From contig JAFGFB010000292.1 in the NCBI GenBank assembly GCA_016931315.1, forward strand, positions 14,699 to 78,698: a stretch of DNA of 64,000 nucleotides, read 5' to 3'. Below the pieces are notes generated by a model. That model had not been told where the DNA came from. It ran no database searches and worked only from the letters and a program-made list of their open reading frames with translations. The translations under genes and the position numbers were made by a program. Shown here piece by piece: positions 1-64,000 of this stretch (positions are counted from its first letter, which is position 1; each line of letters opens with the position of its first letter). Origin of the DNA: Anaerolineae bacterium. Its GTDB lineage: Bacteria > Chloroflexota > Anaerolineae > B4-G1 > SLSP01.

Positions 1-3000
1 CCACCCGGTCACCACGAGTGAGCCCTACGACACGGTAGCCTTGTTTTCCCAAGTAACGCCGGAAGAGGGTAATGACGCCCGCATCATCATCCACGGTCAA
101 CACCAGGCGGCCCTTAGATTCCTCCACATCCGTACGAGAGGTGGTGCGCGATAGCTTCGCGCCAGGCGAAGACTCCTCAGCAGGCGGTTCGGGCGGGGGC
201 CCGGCAATGGGCAAGCGCACAAAGAAGGTGGAACCGGCTCCCAGTTCACTTTCAAACCAGATGGTTCCGCCGTGCGCCTCAACGAATTTCTTGCTGACCG
301 GCAAGCCCAAGCCAGTACCGCCATAGCGCCGCGAGGACGAGGAATCCACTTGTTCGAAAGCGGCGAAGACTGAACCATAACGCTCTTTAGGAATGCCCAC
401 ACCTGAGTCTTGTACCGAAATCGTCACCGCCTCATCGTCCGCCGATGCCGCCAGGGCAATAAAGCCCTGTTCGGTGAACTTTGAGGCATTTCCCATCAAG
501 TTGAGTAACACCTGACGGATGCGCCGTGAGTCCGCAATAATCGTTGGCAGAGTTTCGGGAACATGTTGCTGCAACTCGATGGGTTTGTCCTTAACCAGCG
601 CAATCGAGGTGGACATGATGCCCCGGATGATTTCCATGAGGTCGGTGGGCTCAAAAGCGTATTCCATCTTGCCGGCTTCAATCTTAGAGTGGTCAAGGAT
701 TTCGTTAATCAACTCCAACAAGTGGCGCCCGCTCTGATAGATAGCATCCAGGTCGGTCTTTTGCAAGTCAGTAATGGGACCATCAATTCCCTTGAGAATC
801 ACACGCGAGAAACCGATGATGGAGTTCAAAGGCGTGCGCAACTCATGCGACATATTCGCCAGGAACTCGCTTTTCAACCGGTCAACTTCTTTGAGCTTTT
901 CGGCAGTTTCTTGCGCATCCTGATACAATTGCGCATTTTCCAACGCCACGCCGATGTTGACCGCAGCGTTATGGAAGAAAGCGGTTTCGTTCTCGTCAAT
1001 CGCCGGATGATTGTGTTGCTGTCCCAGAATCAGAACTCCTAAAACCTCATCGCGAATCGTGACGGGCAACACCAAAGCCTCTTCAAGATCCAACTCGGCA
1101 CGGTATACCTCGAAAGGGCTCCATAGCCCCGCAGTAGTAGAGAACTTCCAGCGATAATCCAACCGCGATACCACAGCCTCCGTCAACTCAGGCACATCCT
1201 CGGGCACAAAGCGCTCTTCAGTTTCCTCCAGGAACACCGCAGAGCCATCAAAACGATAGACGGCGAGCGGCCTAATCCTTTCTCGATCAACCTTCCAGTA
1301 AAGCGTCGGCATACCCAGTCGCTGAGCGATCAGTTGAACGCTATCATGCACCAGGTTGTCAGGATCAAGGCTGGCAGATGCGGTGCTCATCACTTCGTTG
1401 AGCAAGGCGCGCCGCTCCGCTTCCTGGCGGGTTGTTTCGAGCAGGAACTGGTTTTCCAGCGCAACCGAGGTATTTTGAGACAAGGTTGTATAAAACCGCA
1501 ATTCCTCAGTTGTGAACTCGTGAGGCTGATGGGTGTAGATCAGGATGGCGCCATAGGGCATCCCGCGGACACGCAGTTGGAAAGCCGCCAGCCCCCGAAC
1601 CGTCAGGTGACGGAACATCCGCCTGACTTCCCCGCTAAACCCTGCTTCCTGTTCAATATCCGTGCAAACATAGGAGCCTTCAGATTCCAATGCAGCGTAA
1701 ATCAATTGCCAGTAGGAAAGCGGATAGGCGCTGCCAGCCTGAACAACCTGACCCTCACGGACCCATCCATCTACAATGCGCAAGTGTGCCGGATCATTCA
1801 GCGGTTCAAATAATCCAGCAATGATGCGATCAGGTTCGGGACGGCGGCTGATACCCTCAATCGCTGCCCGCAAGATCTCCGCATCGCTGTGCGCCTCGCT
1901 GATTTGCTGTCCCACTTCGTACAATGTGGTCGTCTCGGTCAGGACCGAAGTTGTCTGCTCAAACAACAAGCGGTTTTCCAAAGCCATGCCAATCTGCTCT
2001 CGCACAGCCTGGATCAAAGCCAGGTCATCTTCGGACCACTCTTGCCCCAAGACGCTGTGGCTGGATACAGCCCCGGTTTCAGCGGCATTGCTGCCGTTCG
2101 ACGAGGTAGCGGCATCTACGCCCAGAACACCTAGCGGTTCGCCCAAAGGTGAGGTAATAGGCGCCAGGACAAATGCACCATGCTCATCTTGCTGCAATAC
2201 CACCTCACCCCGGGCAAGCTCGCCGATGGCCGCAGTCTCACGCTCCTGCCAGACCTGCCCCACATTCTCAGATATGGCGTCATGGCTGACGGCGTCATTC
2301 ATGACGGTGGCATCCTGCCGTTCGTCATTCATGACGGCGGTAGCAGTTTCCAACAACGGGACCAAACGGTTGGACTCATAGGCATAGCCGACAACAGTAT
2401 GACCACGAGCGAATTTAGACCAGGCTGCACCGGTAAGGTCGCGCTGAATCCGTTGCAGTTCTTCGAAACGCGCCTGAGCCTCAGCAAAGAGCCAGGCATT
2501 GGCAATGGCGTTGGCGATTTGGTCAGCCACCGTTTGTAGCACCAAAATATCGCTATCGGAGAAAGCTTGCGGCTGTCGCGATTGAATGGTAAGCGCTCCA
2601 ATCACATCGCCACGTGAAATCAACGGCAAGGCAATCTCGGAGCGCGTTTCCGGCAACAGTGGATTCTCGAAACGCACTGCCTCAAGCCCCACGTCGAATG
2701 CGATGCGAGCCTCACGGTCTTGCATAGCCGCGCCCACCATCGAATTTCCGCCGATCTGCAAGCGGTGTTCAGCCTGCAACATTTGTTCGCCGGCTGTTCC
2801 AGTTCCAGCACGCAACACCGCCCACTTGCCGGTATCATCTATCAGGAAGACTCCCACGTAATAGACCCCGAATTGCTCACGGATAAGTTCTACCGTCCGG
2901 GGCAGCAATTCCTCCAGTTGAAGCATCGAAGATGTGGCGCGGGAGATATCGGCTGCAGTCTGCAATTGCTGCGTACGATGCTCCAAAGTCGCCAACAGTT

Positions 3001-6000
3001 GTTTACGCGAGGTCATATCGTTAAACACGCCCACGACACCGGTAATCGTGCCCTGAGCGTCGAAGACCGTAGATTTGCTCAAGAGAACGGTATGCGCGGA
3101 GCCATCTGCGTAGGGTATTTGCGCCTCGAAGGATTGCACGCCCGGCTCATGGATAAGACGCATATCGGAGTCATGTTGGGCTTGCGCCACCGCTGGGTCA
3201 ATGGGTGACACGTCACCGGGTGACGCGTCACCCGGTGACGCACCTACCTCAGGCAGCAATTGACGCGCCAATGATTGGCGCGCCAATTCGGGCATAGTCT
3301 GCCCCAAAATTTGCTCGACCGGCAAACCGAGCACTTGTTCAGCGAAAGCTTGGTTTACAATCCGGTGCGCCCCAGTGCGGTCTTTGTAAAACACGGGGTT
3401 GGGAATGGAGTTGATGACGGATTGAAGCAGGATCTGGTTGGATTCGGCGTCCAGCGCGGCATGTCGCGCCCGAGAAAACAGGCGGGCATTGACAATGGCC
3501 GTGGCGAACTGGTCAGCCATGGTCTGCAAGAGAAGAATATCATCCGCGCTAAAAGCCCGGGGGTGCTCCGACTGAATGGTCATGGCCCCGATGGCCTCGT
3601 CGCGTGAGACCAGGGGCAGCGCCATTTCTGACCTGGTGGCGGGCAAAAGCGGATTTTCAAAGCGTACAGCCTCCGCGCCAACATCGAGGGCAATCCGCGC
3701 CTGACGCGAGGCGACACAGGCGCCAATCATGGATTGCCCCCCCACCCGCAAGCGGTGCCCAGAAGCCAACATGTGTTGACCAGCCTCGCCCGTACCGGCG
3801 CGCAGAACAGCCCATTCTCCAGTGTCATCAACCAGGAAGACGCCCACATAGTAGAGTTCGAAACGTTCGCGAATGAGGGCAACGCTTTGCAGAAGGAGCT
3901 CATCCAACTCCAGAATGGAATGGGTGGCGCGTGAAATCTCGGCGCCGGCGCCCAGCAAAAGCGTTCGGCGCTGGGCAGCCTGGAATAATTGCGCGTTGGC
4001 GATGGCGGCAGCAGCCTGATTCACCATAGCGACTAACAAATCCAAATCACTCGCGGTAAAATCAGGCTCCTCGGGCAAATTGATGGCGGTCAGCGTTCCG
4101 ATAACCGCGCCACGGTACATCACCGGCGCCACTATCATGGCGCCACAGTGATGCTCTAAACGATGGCGCTGGGATTCAGCGGATTCGCGGGAATCAGGCT
4201 TGCCCTTGGGAGATAGAGCAGGCTGTACCTCACGCGCGACCCAACCGCTCAAACCCTCCCAGAGGGTCTCAAAGGATATAGCAGGGTCCAAATATGCCTG
4301 CCCCGGACCGCCGCGCGCAAAGTGGGTGATTTGCCGCGCCTCAGCATCGAAGGTGACGAGCGAGACACGGTTAGCCGGCAAGGTCTCCGCCACGCGCGCA
4401 GTAATCTCACGCAGCGCCTCATCCAGGTCCTGGGTGAGCATGACGGAACGCCCGACTTGATAGAGAGCTTGCGTGCGCCTGAGGGATTGCTCAACATCCG
4501 CGAAAAGTTGCGCGTTGGCGACAGCGGCCGCGGCCTGGGTGGCCATAGCCACCATGAGGTCTACATCGTCAGGGGAAAAATCGGGCGCATCCAGACTATT
4601 GAAGGCCGTCATGGTTCCGATGAGTTGGCCACGGTACTGAAGCGGCGCCACAATAATCGCCCCAGTCCGGTTGCGCCGGCGGCGTTCTTGAGCCGCGGAA
4701 CCTTCCCGTGGGTCCACAAAGCCCTTGGGGGAGTACGCGGGTTGCAGGTTTTGGATGACCCAACCGCTCAAACCCTGCTGCAATTCTGCAAAGGAAGGCG
4801 GGCTGTACCCAGCCTGGCGGCTCTCGCGACGCAAACGTCCACCCCACACCGCGTGAGTGATTTCTTCAGTGGTAAAGTTGAAGGTATAGACAATGACCTG
4901 ATCGGCATTGAGCGCCTCAGCCACACCATTCACTACGGTCTGAAGCGTTTCTTCAAGGCTGAGGATAGAGGTCACCGAGCGATTAGCGCGATACAAAGCT
5001 TCGGTGCGCGCCAGGGTCTGACGGGTCTGGCTAAAGAGCTGGGCATTTTGAATAAATACAATGACTTGACTCGCCAACAGCTGCCCGAGGTATTGGTCAT
5101 AAGCCGAAAATGTGCGTTCTTCACGGTCATCCGTTGCTGCCAGGACACCTATGACTTGATCCTGCCACAACAAGGGAATCGCCATAGCGGCTCTAAAAGG
5201 GGCGTCTGTAAATTCCGTAGGGCGTCCCTCCCATTGAGAATAATCGTTGCGCACTTTGAGCTGTTTGGCAGCATAAGCCTGCCCTACCAAGCCTTCACCT
5301 GGAGCGGCACGCGCACCCACTTTAGCGGCATAGCCGCTCTGAAGCGACATGACGAGTTCCAGGCATTGCTCGGCTTCACGCCAGAGCCAGATTCCGCCTC
5401 CTGTGGTATCCAACAAGCGCAGAATGCGACTGCCCACACTTTCAAGCATCGGTTGCAGGTCACGTTGCTGCCGCGCCAGCTCGAGGGAAATCTCATACAT
5501 GGAACTCATCGCCTGATACCGTTGCTGCAGCAGCTCGTAATCTTTTTCAAGGCCCTGGTAGACCGTGTTGGCTTCCAGTGCATCGCTAACCCGCGTCGCT
5601 AACAAATCCATGAGCAATAGACCAAGAGGAGAGAATCCACTCTCCTCACGAGAATATTCACTCTCCTCACCCAAATGCACGGCACAAATCAGAGCTGCCA
5701 ATTGCCCTTCAGCCATTACAGGCGCCAGCAATGCAACCCGGGAGTCTGCTGGCAAGTGCAAGTCTGCCACACAGTCAGCCAGCCGCGTCCCATGCAAGAC
5801 CAGAGGGTGCTCGGAAATACCACAACGTGACAACACCTGCACCGTCAATGGCGCCAGGTCGTGCAGCGCCATACCCACCGCAGCGCATGGCTGCAAGTGG
5901 GAAGCCATAACGCCAGCGGCGCTGGGTACAGCGGCGCTGGGTACAGCGTTGGAACCCGGGTCAATTGTAAAGAACAGCGCCACTGGGCAAGAAAGCAGCT

Positions 6001-6142
6001 TCGTTGCCAGTGCCACAACTTGCTCACCCAATTGCAAGCGCCCTAATACGTGAAACGAAGATCGAGAGAGCGCAGCAATGCCCTCACCTAAAGCGCCTGG
6101 GTGATGCATCACCCATTCAAGTTCCCGTGCCTCAGCATTCAT
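1..6142 (-). CDS. hybrid sensor histidine kinase: multi-GAF + PAS + HisKA + HATPase_c + receiver (3' end runs off the left edge)
   Basis: Absent from the ORF track because no stop lies in the window. My reverse-strand translation from ATG 6142 (MNAEARELEW...) stays open to base 1, and no track ORF shares this frame. Two canonical GAFs (ELYYVGVFLVDDTGEWAVLRAGTGEAG; GVYYVGVFLIDDTGKWAVLRAGTGTAG). PAS-like NPVFYKDRTG...GVFNDMTSRK. Intact H-box FLANMSHELRTPLNSIIGF, N-box LLNLMGNASKFT, G-boxes DSGVGI and GGTGLGL, then receiver start LVLTVDDDAGVITLFRRYL. Confidence 0.9.
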   Translation of the reverse strand, partial: MNAEARELEWVMHHPGALGEGIAALSRSSFHVLGRLQLGEQVVALATKLLSCPVALFFTIDPGSNAVPSAAVPSAAGVMASHLQPCAAVGMALHDLAPLTVQVLSRCGISEHPLVLHGTRLADCVADLHLPADSRVALLAPVMAEGQLAALICAVHLGEESEYSREESGFSPLGLLLMDLLATRVSDALEANTVYQGLEKDYELLQQRYQAMSSMYEISLELARQQRDLQPMLESVGSRILRLLDTTGGGIWLWREAEQCLELVMSLQSGYAAKVGARAAPGEGLVGQAYAAKQLKVRNDYSQWEGRPTEFTDAPFRAAMAIPLLWQDQVIGVLAATDDREERTFSAYDQYLGQLLASQVIVFIQNAQLFSQTRQTLARTEALYRANRSVTSILSLEETLQTVVNGVAEALNADQVIVYTFNFTTEEITHAVWGGRLRRESRQAGYSPPSFAELQQGLSGWVIQNLQPAYSPKGFVDPREGSAAQERRRRNRTGAIIVAPLQYRGQLIGTMTAFNSLDAPDFSPDDVDLMVAMATQAAAAVANAQLFADVEQSLRRTQALYQVGRSVMLTQDLDEALREITARVAETLPANRVSLVTFDAEARQITHFARGGPGQAYLDPAISFETLWEGLSGWVAREVQPALSPKGKPDSRESAESQRHRLEHHCGAMIVAPVMYRGAVIGTLTAINLPEEPDFTASDLDLLVAMVNQAAAAIANAQLFQAAQRRTLLLGAGAEISRATHSILELDELLLQSVALIRERFELYYVGVFLVDDTGEWAVLRAGTGEAGQHMLASGHRLRVGGQSMIGACVASRQARIALDVGAEAVRFENPLLPATRSEMALPLVSRDEAIGAMTIQSEHPRAFSADDILLLQTMADQFATAIVNARLFSRARHAALDAESNQILLQSVINSIPNPVFYKDRTGAHRIVNQAFAEQVLGLPVEQILGQTMPELARQSLARQLLPEVGASPGDASPGDVSPIDPAVAQAQHDSDMRLIHEPGVQSFEAQIPYADGSAHTVLLSKSTVFDAQGTITGVVGVFNDMTSRKQLLATLEHRTQQLQTAADISRATSSMLQLEELLPRTVELIREQFGVYYVGVFLIDDTGKWAVLRAGTGTAGEQMLQAEHRLQIGGNSMVGAAMQDREARIAFDVGLEAVRFENPLLPETRSEIALPLISRGDVIGALTIQSRQPQAFSDSDILVLQTVADQIANAIANAWLFAEAQARFEELQRIQRDLTGAAWSKFARGHTVVGYAYESNRLVPLLETATAVMNDERQDATVMNDAVSHDAISENVGQVWQERETAAIGELARGEVVLQQDEHGAFVLAPITSPLGEPLGVLGVDAATSSNGSNAAETGAVSSHSVLGQEWSEDDLALIQAVREQIGMALENRLLFEQTTSVLTETTTLYEVGQQISEAHSDAEILRAAIEGISRRPEPDRIIAGLFEPLNDPAHLRIVDGWVREGQVVQAGSAYPLSYWQLIYAALESEGSYVCTDIEQEAGFSGEVRRMFRHLTVRGLAAFQLRVRGMPYGAILIYTHQPHEFTTEELRFYTTLSQNTSVALENQFLLETTRQEAERRALLNEVMSTASASLDPDNLVHDSVQLIAQRLGMPTLYWKVDRERIRPLAVYRFDGSAVFLEETEERFVPEDVPELTEAVVSRLDYRWKFSTTAGLWSPFEVYRAELDLEEALVLPVTIRDEVLGVLILGQQHNHPAIDENETAFFHNAAVNIGVALENAQLYQDAQETAEKLKEVDRLKSEFLANMSHELRTPLNSIIGFSRVILKGIDGPITDLQKTDLDAIYQSGRHLLELINEILDHSKIEAGKMEYAFEPTDLMEIIRGIMSTSIALVKDKPIELQQHVPETLPTIIADSRRIRQVLLNLMGNASKFTEQGFIALAASADDEAVTISVQDSGVGIPKERYGSVFAAFEQVDSSSSRRYGGTGLGLPVSKKFVEAHGGTIWFESELGAGSTFFVRLPIAGPPPEPPAEESSPGAKLSRTTSRTDVEESKGRLVLTVDDDAGVITLFRRYLGKQGYRVVGLTRGDRV
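3204..3245. repeat. three tandem copies of the palindromic element GGTGACGCGTCACC
   Basis: ggtgacacgtcacc gggtgacgcgtcaccc ggtgacgcacc. The middle copy is a perfect 16-nt palindrome. It is read in frame on the minus strand as GASPGDASPGDVSP inside the PAS-like segment of the hybrid kinase. Confidence 0.85.
5916..5948. repeat. 15-nt tandem repeat (2.2 units) inside the hybrid kinase
   Basis: gcggcgctgggtaca occurs twice, followed by gcg. It encodes AVPSAAVPSAA on the minus strand. Confidence 0.85.
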
Positions 6143-6177
6143 ACCCTGTTTCTCCCGCTCTCCAAATAAGTCAGGCC

Positions 6178-9100
6178 CTATTCCTCTGTGTCTGCCGCAG
6201 ATTCATGATCTGCTTCCGCATAGGATTGCGGCGACAATTCGCCCGTAGGTTTCTTGCGTCGGGCAGCGCCAACGCCGCCCAAACGCACTACCGCTCTCGA
6301 TGTTCCCAAAGCCCGTCCCAGCTCGCGAGCGGCAGTCTGCAGAACGCTCTGAACATCTGGGGCGGCCTGAATCTGGTCACCAATCTCACGAATCAGTTGT
6401 TCACGGCGAGCGCGTGAAGCTGTCGCTTCCAACTGATAGATGTTCTGGATAGCAACAGCAGCCTGGCCAGTCAAAGTGGTCAACCGGCGTTGCTCTTCTT
6501 CCGTAAGGTGGGTGACCGTGCCATAAGCAGCCATGAAGGTTCCAATAGCCTGTCCACCCACCAGCAAGGGCGTGAAAACCACGGTCCTACCTTGCAATGA
6601 GTTGTGGAAAAGGTCGTAGGCAGGTGCGATTTCATCCACCTCGCGTTCTACATCCGTAATCACCTGGGTGCGGTCGCGTTGCAAGTAAGGTTCGAGTAGG
6701 GCGAGTGTGTTCCCACGCGCCAGCAGCGATAAGTCAATGGGTGACGTTGCCAGGGCGTTGGGTACAACATTGGAGCCTGGCGCTCCCGTAACCCAGCGGG
6801 CTGCCAACATAGCGTTGGTAGGACGTTGACGCTCGGTCCAAGGGCGGTCGTAGAGGAGGATGGCATTGACATGCGCGCTGCCACCCAAGGCAGTGTATTG
6901 ACGCATTACGTCGAGAATCTGGACATAGGTTTGCGCTGCATTGAGGGACCCGCCAGCCTCGTACAGGACCTCGGTCTCAGCCAGGGCGGTTTGCACTTCG
7001 CGGAAGAGTCGTTCGCGCGCGAGGGTGCTCGAGAGTGCCGCGGCGACGGTCTGCACGGAGATGAGCTCCTCCGGCTTCCAATCCCGCTCCCGCAGGTTGT
7101 CACCAAAAGCCAAAAAGTTGGGGGCGCTGGCATCGCTCGGTACGGCAATCAATAACAGTGAACGGAAGTCGAGGGCTTCAAGCGCTTGTTGCTCCGCAGC
7201 ACTGGCGCGACTCGCATCCACGCGCACGAGGCCGTGGCTTCGTAGTGCGGGCAACCACTCGGGGAAGCTATCCAGGCGCCATTTGGAGGCAGCGGGGCTC
7301 TCGTTGGCGGCGGTGGGGGTCCAGTGGGCGCCGACCTCCCAATACATGCCGGCGCCCTCGGAACGTAAATCGCAATACTGCGCGGCGCCAGTCTCCAGGA
7401 CCTCGCCCAAGAGCTGCAGCACCGTGGGCATGGACTCAGTCCCGCGCTCAGCCAGCTGCGCGGTGGCTTGTGCGACGGCGTCACGGTAACGGGATTGAAT
7501 CTCAACCACACCGAGCGTCTGCTGAAGTTGAGCGAACTGCAGCGCATTCTGGGCTGAAGTAGCCAGCTGCGATCCCAGGAACTCCAGAAGGCGGACGTTC
7601 TCTTCAGTAAAATACCCTGCCGTGGTGCTGTTGGCAAACAACACGCCCACGATCTCCGCGCCCAAACGCAACGGCACGGCGACTTGGGCGACCAGGCCCA
7701 AATCCACCAACGGGGAGGCAATGCGCGAATCGGCGGCAAGCTGGTTGATGAGCACCGGGCGCCCAGTGGCACGGACCTCGGCGGTTACGCCATCGGGACG
7801 CGGCGGGGTCAAAGTTTCGGGTGCGGCAAAGCGAGGGTCTGCGGCTGAAAAGCCAGAGAAGGCGGCATGCATGTCGGCTAAGGCGTTGTTCCGCTCCCAG
7901 AAAAAGACCCGAGTGCGTTGCACGCCCAGCAGCCGCATCGCCCATTCAGCGCCGGTATTGAGCACCGCCTCGACTTCGCGCATGCCAATCATACTGAGGC
8001 CAGCCTCGTACAATTGTTGGAGGTCGCGCGCACGCCGAGCGCTTTCCTGATAGAGGCGGGCATTTTCTAGTGCCACGGTTGCCTGTGCGGCGAAAAGTTC
8101 AGCTAAGCGGCTCGCCACCGCATCAAACGGCAAAGCGCCCCGTTGCCGGGCGACGAGCAATACGCCAATGACGCCGCGCGCAGCCATCAAGGGGACCGCC
8201 AGGGCAGGACCCAGGACCGGGGCGGCAGGGTTGCCGGGGGTATGGATGCCGGTTGTATAGGCTTCAGTCTGCACGACGCGCCGCTCCAAGAGTGCCGTAC
8301 CCGGTAAGCCCTCGCCCGGGTTGAAGGAGATTCCCTGATAGGACGCCAGGTCGCCCCAAACGCTCAGACAGTGAAGTGCGGCTTGAGGTTCACTATAACG
8401 CAAGAAGGCGGCCCCATCAGCAACCAACAGTGCTTGAGCCTGGTCTACCACCAGTTGTTCTGTCGCCTCAGGGTCTAGGACTTGCCCAAAGCGCAACGAC
8501 ACTTCATAGAGCAGTTGCAGCTCGGCCGAGCGACGCTGAGTTTCCTCAAGCAAGTGCAGGTTTTCCAGCACCACAGCCACCTGCCCCGCCAGGTTGCGCG
8601 CCAGGGTACGGGTATCGGGGTCTAGCAATACGTCTTGCTGCTGGCGAATCAACGCCAGGAATCCGGCTTGAGCCGTTGCCGTGCGGATAGGGACGTAAAG
8701 AACACGTTCCAGGTCATAATTCTCGGTCAGGGTCTGAACTTCGCCCATGGGCAAAATCTTCCCCAGTTCCGGTTCAGTCAAGCCGTGGAAGAAAATCTGT
8801 AAATCCGCGGGCAGGGTGTAGATAATGCCGGGATCGAGGAGTTTCTCGCCCCCGGGGAGCACAAAGGCTTGTAAACGCACTTCTTGGGATGCGGCAATTG
8901 CCGAAGTAGTCCCAGGGGCGCCGGTCGGGGCACCGCGGAAAGTAAATACCCCAACCGCCATGGCAAGCCCGCGCGCCAGGATTCCGGCAATTTCCTCCAA
9001 AGCCTGGTCCGGGTCAAGGGTCATGGCGGCAGTCTGCAAGACGGCGTTGAGCAGGGCTTGTTGGCGCGCGGTGCGCTGGGTCTCCTCAAAAAGGCGCGCG

Positions 9101-10728
9101 GTCTCCAACGCGGTGGCGACTTGATCGGTGACGCTACGAATCAGGGTCAGTTCCTCTTCTGTCCATACGCGATTGGGGTCGGAGAGGGTGAGCATACCGA
9201 TGGTTTGATCGCGGTATTGCATTGGCTCCATGATGGTGGTGGAGGCGGCGGCATGCGTGCCGGGGACGGCATGCGTGCCGGGGACGGCATGCGTGCCGAA
9301 AGATGCGGGTACCGGCAAAGGTAAAACCGGTTCAACCAGAACGCCATCATACTCATACGCCTGTACTTGCCGGCGGCTCAACACGCGCGCCCAGCCATCG
9401 CGGCGATAATCCTGCTGAATGAATTGGAGTTCCGCCAGGGTTCCCTGAGTTTGTTCAAGCAGCTGGGCATTGCGCAAAGCGACCGAGACCTGGTCGGCAA
9501 GCAACTGGAGGATTTCAATATCAGGCGCAGTGAAAGCGCGCACCTCGGTGCTCTGCACGTCCAAGACGCCTACAACGCGGTTCCCCACGTCAACGAGGGG
9601 CAAGGCTATCTCTGACCTGGTTTCTGGCAAATCGGGGTTATCGAACCAGACAGCATCGTCGCCAACATCGAGGGCAATACGGGGTTGCGCGGTGGCCGCC
9701 ACGGAGCCGACAAGCCCTTGTTGCCCTACGCGCAAACGATGGCCGCGCGCGAGCATCCGCTGCCCACCCTCCGATGAAGCCGCACGCAAGACGGCCCATT
9801 GCGCGGATTGATCAATCCAGAAGATGCCAGCGTGGTAGTAGCCAAACTGACGCGAGATGGCCTTGACGGTGGTTTCCAACAAGGTGGGCAGGTCTTGAAT
9901 GGTTACTGCCTCACGCGCAACCAGGGAGACTGCCTCAAGTTGCTGGTTACGGCGAGCGAGGGCGGCGGTGCGGGATTCGACCTGCTGCTCCAGGGTGGTC
10001 ACCAAATGGCGCAAGCGTCCACCCATATCGTTGAAGGCGCGTGCCAGGAAGCCAATCTCATCCGTGCGACGGCTCTCGATCTCAAAGGCCAAATCGCCAG
10101 CGCCCATGATTGCCGCCCCTTCGGTCAGTTCTTCCAGAGGCTTGAGCACTGCGCGCCGCATAAAGACCTGCAATAGAACGAGCAAGATCAACGCCAAAAC
10201 CAGGGTACCGGCGACCGCCAACCAGGGCAGCCATGGCGGATCAACGATTTGGCTAAAAGCGCCGACTACGCCATAGAGTTGCTGTCCAGAAATATCCCGG
10301 CGCGTCATGCGGCGAATGACGAGCTGCACATCGCCGTATTGTGGCACGGTGAGCTCTTGCACTTGGGTATCGGGGACATCGAACGCTACCAGCGTCTGCC
10401 CGACCATGCCCGGCGTGGAGTGCAGGATGATGGTCCCATCGCCCTGCACAAGGGCGGCAAATGCCAACTCAGGCTGACCGGAGATGCTATCCCGCAGGAA
10501 ACGATCCAAACCCGGGACATCGCGCACGGAGGCGACGAAGGGGGCAACCACGTCAATGTGCTGGCGCAGCTGTTGCGTAATCATGTGCCCTTTACCAAGG
10601 CGCGCCTCACGATATTGGTCACGAAACTCACCCCCTGCCAGAAACAACAGCGGCGTTAGCAGTAGCAATGGCAAGATGACGATGATCAGCACCATCTGCC
10701 AACGCAGGCTCAATCCTTTTCCACGCAT
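6178..10728 (-). CDS. S16: membrane HAMP + multi-GAF sensor protein with no recognisable output domain
   Basis: ATG 10728 has AAGGAG 7 nt upstream. The track ORF reaches GTG 10821 only by translating the tandem repeat as RVRLRVRL. Order: TM (VLIIVILPLLLL), periplasmic segment, TM, HAMP (AFNDMGGRLRHL), GAF (FGYYHAGIFWIDQSAQWAVLRAASSEGGQRMLARGHRLRVG...ETRSEIALPL), AW/GY module, then several more GAF-like repeats. It ends with the stub REQLIREIGDQIQAAPDVQSVLQTAARELGRALGTSRAVVRL. No H-box, GGDEF domain or HTH seen. Confidence 0.85.
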   Translation of the reverse strand: MRGKGLSLRWQMVLIIVILPLLLLTPLLFLAGGEFRDQYREARLGKGHMITQQLRQHIDVVAPFVASVRDVPGLDRFLRDSISGQPELAFAALVQGDGTIILHSTPGMVGQTLVAFDVPDTQVQELTVPQYGDVQLVIRRMTRRDISGQQLYGVVGAFSQIVDPPWLPWLAVAGTLVLALILLVLLQVFMRRAVLKPLEELTEGAAIMGAGDLAFEIESRRTDEIGFLARAFNDMGGRLRHLVTTLEQQVESRTAALARRNQQLEAVSLVAREAVTIQDLPTLLETTVKAISRQFGYYHAGIFWIDQSAQWAVLRAASSEGGQRMLARGHRLRVGQQGLVGSVAATAQPRIALDVGDDAVWFDNPDLPETRSEIALPLVDVGNRVVGVLDVQSTEVRAFTAPDIEILQLLADQVSVALRNAQLLEQTQGTLAELQFIQQDYRRDGWARVLSRRQVQAYEYDGVLVEPVLPLPVPASFGTHAVPGTHAVPGTHAAASTTIMEPMQYRDQTIGMLTLSDPNRVWTEEELTLIRSVTDQVATALETARLFEETQRTARQQALLNAVLQTAAMTLDPDQALEEIAGILARGLAMAVGVFTFRGAPTGAPGTTSAIAASQEVRLQAFVLPGGEKLLDPGIIYTLPADLQIFFHGLTEPELGKILPMGEVQTLTENYDLERVLYVPIRTATAQAGFLALIRQQQDVLLDPDTRTLARNLAGQVAVVLENLHLLEETQRRSAELQLLYEVSLRFGQVLDPEATEQLVVDQAQALLVADGAAFLRYSEPQAALHCLSVWGDLASYQGISFNPGEGLPGTALLERRVVQTEAYTTGIHTPGNPAAPVLGPALAVPLMAARGVIGVLLVARQRGALPFDAVASRLAELFAAQATVALENARLYQESARRARDLQQLYEAGLSMIGMREVEAVLNTGAEWAMRLLGVQRTRVFFWERNNALADMHAAFSGFSAADPRFAAPETLTPPRPDGVTAEVRATGRPVLINQLAADSRIASPLVDLGLVAQVAVPLRLGAEIVGVLFANSTTAGYFTEENVRLLEFLGSQLATSAQNALQFAQLQQTLGVVEIQSRYRDAVAQATAQLAERGTESMPTVLQLLGEVLETGAAQYCDLRSEGAGMYWEVGAHWTPTAANESPAASKWRLDSFPEWLPALRSHGLVRVDASRASAAEQQALEALDFRSLLLIAVPSDASAPNFLAFGDNLRERDWKPEELISVQTVAAALSSTLARERLFREVQTALAETEVLYEAGGSLNAAQTYVQILDVMRQYTALGGSAHVNAILLYDRPWTERQRPTNAMLAARWVTGAPGSNVVPNALATSPIDLSLLARGNTLALLEPYLQRDRTQVITDVEREVDEIAPAYDLFHNSLQGRTVVFTPLLVGGQAIGTFMAAYGTVTHLTEEEQRRLTTLTGQAAVAIQNIYQLEATASRARREQLIREIGDQIQAAPDVQSVLQTAARELGRALGTSRAVVRLGGVGAARRKKPTGELSPQSYAEADHESAADTEE
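9250..9298. repeat. 18-nt tandem repeat (2.7 units) in an S16 linker
   Basis: ggcatgcgtgccggggac occurs twice, followed by 13 nt of a third unit. It encodes GTHAVPGTHAVPGTHA on the minus strand. Confidence 0.9.
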
Positions 10729-10758
10729 AGGCCATTCTCCTTCATCAAAGTCCCGGAT

Positions 10759-10819
10759 GGGCGGGCGGACACGCAGGCGGACACGCAGGCGGACACGCAG
10801 GCGGACACGCAGGTCCGCC
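10759..10819. repeat. expanded REP-like element: GGGCGG + (gcggacacgcag) x4 + GTCCGCC
   Basis: gggcgggcggacacgcaggcggacacgcaggcggacacgcaggcggacacgcaggtccgcc. This is the left arm plus loop of the GGGCGGAC-acgcag-GTCCGCCC hairpin, repeated four times with a 12-nt period. Confidence 0.9.
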
Positions 10820-10820
10820 A

Positions 10821-11966
10821 CTACTCCGGGAAGGTGCCGCCAGAACTGGCGGTCACCAACAAATCAAATGACGGCAAGACTCCCCAATGGCGCGCAGCTG
10901 CCAGGTTAAGCGCCAAAATATTGCGCTCCGGGCGCGCGGGCAGAAGCACTGCGGGGTCGGTCCCTCTGGCAATTTTCAGCAACAGGTTCGCGACCGCCTT
11001 ACCCTGTTCGCCACCGGAAAGGACTAGCCCGGCAACAGCTCCGGCAGTTACGATGTCCTGCCACATGCCAAATACCGGCGCCGTTGAGTTTAGCAACGTC
11101 CAGCGCAACACTTCTTCTGGGGGAATCAGATTACCGGATGCATCACGCACGTGATCAGCCTTGCCCAGGATTACAAAATCCACAGTGTCAGATTCAGCCA
11201 CAAATGCCTGCCACTCATCCCAGTCATCTGTTTGGCGCCAAATGGGCAGCGCAGGATAAGGGGGGTCTTTGAGCAAGGTATCGAAAATCACTTCGGTGGA
11301 CATAGCGTCGGTCGAAGAAACGTCACCGAGTACCATAAATTTGGTTGAATTGGGGACCATGTTCACGGCAAGACGCGCCGTTTGAATAGGATATGGCAAT
11401 TCCAAAACGCCGGCGACATTGGCACGGCTTAAACCACTGGCTAACACATTGCCGCTGAAACTGCAGAACACGATACGCTGGTTGGGGTCAGGATAGGTCT
11501 GAACAATCTGCCGCGTGGCCTGATTTCCCACAGTAATTACGACCGTAGGTGAAAACGCCTGGCTCAGGGCAATCGCTTCGGATATCGCCGTTCGGTCTGG
11601 AGCCACTAAGGTCCCGATATCCGCAGGCAGCTGATACTCCTCTAAAAAGAGGGTCTCGCCAATCCGATATCCCCCACTGCCCACCAGAGTTTCAAGGATG
11701 CCGGTGCGCACCTGCAAAGCCCACACTGATGAGACATCACCGCCATAAATCATGAAGAGCCGCAATGTCTCCAAGCCGGTTTCGGGTGCAGCAGGGTCGC
11801 TGAGGACAGCGCTGGGGGCTACCTGGGTGCCGGGCGGCATGACGGGAGTGGGCAGACAGCCTCCCAACACCGCCAACAGCAACACAATGAGGAGCGCAGC
11901 CGTCCAGCATTTGCGCCATTTATGGCGGCGGCAGATTACCGTCCGGTATCCCAGTCGTGGGTTCAC
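10821..11966 (-). CDS. periplasmic solute-binding-like lipoprotein (ABC_sub_bind/BMP-type fold; family call tentative)
   Basis: GTG 11966 has GGAGG 6 nt upstream. Lipobox LLAVLGGC. Resembles the periplasmic domains of S10/S11 (VVITVGNQATRQIV...KFMVLGDVSS...GKAVANLLLKIARGTDPAVLLPARPERNILALNLAAARHWGV). Its stop overlaps GTG 10821 of the track ORF for S16. Confidence 0.75.
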   Translation of the reverse strand: MNPRLGYRTVICRRHKWRKCWTAALLIVLLLAVLGGCLPTPVMPPGTQVAPSAVLSDPAAPETGLETLRLFMIYGGDVSSVWALQVRTGILETLVGSGGYRIGETLFLEEYQLPADIGTLVAPDRTAISEAIALSQAFSPTVVITVGNQATRQIVQTYPDPNQRIVFCSFSGNVLASGLSRANVAGVLELPYPIQTARLAVNMVPNSTKFMVLGDVSSTDAMSTEVIFDTLLKDPPYPALPIWRQTDDWDEWQAFVAESDTVDFVILGKADHVRDASGNLIPPEEVLRWTLLNSTAPVFGMWQDIVTAGAVAGLVLSGGEQGKAVANLLLKIARGTDPAVLLPARPERNILALNLAAARHWGVLPSFDLLVTASSGGTFPE

Positions 11967-12004
11967 TGTTAACCTCCAGTCTTTGCGCCATTTATGGCGG
12001 CGGC
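11911..12004. repeat. pair of identical 22-nt direct repeats straddling the S15/lipoprotein junction
   Basis: ttgcgccatttatggcggcggc occurs at 11911-11932 and 11983-12004. The two genes read it in different frames (RRHKWRK versus AAAINGAK). Confidence 0.9.
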
Positions 12005-13867
12005 GTCTTGCCGTGCGCCATTCTGCTGTGCGGCTTCCTGCCGTGCAGTTTCCTGCCGTGGGGGCAAGAGTTGAATGCGCGCCCGTTCAACCTGCAACGC
12101 TCGCCCCAGTTCCTCAACCGCACTGCGCAACACGGCGTCTATCTGCACCGAACCGCGCACGCGCCCCACGATCTCACCGCGCGCCCGCTCACGCTGGGCA
12201 CTTAAGCGTGTGTCCTCCAACAAGCGGGCGTTCTCCAAAGCCAGCCCTAATTGGTCCACCACCGTCTCCGCGAGACGGCGTTGGTCTGCGGTCCAGGGGC
12301 GTGGGGATTCGAAAGTCAAGGTCCCGAGCAAGCGCTGCTGCACGCGCAAAGGCGCCATCAACCAGTGCGAACCGGCATATTCAAGCGTCTCCACACGGCT
12401 TGGGGGATGGTCTTCGACCAACTGGCTCAAATCCTCTGGCAAACCGGGTCGGACCACTAGACGATCGTAAGCATAGTCGAGGCGTTGGTTGCGGCGCGCG
12501 AGCGCCATGCGCCAGCCACGCACGACGTCCTCTTCCTCGTATTTTTCCAGGCGAATCAAGGATTCCTGCATTCTGCCGAGCAAGAGGACATTCTCAATAG
12601 CTGCCTCAAGGTTGTTAGCCATCAAACTTAATGCCTCGCGCGCCCCTTGATCAAATGCTTCTACCTGCGCGCTAAGAATATCCAGCACACCCATGATGCG
12701 TCCGCCCGCCTCCAAGGGCAACGCAAGCTCTGAACGAATCTCGACCCACGGCGTGATATTGCCAGACGCCGCATCTGCTTGTCCTTGCCAACGCGCAAAT
12801 TCTGCCGGCGTCGAAGCCAGGCGCGGACGTGCAGTCGCCACGACGCTCTGCAACAAGCCCGGATCTCCCAAGCGCAGGTTTTGCCACCGTTCGAAACGGT
12901 TCGGCGCTGGGACCAACGGCGCAACAGCGCCACCTTCGGTGCCGGGTACGGCGGCAGATGTAGCACGCAACCGCAAGTGCTCATGCACATCATCCACCAG
13001 ATAAATTCCGACATGCGTGACCCCAAAATTGGTACAAATAAGGTCAGCCGCAGCCTGTAACAACTCTTCAAGGTCGGTTATGCCAGTGGTGCCTTGTCCA
13101 ACGCCAACAATGGCGCGGAACTGGGTGGCACGTTCTTGCAAAGCCAGGGTACGGTCTTCAACCCGTTGCTCCAATTCCTGTTGCGAACGTTCCAGATCCT
13201 GAGTGACCACCACCAGGTTGCCCAGGGTAGAATTCAGACTACTCATGTTCAAATAGGTAAGCAATCCCGCCGTGGTAATCAACATGGCGATAACGAGGGC
13301 AAAAATCTGGAAAATTTTCGCCTCAGTCGTCAGTGCAATCGGCGCTGAATACAAGCCGAGTTGTGCAGCTCCCAGAAGCAGCACGTAATAGCCGACTACC
13401 AAAGCCGTTATCAGTAGCGAATAACGTGGGGCAATCAACGTCCCGGCAACTGTGGTCGTCCAAAGGAACAATAGCCATGCCACCGAAGTCGGGCCATCAA
13501 AGATGAAGCAGGCTATTGCAATGCCGACGAAGTTAGCCCACACATACAAAGGCACAACCCGGCGTAAATAACCTCGCTTGGCTGAGACAATAGCCAGCAG
13601 CGAGGCCGGCACAAATGCCAGGGGGAAAGCGGCGGCGATGAGCGCCGTAGACAGGTCCAGATAGCCCAGCAGGTAGCTTATTACAAACACGGCTGAAACA
13701 TAAATCACCAACCCTGTGCTGATGAGCATCAGGATATTGAAGACACGTCCCTGGCGCACAATGTCAGGATCCGAAGATTCAACACGGACCAGGCGTTCCC
13801 ACCAGTTCAAGGGCGCGGCGCCAGGATCGCCGGTTGTGCGCGGCACGACTGCCGTTTGATCTTTCAT
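11969..13867 (-). CDS. S15: polytopic-membrane GAF sensor protein with no recognisable output domain
   Basis: ATG 13867 overlaps the upstream stop (TAATG). About 6 hydrophobic helices, then a coiled coil (QDLERSQQELEQRVEDRT). Divergent GAF (FGVTHVGIYLVDD...SELALPLEAGGRIMGVLDILS). Second module (GWRMALARRNQRLDYAYD...LMAPLRVQQRLLGTLTFESPRPWTADQ). Stub RERARGEIVGRVRGSVQIDAVLRSAVEELGRALQVERARIQLL, then a Q/A-rich tail. Confidence 0.85.
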   Translation of the reverse strand: MKDQTAVVPRTTGDPGAAPLNWWERLVRVESSDPDIVRQGRVFNILMLISTGLVIYVSAVFVISYLLGYLDLSTALIAAAFPLAFVPASLLAIVSAKRGYLRRVVPLYVWANFVGIAIACFIFDGPTSVAWLLFLWTTTVAGTLIAPRYSLLITALVVGYYVLLLGAAQLGLYSAPIALTTEAKIFQIFALVIAMLITTAGLLTYLNMSSLNSTLGNLVVVTQDLERSQQELEQRVEDRTLALQERATQFRAIVGVGQGTTGITDLEELLQAAADLICTNFGVTHVGIYLVDDVHEHLRLRATSAAVPGTEGGAVAPLVPAPNRFERWQNLRLGDPGLLQSVVATARPRLASTPAEFARWQGQADAASGNITPWVEIRSELALPLEAGGRIMGVLDILSAQVEAFDQGAREALSLMANNLEAAIENVLLLGRMQESLIRLEKYEEEDVVRGWRMALARRNQRLDYAYDRLVVRPGLPEDLSQLVEDHPPSRVETLEYAGSHWLMAPLRVQQRLLGTLTFESPRPWTADQRRLAETVVDQLGLALENARLLEDTRLSAQRERARGEIVGRVRGSVQIDAVLRSAVEELGRALQVERARIQLLPPRQETARQEAAQQNGARQDAAAINGAKTGG

Positions 13868-15699
13868 TACGCCTTTGCCTCCCTTTCTTCCACCAGCGCC
13901 AGGCGCACACCAGCGCGCTCGGCATCCAATGCCTGCGCCAGGTCCGCCAATGCCTGCTGCAGAACCGCTTCGATTTCAACTTGCTGCCGGAAACGCGAGG
14001 TCAGTTCGCCGGCGGTCTGTTCCAGCGTCGCGCTGCGGCGAGTAGCCTCCAGCAGGCGGGCGTTCTCCAGAGCCAGACCCAGTTGGCCCGTCACGGCTTC
14101 CACAAGCGCCCGTTCATCTTCACGCCAGGGCTTATCCGATTCAAACATCAACCTGCCGAGGGAGCGATCCCGAACATGCAGCGGCACGAGCAGAACGTGA
14201 GAGCCATCCGAGCGCTCGTGCGATTCGATCTGGGCCGGGGCGCCAGGTAGTGCGGCGGCAGGGCCGTCGTGAGGAACGGCAAAGAGCGCCTCGCTTTCGG
14301 CGGCATCAATTCCGCGCACCTGGATACGATCATATAACAGCCCAATACGTCCTTGACGTCGCTCAAACAGCTGACGCCATTGGTCCAAGAATCCCTGTTC
14401 TTCATACCGCGAAAGCCGTCCCAACAGACCCCGCAATTGTTCCAGATTGCGAGCGTTGAGGATTGCCACCCCGAGCACATTTGCCACCGCGGTCAATACC
14501 TCAACCATTTGCTCGGAAAAGGTATCGCTCGCCTCACTTTCCAATGCCAGAACACCGATCGTCTGATCCTGCACCACAATTGGAAAAGCAGCTGCGGAAA
14601 CGGTGGCGCCCAATTCAGGGAAGCGTTTATAGTAAGGGTCTGCGGTCACGTCGGTTGCCACATAGGGCTGCCCGGTCGAGGCGGCGTGCCCAACAATGCC
14701 CTCCTCGCCCACACGCAATTGCACAGCCACGGCCGACTCGCGGACTGATATTTCCTGGACGAGGCGCTCACCCGTCTCATCAATGAGAAAGACCATCACC
14801 TGATAACTGCCAAAAGCCTCAGACAACAGATGGACAGCCCGCCGTAGCAAGTCCGGCATATCGGCAGCTAAGACAATGATACGGTTCAAATCTTGCAAGA
14901 CCCGCACCTGGTTGGAGAAACGCTCAGCCTCTTGCGTGCGCTGATGTATCTGCGCCTCAAGGGAGCCTTGGGAGTCCTGCAATGCAACTGCGACATCCTC
15001 CAACTCAGCCCGCGTGGAAGATAAATGCCCAAACACATAGACCAGTAAGGTGGCACACATCGCCAGCAAGAAGAGCATGAACAAAGGGATATAGCGCGCC
15101 TGTACTTCAGCGGAAGTGACCACCAGGGGCACATAAATGCCCGATTGTTCTAGCAGGAATGTGCTGACCCACAACGCTACCATGCCCATGAAATAGCCAA
15201 ATGTTGTGAGCGGGGACAGAAAAGCCGCGGAAACGACGATGGGCCAGACAAAGAACACCCACAGGCTTGAACGTGAGCCGCCCGCAGCAATAGCGATGAC
15301 GGCAAAAACTGCAAAGACAAAGCCAACATACGCAGCGGCAACGGCGCGATAGGCATCGCGGGGATAGGCATCGTGGCGCCGAGCACGGCGTTGGTTGAAA
15401 AAGATACTCAAGCCATGCCAAAGCAAACTAATCACTCCCACCACAACAAGCATAGAGGGGGGAATATTGAAGAACCCGCGTGCGTATACCGCCACAAAGA
15501 AAGCCGGCACAAACACGGAAAAGGCAATGCCGATCAAGAGCGCGATATTGAGCAGCGTCGCCATGCGGACTTCATAGCCGTCGCTGTCCCAGACACGCAG
15601 CAGGCGAGCCAGGGCATTCTGGGGATCAGTCTTATGGGTACGCCGCAACTGGTATTGCCGTTTCGATGGGTCCACCGCCGATGTAACTCGCAGCGCCAT
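13867..15699 (-). CDS. S14: polytopic-membrane GAF sensor protein with no recognisable output domain
   Basis: Preferred start is ATG 15699, with GGAGGAG upstream, 1 nt after the S13 stop. The track start 15741 would overlap S13 by 41 nt. About 6 TM helices. GAF (FGSYQVMVFLIDETGERL...AAFPIVVQDQTIGVLALES). Second module (FLDQWRQLFERRQGRIGLLYD...LLVPLHVRDRSLGRLMFESDKPWRED). Stub LEQTAGELTSRFRQQVEIEAVLQQALADLAQALDAERAGVRL. Confidence 0.85.
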   Translation of the reverse strand: MALRVTSAVDPSKRQYQLRRTHKTDPQNALARLLRVWDSDGYEVRMATLLNIALLIGIAFSVFVPAFFVAVYARGFFNIPPSMLVVVGVISLLWHGLSIFFNQRRARRHDAYPRDAYRAVAAAYVGFVFAVFAVIAIAAGGSRSSLWVFFVWPIVVSAAFLSPLTTFGYFMGMVALWVSTFLLEQSGIYVPLVVTSAEVQARYIPLFMLFLLAMCATLLVYVFGHLSSTRAELEDVAVALQDSQGSLEAQIHQRTQEAERFSNQVRVLQDLNRIIVLAADMPDLLRRAVHLLSEAFGSYQVMVFLIDETGERLVQEISVRESAVAVQLRVGEEGIVGHAASTGQPYVATDVTADPYYKRFPELGATVSAAAFPIVVQDQTIGVLALESEASDTFSEQMVEVLTAVANVLGVAILNARNLEQLRGLLGRLSRYEEQGFLDQWRQLFERRQGRIGLLYDRIQVRGIDAAESEALFAVPHDGPAAALPGAPAQIESHERSDGSHVLLVPLHVRDRSLGRLMFESDKPWREDERALVEAVTGQLGLALENARLLEATRRSATLEQTAGELTSRFRQQVEIEAVLQQALADLAQALDAERAGVRLALVEEREAKA

Positions 15700-15700
15700 T

Positions 15701-18700
15701 TTACTCCTCCACTTCCAATTCGACTGCGGCGCGCCGCACACCCAACGCCAAACTCAACTCGCGTAGCGCCCGTTCAAGCAGGGATTCCACCTCAACCTCA
15801 GCGCGGACTCGACCACTAATCGTGCTCGCCAGCTGTTCGCGCGTGGCACGAGCACGCGTATCCTCCAGCAAGCGCGCGGTTTCCAGAGCCTGTCCTAAAC
15901 GCGAGCCGGCTTCTTCGAGTAATGTAAGGGCATCGGGCGCCAGCTCGCCGCCACGCGAGCGCACGTTGAGCACGCCGATGACCTGCTCACGGACTCGAAT
16001 AGGGACAGCCACAGTGGTGACGCCCTCAGCAGGGCTATTTTCGGCATCGGGTGGCGGACCACCGGGTGACGGCTGTAGGGTCACGGAACGACCTTCCCGC
16101 AACGCCTGTTGGGATTCAGCGCTGAGTACAGCGGTGCCGAGTACAGCGGTGACGGCGTTGGGGGCGCTGGCGTTGGGCACAACATTTACGGGTTCAGTTG
16201 CCACTTCGGGTTCAAAACCGCGATATCTATAGCCACGCGCGCGCTGGGTCTTCGCCAGGAATTCACGCCACGACTCCAGGGTGTATGTGCCCATCACGGC
16301 TTCCAACTGGTGCACGTTGCGATCCGCTTCTTGCAAGAGACGGGAGATTTCCAACGCGTTCGCCAACTGGTCTGCCACCGTCTGCAACATCGCCACGTCA
16401 TCTGCGCTGAAGGCATCCGCCGAGGCCGATTGAATGCACAGCGCCCCCAGGGTCTGCGACCCGCGCAGCAAGGGCAAAGCGACCTCGGTTACACCTCCAG
16501 CTTCATCCTGCGGGACGAGAAGCGATATGCTCACAGATTCAGTCAGCTGTGGCTCGCGGCGCATCACACACAGCGCCGCCGAACTTTCCCCCGGCAGCGC
16601 AAGGCGCACATCACCTGCCAGGTGCTCCGCCGCGCGCGCGCCGCCGGCAGCGCGCAACACCAACCAAAGAGGGGCAACCTCTTGTGGGCGGACACTCAGA
16701 TCCGCCCCAACAGAGGGCTCGGTCTGCAAGAAGATTGCCACACCGGGATAACCCAAACGCTCTTGTATTTCCGTTACGGTCTGCGGTAGGAGCTCCGCGG
16801 CATCCAAAAGCGCTGACAGGGTGCGCGAAATGAGCGCTGCCTGCTGGAGTTTTGCCGCGCGCTGTTGCGCCGTATCCTGGATGGATTTTAGTTCAGTCAC
16901 ATCGCTGGATATGCCGACCAGGCCAATGATCTGCCCCTTGGCGTCACGCATAGGGATTTTCGTCGCCGAGAACCAGCGTGACTGACCCTCACGATTGACG
17001 ATATGTTCCAGACGGCCGATGATGGATTGTCCATCGCGAATCACGCGCAGGTCATCTTCCCAAGCGCTTTCGGCACTAGGTCCCACAAAGAAATCCAGGT
17101 CGGTCTTGCCCACGGCTTTCTCTGGGTCGGGTACGCCCAACATCGCAGCCTGAGCGGGATTGACGCGAGTGAAACGCAATTCCATGTCCTTGAAATAGAC
17201 GGTGTCCGGGATGTTGTTGATGAGGGCGCTCTGCTCGACATCCTTACGCGAGATGGCTTCCAGGCGCACCCGGTTTTCCAGCGCGACAGCAGCCTGTCCC
17301 GCCAGGTTCATCAGAATCCGCGCTTCAACCCCCGAGAAAACATGCGGTTGCCGGTAGGCGGCAACCAGCAGACCGATCCACTCGCCGCCGGCGACTAAGG
17401 GAACCAGCGCCAGGGCAGAAGCCTTGAAACGCTCGCTGAAGAAACGGCGGGCGCTGGCTTCCAGCCGATCGTCACGCTTTAAGTCCGGAATTAACGCCGG
17501 AACGTCCGGACGCACTAATTGAGCTGCACTAAACAGCGCCAGGAGGTAATGGGCGTCGAAGGCTTCCGGGTTGAGTACAACCTCCGCAATGTCGTTGGTC
17601 CATCGCGCCAGAGGGGCGAGCGCCGCCGGTGGAGCATCAGGTGTCCAGGGATGATCAAAGCGTTCAACGCTGGCAAAAATATCCGTCTCACCCAAGACCG
17701 TGTATTGCCGTAGGGCTTCGAGGATTGCGGCGTAGTCAGGGCTAGCATTAAGCTCTGAAGCGGCACGATAGAGCAGGTTGACTTCCCTGGCGTCGCGCTG
17801 ACTCTCGGCAAAGAGGCGCGCATTTTCCAGGGCCGTTGCCAGCTGGTCGGCGATCGTCGTCATCAAGATCACGTCGTTCTCGGAAAAAGCGCCACGCGCA
17901 GAGGATTGCACCGTCAACGCGCCGATTGCCTGGTCGCCACGAAGCAGGGGCACTGCCATTTCGGAGTGCGTTTCGGGCAACAGGGGGTTATCGAAGCGTA
18001 CGGCTTCAACGCCGACATCGAGCGCAATGCGCGCCTGCGCATCCCGAATACAGGCGCCAATCATGGAGGCGCCGCCGATCTCCAACCGGTGCCCGGCAGC
18101 TAACATGCGCTGCCCGGCTTCACCCGTACCGGCACGCAGCAGCGCCAGGCGACGGTCCGCGTCGGCAAGGAAAACGCCAACGTAGTAATAGTCGAAGCGG
18201 TCGCGAATGAGTATCACAGAACGCTCAAGGAGTTCCTGCAAATCGAGGATAGAAGAAGTCGCACGCGCGACTTCTGCCGCGGTTTGTAGTTGTACTGCAC
18301 GCTGCTCGACCTCCGCCAGAAGACGATTGGATTCGAGCGCATTGGCTACCTGCAAGGCGATAGTGGAGAGCAAGTCCTGATCAGAAGGGGTAAATAGATT
18401 CTCGGTGTCGTAGCTTTCGATTGCCATAACGCCGACAACCTTGCCTGCGGTCATCAACGGGACGCCCAACCAGGAGAGTGCCTCATCACCGACCAACCCT
18501 AAACCCTGCGACTCCATAAAAGCCCGGTTCTCCTCAAGGTTCGCCAGATGCAATGGACGACGATTGCGAATGATGTACCCGGTTAGCCCTTGCCCCAGCT
18601 TGTGAACGCGTGGGGCTTGTAACTCTCCGTGTGCCACCTGGAAAGCCAGAGTCCACTCGTCACGACCTTCCTGGTAGGTGGCGATGTAGAAATCTTGGGT

Positions 18701-19843
18701 GTCAAACACACGGCTGATCTGCTCATAAGCGCTCTTCAAAATTGTGTCGAGGTCGTGCGCGTCGGCAAAAGCCTGTTGCAGGTCACTGAGCACTGAGAGT
18801 TCTCGAAGGCGTCTTTGAGACTGCTCAGTAAGATAGAAGCTCTCAATGGCCGTTGCAAGCTGGTCAGCTAACATCTGCAACACAGTGACATCCTCATCCG
18901 AAAAAGCGGCGATTTTTTCTGATTGAACCGTCATCGCCCCCAACACCGCGGCATCTTGTCGTTGATGTTGGCGCCCAAGGAGGGGGAACGTCAATTTGCC
19001 AGTATCAGTTGGGCGGACACGTAGGTCCGCCCCAACACGCAGATCCGCCCCTACAACGGGGTATCTTTCCGACAGCTGCGCCACCTCGCCAGCTCCGGCA
19101 CGTAGGACAGCCCACTGCCCGGTGGGGGCCAACAGATACACACCGACGTAGTAAAGAGCCAAACGTTCCTGCACCATCGTCGCTACCTGCGATAACAACG
19201 AATCCAGGTCGGGTTCAGTCGGCATGAATGCCGCGGCAATGATGCGCGCGCCTTCTGCAGCGACCGCCAGGAGTTCAGCCTTGTGATGCACGCCAGCCAA
19301 TAAGCAGGCATTTTGGATAGCCGCCGCAGCCTGGCCGGCTAACATCTCGATCAGCACGATGTCTTCAGCCGTGAAATCAGGTTGCGCCATCGTGTTATGT
19401 ACGCTCAAAAGGCCCAATACTTGCTCGCCATGCAATAGCGGCACCACAACACACGAACCAATGTTCTTTTCCACACGGCGCCGGCGCACTGCGGGGGATT
19501 CGCGTGGGTCGCCAATAACCATAGCTTTCGCGGAAAAGGCAGTCTGGCGTTCATGCATAGCCCAGCCCGGTAAACCTTCTTTCAACGCAGCAAAATCAAG
19601 GGGATCACCGGGTGACGCATCACCATCTGCCCCAGCCCTGGCAATATGAGTTATTTGGGCCGCTTCAATATCCAACACATAGAGCACCACACTGTGGGCT
19701 TGTAACGCCTCAGCAGCGCCGGTCACAATCGCCTCAAACACACCGGGTGACGCGTCACCTTGTAAATCTTGCTGATCAATGACAGAGCGTGTCACACGAT
19801 AGAGCGTGCTAACGTATACTGGGTTAGTTAGTTCTTCACTCAT
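15701..19843 (-). CDS. S13: soluble multi-GAF + PAS protein with no recognisable output domain
   Basis: Preferred start is ATG 19843 (MSEELTNPVY), which overlaps the S12 stop by 8 nt (ATGAGTGA). The track start 19903 translates a REP element out of frame. Several GAFs, including FDYYYVGVFLADADRRLALLRAGTGEAGQRMLAAGHRLEIGGASMIG. PAS (VYFKDMELRFTRVNPAQAAMLG...GLVGISSDVTELK). AW/GY module (ESWREFLAKTQRARGYRYRG...VAVPIRVREQVIGVLNVRS). Stub REQLASTISGRVRAEVEVESLLERALRELSLALGVRRAAVEL. Confidence 0.88.
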   Translation of the reverse strand: MSEELTNPVYVSTLYRVTRSVIDQQDLQGDASPGVFEAIVTGAAEALQAHSVVLYVLDIEAAQITHIARAGADGDASPGDPLDFAALKEGLPGWAMHERQTAFSAKAMVIGDPRESPAVRRRRVEKNIGSCVVVPLLHGEQVLGLLSVHNTMAQPDFTAEDIVLIEMLAGQAAAAIQNACLLAGVHHKAELLAVAAEGARIIAAAFMPTEPDLDSLLSQVATMVQERLALYYVGVYLLAPTGQWAVLRAGAGEVAQLSERYPVVGADLRVGADLRVRPTDTGKLTFPLLGRQHQRQDAAVLGAMTVQSEKIAAFSDEDVTVLQMLADQLATAIESFYLTEQSQRRLRELSVLSDLQQAFADAHDLDTILKSAYEQISRVFDTQDFYIATYQEGRDEWTLAFQVAHGELQAPRVHKLGQGLTGYIIRNRRPLHLANLEENRAFMESQGLGLVGDEALSWLGVPLMTAGKVVGVMAIESYDTENLFTPSDQDLLSTIALQVANALESNRLLAEVEQRAVQLQTAAEVARATSSILDLQELLERSVILIRDRFDYYYVGVFLADADRRLALLRAGTGEAGQRMLAAGHRLEIGGASMIGACIRDAQARIALDVGVEAVRFDNPLLPETHSEMAVPLLRGDQAIGALTVQSSARGAFSENDVILMTTIADQLATALENARLFAESQRDAREVNLLYRAASELNASPDYAAILEALRQYTVLGETDIFASVERFDHPWTPDAPPAALAPLARWTNDIAEVVLNPEAFDAHYLLALFSAAQLVRPDVPALIPDLKRDDRLEASARRFFSERFKASALALVPLVAGGEWIGLLVAAYRQPHVFSGVEARILMNLAGQAAVALENRVRLEAISRKDVEQSALINNIPDTVYFKDMELRFTRVNPAQAAMLGVPDPEKAVGKTDLDFFVGPSAESAWEDDLRVIRDGQSIIGRLEHIVNREGQSRWFSATKIPMRDAKGQIIGLVGISSDVTELKSIQDTAQQRAAKLQQAALISRTLSALLDAAELLPQTVTEIQERLGYPGVAIFLQTEPSVGADLSVRPQEVAPLWLVLRAAGGARAAEHLAGDVRLALPGESSAALCVMRREPQLTESVSISLLVPQDEAGGVTEVALPLLRGSQTLGALCIQSASADAFSADDVAMLQTVADQLANALEISRLLQEADRNVHQLEAVMGTYTLESWREFLAKTQRARGYRYRGFEPEVATEPVNVVPNASAPNAVTAVLGTAVLSAESQQALREGRSVTLQPSPGGPPPDAENSPAEGVTTVAVPIRVREQVIGVLNVRSRGGELAPDALTLLEEAGSRLGQALETARLLEDTRARATREQLASTISGRVRAEVEVESLLERALRELSLALGVRRAAVELEVEE
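16124..16153. repeat. 15-nt tandem repeat (2 units) in an S13 linker
   Basis: gagtacagcggtgcc followed by gagtacagcggtgac. It encodes TAVLGTAVLSA on the minus strand. Confidence 0.85.
16685..16709. repeat. REP-like hairpin element, in frame inside S13
   Basis: tgggcggacactcagatccgcccca. Arms GGGCGGA and TCCGCCC pair. It encodes VGADLSVRPQ on the minus strand. Confidence 0.85.
19009..19054. repeat. REP-like hairpin element with a duplicated half, in frame inside S13
   Basis: ttgggcggacacgtaggtccgccccaacacgcagatccgcccctac. It encodes VVGADLRVGADLRVRPT on the minus strand. Confidence 0.85.
19606..19624. repeat. palindromic GDASPG element (slightly degenerate copy)
   Basis: caccgggtgacgcatcacc. 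It encodes DGDASPGD within the first GAF of S13. Confidence 0.8.
19741..19759. repeat. palindromic GDASPG element
   Basis: caccgggtgacgcgtcacc contains the perfect 14-nt palindrome GGTGACGCGTCACC. It encodes QGDASPGV near the S13 N-terminus. Confidence 0.85.
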
Positions 19844-21368
19844 AGCTCTCACCTTGAGGGGCCTCAGTTGGGCGGACACGCAGGTCCGCCCCCACCGAAC
19901 CAACGGCGGAATCTGCGGGCGCGGATGGTTCCAGGAAGACCATTACTTCATCAAGGTCGAGTAGGCGTCCAAGGTCCACAACCGCTTGTTGTAACAACGC
20001 ATCCACATCAAATGAACGCCCAAAGCGTACGGATAGATCGCCCAATACTTGCTGGCGCTGCGCCTGGCGTTGGGTTTCCTCAACCAGACGCAGGGTTTCC
20101 AGCGTCTGTCCCAACTGATCCATGACCGACTCAAGCAACGCCAACTCTTCAGCCGTCCAGGGATTGCCATCGGAGCGACGAGCACTGATGGCTCCGACGA
20201 CCTCATCACGCACTGCAATGGGAAGGGCCAATTCTCCGGATGCCACCACGGTGCTGCGTTGTCCCAAACGGTGCAACTTCGCCGCCTCCGCCATCAGCGG
20301 AGACCAGGGCGTTGGCGTTGAGTCCGTGGGGTCCAACGCAAGTTGAATCGTGGACACTTCTCCACCGCTGGCGCGAAAACCACGACGCCCCTGCCCGCCC
20401 TCCAAAAACATCGTCCAGGCTTCCTGAAGGTAGCGTTGCTGCACCACCCGCAATTCAGTCAAAGTCGTCACCAAGGTCTCAACCGTCCGGTTCAACCGGG
20501 CGCCCAGAGCAAGCAGCGCCGGACTGACCACACGATTCGCCATCGCTTCCATATCAAGGCGGGCGTCAAAATCGCCCTCCTCCACACGTCCCAGAAAGGC
20601 GGTGTACTCCTGCACACTCTGTTGCAGCTGCTCGACGGTGCTTAACACTTGCTGCCGGGCATCGCTTTCAGCCCGGGCGGCCAACTCTGCACTCTGCAAT
20701 GCTTCAGCCAATTCCTCGCCGCGTTGGTGTGCTGCCAACAAACCTGCTTCCGTCAACCCCACGAAAACCGCCAGCAGTGCTACCGTGACGCCCAAACAAA
20801 TGAGCAACATTCCCATGGTCAACAACCGCCCCACAACAGGGGTCAGAGGGTAAGGAACCAACAAACCAGAACTCTGCAGCGCAACCCACACACCGGCAAG
20901 ACCTAACACTCCCAGAGCCGAACCCAAAGCGGCGCCACGACCACTGATCAATGCGGCAATGATGATCAAAGGCCCAAAAGCCAGGCTCATGGGTCCGGTA
21001 GGCCCACCCAAGAAATAGGAGAGGGTAAGAATAATCAAACCAGTGGTGACCAGATAAATGCGCGAAGCCCACTCCACGGCCCCCCGGGCACGCGCCCACC
21101 GGACCAGAATCACCAACGCTACGTAAACCCCCAGGAGCGGCAATACCGTCAACAGCGGGAAATCCAAAGCCAGTTGCGATGCCAGGAAGGAAAACAAGAT
21201 CAACACAACCACCGCGACGAAGGTGAAACGCGTAACCATCAAAAGCGACTGTGACTTACGGGCAGCAGTCTGCTCCAGAATGGTATGGGCGCTTGCGGCG
21301 CTGGGACCAGGCCTGGTGGAACCAGGGCTTACGGCGTTGTGATCAACGGGATCAACATTGGTGCTCAT
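19836..21368 (-). CDS. S12: minimal family member (polytopic membrane block + HAMP-like linker + AW/GY module + stub, no canonical GAF)
   Basis: Preferred start is ATG 21368, overlapping the S11 stop (TGATG), with GGAGGAGG upstream. The track uses TTG 21371. About 6 TM helices. Linker FLGRVEEGDFDARLDMEAM...LGARLNRTVETL. Module YLQEAWTMFLEGGQGRRGFRASGG...LALPIAVRDEVVGAISARRSDGNPWTAEE. Stub RQQVLGDLSVRFGRSFDVDALLQQAVVDLGRLLDLDEVMVFL. Confidence 0.85.
   Translation of the reverse strand: MSTNVDPVDHNAVSPGSTRPGPSAASAHTILEQTAARKSQSLLMVTRFTFVAVVVLILFSFLASQLALDFPLLTVLPLLGVYVALVILVRWARARGAVEWASRIYLVTTGLIILTLSYFLGGPTGPMSLAFGPLIIIAALISGRGAALGSALGVLGLAGVWVALQSSGLLVPYPLTPVVGRLLTMGMLLICLGVTVALLAVFVGLTEAGLLAAHQRGEELAEALQSAELAARAESDARQQVLSTVEQLQQSVQEYTAFLGRVEEGDFDARLDMEAMANRVVSPALLALGARLNRTVETLVTTLTELRVVQQRYLQEAWTMFLEGGQGRRGFRASGGEVSTIQLALDPTDSTPTPWSPLMAEAAKLHRLGQRSTVVASGELALPIAVRDEVVGAISARRSDGNPWTAEELALLESVMDQLGQTLETLRLVEETQRQAQRQQVLGDLSVRFGRSFDVDALLQQAVVDLGRLLDLDEVMVFLEPSAPADSAVGSVGADLRVRPTEAPQGESYE
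19868..19895. repeat. REP-like hairpin element, in frame in the S12 C-terminal tail
   Basis: gttgggcggacacgcaggtccgccccca. It has an 8-bp stem (GGGCGGAC/GTCCGCCC) and a 6-nt loop. It encodes VGADLRVRPT on the minus strand. Confidence 0.9.
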
Positions 21369-23689
21369 CAAACCTCCTCCCCCACCGACGGCGGCGCCGG
21401 AAACGGCGCTTGGACCAACGGGCCCAACTGCGCCACCAACTCAGCCGCACCGAGTACACGGCTCATATCGCTTAGCGCACGCTGCAGTGCCTGCTCAACA
21501 GATGCAGAGGCACGAATGTTATCTACGATTTGGCCCACCAGGCGCTCGCGTTCACTGCGGCGGAGGGTATCCTCAAAGAGCCGCGCGTTATCCAACGCCA
21601 ACGCTGCCTGCTCGGTGAGCGTTTGCACCAGTTCCAACTCCTCTTGAGTCCAGGGACGCTCAGGAGAACGTTCCAGTTCCAGCGTGGCCAAGACCTGATC
21701 GCGCAGGGTGATATTGGCCGCAACAGCGTTGGGTAGAACGGTGTTGGGGGCGCTAACGGCGCTTACGGGTATAGGCGAGACGGTTTGCCCCTCAAAGCGG
21801 TAAGCCGACAAGCCGCGGCGTTTGCGTTCCGCCCACGCTGTTCGCGTTTCCTGGCCAAAGGCACGCTCCATGCGAGACAGCGCCGCCTCACTTTCCTCCA
21901 GGAGGCGAACATTGTCCAGCGCCAGCGCCAGTTGCTCAGCCATGGTCTGCAATACGGTGACGTCCTCTTCAGAAAAAGCCTCAGGCTCAGTGGATTGCAC
22001 ATCCAAAACACCGATAACCTGCCCCCGCGCACGCAGAGGCAACCCCAGCTCCGATCTTGTATTGGGCAAATCGGGGTTGTTGAACCACACTGCATCCGCT
22101 CCAACATCAAGGGCAATTCGCGGTCGCCCAGTGACCAAAACCGAACCCACAATGCCCACGCCCGCATCCAGACGGTGCCCGCGCGCCAACATGCGCTGCC
22201 CGCCCTCGGAAGAGGCTGCGCGCAGTTGAGCGTAAGTTCCCGCAGCATTTGCCAGAAAAATGCCCGCATGATAGTAGCCAAAGCGATCGGAGATGAGGTT
22301 GACCATGGAATCCAGCAAGGCATCCTCGTCGTGAATCGAAGCGACATCCCGCGCCACTTCTGCCGCCAGCTGCAACTGCTGCGTGCGTTTGCTGAGATCA
22401 CGTGTGCGGGCATCAACCCGCTCCTCCAAAGAGGCGCGGGTCTCCAGCAATTCCGCATTGCTGACCCGCAACGCAGCCTCGATGCGACGACGGCGGGCAG
22501 CGCTGATGGACTGCGCGACAACCGTACCCACAAGGACAAGACCTACCGCTGACAGGGGCCAGATCACAGCCCCATATTGCTCGATGAAGGCAAGCGGACG
22601 GTTAATGATCTCACTATTCACGGGCAGCGTGGCCGTATCAATGTTGAATTTCTGCAACTGGTCATAGTCAAACATATAACGGTTGGGGCTTTCCCATTGA
22701 ATGGGAATATCGCCGGCGGCGCTGCCTTCCAGAATCCGCTGCGCTTTGAAGGCTGCGGCTTCGCCCTGAGAGAAGGCGTTGGTCAATTTGCCGCCGACCA
22801 TGCCACGCCCGAGGTAGAAATCCCACAAGCCGTAAATGGGCGCCTTGGTGTTGGCGTAGATCAGGTCAATAGCCTGCTCATAGGTGTAGAAACGTTGGGA
22901 GCGGTCGCGATTGAAGAGAATCAAGAGGACCAGGTTATCTTCAGTAAGGTTGCGCAAGGCGACCTCAAGGGCGCGCACATCGGTGTTCTCGTAGTAGACG
23001 AAGTTGACGCGATCCTCATAATCCTGAGCTACCTCGCGGAAGAGGCGGGAGTAGACCAAACCGGTGGTGGTGCCATCATTGACGACGAGAATCTCGCGAG
23101 TTTGGGGCCGCTGGGCGAGCGCGACATCCAGAGTGGCGCGAACATCCACGCTCTCTACCACGCCGGTGAACTGCGTGCGCTTACCCTCCAACATAACATC
23201 TTCAAAGAGATTGACACCGCAAAAGACCACGGGCACATCGGGGAAAAGCCGGTCGTGATATTCGAGCATGAAATTGAAGGCGTCATTATCGGCAACAATG
23301 ATGACATCGAATTTCACACCGTGATATTTCTGCTTATAGAGCTCGTAGAGGCGTTCATAATACGCAGCATCCGGCACAAGGCGCTTGGTATCCATATACT
23401 CCAGGTAGAGTTCAACTGCTGCGGCGCCACTGGGTGGCGCGGCCCCTTCGGAGGCAGCTGGATTGAGGACGGAGGTAATGCCACGGACAATATTATCACT
23501 CCAACTCAAACCCTGGTTGTAAGCATTGAGCACCAGGATATTCTTGGGCAGCTCATCCGTGGCTGTCTGGGCGGAGGCGCCGGAGGGCTGTGTGGACCAC
23601 ACAGAAGCCAACAGCAGCAAGCACAAAGCCAACGCTGGCCCTAGACGCAGCTTGCGCCTGTGCAAGAGCAAGTATTTTTTATCTACCAT
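21368..23689 (-). CDS. S11: periplasmic binding-fold (ABC_sub_bind-like) + TM + GAF sensor protein with no recognisable output domain
   Basis: ATG 23689 has TAGGAGAG upstream. Signal/TM LALCLLLLASVW. Periplasmic domain NILVLNAYNQGLSWSDNIVRGI...GGKLTNAFSQGEAAAFKAQRILEG, then a TM. GAF FGYYHAGIFLANAAGTYAQLRAASSEGGQRMLARGHRLDAG. Second module (TAWAERKRRGLSAYRFEG...NITLRDQVLATLELERSPERPWTQEE). Stub RERLVGQIVDNIRASASVEQALQRALSDMSRVLGAAELVAQL. Confidence 0.88.
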   Translation of the reverse strand: MVDKKYLLLHRRKLRLGPALALCLLLLASVWSTQPSGASAQTATDELPKNILVLNAYNQGLSWSDNIVRGITSVLNPAASEGAAPPSGAAAVELYLEYMDTKRLVPDAAYYERLYELYKQKYHGVKFDVIIVADNDAFNFMLEYHDRLFPDVPVVFCGVNLFEDVMLEGKRTQFTGVVESVDVRATLDVALAQRPQTREILVVNDGTTTGLVYSRLFREVAQDYEDRVNFVYYENTDVRALEVALRNLTEDNLVLLILFNRDRSQRFYTYEQAIDLIYANTKAPIYGLWDFYLGRGMVGGKLTNAFSQGEAAAFKAQRILEGSAAGDIPIQWESPNRYMFDYDQLQKFNIDTATLPVNSEIINRPLAFIEQYGAVIWPLSAVGLVLVGTVVAQSISAARRRRIEAALRVSNAELLETRASLEERVDARTRDLSKRTQQLQLAAEVARDVASIHDEDALLDSMVNLISDRFGYYHAGIFLANAAGTYAQLRAASSEGGQRMLARGHRLDAGVGIVGSVLVTGRPRIALDVGADAVWFNNPDLPNTRSELGLPLRARGQVIGVLDVQSTEPEAFSEEDVTVLQTMAEQLALALDNVRLLEESEAALSRMERAFGQETRTAWAERKRRGLSAYRFEGQTVSPIPVSAVSAPNTVLPNAVAANITLRDQVLATLELERSPERPWTQEELELVQTLTEQAALALDNARLFEDTLRRSERERLVGQIVDNIRASASVEQALQRALSDMSRVLGAAELVAQLGPLVQAPFPAPPSVGEEV

Positions 23690-23727
23690 GGACGCTCTCC
23701 TAAGAGTTGACTCAACTCACGCATCTC

Positions 23728-26046
23728 TTAATGCCTGGGTCCACGCTGAAGCGTGGCGCTCCCCGCCGGTCCCACCGCCGGTCCCACCGCCGGTCCCACC
23801 GCCTCATCCGCAGCCAATGGCGTCATGCGAATGGTCGCTGCTGCGCCAAGCGCTTGCCCCAGCTCTCGAATCGTTGCCTGCAAGACGGTTTCCACATCCC
23901 GAGAAGCACGCAAGCGACCTGAAACTTCGGAAACCAGTCGCTCACGCATAGCACGACGTTGGGATTCTTCGTATAGGCGAGCGCTTTCCACAGCCACATT
24001 CAACTGGTCCACCAGAGATTGTAACAAGGTGATTTCTTCTGGTAGCCACGCCGACCCATCTTTCTTGCGCCCATCAATGACGCCAACGGCTTGCTCACGT
24101 ACAAGAATGGGAATAGCGAGGGTGACTCCGGACTCGCCCGCCACGATTTTGCCAGACTCCAAAGCGGTCTGCATCTCGGGACGCCACTCGTCGCCAACAC
24201 GGCGCGTCGCGCGCCGATCGCTGACATAGCCCAGATTGGATGACGCCAGAAGTAACTGCTGCCAAGCCGCATAGGTCATTTCGCCATAGGCACGTCGCTC
24301 TGCCGCCAAACCCTCCTGCACTTGCGCAAACAAGCGCGCGTTAGTAATCACCGCGGCTACCTGATCGGCTACGGTCTGCATGGTCCGAATATCATCTTGC
24401 TCAAACGCGGCCATGCGCTGGCTTTGAATCGTCATCGCGCCGATAACCTCGCCACGCACACGTAAAGGAAGCGCCATTTCGGAACGTGTCTCAGGGAGGT
24501 GGGGATTATCAAAGTGCACTGGCGCGTCACCCGGTCTCACCGCCACATCCAGCTGGATATCAGCTTTTCCAGTGGCAACACAGCGCCCAATCATGGATTG
24601 CCCGCCAACTCGCAGCTCCCAACCCTGCGCCAACATCGCGCGGCCAGCATCGCCGGTTCCCGCACGCAACACCGCAAACTCGCGCGACTCATCGAGCAAG
24701 AACAAGCCCGCGTAGTACAAGTCGAAGCGCTGCTGCACCAGTTCCACCACAGTTGGAAGGAGGACGTCCAAATCAACGATTTCAGTAGTGGCGCGTGAAA
24801 CCTCAGCTGCCGCTTCCAGCAAAGTAGCCCGTTGGCGCAACGCTTCGGTACGCTCTTGAACACGCTCTTCCAACAAAGCGCTAGTATTCTGCAACTCAGT
24901 CAAACTTTGAGCGAGCTGCGCCTCTACCCGGCGGCGGCGGAAAATGTTGAATACCAGAATAGCAATTGCCACTGCTAACACCAGGAAACTGGCGCCGACA
25001 ATCCACACAATCTGAGCATACTGCTCGAAAAACGAGAAAGGTTTGTTGAGCACAAAGCTGTCGTCTGGCAAAGCGGATTCAGCAATACCCCAGCGTTGCA
25101 ACTGCTCATAATCGAACATATAACGCGCTGCGGGTTCCTGCACCACCGGAATATTCTGCGGAGACTCGCCGTTCAAAACCCGCACGGCAAGTTGCGCCGC
25201 CCGCTCACCTTCAGTTGCACCACTGGTTAGTTCGCCTCCAACAATGCCATAGCCCAGGCTAAAGTCCCAGAGGCCATACACCGGCACCGTACTACTTTTG
25301 GAGACCAGGGGCGTGAAAACATCATACTCAAAGAAACCACCAGCATTATCGCGGAAGAAAATTGTCAACAATACCAGGCTATCGGATGATAGTTGGCTCA
25401 GCTGCAAACGCAGATTATCCATGGAGATATCCTCAAGATAGGTAAATGCGATCTCCGGATAATCCCCTTCTAGAACAGCCAGGCGCTCGTGTACACGTTG
25501 CCCGGTTACAGTTGTATCATTGACCACTACAATTCGACGAGTCTGTGGATGCAATTCCAACGCCAGGTCAATTGTGCCCTGTGCGTCAGCCAGCTCGCTC
25601 ACACCGGTGAAATTTGGATAACCTTCCAGGCGTGTCACATCGAAGTAATTCGCCCCAGAAAAGACTACGGGAACATCCGGAAACAAATCTTGGGCATATT
25701 CGAACAGGAAATTCAGTGCAGCATCGTCAGATGATATCACCAAATCGGGTGGTCTTGAACCATATTTGACCTTGTATAGCTGGTAGAGTTCTTCCATATA
25801 CTCAGGGCTATCCAACCGTTTGGTGTCCATGTATTCAACCAACAGATCAACATTCTGCCCGGGTTCCTTGAACACGGTTTCGAGGCCCTGGGTGATATCA
25901 TCCGAGAACTTGTAGCCGCGATGATAGGAGTTCAGGTATAGTACTCGCCGACGTGGCGCATCTTCGGCTTGCGACAATCCTGCCACCGGAATCAGCACCA
26001 AACTAAATACCATGCCGATAATTGCAAGTTTAACCAGTGCCCTCAT
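23728..26046 (-). CDS. S10: periplasmic binding-fold (ABC_sub_bind-like) + TM + GAF sensor protein with no recognisable output domain
   Basis: ATG 26046 has GGAGGAA upstream. Same architecture as S11 (RVLYLNSYHRGYKFSDDITQGL...GGELTSGATEGERAAQLAVRVLNG). GAF FDLYYAGLFLLDESREFAVLRAGTGDAGRAMLAQGWELRVGGQSMIG. Module YAAWQQLLLASSNLGYVSD...LAIPILVREQAVGVIDGRKKDGSAWLPEE. Stub RERLVSEVSGRLRASRDVETVLQATIRELGQALGAAATIRM. Confidence 0.88.
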   Translation of the reverse strand: MRALVKLAIIGMVFSLVLIPVAGLSQAEDAPRRRVLYLNSYHRGYKFSDDITQGLETVFKEPGQNVDLLVEYMDTKRLDSPEYMEELYQLYKVKYGSRPPDLVISSDDAALNFLFEYAQDLFPDVPVVFSGANYFDVTRLEGYPNFTGVSELADAQGTIDLALELHPQTRRIVVVNDTTVTGQRVHERLAVLEGDYPEIAFTYLEDISMDNLRLQLSQLSSDSLVLLTIFFRDNAGGFFEYDVFTPLVSKSSTVPVYGLWDFSLGYGIVGGELTSGATEGERAAQLAVRVLNGESPQNIPVVQEPAARYMFDYEQLQRWGIAESALPDDSFVLNKPFSFFEQYAQIVWIVGASFLVLAVAIAILVFNIFRRRRVEAQLAQSLTELQNTSALLEERVQERTEALRQRATLLEAAAEVSRATTEIVDLDVLLPTVVELVQQRFDLYYAGLFLLDESREFAVLRAGTGDAGRAMLAQGWELRVGGQSMIGRCVATGKADIQLDVAVRPGDAPVHFDNPHLPETRSEMALPLRVRGEVIGAMTIQSQRMAAFEQDDIRTMQTVADQVAAVITNARLFAQVQEGLAAERRAYGEMTYAAWQQLLLASSNLGYVSDRRATRRVGDEWRPEMQTALESGKIVAGESGVTLAIPILVREQAVGVIDGRKKDGSAWLPEEITLLQSLVDQLNVAVESARLYEESQRRAMRERLVSEVSGRLRASRDVETVLQATIRELGQALGAAATIRMTPLAADEAVGPAVGPAVGPAGSATLQRGPRH
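23773..23813. repeat. 12-nt tandem repeat (3.4 units) in the S10 C-terminal tail
   Basis: ccgccggtccca occurs three times, followed by ccgcc. It encodes AVGPAVGPAVGPAG on the minus strand. Confidence 0.9.
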
Positions 26047-26070
26047 TCAATTCCTCCATCGGTGGTTGGA

Positions 26071-26099
26071 CCGCCGGTCATGCCGCCGGTCATGCCGCC
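26071..26099. repeat. 12-nt tandem repeat (2.4 units) spanning the S9 stop and the S9/S10 spacer
   Basis: ccgccggtcatg occurs twice, followed by ccgcc. It shares the ccgccggtc core with the S10 tail repeat at 23773-23813. Confidence 0.85.
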
Positions 26100-27844
26100 G
26101 CATCTTGCGCCGCATCCTCGCCACCCGACTGCAACTGCGCGCCCGGAACCAGGCGCACGATCAAATCCTCCAAGTCGAGAGCTTGACGCATTTGCTCTGC
26201 CGCCGTGCGCAGCATGGTCTCCAAATCCAGCGTCTCGCGAATACGCCCACTGACCTCACCCACAAGACGCTCGCGCGCGGCGCGGAGCTGCGTATCGCGA
26301 TACAACCGTCCACTCTCAAGCGCCACGCTCAACTGCTCTGCCAAAACCTGCAACAGCGCCAGTTCTGATTCCGTCCATGCCACGCCGGAAGGTTTGCGAC
26401 CATCCAGCACCCCAATCACCTGATCCCGCACTTTGAGAGGCACAGCAACCGCGCCCTGTTCCGCCTCCAAATGTACTGGCGCCCCAGTTTGCGCAGCAGC
26501 TTGCATGCGGGGTTCCCAAACATCAAAAGGATTGGTCCCCTTTGCATCACTTACATAGGATAGTTCCAGATTCTGACGCAAGAACAATTGCCAGGCTTCG
26601 CGCGATCTTTCAGCATAAAGACGGCGCTCAGCCTCCACACTTTCAGCCACCTGGCGCAGCAAATCGGCATTGGTGATCGCCACGGCTACTTGATCGGCGA
26701 TGGCTTGCAAAACGGTCACATCTTCCGCGGCGAAAGCCAGCGATTCCTGACTCTGCACATCCAAAACGCCAATCACTTTGTTACGCGCGCGTAGTGGTAG
26801 CGCAATCTCCGAACGCGTCTTCGGCAAGTCGGGATTGTTGAAAAAAACTGCATCCTGTCCGACATCCTGAGCAAGACGCACCTCGCCGCGAGCTGCCACC
26901 GTGCCCACGATGCCCTCTGCACCCACACGCAACCGGTGACCGCGTACCATCATGCGCTTGCCACCCTCGCTAGAGACGGCTTGTAACACAGCCCAGGTCT
27001 CCGTAGGATCTAGCAAAAACAATCCGGTATGATAAAAACCAAACTGCTCACTAATGACTGTCACAACTCGCGCCAGCAAGGATTGGGTGTCCTGCTGCAC
27101 GGTGGACATTGCCCCGCCGACAGCGCCGCCGGCCGCGGATGCAATCGCTGTGGTGGCGCCGAGATAGCTGGTACGGCGAGACAACTCGGCTGTGCGGGTC
27201 GCTATCGCAACTTCAAGCTCCTGACGACGCGCTTCTAATTCCTGGTTAGCATGACGTGTGCGCTCCAGAGATTCTTGCAGTCCACGCAATGCCTGAAGCA
27301 GAGGACCCCCGACAAGCACCAACCCCATCGTCAACACCACCCACGTAGAGATATTCGTAATCGGGAATACCGCCGGTGTGGATACTCCCTGCCCTCTAAG
27401 TATCGCCAGAAGCAGATAAAAGATGCTGCTTGCCGCCAACATGATTAGCGCAGGTCCACGTCCCAAAAGCAATCCCGCCAACACCACCAGGCTGACAGTG
27501 ACCGCTACAAAAGGATTTCCATCCACACTCACCACACCGGCTCCGGATGCCACGACCCACAATGCCACCAGCAGCAATGAACTGCCCTCGCGTACACGCC
27601 CACGCTGCAAAAGCAGTTTGGCGGCCAACGTCACCAGGAACAAGAAGCCCAATAGGATACCGGCGGCAAGTTTTGCCGTAAAGAAGAGCAATGCCGCAAC
27701 GACGCCAAAAATAACCGTGATGAAACTCCCCAACAGCAATGGGTTCAATAAGCCGGCAATACGGTTTTTCTCTTCATCCCCCGCAAAAATCGGCGCTCTC
27801 AAAAACGCTCTCAGCCGATCTATGAGCTTTCCTTCTTCCTTCAT
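26090..27844 (-). CDS. S9: polytopic-membrane GAF sensor protein with no recognisable output domain
   Basis: ATG 27844 overlaps the S8 stop (ATGA), with CAGGAGG upstream. About 6 TM helices. GAF FGFYHTGLFLLDPTETWAVLQAVSSEGGKRMMVRGHRLRVG...KTRSEIALPLRARNKVIGVLDVQS. Module EAWQLFLRQNLELSYVSD...VAVPLKVRDQVIGVLDGRKPSGVAWTESE. Stub RERLVGEVSGRIRETLDLETMLRTAAEQMRQALDLEDLIVRL. Confidence 0.88.
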   Translation of the reverse strand: MKEEGKLIDRLRAFLRAPIFAGDEEKNRIAGLLNPLLLGSFITVIFGVVAALLFFTAKLAAGILLGFLFLVTLAAKLLLQRGRVREGSSLLLVALWVVASGAGVVSVDGNPFVAVTVSLVVLAGLLLGRGPALIMLAASSIFYLLLAILRGQGVSTPAVFPITNISTWVVLTMGLVLVGGPLLQALRGLQESLERTRHANQELEARRQELEVAIATRTAELSRRTSYLGATTAIASAAGGAVGGAMSTVQQDTQSLLARVVTVISEQFGFYHTGLFLLDPTETWAVLQAVSSEGGKRMMVRGHRLRVGAEGIVGTVAARGEVRLAQDVGQDAVFFNNPDLPKTRSEIALPLRARNKVIGVLDVQSQESLAFAAEDVTVLQAIADQVAVAITNADLLRQVAESVEAERRLYAERSREAWQLFLRQNLELSYVSDAKGTNPFDVWEPRMQAAAQTGAPVHLEAEQGAVAVPLKVRDQVIGVLDGRKPSGVAWTESELALLQVLAEQLSVALESGRLYRDTQLRAARERLVGEVSGRIRETLDLETMLRTAAEQMRQALDLEDLIVRLVPGAQLQSGGEDAAQDAAA

Positions 27845-30279
27845 TCCGTCGCCTCCTGGTCCTCTGGAACACCCAGGCGCACAACCAAACGCTCCAATCC
27901 CAGGCGGGTGCGCAGCTCGTCAGCCGCTATGCGTACCATCCGTTCGATATCCAGTGTCTCGCGAATCCGTGATGTGACCTCGCCAACCAGGCGCTCCTGC
28001 TGCGCACGGTTCTGCGACTCCTGATACAAACGTGCGCTCTCCAAAGCCACACTCATCTGCTCAACCACCGAGGATATCAACGTCAGTTCCTCATCACTCC
28101 AACCCTCAGACTCCGGCGCTTGGGGGCGCTTGGGTTTCTGCAATCGAACCAGACCGATCACTTGCTCGCGAATCCGGAGCGGCAACACCACCGTAGTATG
28201 GTCCTCCTGATAGGATTCGGCTGCAAGCAAGCGGGTCGCAGCCGGACCTTGGGGCAATACCGGCGGCGCAATCAAAGGGCGAACACCCTCACTATCGCAC
28301 CGGTAACCGCGCTCGGCGCGCGCACGGAGCGTTGCCAACCATGCCTGCTGCGTCAGATCGCCATAAGCGCGGTGCTCCGCTTCCAACGCCTGTTGTGCGC
28401 TGGAAAAGAGCCGCGCGTTATCCAAAGCCACCGCCACCTGATCCGCCATGGTCTGCAACACCGCCATAGCGCTCTCATCAAAAGCCGCAGGCTGATCACT
28501 CTGGACGGATAACGCCCCCAACACCCGTCCACGCGAGCGCAAGGGCAGCGCTGCCTCTGAACGCGTATTCGGCAATTCAGAGGACGCCAACCGCACAGCA
28601 TCCTCCCCGACCTCCGAAGCAATACGCGGCTGTGCGTGCGCCACACTCCAGCCAATCATGCCCTCACCGACCCGAATACGGTGCTGTCGAGACAGCATTT
28701 TCCGCCCCGCTTCACCTGTGCCAGCGCGCAAAACTGCCCACTCGCGCTCCTCATCTGCCAGGAACAGCCCTACATAATACAAGCCAAAGCTGTCCCGAAT
28801 CAGCTCCACCACCTGGTCGAGCAACGCCTCCACATCCAAAATCTGCGTTACCGCACGCCCGACCTCTGCCGAACCCGCCAGATAAGCCGAGCGCCGGGTC
28901 AAATCCTGGGTGCGTTCAGCAACCTGCGATTCCAACGAGGCAACCAAAGCCCGCAAGCGCGCCGTCATTTGATTAAAGGCTCGTGCCAGTAAGCCCGCCT
29001 CGTCGCCACGGTCCACAGGCACTTCCAGGTTCAAGTTGCCACCCGCGATCTCCTGAGCGGCCAGCGCCAAACGGTTAATGGGAACGGCAATCGAACGCGA
29101 CAACAGAATGCTGAGGGCGATCATGGGCACCAGAATCAACGCGCTTACAATCCCCAGCGTGCGTAGCATATCCGCACGACCGCTTTGTAAGGCTTCCTGA
29201 TATGCCAGAATTTCGTTCTCGTAAGCGGTCACAACGATGACCCAATCCCAGGGTTCGTAGTAGGTAAGGCGACTAATGCGCGCTTGAGACTCAGTTTCAT
29301 CCGGGTTTTGCCAGCGATAGCGCAGGGTAGCCAGTCCTCTCGGCTCCAAATCCAGCGCCGCATCCACGATTTCGCGCGCCACGTAACGCTCGTCAACATT
29401 CGCCGTATTCCAAACACTGACGCCATCCAGTTGTGCGTCTTCGGAAATCAGGTAAACCCCCTGCTGATCTCCCTGAGCGCCCAGCACAAAGGTGTAGCCC
29501 GACTGCCCCACCTGGGTGTCCAAAATCGCCTGACGCAGAGATTCCACACCTTCACGCTTGATACCCACATAAAGCATCCCAATCACGTCGCCAACCATGT
29601 CGTAGATGGGTTCATAGGCGGTGAGGTACCAATCCGTAACCACGTAGGCGCTGCCCTGAAAAGTCTCGCCGCGCAATACGGTAGCCACCACAGGATTGGG
29701 AGTCCCATCGGGATTAATCGCTGGAATATAGGTTCCAATGGCGCGCCGCCCGTCTGCCGTCAAAACATTGGTAGCCACGCGCAACATATCCCCTTGCTCA
29801 TTCATGCGCTGGAAAATGGTGGCTGTGCCCCCTACCAGCTCCACGATTTCGTCCACTACGGGTGTGACCTCATCCGGGTTGGTATTCTCGCCCAACCACT
29901 GCCCGTCCACCAACATCTGAGGCAAACGCACGGGCACCGCTTGGAGTGTGAGCTGATTTGCGGCAGTCCAGGAAACCGTCCGCTCGGTGGAGAGCTCGGC
30001 CACACCGCTCTGCTCGAGAACATACCGTGCGGTCTTCAAATTATAATTCACCTGCTGCTGCACAGTCTCATCCTGTGCGCGAACCATGTTATAGATGCCT
30101 AGCGCAATATCGCCCAAATCGTTTAGCGCCAATACCTCAGCTTCTTGTGCGGCACGCTGGCTGAACAAATTACTCTGCCAGGAGGAGATGGCCCACAAAA
30201 CCAATGCGGTTATGAGCACCCCGTTCACGGTCAGGAACCCGATTTTGACAAGGATATTCAAGTTACGCCATCTGAACAT
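27841..30279 (-). CDS. S8: double-Cache + HAMP + GAF sensor protein with no recognisable output domain
   Basis: N-terminal TM, then a Cache-type periplasmic region (VGGTATIFQRMNEQGDMLRVATNVLTADGRRAIGTYIP...YLTAYEPIYDMVGDVIGMLYVGI), a TM and HAMP (LARAFNQMTARLRAL). GAF FGLYYVGLFLADEEREWAVLRAGTGEAGRKMLSRQHRIRVGEGMIGW. Module QQAWLATLRARAERGYRCD...VVLPLRIREQVIGLVRL. Stub ERLVGEVTSRIRETLDIERMVRIAADELRTRLGLERLVVRL. Confidence 0.9.
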   Translation of the reverse strand: MFRWRNLNILVKIGFLTVNGVLITALVLWAISSWQSNLFSQRAAQEAEVLALNDLGDIALGIYNMVRAQDETVQQQVNYNLKTARYVLEQSGVAELSTERTVSWTAANQLTLQAVPVRLPQMLVDGQWLGENTNPDEVTPVVDEIVELVGGTATIFQRMNEQGDMLRVATNVLTADGRRAIGTYIPAINPDGTPNPVVATVLRGETFQGSAYVVTDWYLTAYEPIYDMVGDVIGMLYVGIKREGVESLRQAILDTQVGQSGYTFVLGAQGDQQGVYLISEDAQLDGVSVWNTANVDERYVAREIVDAALDLEPRGLATLRYRWQNPDETESQARISRLTYYEPWDWVIVVTAYENEILAYQEALQSGRADMLRTLGIVSALILVPMIALSILLSRSIAVPINRLALAAQEIAGGNLNLEVPVDRGDEAGLLARAFNQMTARLRALVASLESQVAERTQDLTRRSAYLAGSAEVGRAVTQILDVEALLDQVVELIRDSFGLYYVGLFLADEEREWAVLRAGTGEAGRKMLSRQHRIRVGEGMIGWSVAHAQPRIASEVGEDAVRLASSELPNTRSEAALPLRSRGRVLGALSVQSDQPAAFDESAMAVLQTMADQVAVALDNARLFSSAQQALEAEHRAYGDLTQQAWLATLRARAERGYRCDSEGVRPLIAPPVLPQGPAATRLLAAESYQEDHTTVVLPLRIREQVIGLVRLQKPKRPQAPESEGWSDEELTLISSVVEQMSVALESARLYQESQNRAQQERLVGEVTSRIRETLDIERMVRIAADELRTRLGLERLVVRLGVPEDQEATE

Positions 30280-30293
30280 GGATCATCTCCTTC

Positions 30294-30317
30294 GGCAATC
30301 TTGTCGGCAAGATTGCC
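30294..30317 (-). other. intercistronic hairpin directly upstream of the S8 ribosome-binding site
   Basis: ggcaatctt gtcggc aagattgcc has a 9-bp perfect stem and a 6-nt loop. On the minus strand GAAGGAGATGATCC-ATG of S8 follows immediately. There is no U-run. Confidence 0.5.
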
Positions 30318-30335
30318 GCATTGCGCTCTGTGTAA

Positions 30336-32237
30336 CTATTGGCGTCCATCAGAAGCCCCATCAAACAAGTCGGGTCCCATGTAAATTTCAGCCGCATCCA
30401 ACACCAACAACCGGCGCAATTCCTGAACCGCAGTGCGCAACACCCCATCTACATCCAGCGTGCTGCGGATTCGTGAGGTCACATCCGCCAACAACCGTTC
30501 AGTAGCAGCGCGCCGCTGCGTGTCTTCATAGAGTCGCGCGCTCTCGAGCGTCACACCCAAGCGATCCACCAACACATTCACCATCGCCAACTCTTGAGCC
30601 GTCCAGGCGCCGCCTTTGGCGGCGGCGGCGCTGGGTACAGCGCCTGGCCCTTCGCCCTCGCTTTCTGGCTTGCTGAGACGTAGCACACCAATGACTGCAT
30701 CGCGCGATTTAATCGGAACGGCCAAATCGTGGTCGTCCACCTGGACCATCTCACCTGTGTTCACAGCACGCAGCAACTCCGGTTGCCAATCCGCTTCCAG
30801 TGCCATAACTCCGCCATCGCTTGCCCCAGCGAAGCCCTTTCCCCGGGAGAGCTTCTCCCAAGCCGCACGGGTCATCTCGCCAGAAGCGCTACGCAGGGCT
30901 TCCAATGTAGATTGGCTCTCGGCATACAGGCGAGCGTTATCAATCGCCACAGCCAGCTGGTCCGCCATCACCTGCAACACGGCCACAGCCGCTTCATCAA
31001 ACGCATTGACTTCATCATCCTGAACCGTGAGCGCCCCGATAACGCGACCACGAGAGCGCAAGGGGACAGCCGCCTCAGACCGTGTCTCGGGCAATTCCGC
31101 CGTAACCCTGCGGACCTCATCAGAAGCAGCTTGTGCCGCAATACGCGCTTGCACATTCGCAATAGACCAGCCAATCATGCCCTCACCAACACGAATTCGG
31201 TGCCCGCGTGCCGACATGATTCGCCCCGCCTCACCAGTACCCGCGCGCAACACAGCCCATTCACCACTCTCATCCACAAGGAACAGGCCCACATAATACA
31301 GCCGGAACCGGTCACGGATGATTTCCACCGACTGCTCGATCAACCGATCAGCATTCAGAATTGCAGTAGCCGCACGGCTGACATCCGCCGCCGCCAGCAA
31401 GTAGGCTGACCGGCGCTCTAGGTCACGCGTACGTTGCTCCACACGCTCTTCCAGTTCTCCATAAGAAGTTGCCAGATCTCCCGCCATGCGATTAAAGGTC
31501 TGAGCTAACAGACTCAATTCATCCGAACCGGCCACTGGAATGACTGTCTGCAAGTTACCCCGAGCAAAAGCCTCTGCGCCTACACGCAACTCCATCACAG
31601 GCCGCGAAATGCTTCGCTCTACCAGCAACGCCAACAACACCGAGATGACCAGCGCGCCAGCCATAACGCCAATGATCAAAAACAGCCGTCGTTGCGACTG
31701 CTCAGTCAGTGCAGCATTAGCCGCAGCCACCCGCTGCTGGCTCTGAACAACAACGCGCTCAATTTGCACGCCAATATCATTGCCCAGACGCTGCGATTGC
31801 AATTCTAGCGCTGCCACACGCGTCGCATCCCCCGAGGCGCGAATAATCTGAATATCGTCAATCAAGGTTGCGTATTGATTCAGATTCTCGATCAGCTGAC
31901 GTACCCGCTGTTGTTGCGCCGGGTCATCGAGCAGCACTTGCGCCTGCGTCAGATAATCCAAGGCGCGCACCACATCATCGGCAGCTTCATAAGGGCTAGG
32001 CACTGTATCGCGCAAATAACGCAGCAAATTCGCGCGCGAGGCTGCTACACGCACCGCTGCACTTAACAACAAACGCTCAGCCTGCGCATCAACATCCACC
32101 ACTTGTTGCAACTGCGCATTCAAGCTATTGTGGTCGAAGATAAAAACCGGCAGCGATGCCGCAGTCAGCAGGATCAATAACAGAAACCCGCCAAAGATCC
32201 GTTGGCGTACCGACAAGCGGCGCAAAAAATCGGTCAT
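30336..32237 (-). CDS. S7: four-helix-bundle-like periplasmic domain + HAMP + GAF sensor protein with no recognisable output domain
   Basis: TM (FGGFLLLILLTAASLPVFIF), a helical periplasmic region of ~150 aa, a TM, then HAMP (LAQTFNRMAGDLATS). GAF FRLYYVGLFLVDESGEWAVLRAGTGEAGRIMSARGHRIRVGEGMIGW. Module RAAWEKLSRGKGFAG...LAVPIKSRDAVIGVLRLSKPE. Stub TERLLADVTSRIRSTLDVDGVLRTAVQELRRLLVLDAAEIYM. Confidence 0.88.
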   Translation of the reverse strand: MTDFLRRLSVRQRIFGGFLLLILLTAASLPVFIFDHNSLNAQLQQVVDVDAQAERLLLSAAVRVAASRANLLRYLRDTVPSPYEAADDVVRALDYLTQAQVLLDDPAQQQRVRQLIENLNQYATLIDDIQIIRASGDATRVAALELQSQRLGNDIGVQIERVVVQSQQRVAAANAALTEQSQRRLFLIIGVMAGALVISVLLALLVERSISRPVMELRVGAEAFARGNLQTVIPVAGSDELSLLAQTFNRMAGDLATSYGELEERVEQRTRDLERRSAYLLAAADVSRAATAILNADRLIEQSVEIIRDRFRLYYVGLFLVDESGEWAVLRAGTGEAGRIMSARGHRIRVGEGMIGWSIANVQARIAAQAASDEVRRVTAELPETRSEAAVPLRSRGRVIGALTVQDDEVNAFDEAAVAVLQVMADQLAVAIDNARLYAESQSTLEALRSASGEMTRAAWEKLSRGKGFAGASDGGVMALEADWQPELLRAVNTGEMVQVDDHDLAVPIKSRDAVIGVLRLSKPESEGEGPGAVPSAAAAKGGAWTAQELAMVNVLVDRLGVTLESARLYEDTQRRAATERLLADVTSRIRSTLDVDGVLRTAVQELRRLLVLDAAEIYMGPDLFDGASDGRQ

Positions 32238-32250
32238 GGTCGTACCCCCA

Positions 32251-32297
32251 GTTGGGCGGACACCAGGTCCGCCGGGCGGACACCAGGTCTGCCCCTA
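32251..32297. repeat. two tandem REP-like hairpin elements in the S7-upstream spacer
   Basis: gttgggcggacaccaggtccgcc gggcggacaccaggtctgcccctac. This is the only fully intergenic copy of the family in the window. It lies between the SBP stop (32298) and the S7 start (32237). Confidence 0.85.
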
Positions 32298-33314
32298 CTA
32301 GTCAGATGTTGCCGACTCCCAAATCGTGTTGGTATAGACTTCTTCGGGTTGGACAGGGCTTGCCAGCACGCCATAGCGCTGCAGCGTATCCACTACACGC
32401 AAGACATCAGCCCGATCCGTATATCCAATGGGACGAATATCGGAGCTCTTCACCAACAACGCAATCTCACGCATCATTGACAGTTGGTGCTCAAGAGTCT
32501 GCGTCCCGGTGACATCATATTTGAGCACGATATCGGCGGCTTCCTCAGGATTTGCCACCGCATATTCCCAACCCCGCAACGAAGCCCGCAGCATGCGCTC
32601 GCAGAGATCGGGATTCTGTTCCACCAAAGCCTTAGTCGTGAACAGCGTATCGCCGGGGAAATCCAGACCGTAATCCGCATAGTCAATGATGCTCAGCTCG
32701 TTGGCCGCCACACCGCTTTCCAGGACCACATGGTACTCGTTGTAAATCATCGCCGAAGCGACATCGAGATCCCCCGCGAGGAAAGCCTCCATACTAAAGC
32801 CCTGTGAAACCAGCTGATATTGATTATCAGCAATGGATTGTTGGGTCATAAGGGCGCGAAATTGCGCATCCCAACTCCCCAACCACACGCCCACACGCTT
32901 GCCCAGAAAATCGGTAGGGTCGTCAATTCCGGAGCTCTGAAATGCCAGCAACAATAAGCCATTCTGCTGTTGTATCTGCGCAATGCTGATAAGAGGTTGT
33001 CCCTCCTGCACGGCGGATGCCAAATCGGCAAGCATGTAGGTGCCGAAGTCCGCATTACCTCCGGCAACGGCGGTTGCGGGGGAAATGTCGGGACCCCCGG
33101 CGCGGATCGTGACATCCAGCCCCTCTTCGGCATACCAGCCCTTTTCCAAAGCTACATAGTAACCAGCGAACTGCGCTTGTGGGAACCACTGCAGTTGCAG
33201 GATGACCGACTGTGTCTCATCGGGCGTTTCTACAGGCTTGGCTGGAGTACACGCCGCCAACATTCCCACCGTTAACGCCAACAGCAAAACTCCGAAAGAT
33301 ATCTTGTGTCTCAT
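32298..33314 (-). CDS. NMT1/THI5-like (SsuA/TauA-type) periplasmic solute-binding lipoprotein
   Basis: Preferred start is ATG 33314, with GGAGGAG upstream. Lipobox LTVGMLAAC. Family-typical LQLQWFPQAQFAGYYVALEKGWYAEEGLDVTIRAGGP. No ABC permease or ATPase gene anywhere in the window. Confidence 0.85.
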   Translation of the reverse strand: MRHKISFGVLLLALTVGMLAACTPAKPVETPDETQSVILQLQWFPQAQFAGYYVALEKGWYAEEGLDVTIRAGGPDISPATAVAGGNADFGTYMLADLASAVQEGQPLISIAQIQQQNGLLLLAFQSSGIDDPTDFLGKRVGVWLGSWDAQFRALMTQQSIADNQYQLVSQGFSMEAFLAGDLDVASAMIYNEYHVVLESGVAANELSIIDYADYGLDFPGDTLFTTKALVEQNPDLCERMLRASLRGWEYAVANPEEAADIVLKYDVTGTQTLEHQLSMMREIALLVKSSDIRPIGYTDRADVLRVVDTLQRYGVLASPVQPEEVYTNTIWESATSD

Positions 33315-33426
33315 TTCCACTCCTCCACCCACACTATAGGTAATTGTCATTCCAACGTTAACTACTTCACAGAGCTTTCAAACTCGCCACTACCGTCCGG
33401 CAAACCGGCTTCAAGACCACTATTCG

Positions 33427-36400
33427 TTATTCCGACAGTTTTTCTGGCGCCGGCAGTTCATCTGCCGCAAGCGCTCCCATGCGTGATGCGCCCATGCGCA
33501 CCTCGACGCGCCTCAACCCCAATACCTGCTGCAATTCTCGCACTGCCGTCTGCAATACCGCGTCGACATCCATCCGTTCGCGCATTCGAGATGTCGCTTC
33601 ACTGATTAAACGTTCTTGAGCTGCCTGCTGTTGCGTGGCTTGGTATAGCCGCGCGCTCTCTAAGGCTTGCGTCAGCTGTTCGGCAACCTGCTCGAGCAGT
33701 TCCATAGTTTCCGGTGGCACATGCTCGTCCTCAAAGCGCACATTGAGTGCCCCAATCGTTTGCTCGCGTAAACGCAATGGCAAGGCGACGGCGGCGCGTG
33801 AAGCAACTGCCCCTGTGTTTAATGACGAAATTGCCGACGGCAGATTTGCCGCATCCTCTGGAGCAACATAGCGCGTCACAACAGGCTGCTGTTGCTCTAA
33901 TGCGGCTTGTTCCTCTGACGATAGGTCCGGCGCCGATTCGAGGCCCAAACGATACCGGTATCCCAATTGTTTCCCCACGGTTTCCAGATAAGCACGCCAT
34001 GATTCCTGAGTATAGGTCCCCTGAGCCGCTTCCAACGCATGCACCGTCTTTTCCGTCTCACCCAAAAGCCGTACGGTCTCGATAGCATTGCCCAGCTGAT
34101 CCGCCACCGTTTGAAGGACGGCAATATCCTCCTCTGAGAAAGCCATCCGCTCAACCGACTGAATCGTCATGGCGCCAATCGCTCGACCGCGACTGCGAAG
34201 TGGCACTGCCAGCTCCGAGCGGGTCTCCGGAAGCAAGGGGTTATCGAATCGGACCGCTTCTGCACCCACATCCAGCGCAATGCGCGCCGCGTTCTCAGCC
34301 ACACACTGCCCAATCATGGAGGCGCCGCCCACTTCCAGCCTGTGACTGCGCCCGAGCATCACCTCACCCGCCTCACCCGTACCAGCCCGCAACACCGCCC
34401 AACGCCCAGTAGAATCCACCAGGAACAAGCCTACATAATAATAGCCAAAGCGATCGCGCAGTAGATTCACCGATTGATCTTCCAGCACCTCCAGACTAAG
34501 AATCGAGGAGGTAATCTGAGCAATCTCCGTCGCGGTGCGTAACTGCGCCGCACGATGACGCGTCTCTGTTACCAGACGCTGCGTCTCTAAGGCGCGCGCG
34601 GTTTGCTCTAGCACACCCTCAATCAGCGTAATCTGCTCAGCCGTCCATGGTTGCTCGCCCTCACGCTCAAGCCCCAAAACGCCGATGACCTCACCATATA
34701 GCATCAACGGCATGGCCAGGCCAGAGCCTGATGCTAGCGTGTGTTGCGCTGGCTTTGCTGATTCAACTGCCGAAGTCATCGCTGGCAACCAGTAAATTGC
34801 GGCAGTCTTGCCGCCCGTTGAGTCTGCGAATTCAGCGAGAGCACCATCCACATAGGTATAACCAGAGATTCCCGCGGCGTGGCTTTCCCACGCCTCACGG
34901 ACGTAGCGTCGCTGCAAGACCAACAGATCACGCAATGCCGTTTCCGCACTTTGACGAGATTCCTCAAGCGCCGACTGCACCTCAGCTTGCTGTTGCAACA
35001 ATAGCATTCTAAAAATGCTACCGCTGAACTGCTCTCCCAGACGATCATAAATGGCGCCCTCACGCGGCCCAAACTCGAAGAGCATGAATCCTAAACGTGA
35101 ATCACGCATCACCAACGACGACAGGATTGCAGTATAACGCTGCGCTTCCAGAGCCATACCCTCGGGGAACAACTGCCGTGAGGGAAACAAGACTTCTGGT
35201 TCCCACACCCGCGGTCCCTGCTCAGGCTCATAAGAGAAAATCAGACGCGCGCGATCCTGCGTTCCAGTCCCGTCAGCATAGAGCGCCAGATAGCTATTGC
35301 CAATACCGAGGACCGGAAAGGTATTCGCCACAGGCGCTTTCAAATCTTCAAAAGCCAGAGCCGCAGCAAGAGCACGATCGAACTCCTGAATATTGGTTTC
35401 TTGGCGTCTGAGTAACAATTCACGATAACCCTCAAGACGCTGTGATGCGGCGCCCGCCAATACCCGCGCCTGCTGTAATAGAGTCTCAGCATGGAGCAAT
35501 GGTGCGCGTTCAACCAAATTCGGCAAAACAGCACGGCGCAGATCAGAAATGACCTTAGTCCAGGCATCCAACTCAGCGGTGTGCGTAGAAACCGCCGATT
35601 GCAGTCCCGGTTGAATACGCCGCAGTTCTGATTCGAGAGCTGGCAAAAAATGTCTAGATTCTCCTGCGTTGACATCCGCCCAGAAGGCGCCCCACAGCGA
35701 TTCCGGCACGGTTTCAGGCGCAGGGAGCGTTCCCCAGGCAGACGGCGCAGCAGAAGGCGCACTCAAAGGTACCGCGGCTTGCGTCACGCTTTCGAGTTGG
35801 CAACCACAGGAACGCCGTAATACCAACCGGGTTGGAATGTGCACCACAGCTGGAGTTTCTTCGCCGCGGATAAGCGCGAGCAGCGTTTCGGTTGCCATCC
35901 GCGCAGCTTCGGCGAAGGATTGCCGAACAGTGGTCAGCGGTGTTTCCAGATGCTGTGCAGCGTCCACATCATCAAAACCCACCAGGGCAATGTCCTCAGG
36001 CACACGCAAGCCGTGCGCCCGAAGAACATCAAAAGCGCCAAAAGCCATGTCATCATTGGCGGTCACAACAGCATCTATAGGCACATGGCGGGCTAAAAGC
36101 TCTTCCATCGCCGCCTCTCCGGTCACCCGGCGATAGTCACCGGCAGCGATTAACGCTGGATCCAACGGCAAACTCTGTCGCTCCAGAACCTCCGTATAAG
36201 CGCGGAAACGATCCTCAGCCTCAACCTGACCCGCCGGTCCTTGAATGAAAGCAATGTGTCGGCAACCATGCACTGTGACCAGGTGCTCAACAGCTTCACG
36301 CATACCACTAAAGCTATCCGGCAGAACTTGTACCACGCCAGGCACAGGTAACGCGCCGCCCACCAATGGCAACGGTGCAAAACGCGCGCAGAACTCCTGC

Positions 36401-36675
36401 AGCTTCTCCGGACTGATAGCGTGTCCTAATGTTCCGCTGATAATCAAACCATCAAATTTCTCGGGGGTGAGCAAATCAAAAACCACATTTTGGGGGGCTT
36501 CCCAACGCAATTCCCCCCCCACAAAACAGATCAGATTGGCATCCAGAGCGGCGGCAGCATCAGCCACCCCTAACATGAAGCCATTCTCATAGCCATCACG
36601 TAACCACGTCACCAACAGCCCAATAGTAGGCCGGTGTTTCTGCTCTCGGATACCGTATTTGCTCTGTGCCTTCAT
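33427..36675 (-). CDS. S6: LacI-type ligand-binding domain (no HTH) + GAFs with no recognisable output domain
   Basis: Preferred start is ATG 36675, with GAGGG upstream, 10 nt after the S5 stop. N-terminus IGLLVTWLRDGYENGFMLGV...IAFIQGPAGQVEAEDRFRAY...VVTANDDMAFGAFDVLRAHGLRVPEDIALVGFDDV matches a periplasmic-binding type I fold, but no helix-turn-helix precedes it. Later GAF FGYYYVGLFLVDSTGRWAVLRAGTGEAGEVMLGRSHRLEVGGASMIG. Module ESWRAYLETVGKQLGYRYR...VALPLRLREQTIGALNVRF. Stub ERLISEATSRMRERMDVDAVLQTAVRELQQVLGLRRVEVRM. Confidence 0.88.
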   Translation of the reverse strand: MKAQSKYGIREQKHRPTIGLLVTWLRDGYENGFMLGVADAAAALDANLICFVGGELRWEAPQNVVFDLLTPEKFDGLIISGTLGHAISPEKLQEFCARFAPLPLVGGALPVPGVVQVLPDSFSGMREAVEHLVTVHGCRHIAFIQGPAGQVEAEDRFRAYTEVLERQSLPLDPALIAAGDYRRVTGEAAMEELLARHVPIDAVVTANDDMAFGAFDVLRAHGLRVPEDIALVGFDDVDAAQHLETPLTTVRQSFAEAARMATETLLALIRGEETPAVVHIPTRLVLRRSCGCQLESVTQAAVPLSAPSAAPSAWGTLPAPETVPESLWGAFWADVNAGESRHFLPALESELRRIQPGLQSAVSTHTAELDAWTKVISDLRRAVLPNLVERAPLLHAETLLQQARVLAGAASQRLEGYRELLLRRQETNIQEFDRALAAALAFEDLKAPVANTFPVLGIGNSYLALYADGTGTQDRARLIFSYEPEQGPRVWEPEVLFPSRQLFPEGMALEAQRYTAILSSLVMRDSRLGFMLFEFGPREGAIYDRLGEQFSGSIFRMLLLQQQAEVQSALEESRQSAETALRDLLVLQRRYVREAWESHAAGISGYTYVDGALAEFADSTGGKTAAIYWLPAMTSAVESAKPAQHTLASGSGLAMPLMLYGEVIGVLGLEREGEQPWTAEQITLIEGVLEQTARALETQRLVTETRHRAAQLRTATEIAQITSSILSLEVLEDQSVNLLRDRFGYYYVGLFLVDSTGRWAVLRAGTGEAGEVMLGRSHRLEVGGASMIGQCVAENAARIALDVGAEAVRFDNPLLPETRSELAVPLRSRGRAIGAMTIQSVERMAFSEEDIAVLQTVADQLGNAIETVRLLGETEKTVHALEAAQGTYTQESWRAYLETVGKQLGYRYRLGLESAPDLSSEEQAALEQQQPVVTRYVAPEDAANLPSAISSLNTGAVASRAAVALPLRLREQTIGALNVRFEDEHVPPETMELLEQVAEQLTQALESARLYQATQQQAAQERLISEATSRMRERMDVDAVLQTAVRELQQVLGLRRVEVRMGASRMGALAADELPAPEKLSE

Positions 36676-36685
36676 ACACCCACCC

Positions 36686-38035
36686 TCATTCCACGTGCGC
36701 AACCGTAGCGCTGGCAGTATTGATAAGCCCACCGGCGGCATCCTGTGATGTCGCAGCGTCCTGTGACGCCGCGCTCGGTGAGGCTGATAACAATTGTGCT
36801 TGCGTTCCTAAGCGCATGACCGCAGTTTTAGCGCTCAACAATTTTGCCAATTCCTCTGTTACAATGCGCAAAACAGCTTGGGTATCGGCAGCCCCGATAA
36901 TCCGTTCAGTCAGCGTGCGCACCTGCTGCTCCTGAAACGCTTGCTTCTGAAGGCGTCCAAATAGCTGCGCGTTGTATACCGCATTCGCCACCGGAATCGC
37001 GAATGCCTGAATCAACGCCTGATCGTGCTCATCGAAGGCATAAGCCTCCGTATAACTCTCAATCGCCAGAACTCCCACCACACGATTCAACGCCAGCAAG
37101 GGTGTCCCCATCCAGGAATTGGCCTGCTGTCCCACATGCTCAAAACCATGCTCGCGGCAAAAAGCGATTTCCTCGTTAGGGTTACGGAACAACAAGGAGC
37201 GCCGTTCCTGAATGATATATCCGGTGAGACCCTCATCCAGCGGATATTCCTGACTGGGCAGGCGTTCACCATTCTGAATATCAAAGTCCGAAGTCCAGAT
37301 GCCCCGCTCTTCATCCACCAACGCAATGTAGAAACTGGAAGCATCGAAAAGTCGCCCCAGCTGTGTATGCGCAGTCTGAAATATGTCTTCAAAATCACGA
37401 GTCGCTGCGAGGGCTTGCCCAACCTCGTTGAGCACCGTCATCTCCTGAATGCGGCGGGCTTGCTGCGTTGACAGACGGGCATTCTCTAGCGCCGCCGCAG
37501 CCTGGTTGGCAACGGTCACCAACAAGTCACGTTCCCGCTCGCCAAACAAGTTCTGCGTGGTGTAACTCTGTACAGTCATCACCCCGATGACGCGGTCGCC
37601 AATCATCAAAGGTGCCCCCAGCCATGATTTGGCTCCCGACACACCCAGAATGCGCACCCCCAACTCAACTATGTGATCCATGACGCCATCCGCCAATAGT
37701 AATGGCGCTCGTGTCTGAATAACGTATTCAGTCAGACCGCCGCTCAATTTGCGATAGGTGCGTTCACCTCGTTCAACACGTTGACCCTCGGTAATATCCA
37801 AACAGAAGAACAGTTCTTGTTTGAGCTCGTCATAAAGGGCAATGTAGAGATTCGTTGTGTCCATCAAACGCGACACGGCTCGATAGACGCCCTCAACGAC
37901 CCCATCAATTCCCAGACCAGCAGCAGTCAATGCTGCCATATCCTGGATGACAGATAACGCAGCAAATGCCGCGGCATTTGCCGCTGTGTCAGCCATCGTT
38001 TCAGCCGTCTGTGAACGCAACCCTTCGTTCGTCAT
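36686..38035 (-). CDS. S5: soluble tandem-GAF protein ending in the family stub
   Basis: ATG 38035 overlaps the S4 stop (ATGA), with GAGGAGG upstream. No hydrophobic segments. Two GAFs (TNLYIALYDELKQELFF...WLGAPLMIGDRVIGVMTVQS; SSFYIALVDEERGIWTS...WMGTPLLALNRVVGVLAIES). Stub QEQQVRTLTERIIGAADTQAVLRIVTEELAKLLSAKTAVMRL. Confidence 0.88.
   Translation of the reverse strand: MTNEGLRSQTAETMADTAANAAAFAALSVIQDMAALTAAGLGIDGVVEGVYRAVSRLMDTTNLYIALYDELKQELFFCLDITEGQRVERGERTYRKLSGGLTEYVIQTRAPLLLADGVMDHIVELGVRILGVSGAKSWLGAPLMIGDRVIGVMTVQSYTTQNLFGERERDLLVTVANQAAAALENARLSTQQARRIQEMTVLNEVGQALAATRDFEDIFQTAHTQLGRLFDASSFYIALVDEERGIWTSDFDIQNGERLPSQEYPLDEGLTGYIIQERRSLLFRNPNEEIAFCREHGFEHVGQQANSWMGTPLLALNRVVGVLAIESYTEAYAFDEHDQALIQAFAIPVANAVYNAQLFGRLQKQAFQEQQVRTLTERIIGAADTQAVLRIVTEELAKLLSAKTAVMRLGTQAQLLSASPSAASQDAATSQDAAGGLINTASATVAHVE
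36738..36770. repeat. imperfect 15/18-nt tandem repeat in the S5 C-terminal tail
   Basis: gcatcctgtgatgtc followed by gcagcgtcctgtgacgcc. It encodes AASQDAATSQDAA on the minus strand. Confidence 0.7.
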
Positions 38036-40947
38036 AAATGCACCTCCTCAGCAGCAACCGCTGCCTCAGCCGCAGCCGCTGCCGGGGACTCAGGTAGGGT
38101 GACATGAACTGTGGCTTCCGCAACCCCAGGCAAACGTCCCAATTGTGTCACCGCGGTTTGCAACACGGTCGTCACATCCAGAGACTGCCGCAGTTGTGAC
38201 GCAATTTCACCAATCAAGCGTTCATTGGCTGCCCGACTCTGGGTCTCCTGATAGAGTTGTGCGCTTTCCAGTGCCTGCCCCAGTTCCGCAACCACGGCTT
38301 CCAACAACAAACGCTCATCATCCAGCCACACCGCTTCGGCGCCAGATTTACGAAAATCAAGCACGCCGACAATCCGCTCCCGAACGCGAAGGGGAATCAC
38401 CAACGTGCTACGCCACACATCACCCACAGTCAAAGGCTCGCGCTCACGGTAAATAACACTGCGTCCCGCTTGTAGCGCTTCGGTCATTCCCGAAGACCAG
38501 GAATCCTCAACCGCGCTGAAAGTGCGGTAAGCATAGCGATAGCCGCCCCCGCGACCTGAGAGGACTCTTTGCCAACCGAGCTCGCTCTTTTCGCCATAGG
38601 CTCTGCGAGTAGCGTCCAATGCTTCTTGGGTAGCGGCGATCAGTTCAGCATTATCCAATGCAACCGCGAGTTGATCCACCATCGTCTGCAATACGGCTAT
38701 GGCCGAGGCATCAAAAACATCTTCTCGTGTATGCTGTACAGTCAAAGCGCCCAACACACGCCCACGCGACCGCAACGGCAACGCCGCCTCGGAGCGCGTC
38801 TCAGGCAACTCCGCAGTTGCCTGCCGCACCGCGTCCTCCCCCGCATGCAAGGCAATGCGCGCCTCAGAATTTTCGATACACCAACTAATCATGGAGCGCG
38901 ATCCGATGCGGAGACGGTGTCCGCGCGCCATCATTGCCCGCCCGGCTTCTCCGGTGCCGGCCCGCAACACTGCCCACTCGCCCGCCGCATCTAGCAGGAA
39001 CAGACCTACATAGTAAAGGCCAAAGTGGTCGCGAATCAGATTGACGGTCTGCGAGAGCAAAGATTCCGTATCCAGAATGGATGTTGCCGCCTGGCTCACC
39101 GTGGAAGCCGCCTCCAGATATGCAGCGCGCTGTTCCAGATCACGGGTGCGATCGGCAACCTGCGTCTCCAAACCGGCAATCAGTGAACGCAAGCGAGCCG
39201 TCATTTGATTAAAAGCATCCGCCAAAAATCCCAACTCATCTTCGGAAAGTACCGGGGCTTCCCGGTCAATATTGCCGGCACTGATATCCAAAACTGCCGC
39301 GGTGAGTTCTTCAACGGGGCGGAATGCCTGGCGGAAAGCCAACCAGGAAAGGCCCATCAGGATGAGAGCGCTGACGAAAACACCCGCTATGGAGAGAATC
39401 CGCAATGAACGTACTTGAGCCAGCAACTCCTGTTCGTTCACCTGAATAATCAAGCCCCAGTCGTTTTCCAATTCCGCAATATAAGCCTGCCAACGCACAG
39501 CATTAGCATCGTCAAAGCGATAGATACCCCTGGCGCCGCCCATCAACGCCGCCGCCGGAGGATAGTCCAGAATCGTCGTTTGTTGTGCGGTGAAGAATTC
39601 CAGGTCCGAAGCCAGAATCAAGCCTTGAGGTCCCACCAGGTAAGCCAGGCCCGTATCGCCAACACGATAGCGCGCCAGCAAATCAGAAATATCGGTCAAA
39701 GTGCTGGCAAACATACTCACGCCAACAACCTCGCCCGAGCCATCGCGAATTGGCTCCGACATGATCAAGGCTGGCACACCGCTTGTGCGCCCAATTACCG
39801 TCTGCAAGCCCGGCTGACCTGCCACGGCTTGTTGATACCATTGCCGGTCACTGTAATCGAGCAAATCACTCTCGTCGTTGCGAGCGACATTGAAGCCCGC
39901 CAAATCCGTCGTGCTGACCAGATACATGTAGGGATAGGTCACGGCAAAATCCTGCAAGACGGGCCGCTGAAAGTTTGGATTCATACTGGTGATTTCCGGA
40001 CGGGATGCCAAAAGCGCCAGGGATTTGCGGTTAAAGTCCATCCAAGAGGTGATGTTATAAGCCAGCAACTCACTATTCGATTCCAACTGCCCCAACGCAC
40101 TCTGGCGTAACAATGCGTTTACGTTGACACTGATCAGAGCAATACTGCCGACCAACAAAGGGGCGCTGATAACGAGCACCATTGCGGTCAACCGGGGGCG
40201 TAATCGTCCCCCCTGCAAGCCGCCTTCGGAAACCAGCGCCTGGAATGCCACATAGGCGTAAATCACGATAAATTGCCCAATCGTCAACAATGCCGGAATG
40301 CCAGGCGGCAACAACCGTGGGAGAATCACCTGGAGCAGGAAAGCGAGGAATTGCGCCACAAGCAACAGGCGCGCCAAACGCCGGCGCAAAACAGAGATCC
40401 CTCGATCAACAAAAGCCAGATAGATCAAGGTCAACATCACCAGTACGGGCACAATCCGCATATTCACCAGGCGCACAACGTTACCCAATGCCCCACCCGT
40501 GAATTCGGGAACGTCAACAAACCCGCCCATATAACGGAGCGGATTCAGGCCGGTGTAATAGAGGTTCAGCCCCGTCAGGAAGTCCAACCCAACCAGCAAC
40601 GCCGGCAGCAACACCAGCCCATAGCCCACGTACAATGGGTAACGCATCCGGGTTTTGAACCACTCGGGCTTCACAAACGCAACCGCAACAATGCCTAGCA
40701 ACGGCAACACAGCCGGCGAAGTCATTGCGACCAGCGGCGCAGCCCAAGACACCTCATCAGCACGCTGAGCGCCCCAGAACACGCCCAAAACCAGGGTATT
40801 GACCGCAAAGACCAGCATCAAAACTGTCAGGTGTGCATTACCACGGTTGCGGATGTTTAGCACAGACACATAGAGCGCCAGAATCAACGCCAGAATCGCT
40901 AACGACCAGGCAAATAGTTGTTCCACAGAAAACGCCTGAGGCGTCAT
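38032..40947 (-). CDS. S4: multi-TM block + Cache-like + HAMP + GAF sensor protein with no recognisable output domain
   Basis: ATG 40947 overlaps the S3 stop (ATGA). About 8 N-terminal TM helices. Cache-like region (YSDRQWYQQAVAGQPGLQTVIGRTSGVPALIMSEPIRDGSGEVVGV). HAMP (LADAFNQMTARLRSL). GAF FGLYYVGLFLLDAAGEWAVLRAGTGEAGRAMMARGHRLRIG. Module LGWQRVLSGRGGGYRYAYR...LVIPLRVRERIVGVLDFRK. Stub NERLIGEIASQLRQSLDVTTVLQTAVTQLGRLPGVAEATVHV. Confidence 0.88.
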   Translation of the reverse strand: MTPQAFSVEQLFAWSLAILALILALYVSVLNIRNRGNAHLTVLMLVFAVNTLVLGVFWGAQRADEVSWAAPLVAMTSPAVLPLLGIVAVAFVKPEWFKTRMRYPLYVGYGLVLLPALLVGLDFLTGLNLYYTGLNPLRYMGGFVDVPEFTGGALGNVVRLVNMRIVPVLVMLTLIYLAFVDRGISVLRRRLARLLLVAQFLAFLLQVILPRLLPPGIPALLTIGQFIVIYAYVAFQALVSEGGLQGGRLRPRLTAMVLVISAPLLVGSIALISVNVNALLRQSALGQLESNSELLAYNITSWMDFNRKSLALLASRPEITSMNPNFQRPVLQDFAVTYPYMYLVSTTDLAGFNVARNDESDLLDYSDRQWYQQAVAGQPGLQTVIGRTSGVPALIMSEPIRDGSGEVVGVSMFASTLTDISDLLARYRVGDTGLAYLVGPQGLILASDLEFFTAQQTTILDYPPAAALMGGARGIYRFDDANAVRWQAYIAELENDWGLIIQVNEQELLAQVRSLRILSIAGVFVSALILMGLSWLAFRQAFRPVEELTAAVLDISAGNIDREAPVLSEDELGFLADAFNQMTARLRSLIAGLETQVADRTRDLEQRAAYLEAASTVSQAATSILDTESLLSQTVNLIRDHFGLYYVGLFLLDAAGEWAVLRAGTGEAGRAMMARGHRLRIGSRSMISWCIENSEARIALHAGEDAVRQATAELPETRSEAALPLRSRGRVLGALTVQHTREDVFDASAIAVLQTMVDQLAVALDNAELIAATQEALDATRRAYGEKSELGWQRVLSGRGGGYRYAYRTFSAVEDSWSSGMTEALQAGRSVIYREREPLTVGDVWRSTLVIPLRVRERIVGVLDFRKSGAEAVWLDDERLLLEAVVAELGQALESAQLYQETQSRAANERLIGEIASQLRQSLDVTTVLQTAVTQLGRLPGVAEATVHVTLPESPAAAAAEAAVAAEEVHL

Positions 40948-42962
40948 GCTGCCACCTCCTCGCCCGTTGGTGCACCAACCGTTGGCGTGCCAACCGTTGG
41001 CGCGCCAACCATTGGCGTCGCTCCAGCTTGTGGCGAGGTAAACCGGACTTCAGCCTCAGCCAGCCCTAAGACATCACCGACTTCACGAAGCACCGTGCGC
41101 AACATCGTTTCCACATCCAGCGTTTCTCGCATGCGCGTCGTAATCTCTCCGGTTAGCTGCTCGCGAGCCGCCTGGCGCTGGCTGGCTTGATAAAGTCGAG
41201 CGCTTTCTAGAGCCTGCGCCAACTCCTGTGCCGCGCGTGAGGCGAACGTGATCTCCTCTTCTACCCAGGGACGCGCAGCGGGGCGTCGAATTTGGAGTAC
41301 ACCCAGGTCTAAACCGGAAAACGTCAACGGCAAAAGCAAGGTATTATCCTCGGCAACCTGTGGCTGCTTTAACTCACCTGTCGCGTCCTCAATCTTTGTC
41401 TCACCACTAAGCGCCTCCAGAGTGCGTGGTGTATAAAGATAGCCACGCAGCCCTAACTGCGCCATGAACTCAAACCAGGAGCGCCGCGCATCCGCACGAT
41501 ACGTTCGCTGCAGTTCCTGAATGGCCTGTTGACGTTGCGAAAAAACGAGTGCATTGGCAATGGCAATAGAGATTTGATCCGCCAAAATACGAAGGGTATT
41601 GATATCCTCGTTTTTGAAAGCACCAGTCGCCTGACTTTGTACATCCAACGCACCCATCACCTGCCCACCCACAATAAGTGGCAGTGCCATCTCAGAGTGG
41701 GTCTCCGGCAAATCAGGATTATCGAACCACACCATGTCATCACCCACATCCAAAGCAATGCGGGGACGCCCGGTCTGCGTCACATAACCCACAATACCTT
41801 GCGCTCCGACTCCCAAACGGTGACCACGGGCAACCATCCGCTGCCCCCCAGCTGACGAAGCAGCCCGCAATACCGCCCACTCGCGGGTGTCATCTAAAAG
41901 GAAAATACCGGCATGGTAGAATCCAAACTGCTCAGAGATCAACGCCGCCACCTGCGCCAGGAGCTCATCCAAATCCAGAATCGAGGCGGCAACGCGGCTT
42001 ACCTCACCCGTAGCGCGCAAATAAGCAGCCTGACGTTCCAGGTCGTGCGTGCGTGAAGTCACGCGCTCTTCCAGGCCACTCACCGTTTCACGGAGGCGTC
42101 GGGTCATCTCATTAAATGCTGCCGCCAATTGCGCGGATTCCTCTTCTTCAGGTAACGGCGCCTCGTAGTTCAAATCGCCAGCGCGAACGCGCTCAACCGC
42201 AGACACCAAAGTTCCCAGGTGAGCCGTAAGGCGGCGCCCCAACGCCAACCCCGCCAACACAGTCAAGGGCGCCGCGACCAACAGGGCAATGGCGCCAATC
42301 TGAACAAAAGCCAGCTCTTGCCGGCGCACATCCGTCGCCTCAAGATCAACGCCCAAAACCGCTACCAGTGTGCCATCCGCCGCACGAAGAGGCGCATAAC
42401 CTGATAGCCAAACCCCCCACTGATCCTCGTAAAAATCCTCTTCAACAGCGGCGCTCGCCAGCGTGCCAATAGACTGCGCCAACAACGGACCCGGATCATC
42501 ATATACGCTGCCAGGCAGAGCCGCGTCTTCCGGAATTTCTTCAGCATCAGCCACGAAATAGATTTTTCCGTCGGCTCCCTGACGCATGAGATACGCAAAA
42601 CGGGCTCCACTGATGCGGTCGCGGGCAACACGCAATTGTGCAATCACAGCATCCAGGGTTGCTGAAGGTCCCGGTTCTGCCTCAACCAGTTGGGCCACAG
42701 CATCCGTGTCCAGACTTAAGGCAGCCAGGGAGACCGCATCTTGATGCCGTGACCGGATTTCCTGGCGCAAATACGGGCGCAACACGAACAGCGCAACCAC
42801 GATAATAAACGCCAGCAACGTCAACAGATTCAGGGCAACCAAAGCGGTCGTCACCCTTGTACGCAAGCGTGGGCGCACCTTTGACGCCCCGGCCCCTGGC
42901 GCCGCAGTTACCCGGGTCAGTATCCCGCTTGGCGGTGGCGCGAAATCCTGCTTCACGCTCAT
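40944..42962 (-). CDS. S3: TM + periplasmic sensor + HAMP + GAF sensor protein with no recognisable output domain
   Basis: ATG 42962 overlaps the S2 stop (ATGA), with GGAGGAAG upstream. TM, periplasmic region of ~190 aa (fold not assigned), TM, HAMP (AAAFNEMTRRLRETV). GAF FGFYHAGIFLLDDTREWAVLRAASSAGGQRMVARGHRLGVG. Module RSWFEFMAQLGLRGYLYTP...LLLPLTFSGLDLGVLQIRRPAARPWVEEE. Stub REQLTGEITTRMRETLDVETMLRTVLREVGDVLGLAEAEVRF. Confidence 0.88.
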   Translation of the reverse strand: MSVKQDFAPPPSGILTRVTAAPGAGASKVRPRLRTRVTTALVALNLLTLLAFIIVVALFVLRPYLRQEIRSRHQDAVSLAALSLDTDAVAQLVEAEPGPSATLDAVIAQLRVARDRISGARFAYLMRQGADGKIYFVADAEEIPEDAALPGSVYDDPGPLLAQSIGTLASAAVEEDFYEDQWGVWLSGYAPLRAADGTLVAVLGVDLEATDVRRQELAFVQIGAIALLVAAPLTVLAGLALGRRLTAHLGTLVSAVERVRAGDLNYEAPLPEEEESAQLAAAFNEMTRRLRETVSGLEERVTSRTHDLERQAAYLRATGEVSRVAASILDLDELLAQVAALISEQFGFYHAGIFLLDDTREWAVLRAASSAGGQRMVARGHRLGVGAQGIVGYVTQTGRPRIALDVGDDMVWFDNPDLPETHSEMALPLIVGGQVMGALDVQSQATGAFKNEDINTLRILADQISIAIANALVFSQRQQAIQELQRTYRADARRSWFEFMAQLGLRGYLYTPRTLEALSGETKIEDATGELKQPQVAEDNTLLLPLTFSGLDLGVLQIRRPAARPWVEEEITFASRAAQELAQALESARLYQASQRQAAREQLTGEITTRMRETLDVETMLRTVLREVGDVLGLAEAEVRFTSPQAGATPMVGAPTVGTPTVGAPTGEEVAA
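40964..41021. repeat. 15-nt tandem repeat (~3.9 units) in the S3 C-terminal tail
   Basis: ccgttggtgcaccaa ccgttggcgtgccaa ccgttggcgcgccaa ccattggcgtcgc. It encodes ATPMVGAPTVGTPTVGAPTG on the minus strand. Confidence 0.9.
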
Positions 42963-44698
42963 TGATCTTCCTCCACAGACTCCACCGGTGGCAATGGTCC
43001 CGTTCCAGGGGGTTTACCGGCTTGTTGCGCTGGCGAGGTTAACGCTAGCACCACCTCATTCGCATCAAGTGCGGTGCCGATTTCTCGCACACCATGGCGT
43101 AGTATCGTTTCCACATCGAAACTAGACCAAATCAAATCTCCCACATGCGCAAGCTGCTCCTGATAGAGCGCCTTGCGACGGCTATCGCGCAGAAGGCGAA
43201 CTGTATCGAAAGCCCCGGCCAGGCGCTCAACAGCAGTCGTGGCCAGAAGTAAAGCTTCAGTCTCCCACGGAGCTGCCTGCTCGCCCGGAAGCGTCCCGCT
43301 CGCCTGGCGCGTAAAAGCCACATAGCCCAAATTGGTTTCGCGCCAGGTAAGCGGCGTTAATAGTAACCATCCCCCCACACCACCCGGCAGCCCCACAACA
43401 TGAGGTTTCCCATCGCGCAACATCTCGGTAGCTAAAAGGTGAATACTCTCAGCCGGCGATTCTCCCACTTGCACCTGATGCGATATTCCCTCAGAACTTA
43501 ACAACGACCGCCATGAGGTACCCGCGACCTGTGCATAAAGCGTGCGCAGCTCTTGCGCTCGTGCCGAAGTTTCCTCGAGCAGGCGCAAAATATTCAAAGC
43601 CGCAGAGACCTGATCGCTCAACACCCGGAAGATGCGCACATCTTCTTCGGCAAAAGGCTTCCGGCTGCCATAAATTCCCAGAACCCCTAGCAGCTCGCCG
43701 CCGAAGATCAAAGGTAAAGCGACCTCCGCGCGGCGCAAGGGGAAGCGCTCATCACCCGCAGGGATTGCAGTCTCAGCCGTCCCAAGTTGCGCCACCCGTC
43801 CCGGCAATGATTCACCGCCCACAGCCAACGACCAACCAGCATCCACCAGAGCTTGACCCTGCGCACCGGCAGCAGCCGCCAGGTTCAGTTGCTCCCCGCG
43901 CACATCGAGCAGGAAAACATTAGCCTGGTACAATCCGAAAGCACTCACAAGTTCTTCAACCAAACGGTGCAATAGACCATCGCGGTCGCGCATTCGCGCC
44001 AGGTTACGCGAGAGCATAGCCACACGGTCAATGCGATCAGCCTGCCTGCGTGCCCGTTGCGCCTCTTCTTGTGACTGAAGCCGGAGTTTCTGCGCCACGT
44101 CGGCGTTGCTCTGTAACTCCTCAATGGATTTTGATAAAAATTTCCGGTACTCGCTAATCGTCAACCCTAGAACCAGAATGACCGTGATGGGTACGAAAGC
44201 CTCAATCGCCCATGATCCCAAATCCAGAGGATTCTGAGCCTGCAACGGGACCAGACGGCCTTGCGCATATCCCCAAGCCACTAACGCATAGCCACCCAAG
44301 GCTAAGGCGCTCCAAAGCCACAAGCCGCGTCGCCCCAATAACAAAGTTGCCAGTAATGGCACCAGCAACAGCCAGAAACGACCTGCCCCCACCAATCCAT
44401 TTTGCGCTAAAATATACAACCCGCTACCCAAAGCAATCAGCAAAAAACCGCTAATACGCACCACTGGGGACCAGGTTTTGACAAAGGCTAGAACCAGGAA
44501 GAAACCATATAAACCCAGGAAGATCACAATCTGCCAATACAGAGCACGGCTAATCGCGGTTGGGATCCAAAACAACAACAATAACATGCCCGCAACGACC
44601 GAAAATGCCAGCAAGCGCGCGAGCAACCAATCGCGAAACTGCATTTCCTGGTGGGAAAGGTTCTCACCATGTGGAGAAGTCACATCATGAGGATTCAT
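42959..44698 (-). CDS. S2: polytopic-membrane GAF sensor protein with no recognisable output domain
   Basis: ATG 44698 has GGAGTGA upstream and overlaps S1 by 14 nt. About 6 TM helices. GAF FGLYQANVFLLDVRGEQLNL...AEVALPLIFGGELLGVLGIYGS. Second module (TSWRSLLSSEGISHQ...LLLTPLTWRETNLGYVAFTRQ). Stub QEQLAHVGDLIWSSFDVETILRHGVREIGTALDANEVVLAL. Confidence 0.85.
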   Translation of the reverse strand: MNPHDVTSPHGENLSHQEMQFRDWLLARLLAFSVVAGMLLLLFWIPTAISRALYWQIVIFLGLYGFFLVLAFVKTWSPVVRISGFLLIALGSGLYILAQNGLVGAGRFWLLLVPLLATLLLGRRGLWLWSALALGGYALVAWGYAQGRLVPLQAQNPLDLGSWAIEAFVPITVILVLGLTISEYRKFLSKSIEELQSNADVAQKLRLQSQEEAQRARRQADRIDRVAMLSRNLARMRDRDGLLHRLVEELVSAFGLYQANVFLLDVRGEQLNLAAAAGAQGQALVDAGWSLAVGGESLPGRVAQLGTAETAIPAGDERFPLRRAEVALPLIFGGELLGVLGIYGSRKPFAEEDVRIFRVLSDQVSAALNILRLLEETSARAQELRTLYAQVAGTSWRSLLSSEGISHQVQVGESPAESIHLLATEMLRDGKPHVVGLPGGVGGWLLLTPLTWRETNLGYVAFTRQASGTLPGEQAAPWETEALLLATTAVERLAGAFDTVRLLRDSRRKALYQEQLAHVGDLIWSSFDVETILRHGVREIGTALDANEVVLALTSPAQQAGKPPGTGPLPPVESVEEDQ

Positions 44699-46682
44699 AA
44701 TTCACTCCTTCTCCCGAGGGCGCTAACGGAGTCAGGCTCACGAGCACACCATCCGCATCCACCAACGTCTGTAACGCACTCGCCGCGCTCGAAGCCAACA
44801 GCTGCAGGTCAAAGATATCCGCCAATTGATCGGAGAAACCGCGCAACTGCTGTTCCATTTCCACCCGGCGGCGTGCGCTACGCATCAGCTGCAAACGCTG
44901 GAGCGCAGCCCCAGAAAACTCCATTAACAAGCCAAACAGAGTCTCTTCTGCAGCGGTGAATCCATGCAAGGTATGGAAAACAATTCCCAGTATGCCCATC
45001 AGGTGGCCCTCGGCATGGAATGGCACTAATGCCAAACTGCGTAAGGAACCGCGTACAGCGAGTTGCCTCAATGACTCCCACTCGGCGCCGTCTAAAGACG
45101 CGCCCACAAACGTCAACGGAGGGTTCGCCACATCGGGGATAAGTAAGGGCTGCTGCGCTCGCAAAACAGCCGGAATCAGCGCCTCTTCAGCAAACCAATG
45201 TGCCATGGAATGCTGCAAGTCAGGGAAACGCAGGCGCTCGCCACGCAGCTCCGCCACTAACGTCGCCCGCCCAGCCGCCCGCTCCGACTGCCCAGGCGCC
45301 TGCTCCAGCCGCCCAGCCTCTTCAGCAAGGGTCATAATGAAAGCGCGTTGCGGAGAATACTCCCGAACCGAGTCAAGAATGGCGGTATAGACCTCCTGGT
45401 CGGTCCAGGCTTTTGCGAAACGCTGCGCCAGGCGATAGAGCGGACTGGTAGCTTCAAGCAGAGCCGCTTCTTCATTCACGCGGCGGGCATTCATAAGTGC
45501 TACTGCCAATTGCCTTGCCGAAAGTTCCAGCACACGGAGGTCATCCGCATCAAAAGCTTCATCCTCCAGACTTTGCAGATCCAACACACCCAAAATCTGA
45601 TCCTCATACAGCAATGGCAGAAGTGCCGCGGAGCGCGCCTCACGCAAACGCCAGAGATCTTGAGGATCCTTGGGGGTCAGAATCTGGGGCTGCCGCTTCT
45701 GCCACACACGCCCAACCATCGTCTCACTCACAGGGACCCGAAAACCTTCCTGCAAGCGCTGCTGACCCGCCTCAGATGTGGCAGCGTGCAAAACCAGCAT
45801 TGCGCCATCAGGACGCTCTTCGGGCAAGTAGAGACCTACATGATGCAAGTCGAAAATCCTCGCAAAAGCCTGCACAGCACGGCTCAGCAACGGCGTGAGA
45901 GCCAACAGTGAGCCAGTCTCAGCGCTAAAGGCAGCCGTGCCCTCCAACAAGAACACCCGTCGCTGTAGCGAGGTATTTACCTGTTGGATGCTCCGTGCGC
46001 GTGTGTCTACCTCCGCCTGTTGCGCCTCCAGCACGGCAATACGTTGACGGCTTTCTGCCACGGCAGCGAGAAACCGGGGCACAAGATAACGCTGCACAAT
46101 GATTAACATGGTACTCAGCAACGCCAGGGATACGGTATCACTCACCAGAGATACCGGCGCAACCCCAATCAAAAAAGGCTCGGTGAGCGGTGGCAATTCC
46201 AGCACACCGGTTACACCGAGCATACCCACAGTCAAAATGGTCAACATGGAGAGCCCCAAAGCCAAAAAGCCTTGGTACACACCGTAAAACAGTGAGGTCA
46301 ACAAAGAGAGTGAGAGAAAGAAAAGCCGCGCATCTTCCTTCCAACCAAAAACCAAAAGATCAGCCAGGCCCATGAGATACAGGAGCGCCAAGACACCTGA
46401 GACTTGGATGGTATAGGGCACTTTGCGCCAGAAGGTAAAGACCAGCACCACCAAATATGCCAAAGCATAACCCATCACCAATGCGATGTGTCCGCGCAGA
46501 TAAGCGCCATAGGCGCTAAAAGCGAGAGCGAACGGACCGGCAATCACCACGGCGAGCAGAAGACCGTGCACTAGCTGCGTGCGCCAAAGCTGCGCTTCGC
46601 GCAAAGCCGCATCCGCAGTCGGCAAATGCGCGCCCGCCCAATCATCACGAAGCCATGATTTCAGCTGTCCCCAAATCTGCAT
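44685..46682 (-). CDS. S1: polytopic-membrane GAF sensor protein with no recognisable output domain
   Basis: ATG 46682 has GAGGAGG upstream. About 7 TM helices. GAF FDLHHVGLYLPEERPDGAMLVLHAATSEAGQQRLQEGFRV...AALLPLLYEDQILGVLDLQS, then a second GAF-like region. Divergent stub MEQQLRGFSDQLADIFDLQLLASSAASALQTLVDADGVLVSL. Confidence 0.85.
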   Translation of the reverse strand: MQIWGQLKSWLRDDWAGAHLPTADAALREAQLWRTQLVHGLLLAVVIAGPFALAFSAYGAYLRGHIALVMGYALAYLVVLVFTFWRKVPYTIQVSGVLALLYLMGLADLLVFGWKEDARLFFLSLSLLTSLFYGVYQGFLALGLSMLTILTVGMLGVTGVLELPPLTEPFLIGVAPVSLVSDTVSLALLSTMLIIVQRYLVPRFLAAVAESRQRIAVLEAQQAEVDTRARSIQQVNTSLQRRVFLLEGTAAFSAETGSLLALTPLLSRAVQAFARIFDLHHVGLYLPEERPDGAMLVLHAATSEAGQQRLQEGFRVPVSETMVGRVWQKRQPQILTPKDPQDLWRLREARSAALLPLLYEDQILGVLDLQSLEDEAFDADDLRVLELSARQLAVALMNARRVNEEAALLEATSPLYRLAQRFAKAWTDQEVYTAILDSVREYSPQRAFIMTLAEEAGRLEQAPGQSERAAGRATLVAELRGERLRFPDLQHSMAHWFAEEALIPAVLRAQQPLLIPDVANPPLTFVGASLDGAEWESLRQLAVRGSLRSLALVPFHAEGHLMGILGIVFHTLHGFTAAEETLFGLLMEFSGAALQRLQLMRSARRRVEMEQQLRGFSDQLADIFDLQLLASSAASALQTLVDADGVLVSLTPLAPSGEGVNYESS

Positions 46683-46792
46683 TTGGCCTCCTCAACACCC
46701 CCAAGCCTCAATCGCCCCCGGGCGTAGGTCTACACCCCACCGCCCTCAATTCCAAGCACCTGAGCACACGACGTTATAAATCAGATTCTCTT

Positions 46793-46815
46793 GTCAGGTA
46801 TAAACCGTCAGGTAT
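46793..46815 (-). promoter_or_regulatory. direct repeat ATACCTGAC x2 immediately after the kinase stop (function unknown)
   Basis: The minus strand reads TGATACCTGACGGTTTATACCTGACAAG. It sits in the only gap over 120 nt inside the signalling gene train (46683-46814). I could not fit a convincing -35/-10 pair. Confidence 0.3.
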
Positions 46816-49280
46816 CAACCTTCTTTGGTGCTGGCAATGGGAATAGAGAAAGTGAAGGTGCTTCCCTTTCCCAAATCACTATCTAACCAGAGCTGCCCGC
46901 CATGCAGCTCGACAAACTCCTTGCACAATGCCAGACCCACACCTACCCCAGATGGCGCCCCATCCGAAGGCGCAGCCTCAACAGAGCCATCCACACAACT
47001 CTCCCATTCCCGAAACGGCAGTCGCTCCGGCGGGCACACTTTCTCAAAACCGGCTAAAATTCGCTCACGATCTTTCGGATCAATCCCCACACCCGTATCC
47101 CGCACACTCACATACGCCATTTCATCATCAGACCACGCGCGGATGGCGATTTCACCCCGCTCCGTGAATTTAGCGGCATTGGTCAGCAAGTTAATCAACA
47201 CCTGCCGAATACGATCAGGGTCGCCCTGAACGGAGGCCAGGTCTTGTGCAATATCCTGTGTCAACTGCACATCCTTACCTCGAACCAAAGCGCTGGCTGT
47301 CGGCAGTACACTTGTGATCACATCCCGCAAATTCACCACCTGAGATTTCAAATCCAGTAACCCCGCCTGGATCTCCGAAATCGCCAGGATATCATTGATC
47401 AAATCCAAAAGATGTTCACTGTTACCATGAATCCGCTGCACGTCAGCTGCTTGCTCTTCAGAAAGCGGGCCATCAAAACCCTTGAGCATCAGCCGCGAAA
47501 AGCCCAAAATGGAATTCAAAGGCCCCCGCAGTTCCTGCGACATATTCGCCAAAAAGCGCGCCTTGAAGGCCTCATTATCCTCAAATTGCTGCGCCGCCTG
47601 TCGTTCACGCTCATACGCACGAGCATTTACCAAAGCAATCGCCACCTGATTTGCCAAATGCTCCAACACCTTAACGTCATCCACCTGCAAGCCTTCATGC
47701 TCCGCGCTACGAACCGCCAGCACCCCCAATGCCTGCTGTTCCATGCGCATCGGTATCCCCACATGGGATAGAATTCGGCGATACCATTCAGGTACCTCTT
47801 CATCCAATAGCTCATTGATAACCTGAGAGTTGCCTTTGCGCAGGGCTTTCCCCACCACAGTGCCATCACCTGTAACCGCCACTTGGGGCCAGGAGGCAGC
47901 TTCCGGGCTAGCCGCATGCAGCCGCGCCTCAGCGCCGCCAGGATTCACCAGATACACCGCCACAGCAACGTAGGAGAAGCGCTCCCGAATACGCTCCGCT
48001 ACCCGCTCCAATAAAGCTTCCGGGTCGCGAATGGACGTGACTGCCTGACTGACTTCCAGGCTCGCTTCCAATTGAATCGCACGGCGCTGAATCTGGTAAT
48101 TAGCCTTCTGTAACAACTGCGTACGCGCAACGACTTTGGCCTCCAGGTCTTCATACAGCGATTTTAACTCGCCCGCCATCTGATTAAAGACGTAGGTAAG
48201 AATGCCAATTTCGTCCCGAGAGACCACGGGGACATGCTGCTCCATATTGCCTTCCGCCATTTCCAACGCCGATTCGGTCAGTCGAATCACAGGTCGGGTA
48301 ATCTGGCGGATCACGAATGCGGAAATCACCGTAGTAAGCAACGCTACGGAGAGCAAGCCCCCTATCAAGGTAGCGGCGATGAGCTCAGTGGACGCCAAAA
48401 CCTCCCGTTGTTCCTGCTCAACCAATATTCCAACATCCAACTCCGAAAGTGGGAAATAGGCCCCCACAACGGGAGTGCTTGTTGCATTACTGTACCAGGC
48501 GCTTGAGGGACTCTGGTCTGCCAGCGTCATACAGGCGCCCTTTGGCAATACCGATGAAGTGCTTTGAGAATCAGCCGTCAGCCAGACCCGTCCGTCGCGA
48601 ACCAGGTAAACGTTTGGTCCAGTATTCCCCATCATCAAATCATGTTGCAGGTTCTGCATCAACACCACAGGATCAAAACACAGCACCAAAGTCTCGGCAT
48701 CAGCGACGCCGGGGAAAACAATGGGAACGGAGGATGGTGCAGCAGCCGAGACGCTAGCTGCGCGCGTTTCCGCTAAAGGCTGCTCACAAGGCAAAGTCGC
48801 CTGTGGCGCCGGCAACGCACACTCCCCCCAAACCTGCTGTGACCTTCCCCGCAACCAGACGACACCATGCAATTCAGGAATCTTACCCTGCACCGCAACC
48901 CAAAGAGCGCCCTCATCTGCATCTTCAGCTAGCGCCGCTGCTTCCGGAATCGCTTCAACCACCGCACGGAACAGGTCAGCGCGATCCAACAACCAGGATT
49001 CCAAATTTTCGGCTTTTAAGGTCGCCATCAGTTGCAGTTTACTCGTGGCTTCAACCTGCAAGTTGCTACGATTCTGCACCACAACATACCATCCAATTAA
49101 AGCAAAAGGCATGATGGTCAGCGCCAAAAAAGCCGTCAGGAGCGTACGCCCCAGCCCGCCGCGCATACCCGTAGTTGGCAGGGTTCGCGCATTGGCTGAA
49201 GCAGCTGCCGCCTGAGATGGTAACGCCGTCGAAGGCGGGGATGCTTGCGGCGACCTTAACGCCTTTACTCCGGTTCCCAT
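46815..49280 (-). CDS. sensor histidine-kinase homolog (TM + periplasmic + HAMP + GAF + HisKA + HATPase_c) with Gln in place of the H-box His
   Basis: H-box region FLANMSQELRGPLNSILGF; the Gln codon CAG is at 47535-47537. The hybrid kinase has FLANMSHELRTPLNSIIGF. N-box LINLLTNAAKFT, G1 RDTGVGI, and G2 GVGVGLALCKEFV after an insertion of ~30 aa. HAMP VFNQMAGELKSL. The start is uncertain: ATG 49280 is only 2 nt after GGAGG, and the alternative is ATG 49166. Confidence 0.88.
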   Translation of the reverse strand: MGTGVKALRSPQASPPSTALPSQAAAASANARTLPTTGMRGGLGRTLLTAFLALTIMPFALIGWYVVVQNRSNLQVEATSKLQLMATLKAENLESWLLDRADLFRAVVEAIPEAAALAEDADEGALWVAVQGKIPELHGVVWLRGRSQQVWGECALPAPQATLPCEQPLAETRAASVSAAAPSSVPIVFPGVADAETLVLCFDPVVLMQNLQHDLMMGNTGPNVYLVRDGRVWLTADSQSTSSVLPKGACMTLADQSPSSAWYSNATSTPVVGAYFPLSELDVGILVEQEQREVLASTELIAATLIGGLLSVALLTTVISAFVIRQITRPVIRLTESALEMAEGNMEQHVPVVSRDEIGILTYVFNQMAGELKSLYEDLEAKVVARTQLLQKANYQIQRRAIQLEASLEVSQAVTSIRDPEALLERVAERIRERFSYVAVAVYLVNPGGAEARLHAASPEAASWPQVAVTGDGTVVGKALRKGNSQVINELLDEEVPEWYRRILSHVGIPMRMEQQALGVLAVRSAEHEGLQVDDVKVLEHLANQVAIALVNARAYERERQAAQQFEDNEAFKARFLANMSQELRGPLNSILGFSRLMLKGFDGPLSEEQAADVQRIHGNSEHLLDLINDILAISEIQAGLLDLKSQVVNLRDVITSVLPTASALVRGKDVQLTQDIAQDLASVQGDPDRIRQVLINLLTNAAKFTERGEIAIRAWSDDEMAYVSVRDTGVGIDPKDRERILAGFEKVCPPERLPFREWESCVDGSVEAAPSDGAPSGVGVGLALCKEFVELHGGQLWLDSDLGKGSTFTFSIPIASTKEG

Positions 49281-49684
49281 ACCTCCTCGCCCGCAAGAAT
49301 GCGGCGAATCTGTTCAGGAAAACGATCGGGATCCAAAGGTTTACCAATAAAGCCGTCAAAACCCACCTGGCGTGCCCGTTCCACAAAAGGCTGAGCGATG
49401 TTGGCAGTTACCGCAACAATCGGCACATCCTTGATTTGCGGATGCGAGCGCAAAGACTCCAACGATTCAAAGCCATCCGCATCGGGGAGCATCAAATCCA
49501 TCAAAATGAGGTCAATTTCGCCCAGCGTCTCCGCAAATTCCAGCACCTTCCACCCAGAAGCTTTCCATTCGCATTTTTTGACCCCCAGGAAAGCCAATAA
49601 ACGCGTCATCAACAAGAAATTGTTAAAATTGTCCTCGACAATGAGAATCACCGCATCCCAAGGTTGTTTTGGCTTAGCCTTCAT
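49265..49684 (-). CDS. single-domain response regulator (CheY-like receiver)
   Basis: VILIVEDNFNNFLL...IDLILMDLMLPDADG...VPIVAVTANI...GFIGKPLD. The acidic pocket, phospho-acceptor Asp, Thr and Lys are all present. There is no output domain. ATG 49684 (the track uses GTG 49687) overlaps both neighbours. Confidence 0.9.
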   Translation of the reverse strand: MKAKPKQPWDAVILIVEDNFNNFLLMTRLLAFLGVKKCEWKASGWKVLEFAETLGEIDLILMDLMLPDADGFESLESLRSHPQIKDVPIVAVTANIAQPFVERARQVGFDGFIGKPLDPDRFPEQIRRILAGEEVWEPE

Positions 49685-50060
49685 CACGTCCCCCCCGTTG
49701 CAAAAAGCGCGCTACCTGCTCTGGCAACAAATCCACATCAATCGGCTTGGGAATATAGCCATCACAACCGGCTTCGATGCTCTTCTCACGATCGCCGTGC
49801 ATCACATTCGCCGTCATTGCCACAATGGGTATATTGCGCAACTCGGGAATATCACGCAAACGCCGCGTTAGCGTATAGCCATCCATCTCGGGCAAGTTCA
49901 TATCCATGAGGATCAAATCGGGGAGCTCACGCTGGGCCGCAGCAATTCCCTGGGCAGCATCAAAAGCTTCCACCACGATATAACCTTCTACCATCAAAAT
50001 GCGGCGCACCAGCAGCCGATTATCCGGATTGTCTTCCACATACAAAATCTTCGCGCCCAT
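49674..50060 (-). CDS. single-domain response regulator (CheY-like receiver), first gene of the train
   Basis: KILYVEDNPDNRLLV...PDLILMDMNLPEMDG...IPIVAMTANV...GYIPKPID. All receiver signature residues are present. GAGGGA lies 7 nt upstream of ATG 50060. Confidence 0.92.
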   Translation of the reverse strand: MGAKILYVEDNPDNRLLVRRILMVEGYIVVEAFDAAQGIAAAQRELPDLILMDMNLPEMDGYTLTRRLRDIPELRNIPIVAMTANVMHGDREKSIEAGCDGYIPKPIDVDLLPEQVARFLQRGGRDEG

Positions 50061-50092
50061 AGCTCATCCCTCAGTCATCGGAAGTTATTCCG

Positions 50093-50130
50093 ATTATACA
50101 TGATAACAGTTTTCTTACCAAATTATACCA
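50093..50130 (-). promoter_or_regulatory. candidate sigma-70-type promoter(s) for the signalling gene train
   Basis: On the minus strand: TTGGTA (50121-50116), 17 nt, TATAAT (50098-50093), about 33 nt before the start codon. A second perfect box with TG extension, TGGTATAAT, is at 50130-50122. The surrounding 170 nt are visibly AT-rich compared with the flanks. Confidence 0.45.
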
Positions 50131-50228
50131 CGGAAAGCACCATAAAATACCATAACTATTGTGTTAAAAGCGTGTGACACTTACCAAAAACCGATTCCAA
50201 GACGGTTTGAATCTGAAATCTGCCCTTT

Positions 50229-50269
50229 GAGGGATTATGCGCGCGGCAATGCCGCGCGCATAATCCCTC
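50229..50269 (-). terminator. 41-nt perfect palindrome downstream of the molybdoenzyme large-subunit gene (probable terminator/insulator)
   Basis: gagggattatgcgcgcggca a tgccgcgcgcataatccctc has 20-nt arms and starts 20 nt after the stop at 50290. There is no clean U-run on the minus strand, so intrinsic termination is plausible but not certain. Confidence 0.55.
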
Positions 50270-50289
50270 ACTTCTTCTGAGAGCAGCCC

Positions 50290-52662
50290 TCAAGCCTTAC
50301 AGATCAGCTCTTCGCCCTCATGTGTTGCCAGATAGATCTTCTCTGCAGAAAGTGGCAAGTCATTAAAGCGCACACCCAGGGCGTTGTACAGCGCATTGGC
50401 GATCGCCGGTGCGGTCTGCACCATCACATGCTCACCAACCCCGCGGGCACCCCAGGGACCATCCTCCAACGGCGTCTCGACAATATCACCATGAATTTCG
50501 CGCGGCGCATCCAGTGAAGTGACAATCTTGTAATCCACAAAACTGGGGTTGCGTAATCGTCCCCGGTCATCGAAGAGCATACACTCGAAAGCCGAGCTCA
50601 ACCCGTGAACTGCACCGCCCTCAATTTGAGTCAACACCAGATCGGGATTGATAGCCTTTCCAACGTCGTAAGCACTGGCAATCTTGAGCACCTCGATCTG
50701 TCCAGTTTCCGTATCAACTTCCAGGTCCACAGCTTGTGCCCCCACCGTGTAGTGGACCACAGCACGTGCTCCCTGACCGGTCTCTGGATCAAGCCCAGTC
50801 ACATAAGTGGGCATGAATTTTCCACTGCCCACTATGGGACCGCCCTGCCAGCCCTCAAAGTTCTCATTAGGCAGGCCGTAGATTACCATCTTCTTGAGCG
50901 TTTGCTCACGTTCCGACTTGTACGAGATGACTACCCCATCCTTGATATCCAGGTCAGCAGGGTTTTCGTTCCAGTATTTGGCTACAATTTCCAAAATCTG
51001 CCCGCGTGCATGTTCCGCAGCAGCTTTCACCGCATTACCCATGGACCAGGTCACGCGACTGGCTACCGTTTGCCACTCATAGGGGCTGTACTTGGTATCC
51101 ACTGGGTTTGCCGAAACACGCACCCACTCGTAGGGGATACCCAAGGCTTCCGCCGCCATCTGCGCAGCCACCGTGAAGGCGCCTTGCCCAAGTTCCTGCC
51201 CGGAGACGTAGACATTAAGGGTCGCATCCTCATTGAAACGAACGATAGCCGAGCTGCCAGGATTGGGCGGCATGGCAGGGGCCTTCCACATAATCGCTAT
51301 TCCCTTACCCCGACGCTTATGCGGCGCTGAAGGCTTACTCTCGCGCCCCCATTCAATCGCCTCCTTGACCTTGTCGATACACTTGGGTAAATCAACCTCA
51401 GGCATCGTCATGCCGGTGAGGATGATGTCGCCTGAGCGCACGCAGTTTTGGCGCTTGAAATCCGCCGCGTCCATACCGATGGCTTCCGCCAAACGATCCA
51501 TGATCTGCTCCAACCCCCAATGAATCTCTGGCATCCCAAAGCCGCGCATCGCAGAACCAATGGGGTGGTTAGTGTAAACGCAATAGGAATCCCCCTTAAC
51601 GTTGGGGACATCATACGGACCGGTGCAGGAATAGCCAGCGGCGCGAGCGATATTCACACCATAATCATTGTAAGCGCCGCCGCCAAAGTAATACGCCAGA
51701 TCCATGGCCAACAGATTACCCGCCTCATCACAACCAATCTTGAATTTCGCTACCAGACTTTGGCGGACATTGGTAGCCACGAATTCTTCCTCACGAGTCA
51801 TGCGCACCTTAACGGGATGTCCGGGCACAGCCTTCGCCATCAACACCACATTAGCCTCAATCGAAATACCAGCCTTGCCGCCAAAGCCACCGCCAATGTA
51901 AGGCGAGATCACACGCATATTACCATGGGGAATACCGAGACTCTGCGCGAGGAGGTCGCGCTGCGCAAAAGGCGACTGCGATGCCGCCCACAAAGTCACC
52001 TGCCCATCAGCGTTCCACTGCGCTACAGCGATGTGCGTCTCGAGGGGAGCATGTTGAATCTGCGGCAGTGTGTACTGGTCCTCCACAACCGCCGCGCACT
52101 GCGCCCAAACCTCCTCAGATACCCCAGCATCACTCACATTGCCCTTTCGAAGCTTGAAATGCTCCGAGATGTTGGTCCCTGGCTTCGGAAAAATGAAGTT
52201 GACCACCTCGTATTTCCCCAAGTCGGGATGCAAGAGCGGCGCGTCGGGTTTCGCCCCCTCATAGGGATCGAAGACAGGTGGAAGCAGTTCATACTCCACC
52301 TCAACGAGCTTAGCCGCTTGCTCAGCAATCTCTTCACTAATCGACACCACGCCAGCTACAGATTCGCCCACATAGCGCACACGGTCATAGGCATAGATGT
52401 ACCGGTCTTTCAAGTACAGGCCCAGCAGCGTAGGGTTATCCTGTCCTGTCACCACCGCCTTAACCCCTGGAAGCGCCAAAGCCTTACTAACATCAATCTT
52501 TTTGATCAGGGCATGCGCCACTGGGCTATGAACAATCTTGCCATGAAGCAACGTTGGGCCAAAAGCCATATCATCCACATACTTCGCCGCGCCGGTGACT
52601 TTCTCGAATGCATCCACGCGCGGAACACTTTTACCGACGGGATTCGATGTCTGTTCTTTCAT
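50290..52662 (-). CDS. xanthine dehydrogenase/aldehyde oxidase family molybdopterin-binding large subunit
   Basis: 790 aa; GGAGGAA upstream of ATG 52662. N-terminus PRVDAFEKVTGAAKYVDD, followed by GSAMRGFGMPEIHWGLEQ and GVGEHVMVQTAPAIANALYNALG, typical of the family. It follows the FAD and 2Fe-2S subunit genes. Confidence 0.9.
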   Translation of the reverse strand: MKEQTSNPVGKSVPRVDAFEKVTGAAKYVDDMAFGPTLLHGKIVHSPVAHALIKKIDVSKALALPGVKAVVTGQDNPTLLGLYLKDRYIYAYDRVRYVGESVAGVVSISEEIAEQAAKLVEVEYELLPPVFDPYEGAKPDAPLLHPDLGKYEVVNFIFPKPGTNISEHFKLRKGNVSDAGVSEEVWAQCAAVVEDQYTLPQIQHAPLETHIAVAQWNADGQVTLWAASQSPFAQRDLLAQSLGIPHGNMRVISPYIGGGFGGKAGISIEANVVLMAKAVPGHPVKVRMTREEEFVATNVRQSLVAKFKIGCDEAGNLLAMDLAYYFGGGAYNDYGVNIARAAGYSCTGPYDVPNVKGDSYCVYTNHPIGSAMRGFGMPEIHWGLEQIMDRLAEAIGMDAADFKRQNCVRSGDIILTGMTMPEVDLPKCIDKVKEAIEWGRESKPSAPHKRRGKGIAIMWKAPAMPPNPGSSAIVRFNEDATLNVYVSGQELGQGAFTVAAQMAAEALGIPYEWVRVSANPVDTKYSPYEWQTVASRVTWSMGNAVKAAAEHARGQILEIVAKYWNENPADLDIKDGVVISYKSEREQTLKKMVIYGLPNENFEGWQGGPIVGSGKFMPTYVTGLDPETGQGARAVVHYTVGAQAVDLEVDTETGQIEVLKIASAYDVGKAINPDLVLTQIEGGAVHGLSSAFECMLFDDRGRLRNPSFVDYKIVTSLDAPREIHGDIVETPLEDGPWGARGVGEHVMVQTAPAIANALYNALGVRFNDLPLSAEKIYLATHEGEELICKA

Positions 52663-52758
52663 AATTTCCTCCAGATCATGGGAACTTACTGAAGGTCGCT
52701 GGTTACTAATCGGGCGATGCCTTTGTCACGGCGCATTTATAGCAACCAGCCCCAGCAA

Positions 52759-53226
52759 CTAGTCCCCAGCCTCCGCCACATCCAATACAGCATCCACAAT
52801 CCGTATATAGCCAGTGCAGCGACAGAGATTGCCTACCAGGGCTTCACGCACCTCTTGCTCCGTGGGATGGGGGTTGCGCTCCAGCAACGCCTTTGCCGAC
52901 ATCAACATGCCCGAAGTACAGAAACCACACTGGACTGCATTATGCTCAACAAAGGCTTTCTGCAACGGGTGCAAATCCCCCCCCTTGCTCAGCCCCTCCA
53001 CTGTCTCGATGCAATGCCCTTGTGCTTCTACCGCCAGCACCATACACGAATTGACTGGCGCCCCATCGAACAACACCGTACAGGCGCCACATTCACCGTT
53101 CTCGCATCCAATCTTTGTGCCAGTCAGTCCCAATTGCTCCCGCAACACCCGCAAAAGCGTATCTTGCGATTTGACAACAACAGGGTAGGTTTCACCGTTG
53201 ATGTTTAACGTAATTTCATGTAGCAT
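52759..53226 (-). CDS. (2Fe-2S)-binding small subunit of the molybdoenzyme
   Basis: Preferred start is ATG 53226 (MLHEITLNINGE), with GAGGAG upstream. Cys clusters CENGECGACTV and CGFCTSGM...CRCTGY. Confidence 0.9.
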   Translation of the reverse strand: MLHEITLNINGETYPVVVKSQDTLLRVLREQLGLTGTKIGCENGECGACTVLFDGAPVNSCMVLAVEAQGHCIETVEGLSKGGDLHPLQKAFVEHNAVQCGFCTSGMLMSAKALLERNPHPTEQEVREALVGNLCRCTGYIRIVDAVLDVAEAGD

Positions 53227-53302
53227 AGTTTGCTCCTCTAGTCCAGACTTCACCATGCATTATACGTGTCCGGAAAAGCCATTCTTCCGGTCGCATTGTG
53301 CC

Positions 53303-54160
53303 CTACGGCAATTTATCCAGCACACCCTCGATCGCGCGCCGTGCGATTCGGCTCACCATCGCCTTACGATACTCAGCACTGGCGCGAATATCATCAATCG
53401 GGCAACAGGCGTCAAAAGCACACTTAGTGGCATGCTCAATTGCTGCCTCATCATGTCCGGCATTAAGCGTGACCTCCGCCTCGGGCGCGCGAATCGGTGT
53501 GGGAGCCACAGCCCCCAGCGCCAGACGCCAGGCATAACCACCGTTATGAGGATACGCGAGCGCCGCCACACCCACAATCGCGAGATCGCCAGCCTTGCGG
53601 CGGCTCAACTTCACATAGGTTCCAACTGTACCTTCAGACGGAACGGGAATGCACACACCCACCAACAATTCGCCTTTCTGAAGCGCGGTTTTACGAGGCC
53701 CGAGAAAGAACTCAGCGATAGGCACGCGCCGCTCGCCAGCTGTACCACGAATGATGGCGATAGCCTCCAAAGCCAACAGCGCGGGCGCCGAATCCGCCGC
53801 GGGAGACGCGGTACAGAGATTTCCACCCAACGTAGCGCGGTTACGAACTTGTTCATTGCCCATCGCTGCCGCCGCCTGAGCCAACAAATTCCAACGCGGG
53901 CTGTTCACTAACGGATGGTGAACCAGATCAGCCATCCGTACTGCCGCACCCACAAGCAAGCCTTCTGGCGTCTCCACAATATCGCACAAGCCCGGCAAGC
54001 CCTTCACGTCCACGACCACATCCGGCTGCCAGTGCTCATCACGCACCATCGGGATCAAATCCGTTGCACCAGCCAGCGGCATGACCTTCTTGTCCGGCAA
54101 TGAGAGCAACCGGAATGCTTCCTCGAAGGTTTCTGGTTTGAAATAATCGAATGGTCGCAT
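53303..54160 (-). CDS. FAD-binding medium subunit of the molybdoenzyme (CoxM/XdhB-like)
   Basis: Preferred start is ATG 54160 (MRPFDYFKPETFEEA), with AAGGAG upstream. LAGATDLIP, ATLGGNLCTASPAADSAPALLAL and IRASAEYRKAM are typical of the FAD-binding subunit. Confidence 0.88.
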   Translation of the reverse strand: MRPFDYFKPETFEEAFRLLSLPDKKVMPLAGATDLIPMVRDEHWQPDVVVDVKGLPGLCDIVETPEGLLVGAAVRMADLVHHPLVNSPRWNLLAQAAAAMGNEQVRNRATLGGNLCTASPAADSAPALLALEAIAIIRGTAGERRVPIAEFFLGPRKTALQKGELLVGVCIPVPSEGTVGTYVKLSRRKAGDLAIVGVAALAYPHNGGYAWRLALGAVAPTPIRAPEAEVTLNAGHDEAAIEHATKCAFDACCPIDDIRASAEYRKAMVSRIARRAIEGVLDKLP

Positions 54161-54200
54161 AAAACACTCCTTTGATATGCACACGATAATAAAGACACCA

Positions 54201-54253
54201 CAAAAACTAAAGAGTGTTTTTCGTGAGCAAGTGACCTGCTCACGAAAAACACT
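54201..54253 (-). terminator. intrinsic-terminator-like hairpin after the permease gene
   Basis: On the minus strand: AGTGTTTTTCGTGAGCA ggtcact TGCTCACGAAAAACACT, a 17-bp perfect stem, followed by CTTTAGTTTTTG. It starts 20 nt after the stop at 54273. Confidence 0.6.
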
Positions 54254-54272
54254 TCCTATAGTTTTGCGGTGC

Positions 54273-55661
54273 TTAGAACTCGATGTTCTCGCGTTCCTTT
54301 ACACCAAACATCGAGGGCGGAAGAACAAGGAACAAAACGTTGAGAAGAATGCCCACGATAGCGGCAAACACAATCGCCGGAATCCCATCCGGGAACAGCA
54401 CCGGGACCTTGAACGGGAACAAACCGTTCGGCAACCCCAGGTTTCCACCAATGCCCAGTACCAGGATCACTGCGCCGATAGCGAGGTTCTTGGGATCGAA
54501 GAGGTTGACCTTCTCACTCTGAATCAGCGCAATACCCTGCTTCCCGATAACGCCGAACAGATAGATGGCCAACCCACCCGTTACAGCGACGGGGATTGTG
54601 TTCACGAGCGCGGCCAGTTTGCCAATGAAGCCCAGGAGCATCGCAATACCGCCAGCAGCCATCAACACCGCCACCGAATAGTTGCGCGTGATTGCCATCA
54701 ACGAGTTATTCTCACCGTAGTTGGTACCGGCACAGCCACCCAGGAAACCATTGATCGCGTCATTGCAACCATCCGCTACCAGGTTCAAGCCAATGAGCTT
54801 CTTGATTTCAAGAGGTTTACGCTTAAGATCCTTTGCCAGCTGGTCAATATAGAGGCTCATCTGATACAAATGCGCGGTGGATTCCGGGATCGTGGCAATA
54901 GCAATCAACGCGACACTAATCGCCATACCCCAGGCGCGCCCATCGCCAAAAGCCGGAAAGGTGAAATTGGGCATGCGCAGCCAGGCCGCCTCACCCACAG
55001 GCGTGAAATCCACGATGCCAAAAATGAGTGAGACGATGTAACCTGCCAAAGCGCCCAATAGAATGGGGAGCATACCCAACAGCCCTTTACCTTGCAGATA
55101 GACGGAGAAGACAATGGTAAGGATCAAGGTGATAAAGGCCACGCCCCAATGCGCCGAAGCCATGTTAAGCGCAGTGCCGGCGAGGGCGATACCGATGACA
55201 ATCGCAACACTGCCGGTAACGATGGGCGGCAAGACCTTATCCAGGCGCGCCTTACCAATCCGCTGAATCAGCAAGCCAAAGAGGATGTTAAACAAACCAG
55301 TGCAGAGAATGCCAATTTGTGCGATGCGTACCCCATCTGGACAATACACCATGGTGGGATCATTGAAGCAGTCTCCGGCATACTTCGACATCACTGTGAT
55401 AATGACCGTGATGTAGCTGAAGGAAGAGCCATAATACAGAGGGATCTGACGCTTGGCGACCAATAACGCAATGATCGTGCCCAGACCAGAGGCAAATAGC
55501 GTAACGCCAATGTCGAACTTGGTAAGAATGGCAACGAGCACAGTAGCAGGGAACATCGTCAGCACCTGCTGGAAGCCCAAGCTGAGCATGGGACCCCAGC
55601 CCGGGACATCTTGGGGCATGTACCCCATGATCGTCGAATTCGTATCCGGTTTCTTAGCCAT
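54273..55661 (-). CDS. NCS2-family nucleobase:cation symporter (xanthine/uracil permease type)
   Basis: 462 aa, about 12-14 hydrophobic helices. GFQQVLTMFPATVLV near the N-terminus and NYGENNSLMAITR are typical of uracil/xanthine permeases. AAGGAG upstream of ATG 55661. Confidence 0.85.
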   Translation of the reverse strand: MAKKPDTNSTIMGYMPQDVPGWGPMLSLGFQQVLTMFPATVLVAILTKFDIGVTLFASGLGTIIALLVAKRQIPLYYGSSFSYITVIITVMSKYAGDCFNDPTMVYCPDGVRIAQIGILCTGLFNILFGLLIQRIGKARLDKVLPPIVTGSVAIVIGIALAGTALNMASAHWGVAFITLILTIVFSVYLQGKGLLGMLPILLGALAGYIVSLIFGIVDFTPVGEAAWLRMPNFTFPAFGDGRAWGMAISVALIAIATIPESTAHLYQMSLYIDQLAKDLKRKPLEIKKLIGLNLVADGCNDAINGFLGGCAGTNYGENNSLMAITRNYSVAVLMAAGGIAMLLGFIGKLAALVNTIPVAVTGGLAIYLFGVIGKQGIALIQSEKVNLFDPKNLAIGAVILVLGIGGNLGLPNGLFPFKVPVLFPDGIPAIVFAAIVGILLNVLFLVLPPSMFGVKERENIEF

Positions 55662-55851
55662 GCGAGTCTCTCCTTAATGAAATGTTCAACTAAAGGACCA
55701 AAAATCTTGATTACAAACTTCAATATGTGTCTAAAAAGATCGTGCTCACCTCCTCCTGAAAAGCGGTGAGAAGTGCGCGTTAAGCACTAAACGGCCGCTG
55801 ATTGACCACAAGTGTTCTCTTTCACACACTTCTCATCGCAACCCACTAACT

Positions 55852-56199
55852 TTAACCCAATGGCTTAAGTTTCAACCCATACACTGGCTCGTCAAAGACA
55901 GTGCGCACTGGTTCCCACTCAGCTTTGAGCGTCATCCCCAGCCGCAAATCTGCCCCATCCGGCGCGTCAATCTGCCCCATTGCCTTGACGCCATTCGCAA
56001 ACTGCACAACACCAATATAGAGGAAACGCTCATCGAATCCCCACGGCAGATTGAATATCTGCGTAAAGGTCAACAATTTAACATTTCCTTCCGGATGAAT
56101 AGGCTCAAACTCCCGGTGCTTGCAGGTCAAGCAGCGTTCGTGCTTGGGATAGTGAATCCGACCGCATTTCTTGCATTTATAAGCGGTAATCTCTTTCAT
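55852..56199 (-). CDS. Zn-ribbon/OB-fold protein (DUF35 family), thiolase partner
   Basis: Preferred start is ATG 56199 (MKEITAYKCKKCGRIHYPKHERCLTCKH), 1 nt after the thiolase stop. CxxC...CxxC zinc ribbon followed by an OB-like region. The track ORF is extended by 28 codons into the thiolase gene. Confidence 0.8.
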   Translation of the reverse strand: MKEITAYKCKKCGRIHYPKHERCLTCKHREFEPIHPEGNVKLLTFTQIFNLPWGFDERFLYIGVVQFANGVKAMGQIDAPDGADLRLGMTLKAEWEPVRTVFDEPVYGLKLKPLG

Positions 56200-56200
56200 A

Positions 56201-57388
56201 TTATTTCTCTCCCCGTTTGAGGACAAAGGCCACGACGTTGTTGCCGAAGCCGCCGAAATTGATGCTGAACCCGGCCTTTGCACCCTTTACCTGGCGCTCT
56301 TTGGGCAGTTCATGCCGCAATTGCCAGGTCAATTCCACAATCTGCGCCACACCGGTTGCACCAACAGGATGCCCGCGTGCCTTGAGACCACCCGAGACAT
56401 TGATCGGTAACTGCCCGCCGAGCCGGGTTTTGCCTTCTAACACCGCCTTGCCACCCTCGCCCTTCTTGAAGAAGCCCACATGCTCGCTTTCGGCAATTTC
56501 AAGAATGGTGAAAGCATCATGCAACTCTGCCACGCTGATCTCTTCGGGTTTCATCTTCGCCCGTTCAAAGGCTTGCTGCGCTGCCAGGGTCACCGCCTTA
56601 AGATCGGTGGGGTCTTCGCGTTCAGCCAACGTATGCGTATCCGTTGCTTGACCAAAACCGGCCACGACAACTGGCAGGTTTTTGGTCAGTTCTTTGACAC
56701 GGTTTAGCGGGCAGAGGATGACTGCCGCCGCGCCATCACTTACAGGGCACATATCGTAGAGATGCAGAGGTGTTGCAGCCGGTGGATTGTTAACCACCGA
56801 ATGCGGACTGTCCATAACACCCTCTTTGGTAATCATCATCTCGACGTGGGCATAGGGGTTGAGCGCCCCCATTGTCTGGTTCTTGATGGCGATCTGCACC
56901 AACATTTCGCGCGTAACGCCGTATTTTTCCATGTAGAGTCGGGTGAACATCCCTGCCATACCGGGCAACGTAATGCCATAGGGATATTCCGTTTCCGGGT
57001 GCGTGAGCGTGGCAACAAAGTCCGTGGCGCGCCAACCGGTCACTTCGCGCATCTTCTCGCCACCAGCAACCAACACCACGTCATAGTAACCAGAGGCTAC
57101 CGCGAGTACACCATTCTTAACGGCTGAGCCACCAGAAGCAGGCCCATTCTCTACCAGGTCGGCTGCAGCAGGAAGCAAGCTCAAACGATCCACCAACGCA
57201 CTGGCGATAGCTGTCTGACGTTGAATCACACCGCCGCCCATATTGGCGACATATAGCGCATCCACGGCGTCCACGCCGGCATCATCCAATGCCTTCATGG
57301 AGGCATAAGCCAGCATGTCCACCAACGTATCCTCGTCTCGGCGTCCAAAGGGAATCATCCCGACACCGATAATGGCTACATCACGCAT
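56201..57388 (-). CDS. thiolase-fold protein (SCP-x/lipid-transfer-type thiolase)
   Basis: MRDVAIIGVGMIPFGRR, NMGGG, the C-terminal NVSGGLKARGHPVGATG and NFGGFGNN match the thiolase fold. GGGGAGG upstream of ATG 57388. Confidence 0.85.
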   Translation of the reverse strand: MRDVAIIGVGMIPFGRRDEDTLVDMLAYASMKALDDAGVDAVDALYVANMGGGVIQRQTAIASALVDRLSLLPAAADLVENGPASGGSAVKNGVLAVASGYYDVVLVAGGEKMREVTGWRATDFVATLTHPETEYPYGITLPGMAGMFTRLYMEKYGVTREMLVQIAIKNQTMGALNPYAHVEMMITKEGVMDSPHSVVNNPPAATPLHLYDMCPVSDGAAAVILCPLNRVKELTKNLPVVVAGFGQATDTHTLAEREDPTDLKAVTLAAQQAFERAKMKPEEISVAELHDAFTILEIAESEHVGFFKKGEGGKAVLEGKTRLGGQLPINVSGGLKARGHPVGATGVAQIVELTWQLRHELPKERQVKGAKAGFSINFGGFGNNVVAFVLKRGEK

Positions 57389-57391
57389 TTC

Positions 57392-58081
57392 CTACCTCCC
57401 CTTCAGCCCGGCGATTTTCTCGCGGATGTCTGCTTCGCTGGCGATGACGATCTCGCGCTGCGCTACTTCGAGCAATTCCTGCGGTACGGGTCGGTCACCG
57501 GCTACCAGACGTGATTTCGTCTCAAAGTACAGCTGGCGGGTCAAACGGAACGAGAGCGCACCACCCAGCTCGTGTGGGATATCCGTTGGCTCTAGACCGT
57601 ATTCAATCATCCACCGGCGGAAACCAATTGGGCTTTCTGCCACAATGAGCACTTCCTCTTGACCTAAATACTCAATATGATGCTCCATCTTGGCAGCAAA
57701 GAGATGCGCTCCCACACGCAACCCTCGATCAATAGCAAGCGTGTGGAGGCTCATGCCCGTTTTGGCACTGTACATCCGGCTGTTGACCATACCCACAAGA
57801 AAACCATCAATTTGCCCAACCAGACAGAACTCGTTTGCGGTGCGGTGGGTATACATTCCAACCAGTTCTGAGTAAAGCCGCGATCCAACAATATCATAGA
57901 AGTCTTTGTGAATAAAAATCGTAGGATGCACAGCTTTTAACAATGTGGGGATATCCTCCCGCTGCACTTCGCGGACCACCATTTTCTTGCCATTTGCCAG
58001 AGTAATCACCTTTGAGGGATATGGCGCCATTGGCAAGGCGGGTGGGCGCAACATCAATTCCAATTCCATATCTACTGCCAT
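57392..58081 (-). CDS. hypothetical protein (possibly a GNAT-like acyltransferase fold; weak)
   Basis: Preferred start is ATG 58081, with AAAGGAG upstream. VREVQREDIPTLL...LHTLAIDRGLRVGAHLFAAKMEH loosely resembles an acetyltransferase core. I cannot confirm a family. Confidence 0.6.
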   Translation of the reverse strand: MAVDMELELMLRPPALPMAPYPSKVITLANGKKMVVREVQREDIPTLLKAVHPTIFIHKDFYDIVGSRLYSELVGMYTHRTANEFCLVGQIDGFLVGMVNSRMYSAKTGMSLHTLAIDRGLRVGAHLFAAKMEHHIEYLGQEEVLIVAESPIGFRRWMIEYGLEPTDIPHELGGALSFRLTRQLYFETKSRLVAGDRPVPQELLEVAQREIVIASEADIREKIAGLKGR

Positions 58082-58156
58082 ACAAATCTCCTTTTGCAAA
58101 TTTTGAGCTAAGAGTTGCGAGCACAGGTCAAGCCCAGCTCGCAACTCATCACTGTT

Positions 58157-59032
58157 TTACCGGGCCTTGACCTGTGCATTCAGGTTTTCAACATGCTGTG
58201 GGTTATAGGCGTCGCCGAACTTGGTCTTGGGCATCTCAGCCTTCTTCGCCATCAGCTCTTCGTATTCATCATCATCCACAAAGGCAACACAGCGTCCAAT
58301 GCTCGATTCACCATCCACAAAGCGCCAGGGGAAGAAACCAATCTGAACGCGCCGGTTGACGATCAGATCAAGGTCGCCACCCAGACATTCCGCATGGATG
58401 ATACCAGCAGGGAACATCTCGATATGCATCAGCTGGTACTTGGTATCATCAAAGACATCCTCCAAGCCGCCGCCATATTTCTTCCGGAAGTGCAAGTCGG
58501 CTTGCTTGGCCTGACGCGGCATCCACTGGCGGATGATGGTATTCATCGGGTGGTCAGCGCTGCCGCAATCCACGCCAATCCAACGCAATTGCTTTCGCTT
58601 CGCCCACTCGGCAAACTCGCGATCCGGACCGGGATGCTGAACCATGTAACGAATTTCATCCGCATACGGCTGATCCCAACCAAAGTGATGGAAACCGGTG
58701 TGGATGATGAGAATATCACCAGGCCTGACCTCCACTTTGTCCTCAATCATCTCCGAAGTATAGATATCATAATCGGCAACCACATCCGAGAGGTCCACAA
58801 TCGCTGCATCGTGGACGAGGAAATCCAGTTGCAGGTCAGCCATGTCTTTGCCGGCAGTATAAAAGTGAATCTCACCATCGAGATGTGTGCCCAAATGATT
58901 CGAGTGGGTCAACAATTGCCCATTCGCCCCATTGGGTGCCAGCCGCTTGAAATACTTCACCTGAAGCGGCTCATAGGTCGGCCACGCGGGCGTTCCAATA
59001 CCGAGAGGAATTGTCAAATCCAGTAACTTCAT
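58157..59032 (-). CDS. cyclase-family protein (kynurenine formamidase/isatin hydrolase-like metal hydrolase)
   Basis: Preferred start is ATG 59032 (MKLLDLTIPL), with AGGAGG upstream. HLGTHLDGEIHF and GVDCGSADHP match the putative-cyclase (arylformamidase-type) family. Confidence 0.8.
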   Translation of the reverse strand: MKLLDLTIPLGIGTPAWPTYEPLQVKYFKRLAPNGANGQLLTHSNHLGTHLDGEIHFYTAGKDMADLQLDFLVHDAAIVDLSDVVADYDIYTSEMIEDKVEVRPGDILIIHTGFHHFGWDQPYADEIRYMVQHPGPDREFAEWAKRKQLRWIGVDCGSADHPMNTIIRQWMPRQAKQADLHFRKKYGGGLEDVFDDTKYQLMHIEMFPAGIIHAECLGGDLDLIVNRRVQIGFFPWRFVDGESSIGRCVAFVDDDEYEELMAKKAEMPKTKFGDAYNPQHVENLNAQVKAR

Positions 59033-59166
59033 CCGAAAACCTCCTGTGAATATGATTGTTGAGCAGCGAGTAGACAAGATTACCGGTTACGGACGATGAT
59101 GCAATCATCTTACAGATATCTTCTCTACACTCTGCTCTCTACTACCTGCCAATTTGATTGATGACG

Positions 59167-60648
59167 CTACGCAACCCGCCAAACATGCACCACCGGTTTA
59201 GCGCCATCAGCATAGAGCTCGAGCACATAGAGCAAACCGTTTATGTTATCGAAGGCCACATCCCCAATGCGATACCGGCGCTGCTCGCCCCACCCTAGCG
59301 TGACGGCGTCCCACTCCGGCGGATTGAAGTAGAGGTGCTCATCGAGGTCAAGGACGGCGTAGGGCTGGGGTTGCCAGGGCTCTAGAGCTCCCACGGCAAC
59401 TTGCGCCAGTTGCGCCGGATCATAGAGGATAAACTGCGCCTCGAAACGGCTGCTCCACCAACCGCGCCCGCTAATACAATTGACACCCTCCTCGCAACAG
59501 CCGGTCATGTCCTCGGGCGGGCAAGGTGAGCCATTCGCCAAACGGCAAGCTGTAAAGTCGGCGTGCGGGTCTATACACGGGAACCGCGGACCATCGGGGT
59601 GAATAAAACCGTACCAGTATTTATCGCCTGTTCCCTTGGTGCCGGCAAACAGCACCGCCGCTTTACCTGTGGCAGTAGCCAGCCACGCGCCACCTTCCCA
59701 CTCATCAGGATGCTGGTAATTCGCCAGTGCGCGCTCGATATTTGGTGTCTGGGTAGAACTCTCGTAACGCAATAGCACAGTTTCTGCCAGTACCGTCCCC
59801 TGTGCAGGGGCCTTCCCATCAGCCAACCAGGGGGTGTAGGCATAGAGCGATGGGCCCATCCCTCCCCATCCACCATCGCGGAATCGCCCCGTGGCCAGAT
59901 AGCGGCCCTGTGTAGTCGCATCCGCCCAGGCGGTGGGGAGACTAAACACATAGCCATTCACACTGTTAAAATCCTGACTACCCAAATACCATTCGCCCTG
60001 GAAGCTTGGGGTAGCAAGATCAGTGCTGAACCAGGCATGTGTGGCTGGCCAGACTTCAGGAGGCATGTGCTGCCCCCACGCCAGATGGAGCAGAGGTCCC
60101 GTTGCGGGGTGGTTCAGATAAGCCAATCCTACACGTGGAATCTCATCCAGGCCCGCAAAATGTCCGGCAGCCACATCGTGGAAGTCCTGCAAGAAAACAG
60201 CATAGGGCAACGCCTCAATGTCGCGCGCCTTGACCGGCGCAGGCACGCTCACCTCCGCGACCTGCGTGCCATCGGGAAGCTCGCCCCAGGGCATCCGATC
60301 ATGACCCGTGATATAAAGCGAATTCCTATCCGGATTGAAAGTCATCGCATTGCCGCCGTAAGCGAATGTTTGAGGGCGATCATCGCCGCCTGGAAGGCGA
60401 AATGCCCCCAGATAAGCGAAATCATCGGGCTGCACCAGCGTTGCCGGTTCGCTCAACGTCACCAGTGGCAGATCAGCGGTGGGTGCCGCGTCAGAAGGCA
60501 ATGTCGCTGCAACAGGCTCAGTTGCAGGATCAGCACCCATTCCCTGGCACGCAGATAGCAACGGCAACAACAGCATCACACCTGGCAGTATCCGAAAAAA
60601 CCGCCCACACAATCTCGCCACAGGACCGCCTCGCTCAACTAATGGCAT
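59167..60648 (-). CDS. secreted lipoprotein of unknown function
   Basis: Long ORF with lipobox LLPLLSAC. Cys-rich patch PCPPEDMTGCCEEGVNC. No family recognised. Start uncertain (ATG 60648 or 60699). Confidence 0.7.
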   Translation of the reverse strand: MPLVERGGPVARLCGRFFRILPGVMLLLPLLSACQGMGADPATEPVAATLPSDAAPTADLPLVTLSEPATLVQPDDFAYLGAFRLPGGDDRPQTFAYGGNAMTFNPDRNSLYITGHDRMPWGELPDGTQVAEVSVPAPVKARDIEALPYAVFLQDFHDVAAGHFAGLDEIPRVGLAYLNHPATGPLLHLAWGQHMPPEVWPATHAWFSTDLATPSFQGEWYLGSQDFNSVNGYVFSLPTAWADATTQGRYLATGRFRDGGWGGMGPSLYAYTPWLADGKAPAQGTVLAETVLLRYESSTQTPNIERALANYQHPDEWEGGAWLATATGKAAVLFAGTKGTGDKYWYGFIHPDGPRFPCIDPHADFTACRLANGSPCPPEDMTGCCEEGVNCISGRGWWSSRFEAQFILYDPAQLAQVAVGALEPWQPQPYAVLDLDEHLYFNPPEWDAVTLGWGEQRRYRIGDVAFDNINGLLYVLELYADGAKPVVHVWRVA

Positions 60649-61055
60649 GGGTAATCCCCGTAGTAAATTTCGAGCTCCTGACCGCCGGTTTTGAACCATA
60701 GCCCGAAACTTGCGCCGATAGGTGTACGATAGAACTCCACAACCAACTTCCCCTCTCCATCTGGACCTGTGAGCCTGGTTGAGAAGCGACCTTGCCGCGT
60801 TGCAACACCGCTCTCAAGGTACGTTATCCAGGCAAATAGCCCAGGGGTGATGGGTTCACCGGTGATAGCAACCAGCTGTTGGTGTTGCTCTGCAATTTGC
60901 AACGCACAGGCGTATTCTTCCGTAGTTTTGGCGGAAAAACCCAAAACATATACCAGGATCAGCGGCACAACAGCTACCAACAGCAACACCCAGGCAAAAC
61001 GCCATCCGGCGCGCAACATCGAAGCCAGCCGACCGCTAAAACCCTCTTCGGTCAT
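60639..61055 (-). CDS. small single-pass membrane protein of unknown function
   Basis: 138 aa with one TM (FAWVLLLVAVVPLILVYVLGF) and a ~90-aa extracytoplasmic domain. No motif recognised. Confidence 0.6.
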   Translation of the reverse strand: MTEEGFSGRLASMLRAGWRFAWVLLLVAVVPLILVYVLGFSAKTTEEYACALQIAEQHQQLVAITGEPITPGLFAWITYLESGVATRQGRFSTRLTGPDGEGKLVVEFYRTPIGASFGLWFKTGGQELEIYYGDYPCH

Positions 61056-61080
61056 AGCGCTCCCGGTCGGAGTAAGCTAA

Positions 61081-62478
61081 TCATTGATATGCGAGTTCCC
61101 TCAAAGCCTTGAAGGCATCCTCGAAACACTTCTTGGGAGCACGAACCAGACCCGCACCCACCATGCCCACTCCAGGCTCCTTGTGTGCAATACCGGTGTT
61201 GATGAAGGGCAAAATCCCGGTTGCCATGACCTTACGCACATCAATGCCTAAGGGCGTTCCCCGAAAATTGAGCACCGGCGCCGTGAAGAATTCATGCTCA
61301 CCTGCCGTGATTTGGTACATCTCCTGGGTCACGCTCAACGCCAACGACGAATCGCCACCAACGAACTTGACGATCGCAGGAGCCGCAGCCATGGCAAAGC
61401 CCCCCACTCCCCCCGTCTCCGTGATAGCAGAATCGCCGATATCCGGATTTGCATCCTTCTCGCTGAAACCGGGTAACCATAGCCCCTGCACAATGGGCGC
61501 AGGCGCAATAAACCACCGGTCAGGCATCGAAGCCACACGAATGCCGAAATCGGTGCCGTTGCGCGCCATCACTGTGAGCAAAGTGCAGCCTTCCGTACCT
61601 TCAGCCACTTCCAACATGGATTTCACTGCCGGCATTGAAAGATTCAGGAAGAAGTGGTCATTGCTATCAATAAACTTTAACACCTTCAGAGCGATTTCGT
61701 TACTCGAAGTCTGGAGAATAGCGGGCGCCAACTGCCGAAAGAGCAATGACGTCGCAGCGCGGTTGCGATTATGGACCTCGTCGCCCATGTGCAGCGCCTG
61801 TGCAATGAGACTCCGCAGATCAATAGGACCGGTCAGTTTCAACGCGCGCACCAATGCCGGATAGAGATCCTGCTCCATCCATTTCAAGTGTGCCAACACC
61901 GCATCACCATAGGCGCCATAACGCAGCACCTTTCCAAGCCCTTCGTTCTGTGTAGCGTAGGTCACATTGCCAAAGGTTTCGTTGCGAACCATGAACACCG
62001 GCATCGAAGGCGAAATAATCCCCGCCATCGGTCCGACGGCATGATGGTGATGGCAAGGATCAAACTCGAATGCACCCGCAGCGGCCATTTCCGCCGCCTC
62101 TGTGTAATTCGCGGCCCAACCCTCATAGACTGCCGCGCCCATCACAGCGCCGCGCATCGGCCCGCACATTCGATCCCATCCAATGGGAGGACCGGCGTGT
62201 AAAATCATCCGTTCACCCATTCCAGGGATGACGTCACGGGCGATGCCCATCCCAACCAACAATGGTCGCCCTTTACAGATACGCTCGATAGCACCAATAT
62301 TCACAGACTCAATGTCCACGCCAGAGCGGGTATGCGTGAGTTCCACATACCCCTCCAGGGGTGGGCGCCAATCCACATGGGCGACCGCTATGCCCTGATC
62401 TTCCAAACTCACCGCGAAACTCTCCAAGCCGACATTCACCGCCTTCAGTGGTTGACCAAATAGCTCTTGTACAGGCAT
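61081..62478 (-). CDS. DUF1116-family protein (YlbE-like partner of FdrA)
   Basis: Preferred start is ATG 62478 (MPVQELFGQPLKAVNVGLESF), 4 nt after the FdrA-like stop. The gene pairing and CHHHHAVGPMAGIISPSMPVF are as I remember for YlbE-type proteins. The family call is from memory, not a search. Confidence 0.7.
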   Translation of the reverse strand: MPVQELFGQPLKAVNVGLESFAVSLEDQGIAVAHVDWRPPLEGYVELTHTRSGVDIESVNIGAIERICKGRPLLVGMGIARDVIPGMGERMILHAGPPIGWDRMCGPMRGAVMGAAVYEGWAANYTEAAEMAAAGAFEFDPCHHHHAVGPMAGIISPSMPVFMVRNETFGNVTYATQNEGLGKVLRYGAYGDAVLAHLKWMEQDLYPALVRALKLTGPIDLRSLIAQALHMGDEVHNRNRAATSLLFRQLAPAILQTSSNEIALKVLKFIDSNDHFFLNLSMPAVKSMLEVAEGTEGCTLLTVMARNGTDFGIRVASMPDRWFIAPAPIVQGLWLPGFSEKDANPDIGDSAITETGGVGGFAMAAAPAIVKFVGGDSSLALSVTQEMYQITAGEHEFFTAPVLNFRGTPLGIDVRKVMATGILPFINTGIAHKEPGVGMVGAGLVRAPKKCFEDAFKALRELAYQ

Positions 62479-62482
62479 AGAA

Positions 62483-64000
62483 TTACCCCTTTCCAAAATC
62501 CAGAATGTGACCTGCCAGACGCGTCGCAGCGGCATTGGTGGGCAACACCATGACGCCCGCTGCCTCAAGTTTGGCTTCCTGGGTGCTCAAATCCTGTGGA
62601 TCATCCGCCGTTCCACAAACCGAAGCAACGAAAACGACTTCTCTGCCATCGCCACGCGCAACAGCCTGTGCCTCTTTGATGGCTTTTACCGCCTCACCTG
62701 CCGGATCCTCATGCGAACCATAGCCAATCACAACATCGAGGAAAATGACGGCGGTTTCTGGATCTTTTGCCTCTTGCACAATGCGACGGTTACGTAAGGT
62801 GGGATCAATCATCGGATGCAAGCGTCCCACCGTGAATTCATCTTCGCCCAAATCTACCGCAACATGACCGACGCTCTTATTGGAATCCACCATCCGCAGC
62901 TGTTTCGCTACCGGGGCATTGGATTGTACTACAATCCCCATATCTCTCAGAATCAGCTGCGTCTCATAGCAAAAAGTTCCGCCGCTGAACAAACCCCGGA
63001 AATACCGCTGCCCCGGCGCCAGGCGCTTGCGCAATTCAGCAGCGCGCTTCTTGTACGACATTTCGCGCTGACGCAAATTGATCCGGGCATCAGCAGGATT
63101 CTTACCCAACGCAACCGCAGCCGCTACTGCGGCCGCCTCCTCCATATCCGCCGCAGGAATTGCCCCAGATTGAGCAATTACCGCGGGATCGCCGCCCAAG
63201 AACAACACCACCGTTGGTTTTGTGCTCAGCCGAACTTGCGCCAACACCTTTTCAGCCACATCCGGGCTGGGCGGTTTGGAAACGAGCAAGATGACATGCG
63301 TTGCCGGGTCAGCCTGCAACGCCCTCAAACCCTCAAGCATCATGATGCCACCGACCTCGGATTTCAAATCCCGTCCACCAACCCCAATGGCTTGGGTGAT
63401 ACCCACCTCCTCACGTGGCATATAGCAGGTCACCGCCTGAAGACCCGTGCCGCTTGCAGCGACCACACCGACCGGTCCATGGGGAACCACATTGGCAAAA
63501 CCGAGCGCCACATTGTTGATGATTGCTGTCCCCGCGTCCGGACCCATCACGAGCAATCCTTTCTCACGCGCCAACGTCTTGAGAGCAATTTCATCCTCCA
63601 CCGCGACGTTGTCACTAAAGAGAAAAACATGCAAGCCGCGCTGGAGCGCCTCACGGGCAACACCAGCTGCATAGCGCCCTGCCACGGAAATCAATACAAT
63701 GTTCGCCGCACCGCCAAGCCTCTCCACCGCAGCAGCAACCGTTTTGGGCGGCGCAGCCATGCCACTGCTTCCCGCTGGCGCCTGTCGTGACGCCTTCATC
63801 AAGGCCTCAGCCTCGGTCAATGCAGCAGCTGCGGCTGTCGCATCTACAGCGCGCACAGCAATGATGAGATCATCCGGTGAGGCGGCTTCAGCCTCTGGCG
63901 TAAGCAAATTTCCCGTTTCAAGTAAGCCTTTATTGGCAGGTGTACCCATAACAACCGCGGCATCCTTGACGCCTGTTAGTTCTAGCAGCCCCTGTGCCAC
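62483..64000 (-). CDS. fdrA: FdrA-family acyl-CoA synthetase-like protein (5' end probably outside the window)
   Basis: VVMGTPANKGLLE, LISVAGRYAAGVAREAL, LLVMGPDAGTAIINNVALGFANVV, ASGTGLQ and VGRLHPMIDPTLR match the FdrA/succinyl-CoA-ligase-alpha-like family. The ORF reaches the window edge. Confidence 0.85.
   Translation of the reverse strand: MAQGLLELTGVKDAAVVMGTPANKGLLETGNLLTPEAEAASPDDLIIAVRAVDATAAAAALTEAEALMKASRQAPAGSSGMAAPPKTVAAAVERLGGAANIVLISVAGRYAAGVAREALQRGLHVFLFSDNVAVEDEIALKTLAREKGLLVMGPDAGTAIINNVALGFANVVPHGPVGVVAASGTGLQAVTCYMPREEVGITQAIGVGGRDLKSEVGGIMMLEGLRALQADPATHVILLVSKPPSPDVAEKVLAQVRLSTKPTVVLFLGGDPAVIAQSGAIPAADMEEAAAVAAAVALGKNPADARINLRQREMSYKKRAAELRKRLAPGQRYFRGLFSGGTFCYETQLILRDMGIVVQSNAPVAKQLRMVDSNKSVGHVAVDLGEDEFTVGRLHPMIDPTLRNRRIVQEAKDPETAVIFLDVVIGYGSHEDPAGEAVKAIKEAQAVARGDGREVVFVASVCGTADDPQDLSTQEAKLEAAGVMVLPTNAAATRLAGHILDFGKG

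Follow-up and report, generated by a model that had tools for sequence, protein, structure and literature searches.

The window analyzed here, a 64,000-nucleotide stretch of DNA from an Anaerolineae bacterium, carries an operon of signaling genes read from the minus strand. Two single-domain receivers lead the train, followed by a histidine kinase gene with Gln at the phospho-acceptor position (hereafter the Gln kinase), a long series of GAF-domain genes, and a hybrid histidine kinase at the far end. The genes and sites of the operon are as follows.

49674..50060, minus strand: CheY-like single-domain receiver RR1, first gene of the train (Pfam)
49265..49687, minus strand: CheY-like single-domain receiver RR2 (Pfam); its 3' end shares 16 nt with the start of the kinase gene
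46815..49280, minus strand: putative pseudo-histidine-kinase gene, 821 aa, with the order TM, extracellular domain, TM, HAMP, GAF, DHp (HisKA), CA (HATPase_c)
6178..46682, minus strand: 18 co-directional genes downstream of the kinase, for 16 GAF-domain proteins and 2 substrate-binding-protein-like proteins
1..6142, minus strand: multi-GAF/PAS hybrid histidine kinase that ends the operon, truncated at the edge of the window (full protein P0121, 2261 aa)
845..847, minus strand: His codon of the hybrid kinase H-box FLANMSHELRTPL, canonical HELRTPL

A promoter-like site lies at 50121-50093, by RR1, and the two receiver genes overlap each other by 14 nt. The 16 GAF proteins carry MASE11, HAMP, Cache or PBP inputs, and a recognized output domain was found in none of them. 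A search of the MASE11 literature returned nothing pertinent to this operon. The original prediction had placed the kinase after two CheY-like receivers and before sixteen output-less sensors; this arrangement was confirmed, with the two substrate-binding-protein-like genes as an addition. Loci L001, L003, L005-L009, L011 and L012 have the same train behind their orthologous kinase.

The C-terminus of the hybrid kinase, taken from the protein record of P0121, contains two receiver domains, and the protein also has a complete CA domain in which every box is present. Its H-box is canonical, as the original prediction had stated for the hybrid kinase, and the HELRTPL motif is conserved in orthologues P0122-P0128. 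The longest contigs are equal in size for P0242 and P0122 (79590) and for P0244 and P0123 (71682), which suggests that the Gln kinase and the hybrid kinase share one contig in relatives as well.

Within the kinase gene, the following features were located.

48162..48317, minus strand: HAMP domain, residues 322-373 (Pfam)
47631..48029, minus strand: GAF domain, residues 418-550 (Pfam; pLDDT > 90 in the AF2 model)
47361..47564, minus strand: HisKA/DHp domain, residues 573-640, including receiver-docking helix 1 (Pfam, 2.9e-16)
47535..47537, minus strand: codon CAG for Gln582 at the phospho-acceptor His position of the H-box (the plus strand reads CTG)
46836..47225, minus strand: HATPase_c/CA domain, residues 686-815, in which all four boxes (N, G1, F and G2) are intact (Pfam, 4e-25)
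46947..47045, minus strand: enlarged and variable part of the ATP lid, residues 746-778, which separates the F box from G2 (alignment; pLDDT < 50)

The product is identical to NCBI MBN1922695.1. Pfam found both domains of the HisKA/HATPase layout that had been read from the gene, with PF00512 scoring 59.7 bits (cut-off 26.9) and PF02518 scoring 88.8 bits (cut-off 26.4), as in class I HisKA kinases. The AF2 model had a mean pLDDT of 78.3, and its best Foldseek matches were class I histidine kinases (HK853, WalK and similar). Predicted structure and fold search gave an ordinary class I fold with a disordered ATP lid and nothing further. Among PDB chains searched with phmmer, the best sequence match to the kinase core was GacS (7z8n), with RetS not far behind.

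A glutamine at the phospho-acceptor position

The H-box of the Gln kinase reads FLANMSQELRGPL (translation of 47517-47555, minus strand). Alignments to PDB chains with phmmer paired Gln582 with the phospho-acceptor His in both HK853 (FIANISHELRTPL) and 7z8n (FLANMSHEIRTPL). Translation and alignment to solved kinases therefore agree with the reported Gln codon: where a HisKA kinase carries its acceptor His, this protein has Gln582, and it is otherwise recognizable as a kinase, as expected of a pseudo-histidine kinase. His-to-Gln substitutions are routinely engineered in histidine kinases, where they abolish autophosphorylation and keep the fold. The substitution seen here is the same as in such laboratory kinase-dead alleles, but it is natural, fixed and maintained by selection in several species.

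Gln occupied this position in 14 of 14 full-length, mutually distinct sequences that make up a monophyletic clade with at least 80% identity. These sequences form five Gln clusters and were drawn from NCBI MAGs, JGI, ENA and Logan assemblies. Three of the fetched genes use CAG and one uses CAA, and the nearest sister orthologues carry His, encoded by CAT or CAC. A simple neighbor-joining tree of the family nested the Gln clade within His-bearing orthologues. Our results show that the change from His to Gln occurred a single time, in the common ancestor of a small clade of Anaerolineae, and that Gln was then retained across a divergence of ~1.6 synonymous substitutions per site. The closest orthologues thus do not all carry His, and Gln is fixed in its clade.

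A single-base sequencing or assembly error had been plausible before checking, with CAG one transversion away from CAC/CAT, and the original prediction had called for this possibility to be examined. Independent NCBI, JGI, ENA and Logan assemblies agree on Gln at this codon, and the residue is identical in 14 distinct sequences that use both CAG and CAA. Because the substitution is common to every member of the clade across many independent assemblies, it is not a product of chance or assembly. The error explanation found no support and was rejected, its remaining probability being negligible.

The gene has also been under selection since the loss. Within the Gln clade, dN/dS was 0.085-0.109 at a dS of about 0.9-1.2, compared with 0.102 between two His orthologues; these figures are approximate because dS is near or above 1, close to saturation. 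The HisKA domain showed 0-3.5 nonsynonymous against 25-38 synonymous differences within the clade, the HAMP domain gave a dN/dS of ~0.01, and the CA domain gave 0.08-0.17. These data show strong purifying selection on the DHp helices, HAMP, GAF and ATP-binding CA residues after the His was lost.

This record bears on whether the gene is a drifting relic, in which loss of the His was neutral thanks to the second kinase of the operon and the gene is functionless or becoming a pseudogene. The presence of that second, canonical kinase and the repeated loss of His and of the adjacent acid across the family would fit such a course. However, the reading frame is intact in 14 of 14 Gln sequences, dN/dS is ~0.1 with near-saturated dS, and the DHp domain is almost frozen. 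If neutral, the Gln codon would have had a probability of only ~0.014 of remaining unchanged over the sampled tree, yet Gln persists, and much older Arg lineages likewise retain complete genes and motifs. We consider a relic very unlikely. Conservation of Gln among orthologues together with purifying selection, as looked for in a pseudo-kinase, indicates neither an error nor a pseudogene.

A kinase of this kind would be unable to be phosphorylated at the canonical site, with an ATP pocket that looks intact. That reading, made originally from the sequence alone, holds with a Gln that is fixed in the clade, encoded by both Gln codons, and set in a DHp domain under strong purifying selection.

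ATP pocket, phosphatase motif and His loss across the family

The residues of the N, G1, F and G2 boxes (N701, D728, G730, G732, F745, G780 and G782) were present in 119 of 119 family members, including old Arg lineages. The intact N, G1 and G2 boxes noticed at the outset are therefore invariant among relatives. An insertion of about 30 aa before G2 had also been described; a longer segment does occur there, at residues 746-778, but it exceeds most family members by about 20-25 aa.

An invariant pocket in a family where the canonical H-[E/D] pair survives in only 59 of 120 members, together with the enlarged and variable lid, could suggest non-canonical chemistry. The protein would then autophosphorylate on another residue, or act as a Ser/Thr-type kinase, for example on the GAF-train proteins, as some GHKL kinases do. 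Against this, no new His that could compensate was found in the Gln clade. Within the kinase core, the fixed changes specific to the clade are H582Q, S646, T656, V748 and C749 only, and within the HisKA domain H582Q is the sole one. No sequence signature of Ser/Thr-directed GHKL kinases was found, and the fold and best matches are those of ordinary class I histidine kinases. Such chemistry is quite unlikely.

Residues following the acceptor position bear on phosphatase activity, since the E/DxxT/N motif is required for HisKA phosphatases (PMC12963549). The residue at H+4 of the Gln kinase is Gly (Q-E-L-R-G), so the E/D-x-x-T/N arrangement after the His position is absent. In 120 relatives, H+4 is Glu in 102, Gly in 17 and Asp in 1, with Thr or Asn in 0 of 120, versus Thr in 134 of 142 related multi-GAF kinases. 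A phosphatase-only sensor, one that has lost kinase activity and dephosphorylates RR1~P and/or RR2~P on signal, is disfavored because of this missing motif and the Gly at H+4. It would draw on the retention of Glu at H+1 in the Gln clade, on the intact and adjacent receivers, with RR2 overlapping the kinase gene, and on a report that the conserved His is non-essential for HisKA phosphatase activity (PMC12632262). We regard this role as unlikely.

Loss of the His is not confined to the Gln clade. The acceptor column of 120 homologues reads His in 102, Arg in 12, Gln in 5 and Gly in 1, and the Arg and Gly sequences indicate that His was lost at least once more in the same family. The acid at H+1 is absent in 43 of 120 members, having become Ala, Gly, Thr or His. 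The related multi-GAF kinases, including the terminal hybrid kinase, stay canonical. The family seems predisposed to His loss, with a second canonical kinase in the operon, no Thr or Asn at H+4, and other losses at His and H+1. HisKA domains without His are a recognized class, put at 0.9% of HisKA domains (PMC12632262).

The recurrent His loss in Arg and Gly lineages, the frequent loss of the H+1 acid and the recognized His-less class had all been missed in the original prediction, and the finding is therefore less novel than it first appeared.

Proposed role within the operon

RR1 and RR2 keep the acidic pair, phospho-Asp, Thr and Lys in Gln, His and Arg operons, and the RR2 protein is nearly identical between the Gln and His clades. 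Because both receivers keep every catalytic residue in all three kinds of operon, a phosphodonor presumably still exists. In the loci examined, the kinase is co-operonic with intact receivers and an intact hybrid kinase, with a single receiver in the Arg-type locus L005. A correlation between loss of the His and loss of RR2 was considered and dropped because L011, also Arg-type, retains both receivers intact. No co-variation of the receivers with His loss was evident in helix 1 or active-site residues, and no accompanying change was seen at the DHp interface. Therefore, nothing marks a change of partner.

Judged from its sequence, the hybrid kinase appears to be the only intact phosphodonor of the operon. 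We propose, with a probability of roughly 0.55, that the Gln kinase is a natural kinase-dead pseudo-histidine kinase and acts as a modulator of both the receivers and the hybrid kinase, in the manner of DivL or RetS. Such a protein would not autophosphorylate or transfer phosphate via its own DHp, and it would still dimerize, bind nucleotide and dock receiver domains. The source of phosphoryl groups for the operon would be the intact 2261-aa hybrid kinase, or else a kinase encoded at another genomic locus. The extracellular and GAF inputs of the Gln kinase would modulate phosphoryl flow in one or both of two ways: binding of the adjacent CheY-like receivers and pairing with the hybrid kinase. 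Binding may favor phosphorylated receivers, with a hydrogen bond from Gln to the phospho-Asp like the one proposed for Tyr550 of DivL. This logic would be that of DivL-DivK~P-CckA and RetS-GacS. We infer binding to the receivers or the hybrid kinase from gene order and docking-helix conservation alone. Once the His was gone, selection still preserved the docking surface of the DHp as well as the ATP pocket, which points to a role needing both, and not phosphoryl-His.

The strict conservation of the ATP pocket is greater than a pure scaffold needs, and it fits phosphorylation in trans at least as well. In a split kinase of this type, the CA domain of the Gln protein would phosphorylate the His of a heterodimer partner, likeliest the terminal hybrid kinase. 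N, G1, F and G2 are invariant even where the His was lost long ago, and the low dN/dS of the CA domain agrees with this use. The two kinase cores share 43% identity, with DHp helix 1 nearly identical in both (FLANMS(Q/H)ELR(G/T)PLNSI(L/I)GFSR), and a precedent exists in the model proposed for FasB/FasC (PMC12675982). However, the hybrid kinase needs no donor because its own CA domain is complete, and the DHp interface was unchanged at the His loss. Conservation of the boxes alone is also not decisive because DivL retains them all without needing kinase activity (PMC4211667). We view a split kinase as possible at modest odds. The roles first suggested, among which no choice had been made, thus fared differently: phosphatase-only activity lost ground, and the sequence data are compatible both with a scaffold or pseudo-kinase partner and with phosphorylation of the hybrid kinase in trans, favoring neither on sequence alone.

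A broader and doubtful extension is that the leading kinases of Anaerolineae GAF-train operons are leaving His phosphorylation, their ATP being used for something besides self-phosphorylation. This use might be obligate trans-phosphorylation of the terminal kinase in a heteromer, or phosphorylation of, or nucleotide-gated assembly with, the sixteen GAF proteins. If either option were true, the 44-kb operon would be one large multi-input signaling machine.

Pseudo-histidine kinases are recognized, and few have been studied, among them DivL, RetS-like cases, RocA and PsmA. As a kinase-dead candidate, the Gln kinase would join this small class and extend it into the Chloroflexota. The Gln clade offers a natural experiment, with a predicted kinase-dead allele in one clade and the His in sister species that have the same operon and a near-identical protein. 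Arg lineages of the same family made the same move. The pair of Gln and His orthologues is a handle for dissecting an uncharacterized, conserved operon of two receivers, a kinase, sixteen GAF sensors and a hybrid kinase. Nothing established is overturned by this finding.

Comparison with known systems

DivL of Caulobacter crescentus (PDB 4q20) keeps all boxes except the His, senses DivK~P and controls the hybrid kinase CckA (PMC4211667). Like the Gln kinase, it is a class I DHp-CA protein in which only the acceptor His is replaced; the rest of the H-box is retained, as are the N, G1, F and G2 boxes. DivL works with the single-domain receiver DivK and the hybrid kinase CckA, and the same three kinds of component are co-encoded here. 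The structure 4q20 is among the sequence and fold matches of the Gln kinase, with an E value of 7e-21 that reflects a generic kinase-core match. In contrast to the Tyr of the cytoplasmic, multi-PAS, alphaproteobacterial DivL, the present protein has Gln, a TM-HAMP-GAF architecture and an Anaerolineae host. Lacking both the Tyr at the His position and orthology, it falls outside the DivL family. Unlike in DivL, the His was lost recently here, and only in one small clade whose family otherwise bears His.

RetS acts on the DHp of GacS, so that one sensor kinase controls another without its own phosphotransfer (PMC8498467). The likeness of the Gln kinase to this kinase-on-kinase control via the DHp in Pseudomonas aeruginosa (6dk7/6dk8, 7z8n) is a proposed one. 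RetS retains its His, has another sensor domain and is a hybrid kinase with two tandem receivers, whereas the Gln kinase has no receiver domain; retS and gacS do not form one operon.

According to the model proposed for group A Streptococcus, FasB and FasC form a heterodimer in which the FasB kinase domain phosphorylates His246 of FasC (PMC12675982). There as here, a single operon encodes two kinase-like proteins. FasC keeps an essential His, its kinase domain is dispensable, and the Fas proteins belong to another kinase subfamily. Unlike in Fas, the CA domain is conserved in the His-less partner of the present operon and complete in the His-bearing one as well.

RocA of group A Streptococcus is a conserved kinase-like protein without the acceptor His that acts via protein-protein contacts (PMC7028121). 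The Streptomyces histidine pseudokinase PsmA lacks both the acceptor His and the D/ExxT/N motif and also acts via protein-protein contacts (PMC12963549). Both resemble the Gln kinase as conserved kinase-like proteins without an acceptor His. The ATP-lid region of PsmA is reportedly incompatible with ATP binding, and its target is the polarisome, whereas the Gln kinase has its nucleotide-binding residues intact and lies in a two-component operon.

A histidine kinase fold with glutamine at the acceptor site

The third gene in a long minus-strand train encodes the protein studied here (Gln kinase), and an identical protein is on deposit from an Anaerolineae MAG (MBN1922695.1). The predicted HisKA/HATPase layout was recovered with Pfam.

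46815-49280, minus strand: Gln kinase ORF, 821 aa
Residues 322-373: HAMP (Pfam)
Residues 418-550: GAF (Pfam)
Residues 573-640: HisKA (Pfam, E = 2.9e-16)
Residues 686-815: HATPase_c (Pfam, E = 4e-25)

An AlphaFold2 model (48 homologues, mean pLDDT 78.3) placed an N-terminal membrane helix, a mixed helix/strand extracellular domain, and a second long helix leading into HAMP, followed by GAF, the DHp helix pair, and a CA domain of alpha/beta type. This predicted order is the usual histidine kinase layout. A fold search with the model returned class I histidine kinases as the nearest solved folds, including WalK, HK853, GacS, RetS, and DivL. Within the extracellular domain, C154 and C201, together with W151/G152, are invariant in 48 aligned homologues (48678-48821, minus strand, residues 154-201), suggesting that the two Cys form a conserved disulfide in this sensor region.

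The translated H-box reads FLANMSQELRGPL. Positions 47535-47537 are CTG on the plus strand and CAG (Gln582) on the coding strand, and phmmer against PDB chains aligned Gln582 with the phospho-acceptor His of HK853 and of GacS (7z8n). N701, D728/G730/G732, F745, and G780/G782 were all found. Between the F and G2 boxes, residues 746-778 form a segment that is disordered in the model and that exceeds its counterpart in most relatives by about 20-25 residues. The original prediction of a Gln codon, intact N, G1, and G2 boxes, and an insertion before G2 was accurate in every checkable detail, as was the rest of its description of the sequence. In its domains and ATP boxes the protein fits class I histidine kinases, yet the acceptor His that defines them is missing; by class criteria it therefore belongs among the pseudo-histidine kinases rather than the kinases.

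Maintenance of Gln and recurrent loss of His

The best 120 of 603 word-index matches (46-100% identity, common architecture throughout) were aligned. The acceptor column held His in 102, Arg in 12, Gln in 5, and Gly in 1. The five nearest relatives (at least 80% identity) are the Gln clusters, and they form one clade nested among His-bearing orthologues in a neighbour-joining tree; these orthologues share 65-73% identity and the same H-box apart from the acceptor. Expanded across NCBI MAGs, JGI, ENA, and Logan, the five clusters comprise 14 distinct full-length sequences, and the proposed check for Gln conservation returned Gln in 14/14. One clade member, P0244 (OQA23018.1) from "Chloroflexi bacterium ADurb.Bin360", was automatically named "Histidine protein kinase DivJ" by its source, which takes no account of the absent His. 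Gln is encoded by CAG in the window and in two relatives and by CAA in another, while sister genes carry CAT and CAC; one H-to-Q event followed by a synonymous change therefore accounts for the clade. The same codon distribution excludes the sequencing error against which the original prediction had cautioned, leaving it a negligible probability.

Nei-Gojobori estimates gave dS of 0.86-1.20 and dN/dS of 0.085-0.109 within the Gln clade, the same level as between two His orthologues (0.102). By domain, HisKA showed 0-3.5 nonsynonymous versus 25-38 synonymous differences, HAMP a dN/dS of about 0.01, and CA 0.08-0.17. The minimum synonymous tree length of the four genes was 1.6 substitutions per site, so a neutral Gln codon would be expected to undergo about 4.3 amino-acid changes, with P(no change) of about 0.014. 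With dS near saturation these figures are approximate, but their direction is clear and points to constraint on the whole protein, the DHp surface, and Gln itself. Neutral decay is very improbable. Elsewhere in the kinase core, only S646, T656, V748, and C749 are fixed and specific to the clade, and this comparison revealed no new His in the core. Use of another acceptor residue, or a Ser/Thr-type activity, is quite improbable.

Across the best 120 of 603, the ATP-binding residues are invariant in 119/119 relatives covering the region, while the H-box varies. The residue after the acceptor (H+1) is Glu in 73, Ala in 33, Gly in 5, Asp in 4, Thr in 4, and His in 1, leaving the canonical H-[E/D] pair in only 59/120. 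Replacements of this acid by Ala, Gly, Thr, or His in His-bearing relatives are spread over several separate clades. H+4 is Glu in 102, Gly in 17, and Asp in 1; the Thr/Asn of the HisKA phosphatase motif occurs there in 0/120. A phosphatase-only role, one option of the original prediction, is disfavoured and improbable because HisKA phosphatase activity needs this Thr/Asn (PMC12963549).

His is lost in 18 of these 120 clusters, far above the 0.9% of HisKA domains that are His-less in general (PMC12632262), the samples being not strictly comparable. Lineages carrying Arg are diverse as well as old, and their codons, CGT/CGC, are one transition from CAT/CAC. By protein handle, the Arg and Gly orthologues are as follows.

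Arg at the acceptor: P0068, P0070, P0086, P0087, P0093, P0096, P0097, P0101, P0106, P0110, P0111, P0118, P0251, P0258, P0260
Gly at the acceptor: P0074

These Arg/Gly orthologues (loci L005 and L011 among them) are complete genes with intact ATP boxes in the same operon, and represent an independent, long-lived loss of His, older and more diverse than that to Gln. A wider search covered 1.84 billion cluster representatives, of which the best 150 were examined. The next-nearest proteins were mostly long multi-GAF kinases (1000-3000 aa) of the terminal-kinase type, with HE in 129/142 and Thr at H+4 in 134/142. Only 4 were His-less, all with Arg; three of these are about 800 aa long and the fourth is a 439-aa fragment. 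Since these next-nearest kinases are overwhelmingly canonical, departure from the canonical H-box is a property of the train-leading kinase family.

Operon organization and partners

Gene and Pfam calls agreed that the kinase lies after two CheY-like receivers and before sixteen output-less sensors.

49674-50060, minus strand: CheY-like single-domain receiver (RR1), upstream of the kinase
49265-49687, minus strand: CheY-like single-domain receiver (RR2), upstream of the kinase
6178-46682, minus strand: GAF train of 18 co-directional, mostly overlapping genes, downstream of the kinase
32298-33350, minus strand: train gene, substrate-binding-protein-like only (NMT1)
10821-11966, minus strand: train gene, substrate-binding-protein-like only (ABC_sub_bind)
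1-6142, minus strand: giant terminal multi-GAF/PAS hybrid kinase, closing the train and running past the window edge

The receiver genes overlap by 14 nt, and RR2 overlaps the kinase gene by 16 nt. Of the 18 train genes, sixteen encode either membrane or soluble proteins in which 1-7 GAF domains accompany inputs of the MASE11, HAMP, Cache, or periplasmic-binding-protein type; a domain search recognised no output domain in these 16. A literature search on the GAF train found nothing. The full terminal hybrid kinase (P0121) has 2261 aa, two C-terminal receiver domains, and, as predicted, a canonical H-box, FLANMSHELRTPL; HELRTPL is kept in every orthologue found. Its core is 43% identical to that of the Gln kinase, with helix 1 nearly the same. 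The part of the operon within the window showed neither an HPt domain nor a response regulator with an output domain.

The order of two receivers, kinase, and GAF train is kept at each related locus fetched, one Arg-type locus having a single receiver. At that locus (L005, 9479-10001, protein P0111) the overlapping RR2 is absent and a 148-nt spacer takes its place; Arg-type L011 has both receivers. The longest contigs of kinase/hybrid pairs match in size, at 79590 (P0242, P0122) and 71682 (P0244, P0123). These data indicate, partly from the size match, that the hybrid kinase shares contigs with the Gln kinase in relatives. The acidic pair, phospho-Asp, Thr, and Lys are intact in both receivers of Gln-, His-, His-Ala-, and Arg-type operons, and RR2 is almost identical between Gln and His clades. 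Because these catalytic residues are kept, phosphorylation of the receivers by some donor is still expected.

The gap separating the first receiver gene from the xanthine-dehydrogenase-like gene (50290-52662) contains a perfect inverted repeat at 50228-50270 (20-bp stem with 13 G-C pairs, 3-nt loop). Promoter-like hexamers lie just downstream of the repeat, at 50121-50093, and the repeat may serve either as an operator or as a terminator for the upstream gene. The upstream neighbours (50290-55661), a xanthine/aldehyde-dehydrogenase-type molybdoenzyme set with FAD-binding, 2Fe-2S, and MoCo subunits, are shared with four close relatives (L001, L007, L008, L009), three of which also have a xanthine/uracil permease upstream. 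Upstream genes differ in more distant relatives.

Proposed function and known systems

The acceptor His cannot be bypassed for phosphotransfer (PMC12632262). From established two-component chemistry, we infer that the Gln kinase has neither canonical-site autophosphorylation nor a phosphodonor role, because this His is missing. The features retained by selection are the dimeric DHp, including the helix that docks receivers, the modules for signal input, and the nucleotide pocket. The reading with the best support, at a probability of about 0.55, is a pseudo-histidine kinase that would modulate signalling through contact. Its own inputs would control docking to the two adjacent receivers, to the intact hybrid kinase of the operon, or to both. 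Such contact-based control has been shown for DivL-DivK~P-CckA (PMC4211667) and RetS-GacS (PMC8498467).

In the main rival, which we consider unlikely, the conserved CA domain would still be active and would phosphorylate a His on a partner protein in a heterodimer, the arrangement proposed for FasB/FasC (PMC12675982). Trans-phosphorylation accounts for the invariant ATP pocket at least as well as a contact-modulating pseudokinase does; however, the hybrid kinase has a complete CA of its own, and DivL likewise retains all boxes. Somewhat less likely again, the whole family would put ATP to non-canonical use within a giant multi-sensor assembly.

His-to-Gln is a textbook kinase-dead allele. Here it is fixed in nature beside nearly identical His-bearing sister orthologues, in a family where loss recurs (Arg, Gly) and in a protein heading a 44-kb operon of output-less GAF sensors, a mildly unusual combination. 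His-less HisKA proteins are already a recognised class, to which the Gln kinase adds one member; it is therefore not new in kind. By analogy, it probably works most like DivL, yet it stands outside the DivL family: DivL has Tyr at the acceptor site and a multi-PAS architecture, whereas the Gln kinase has Gln and TM-HAMP-GAF, and the two belong to different phyla. Nor does it match the architecture of RetS.
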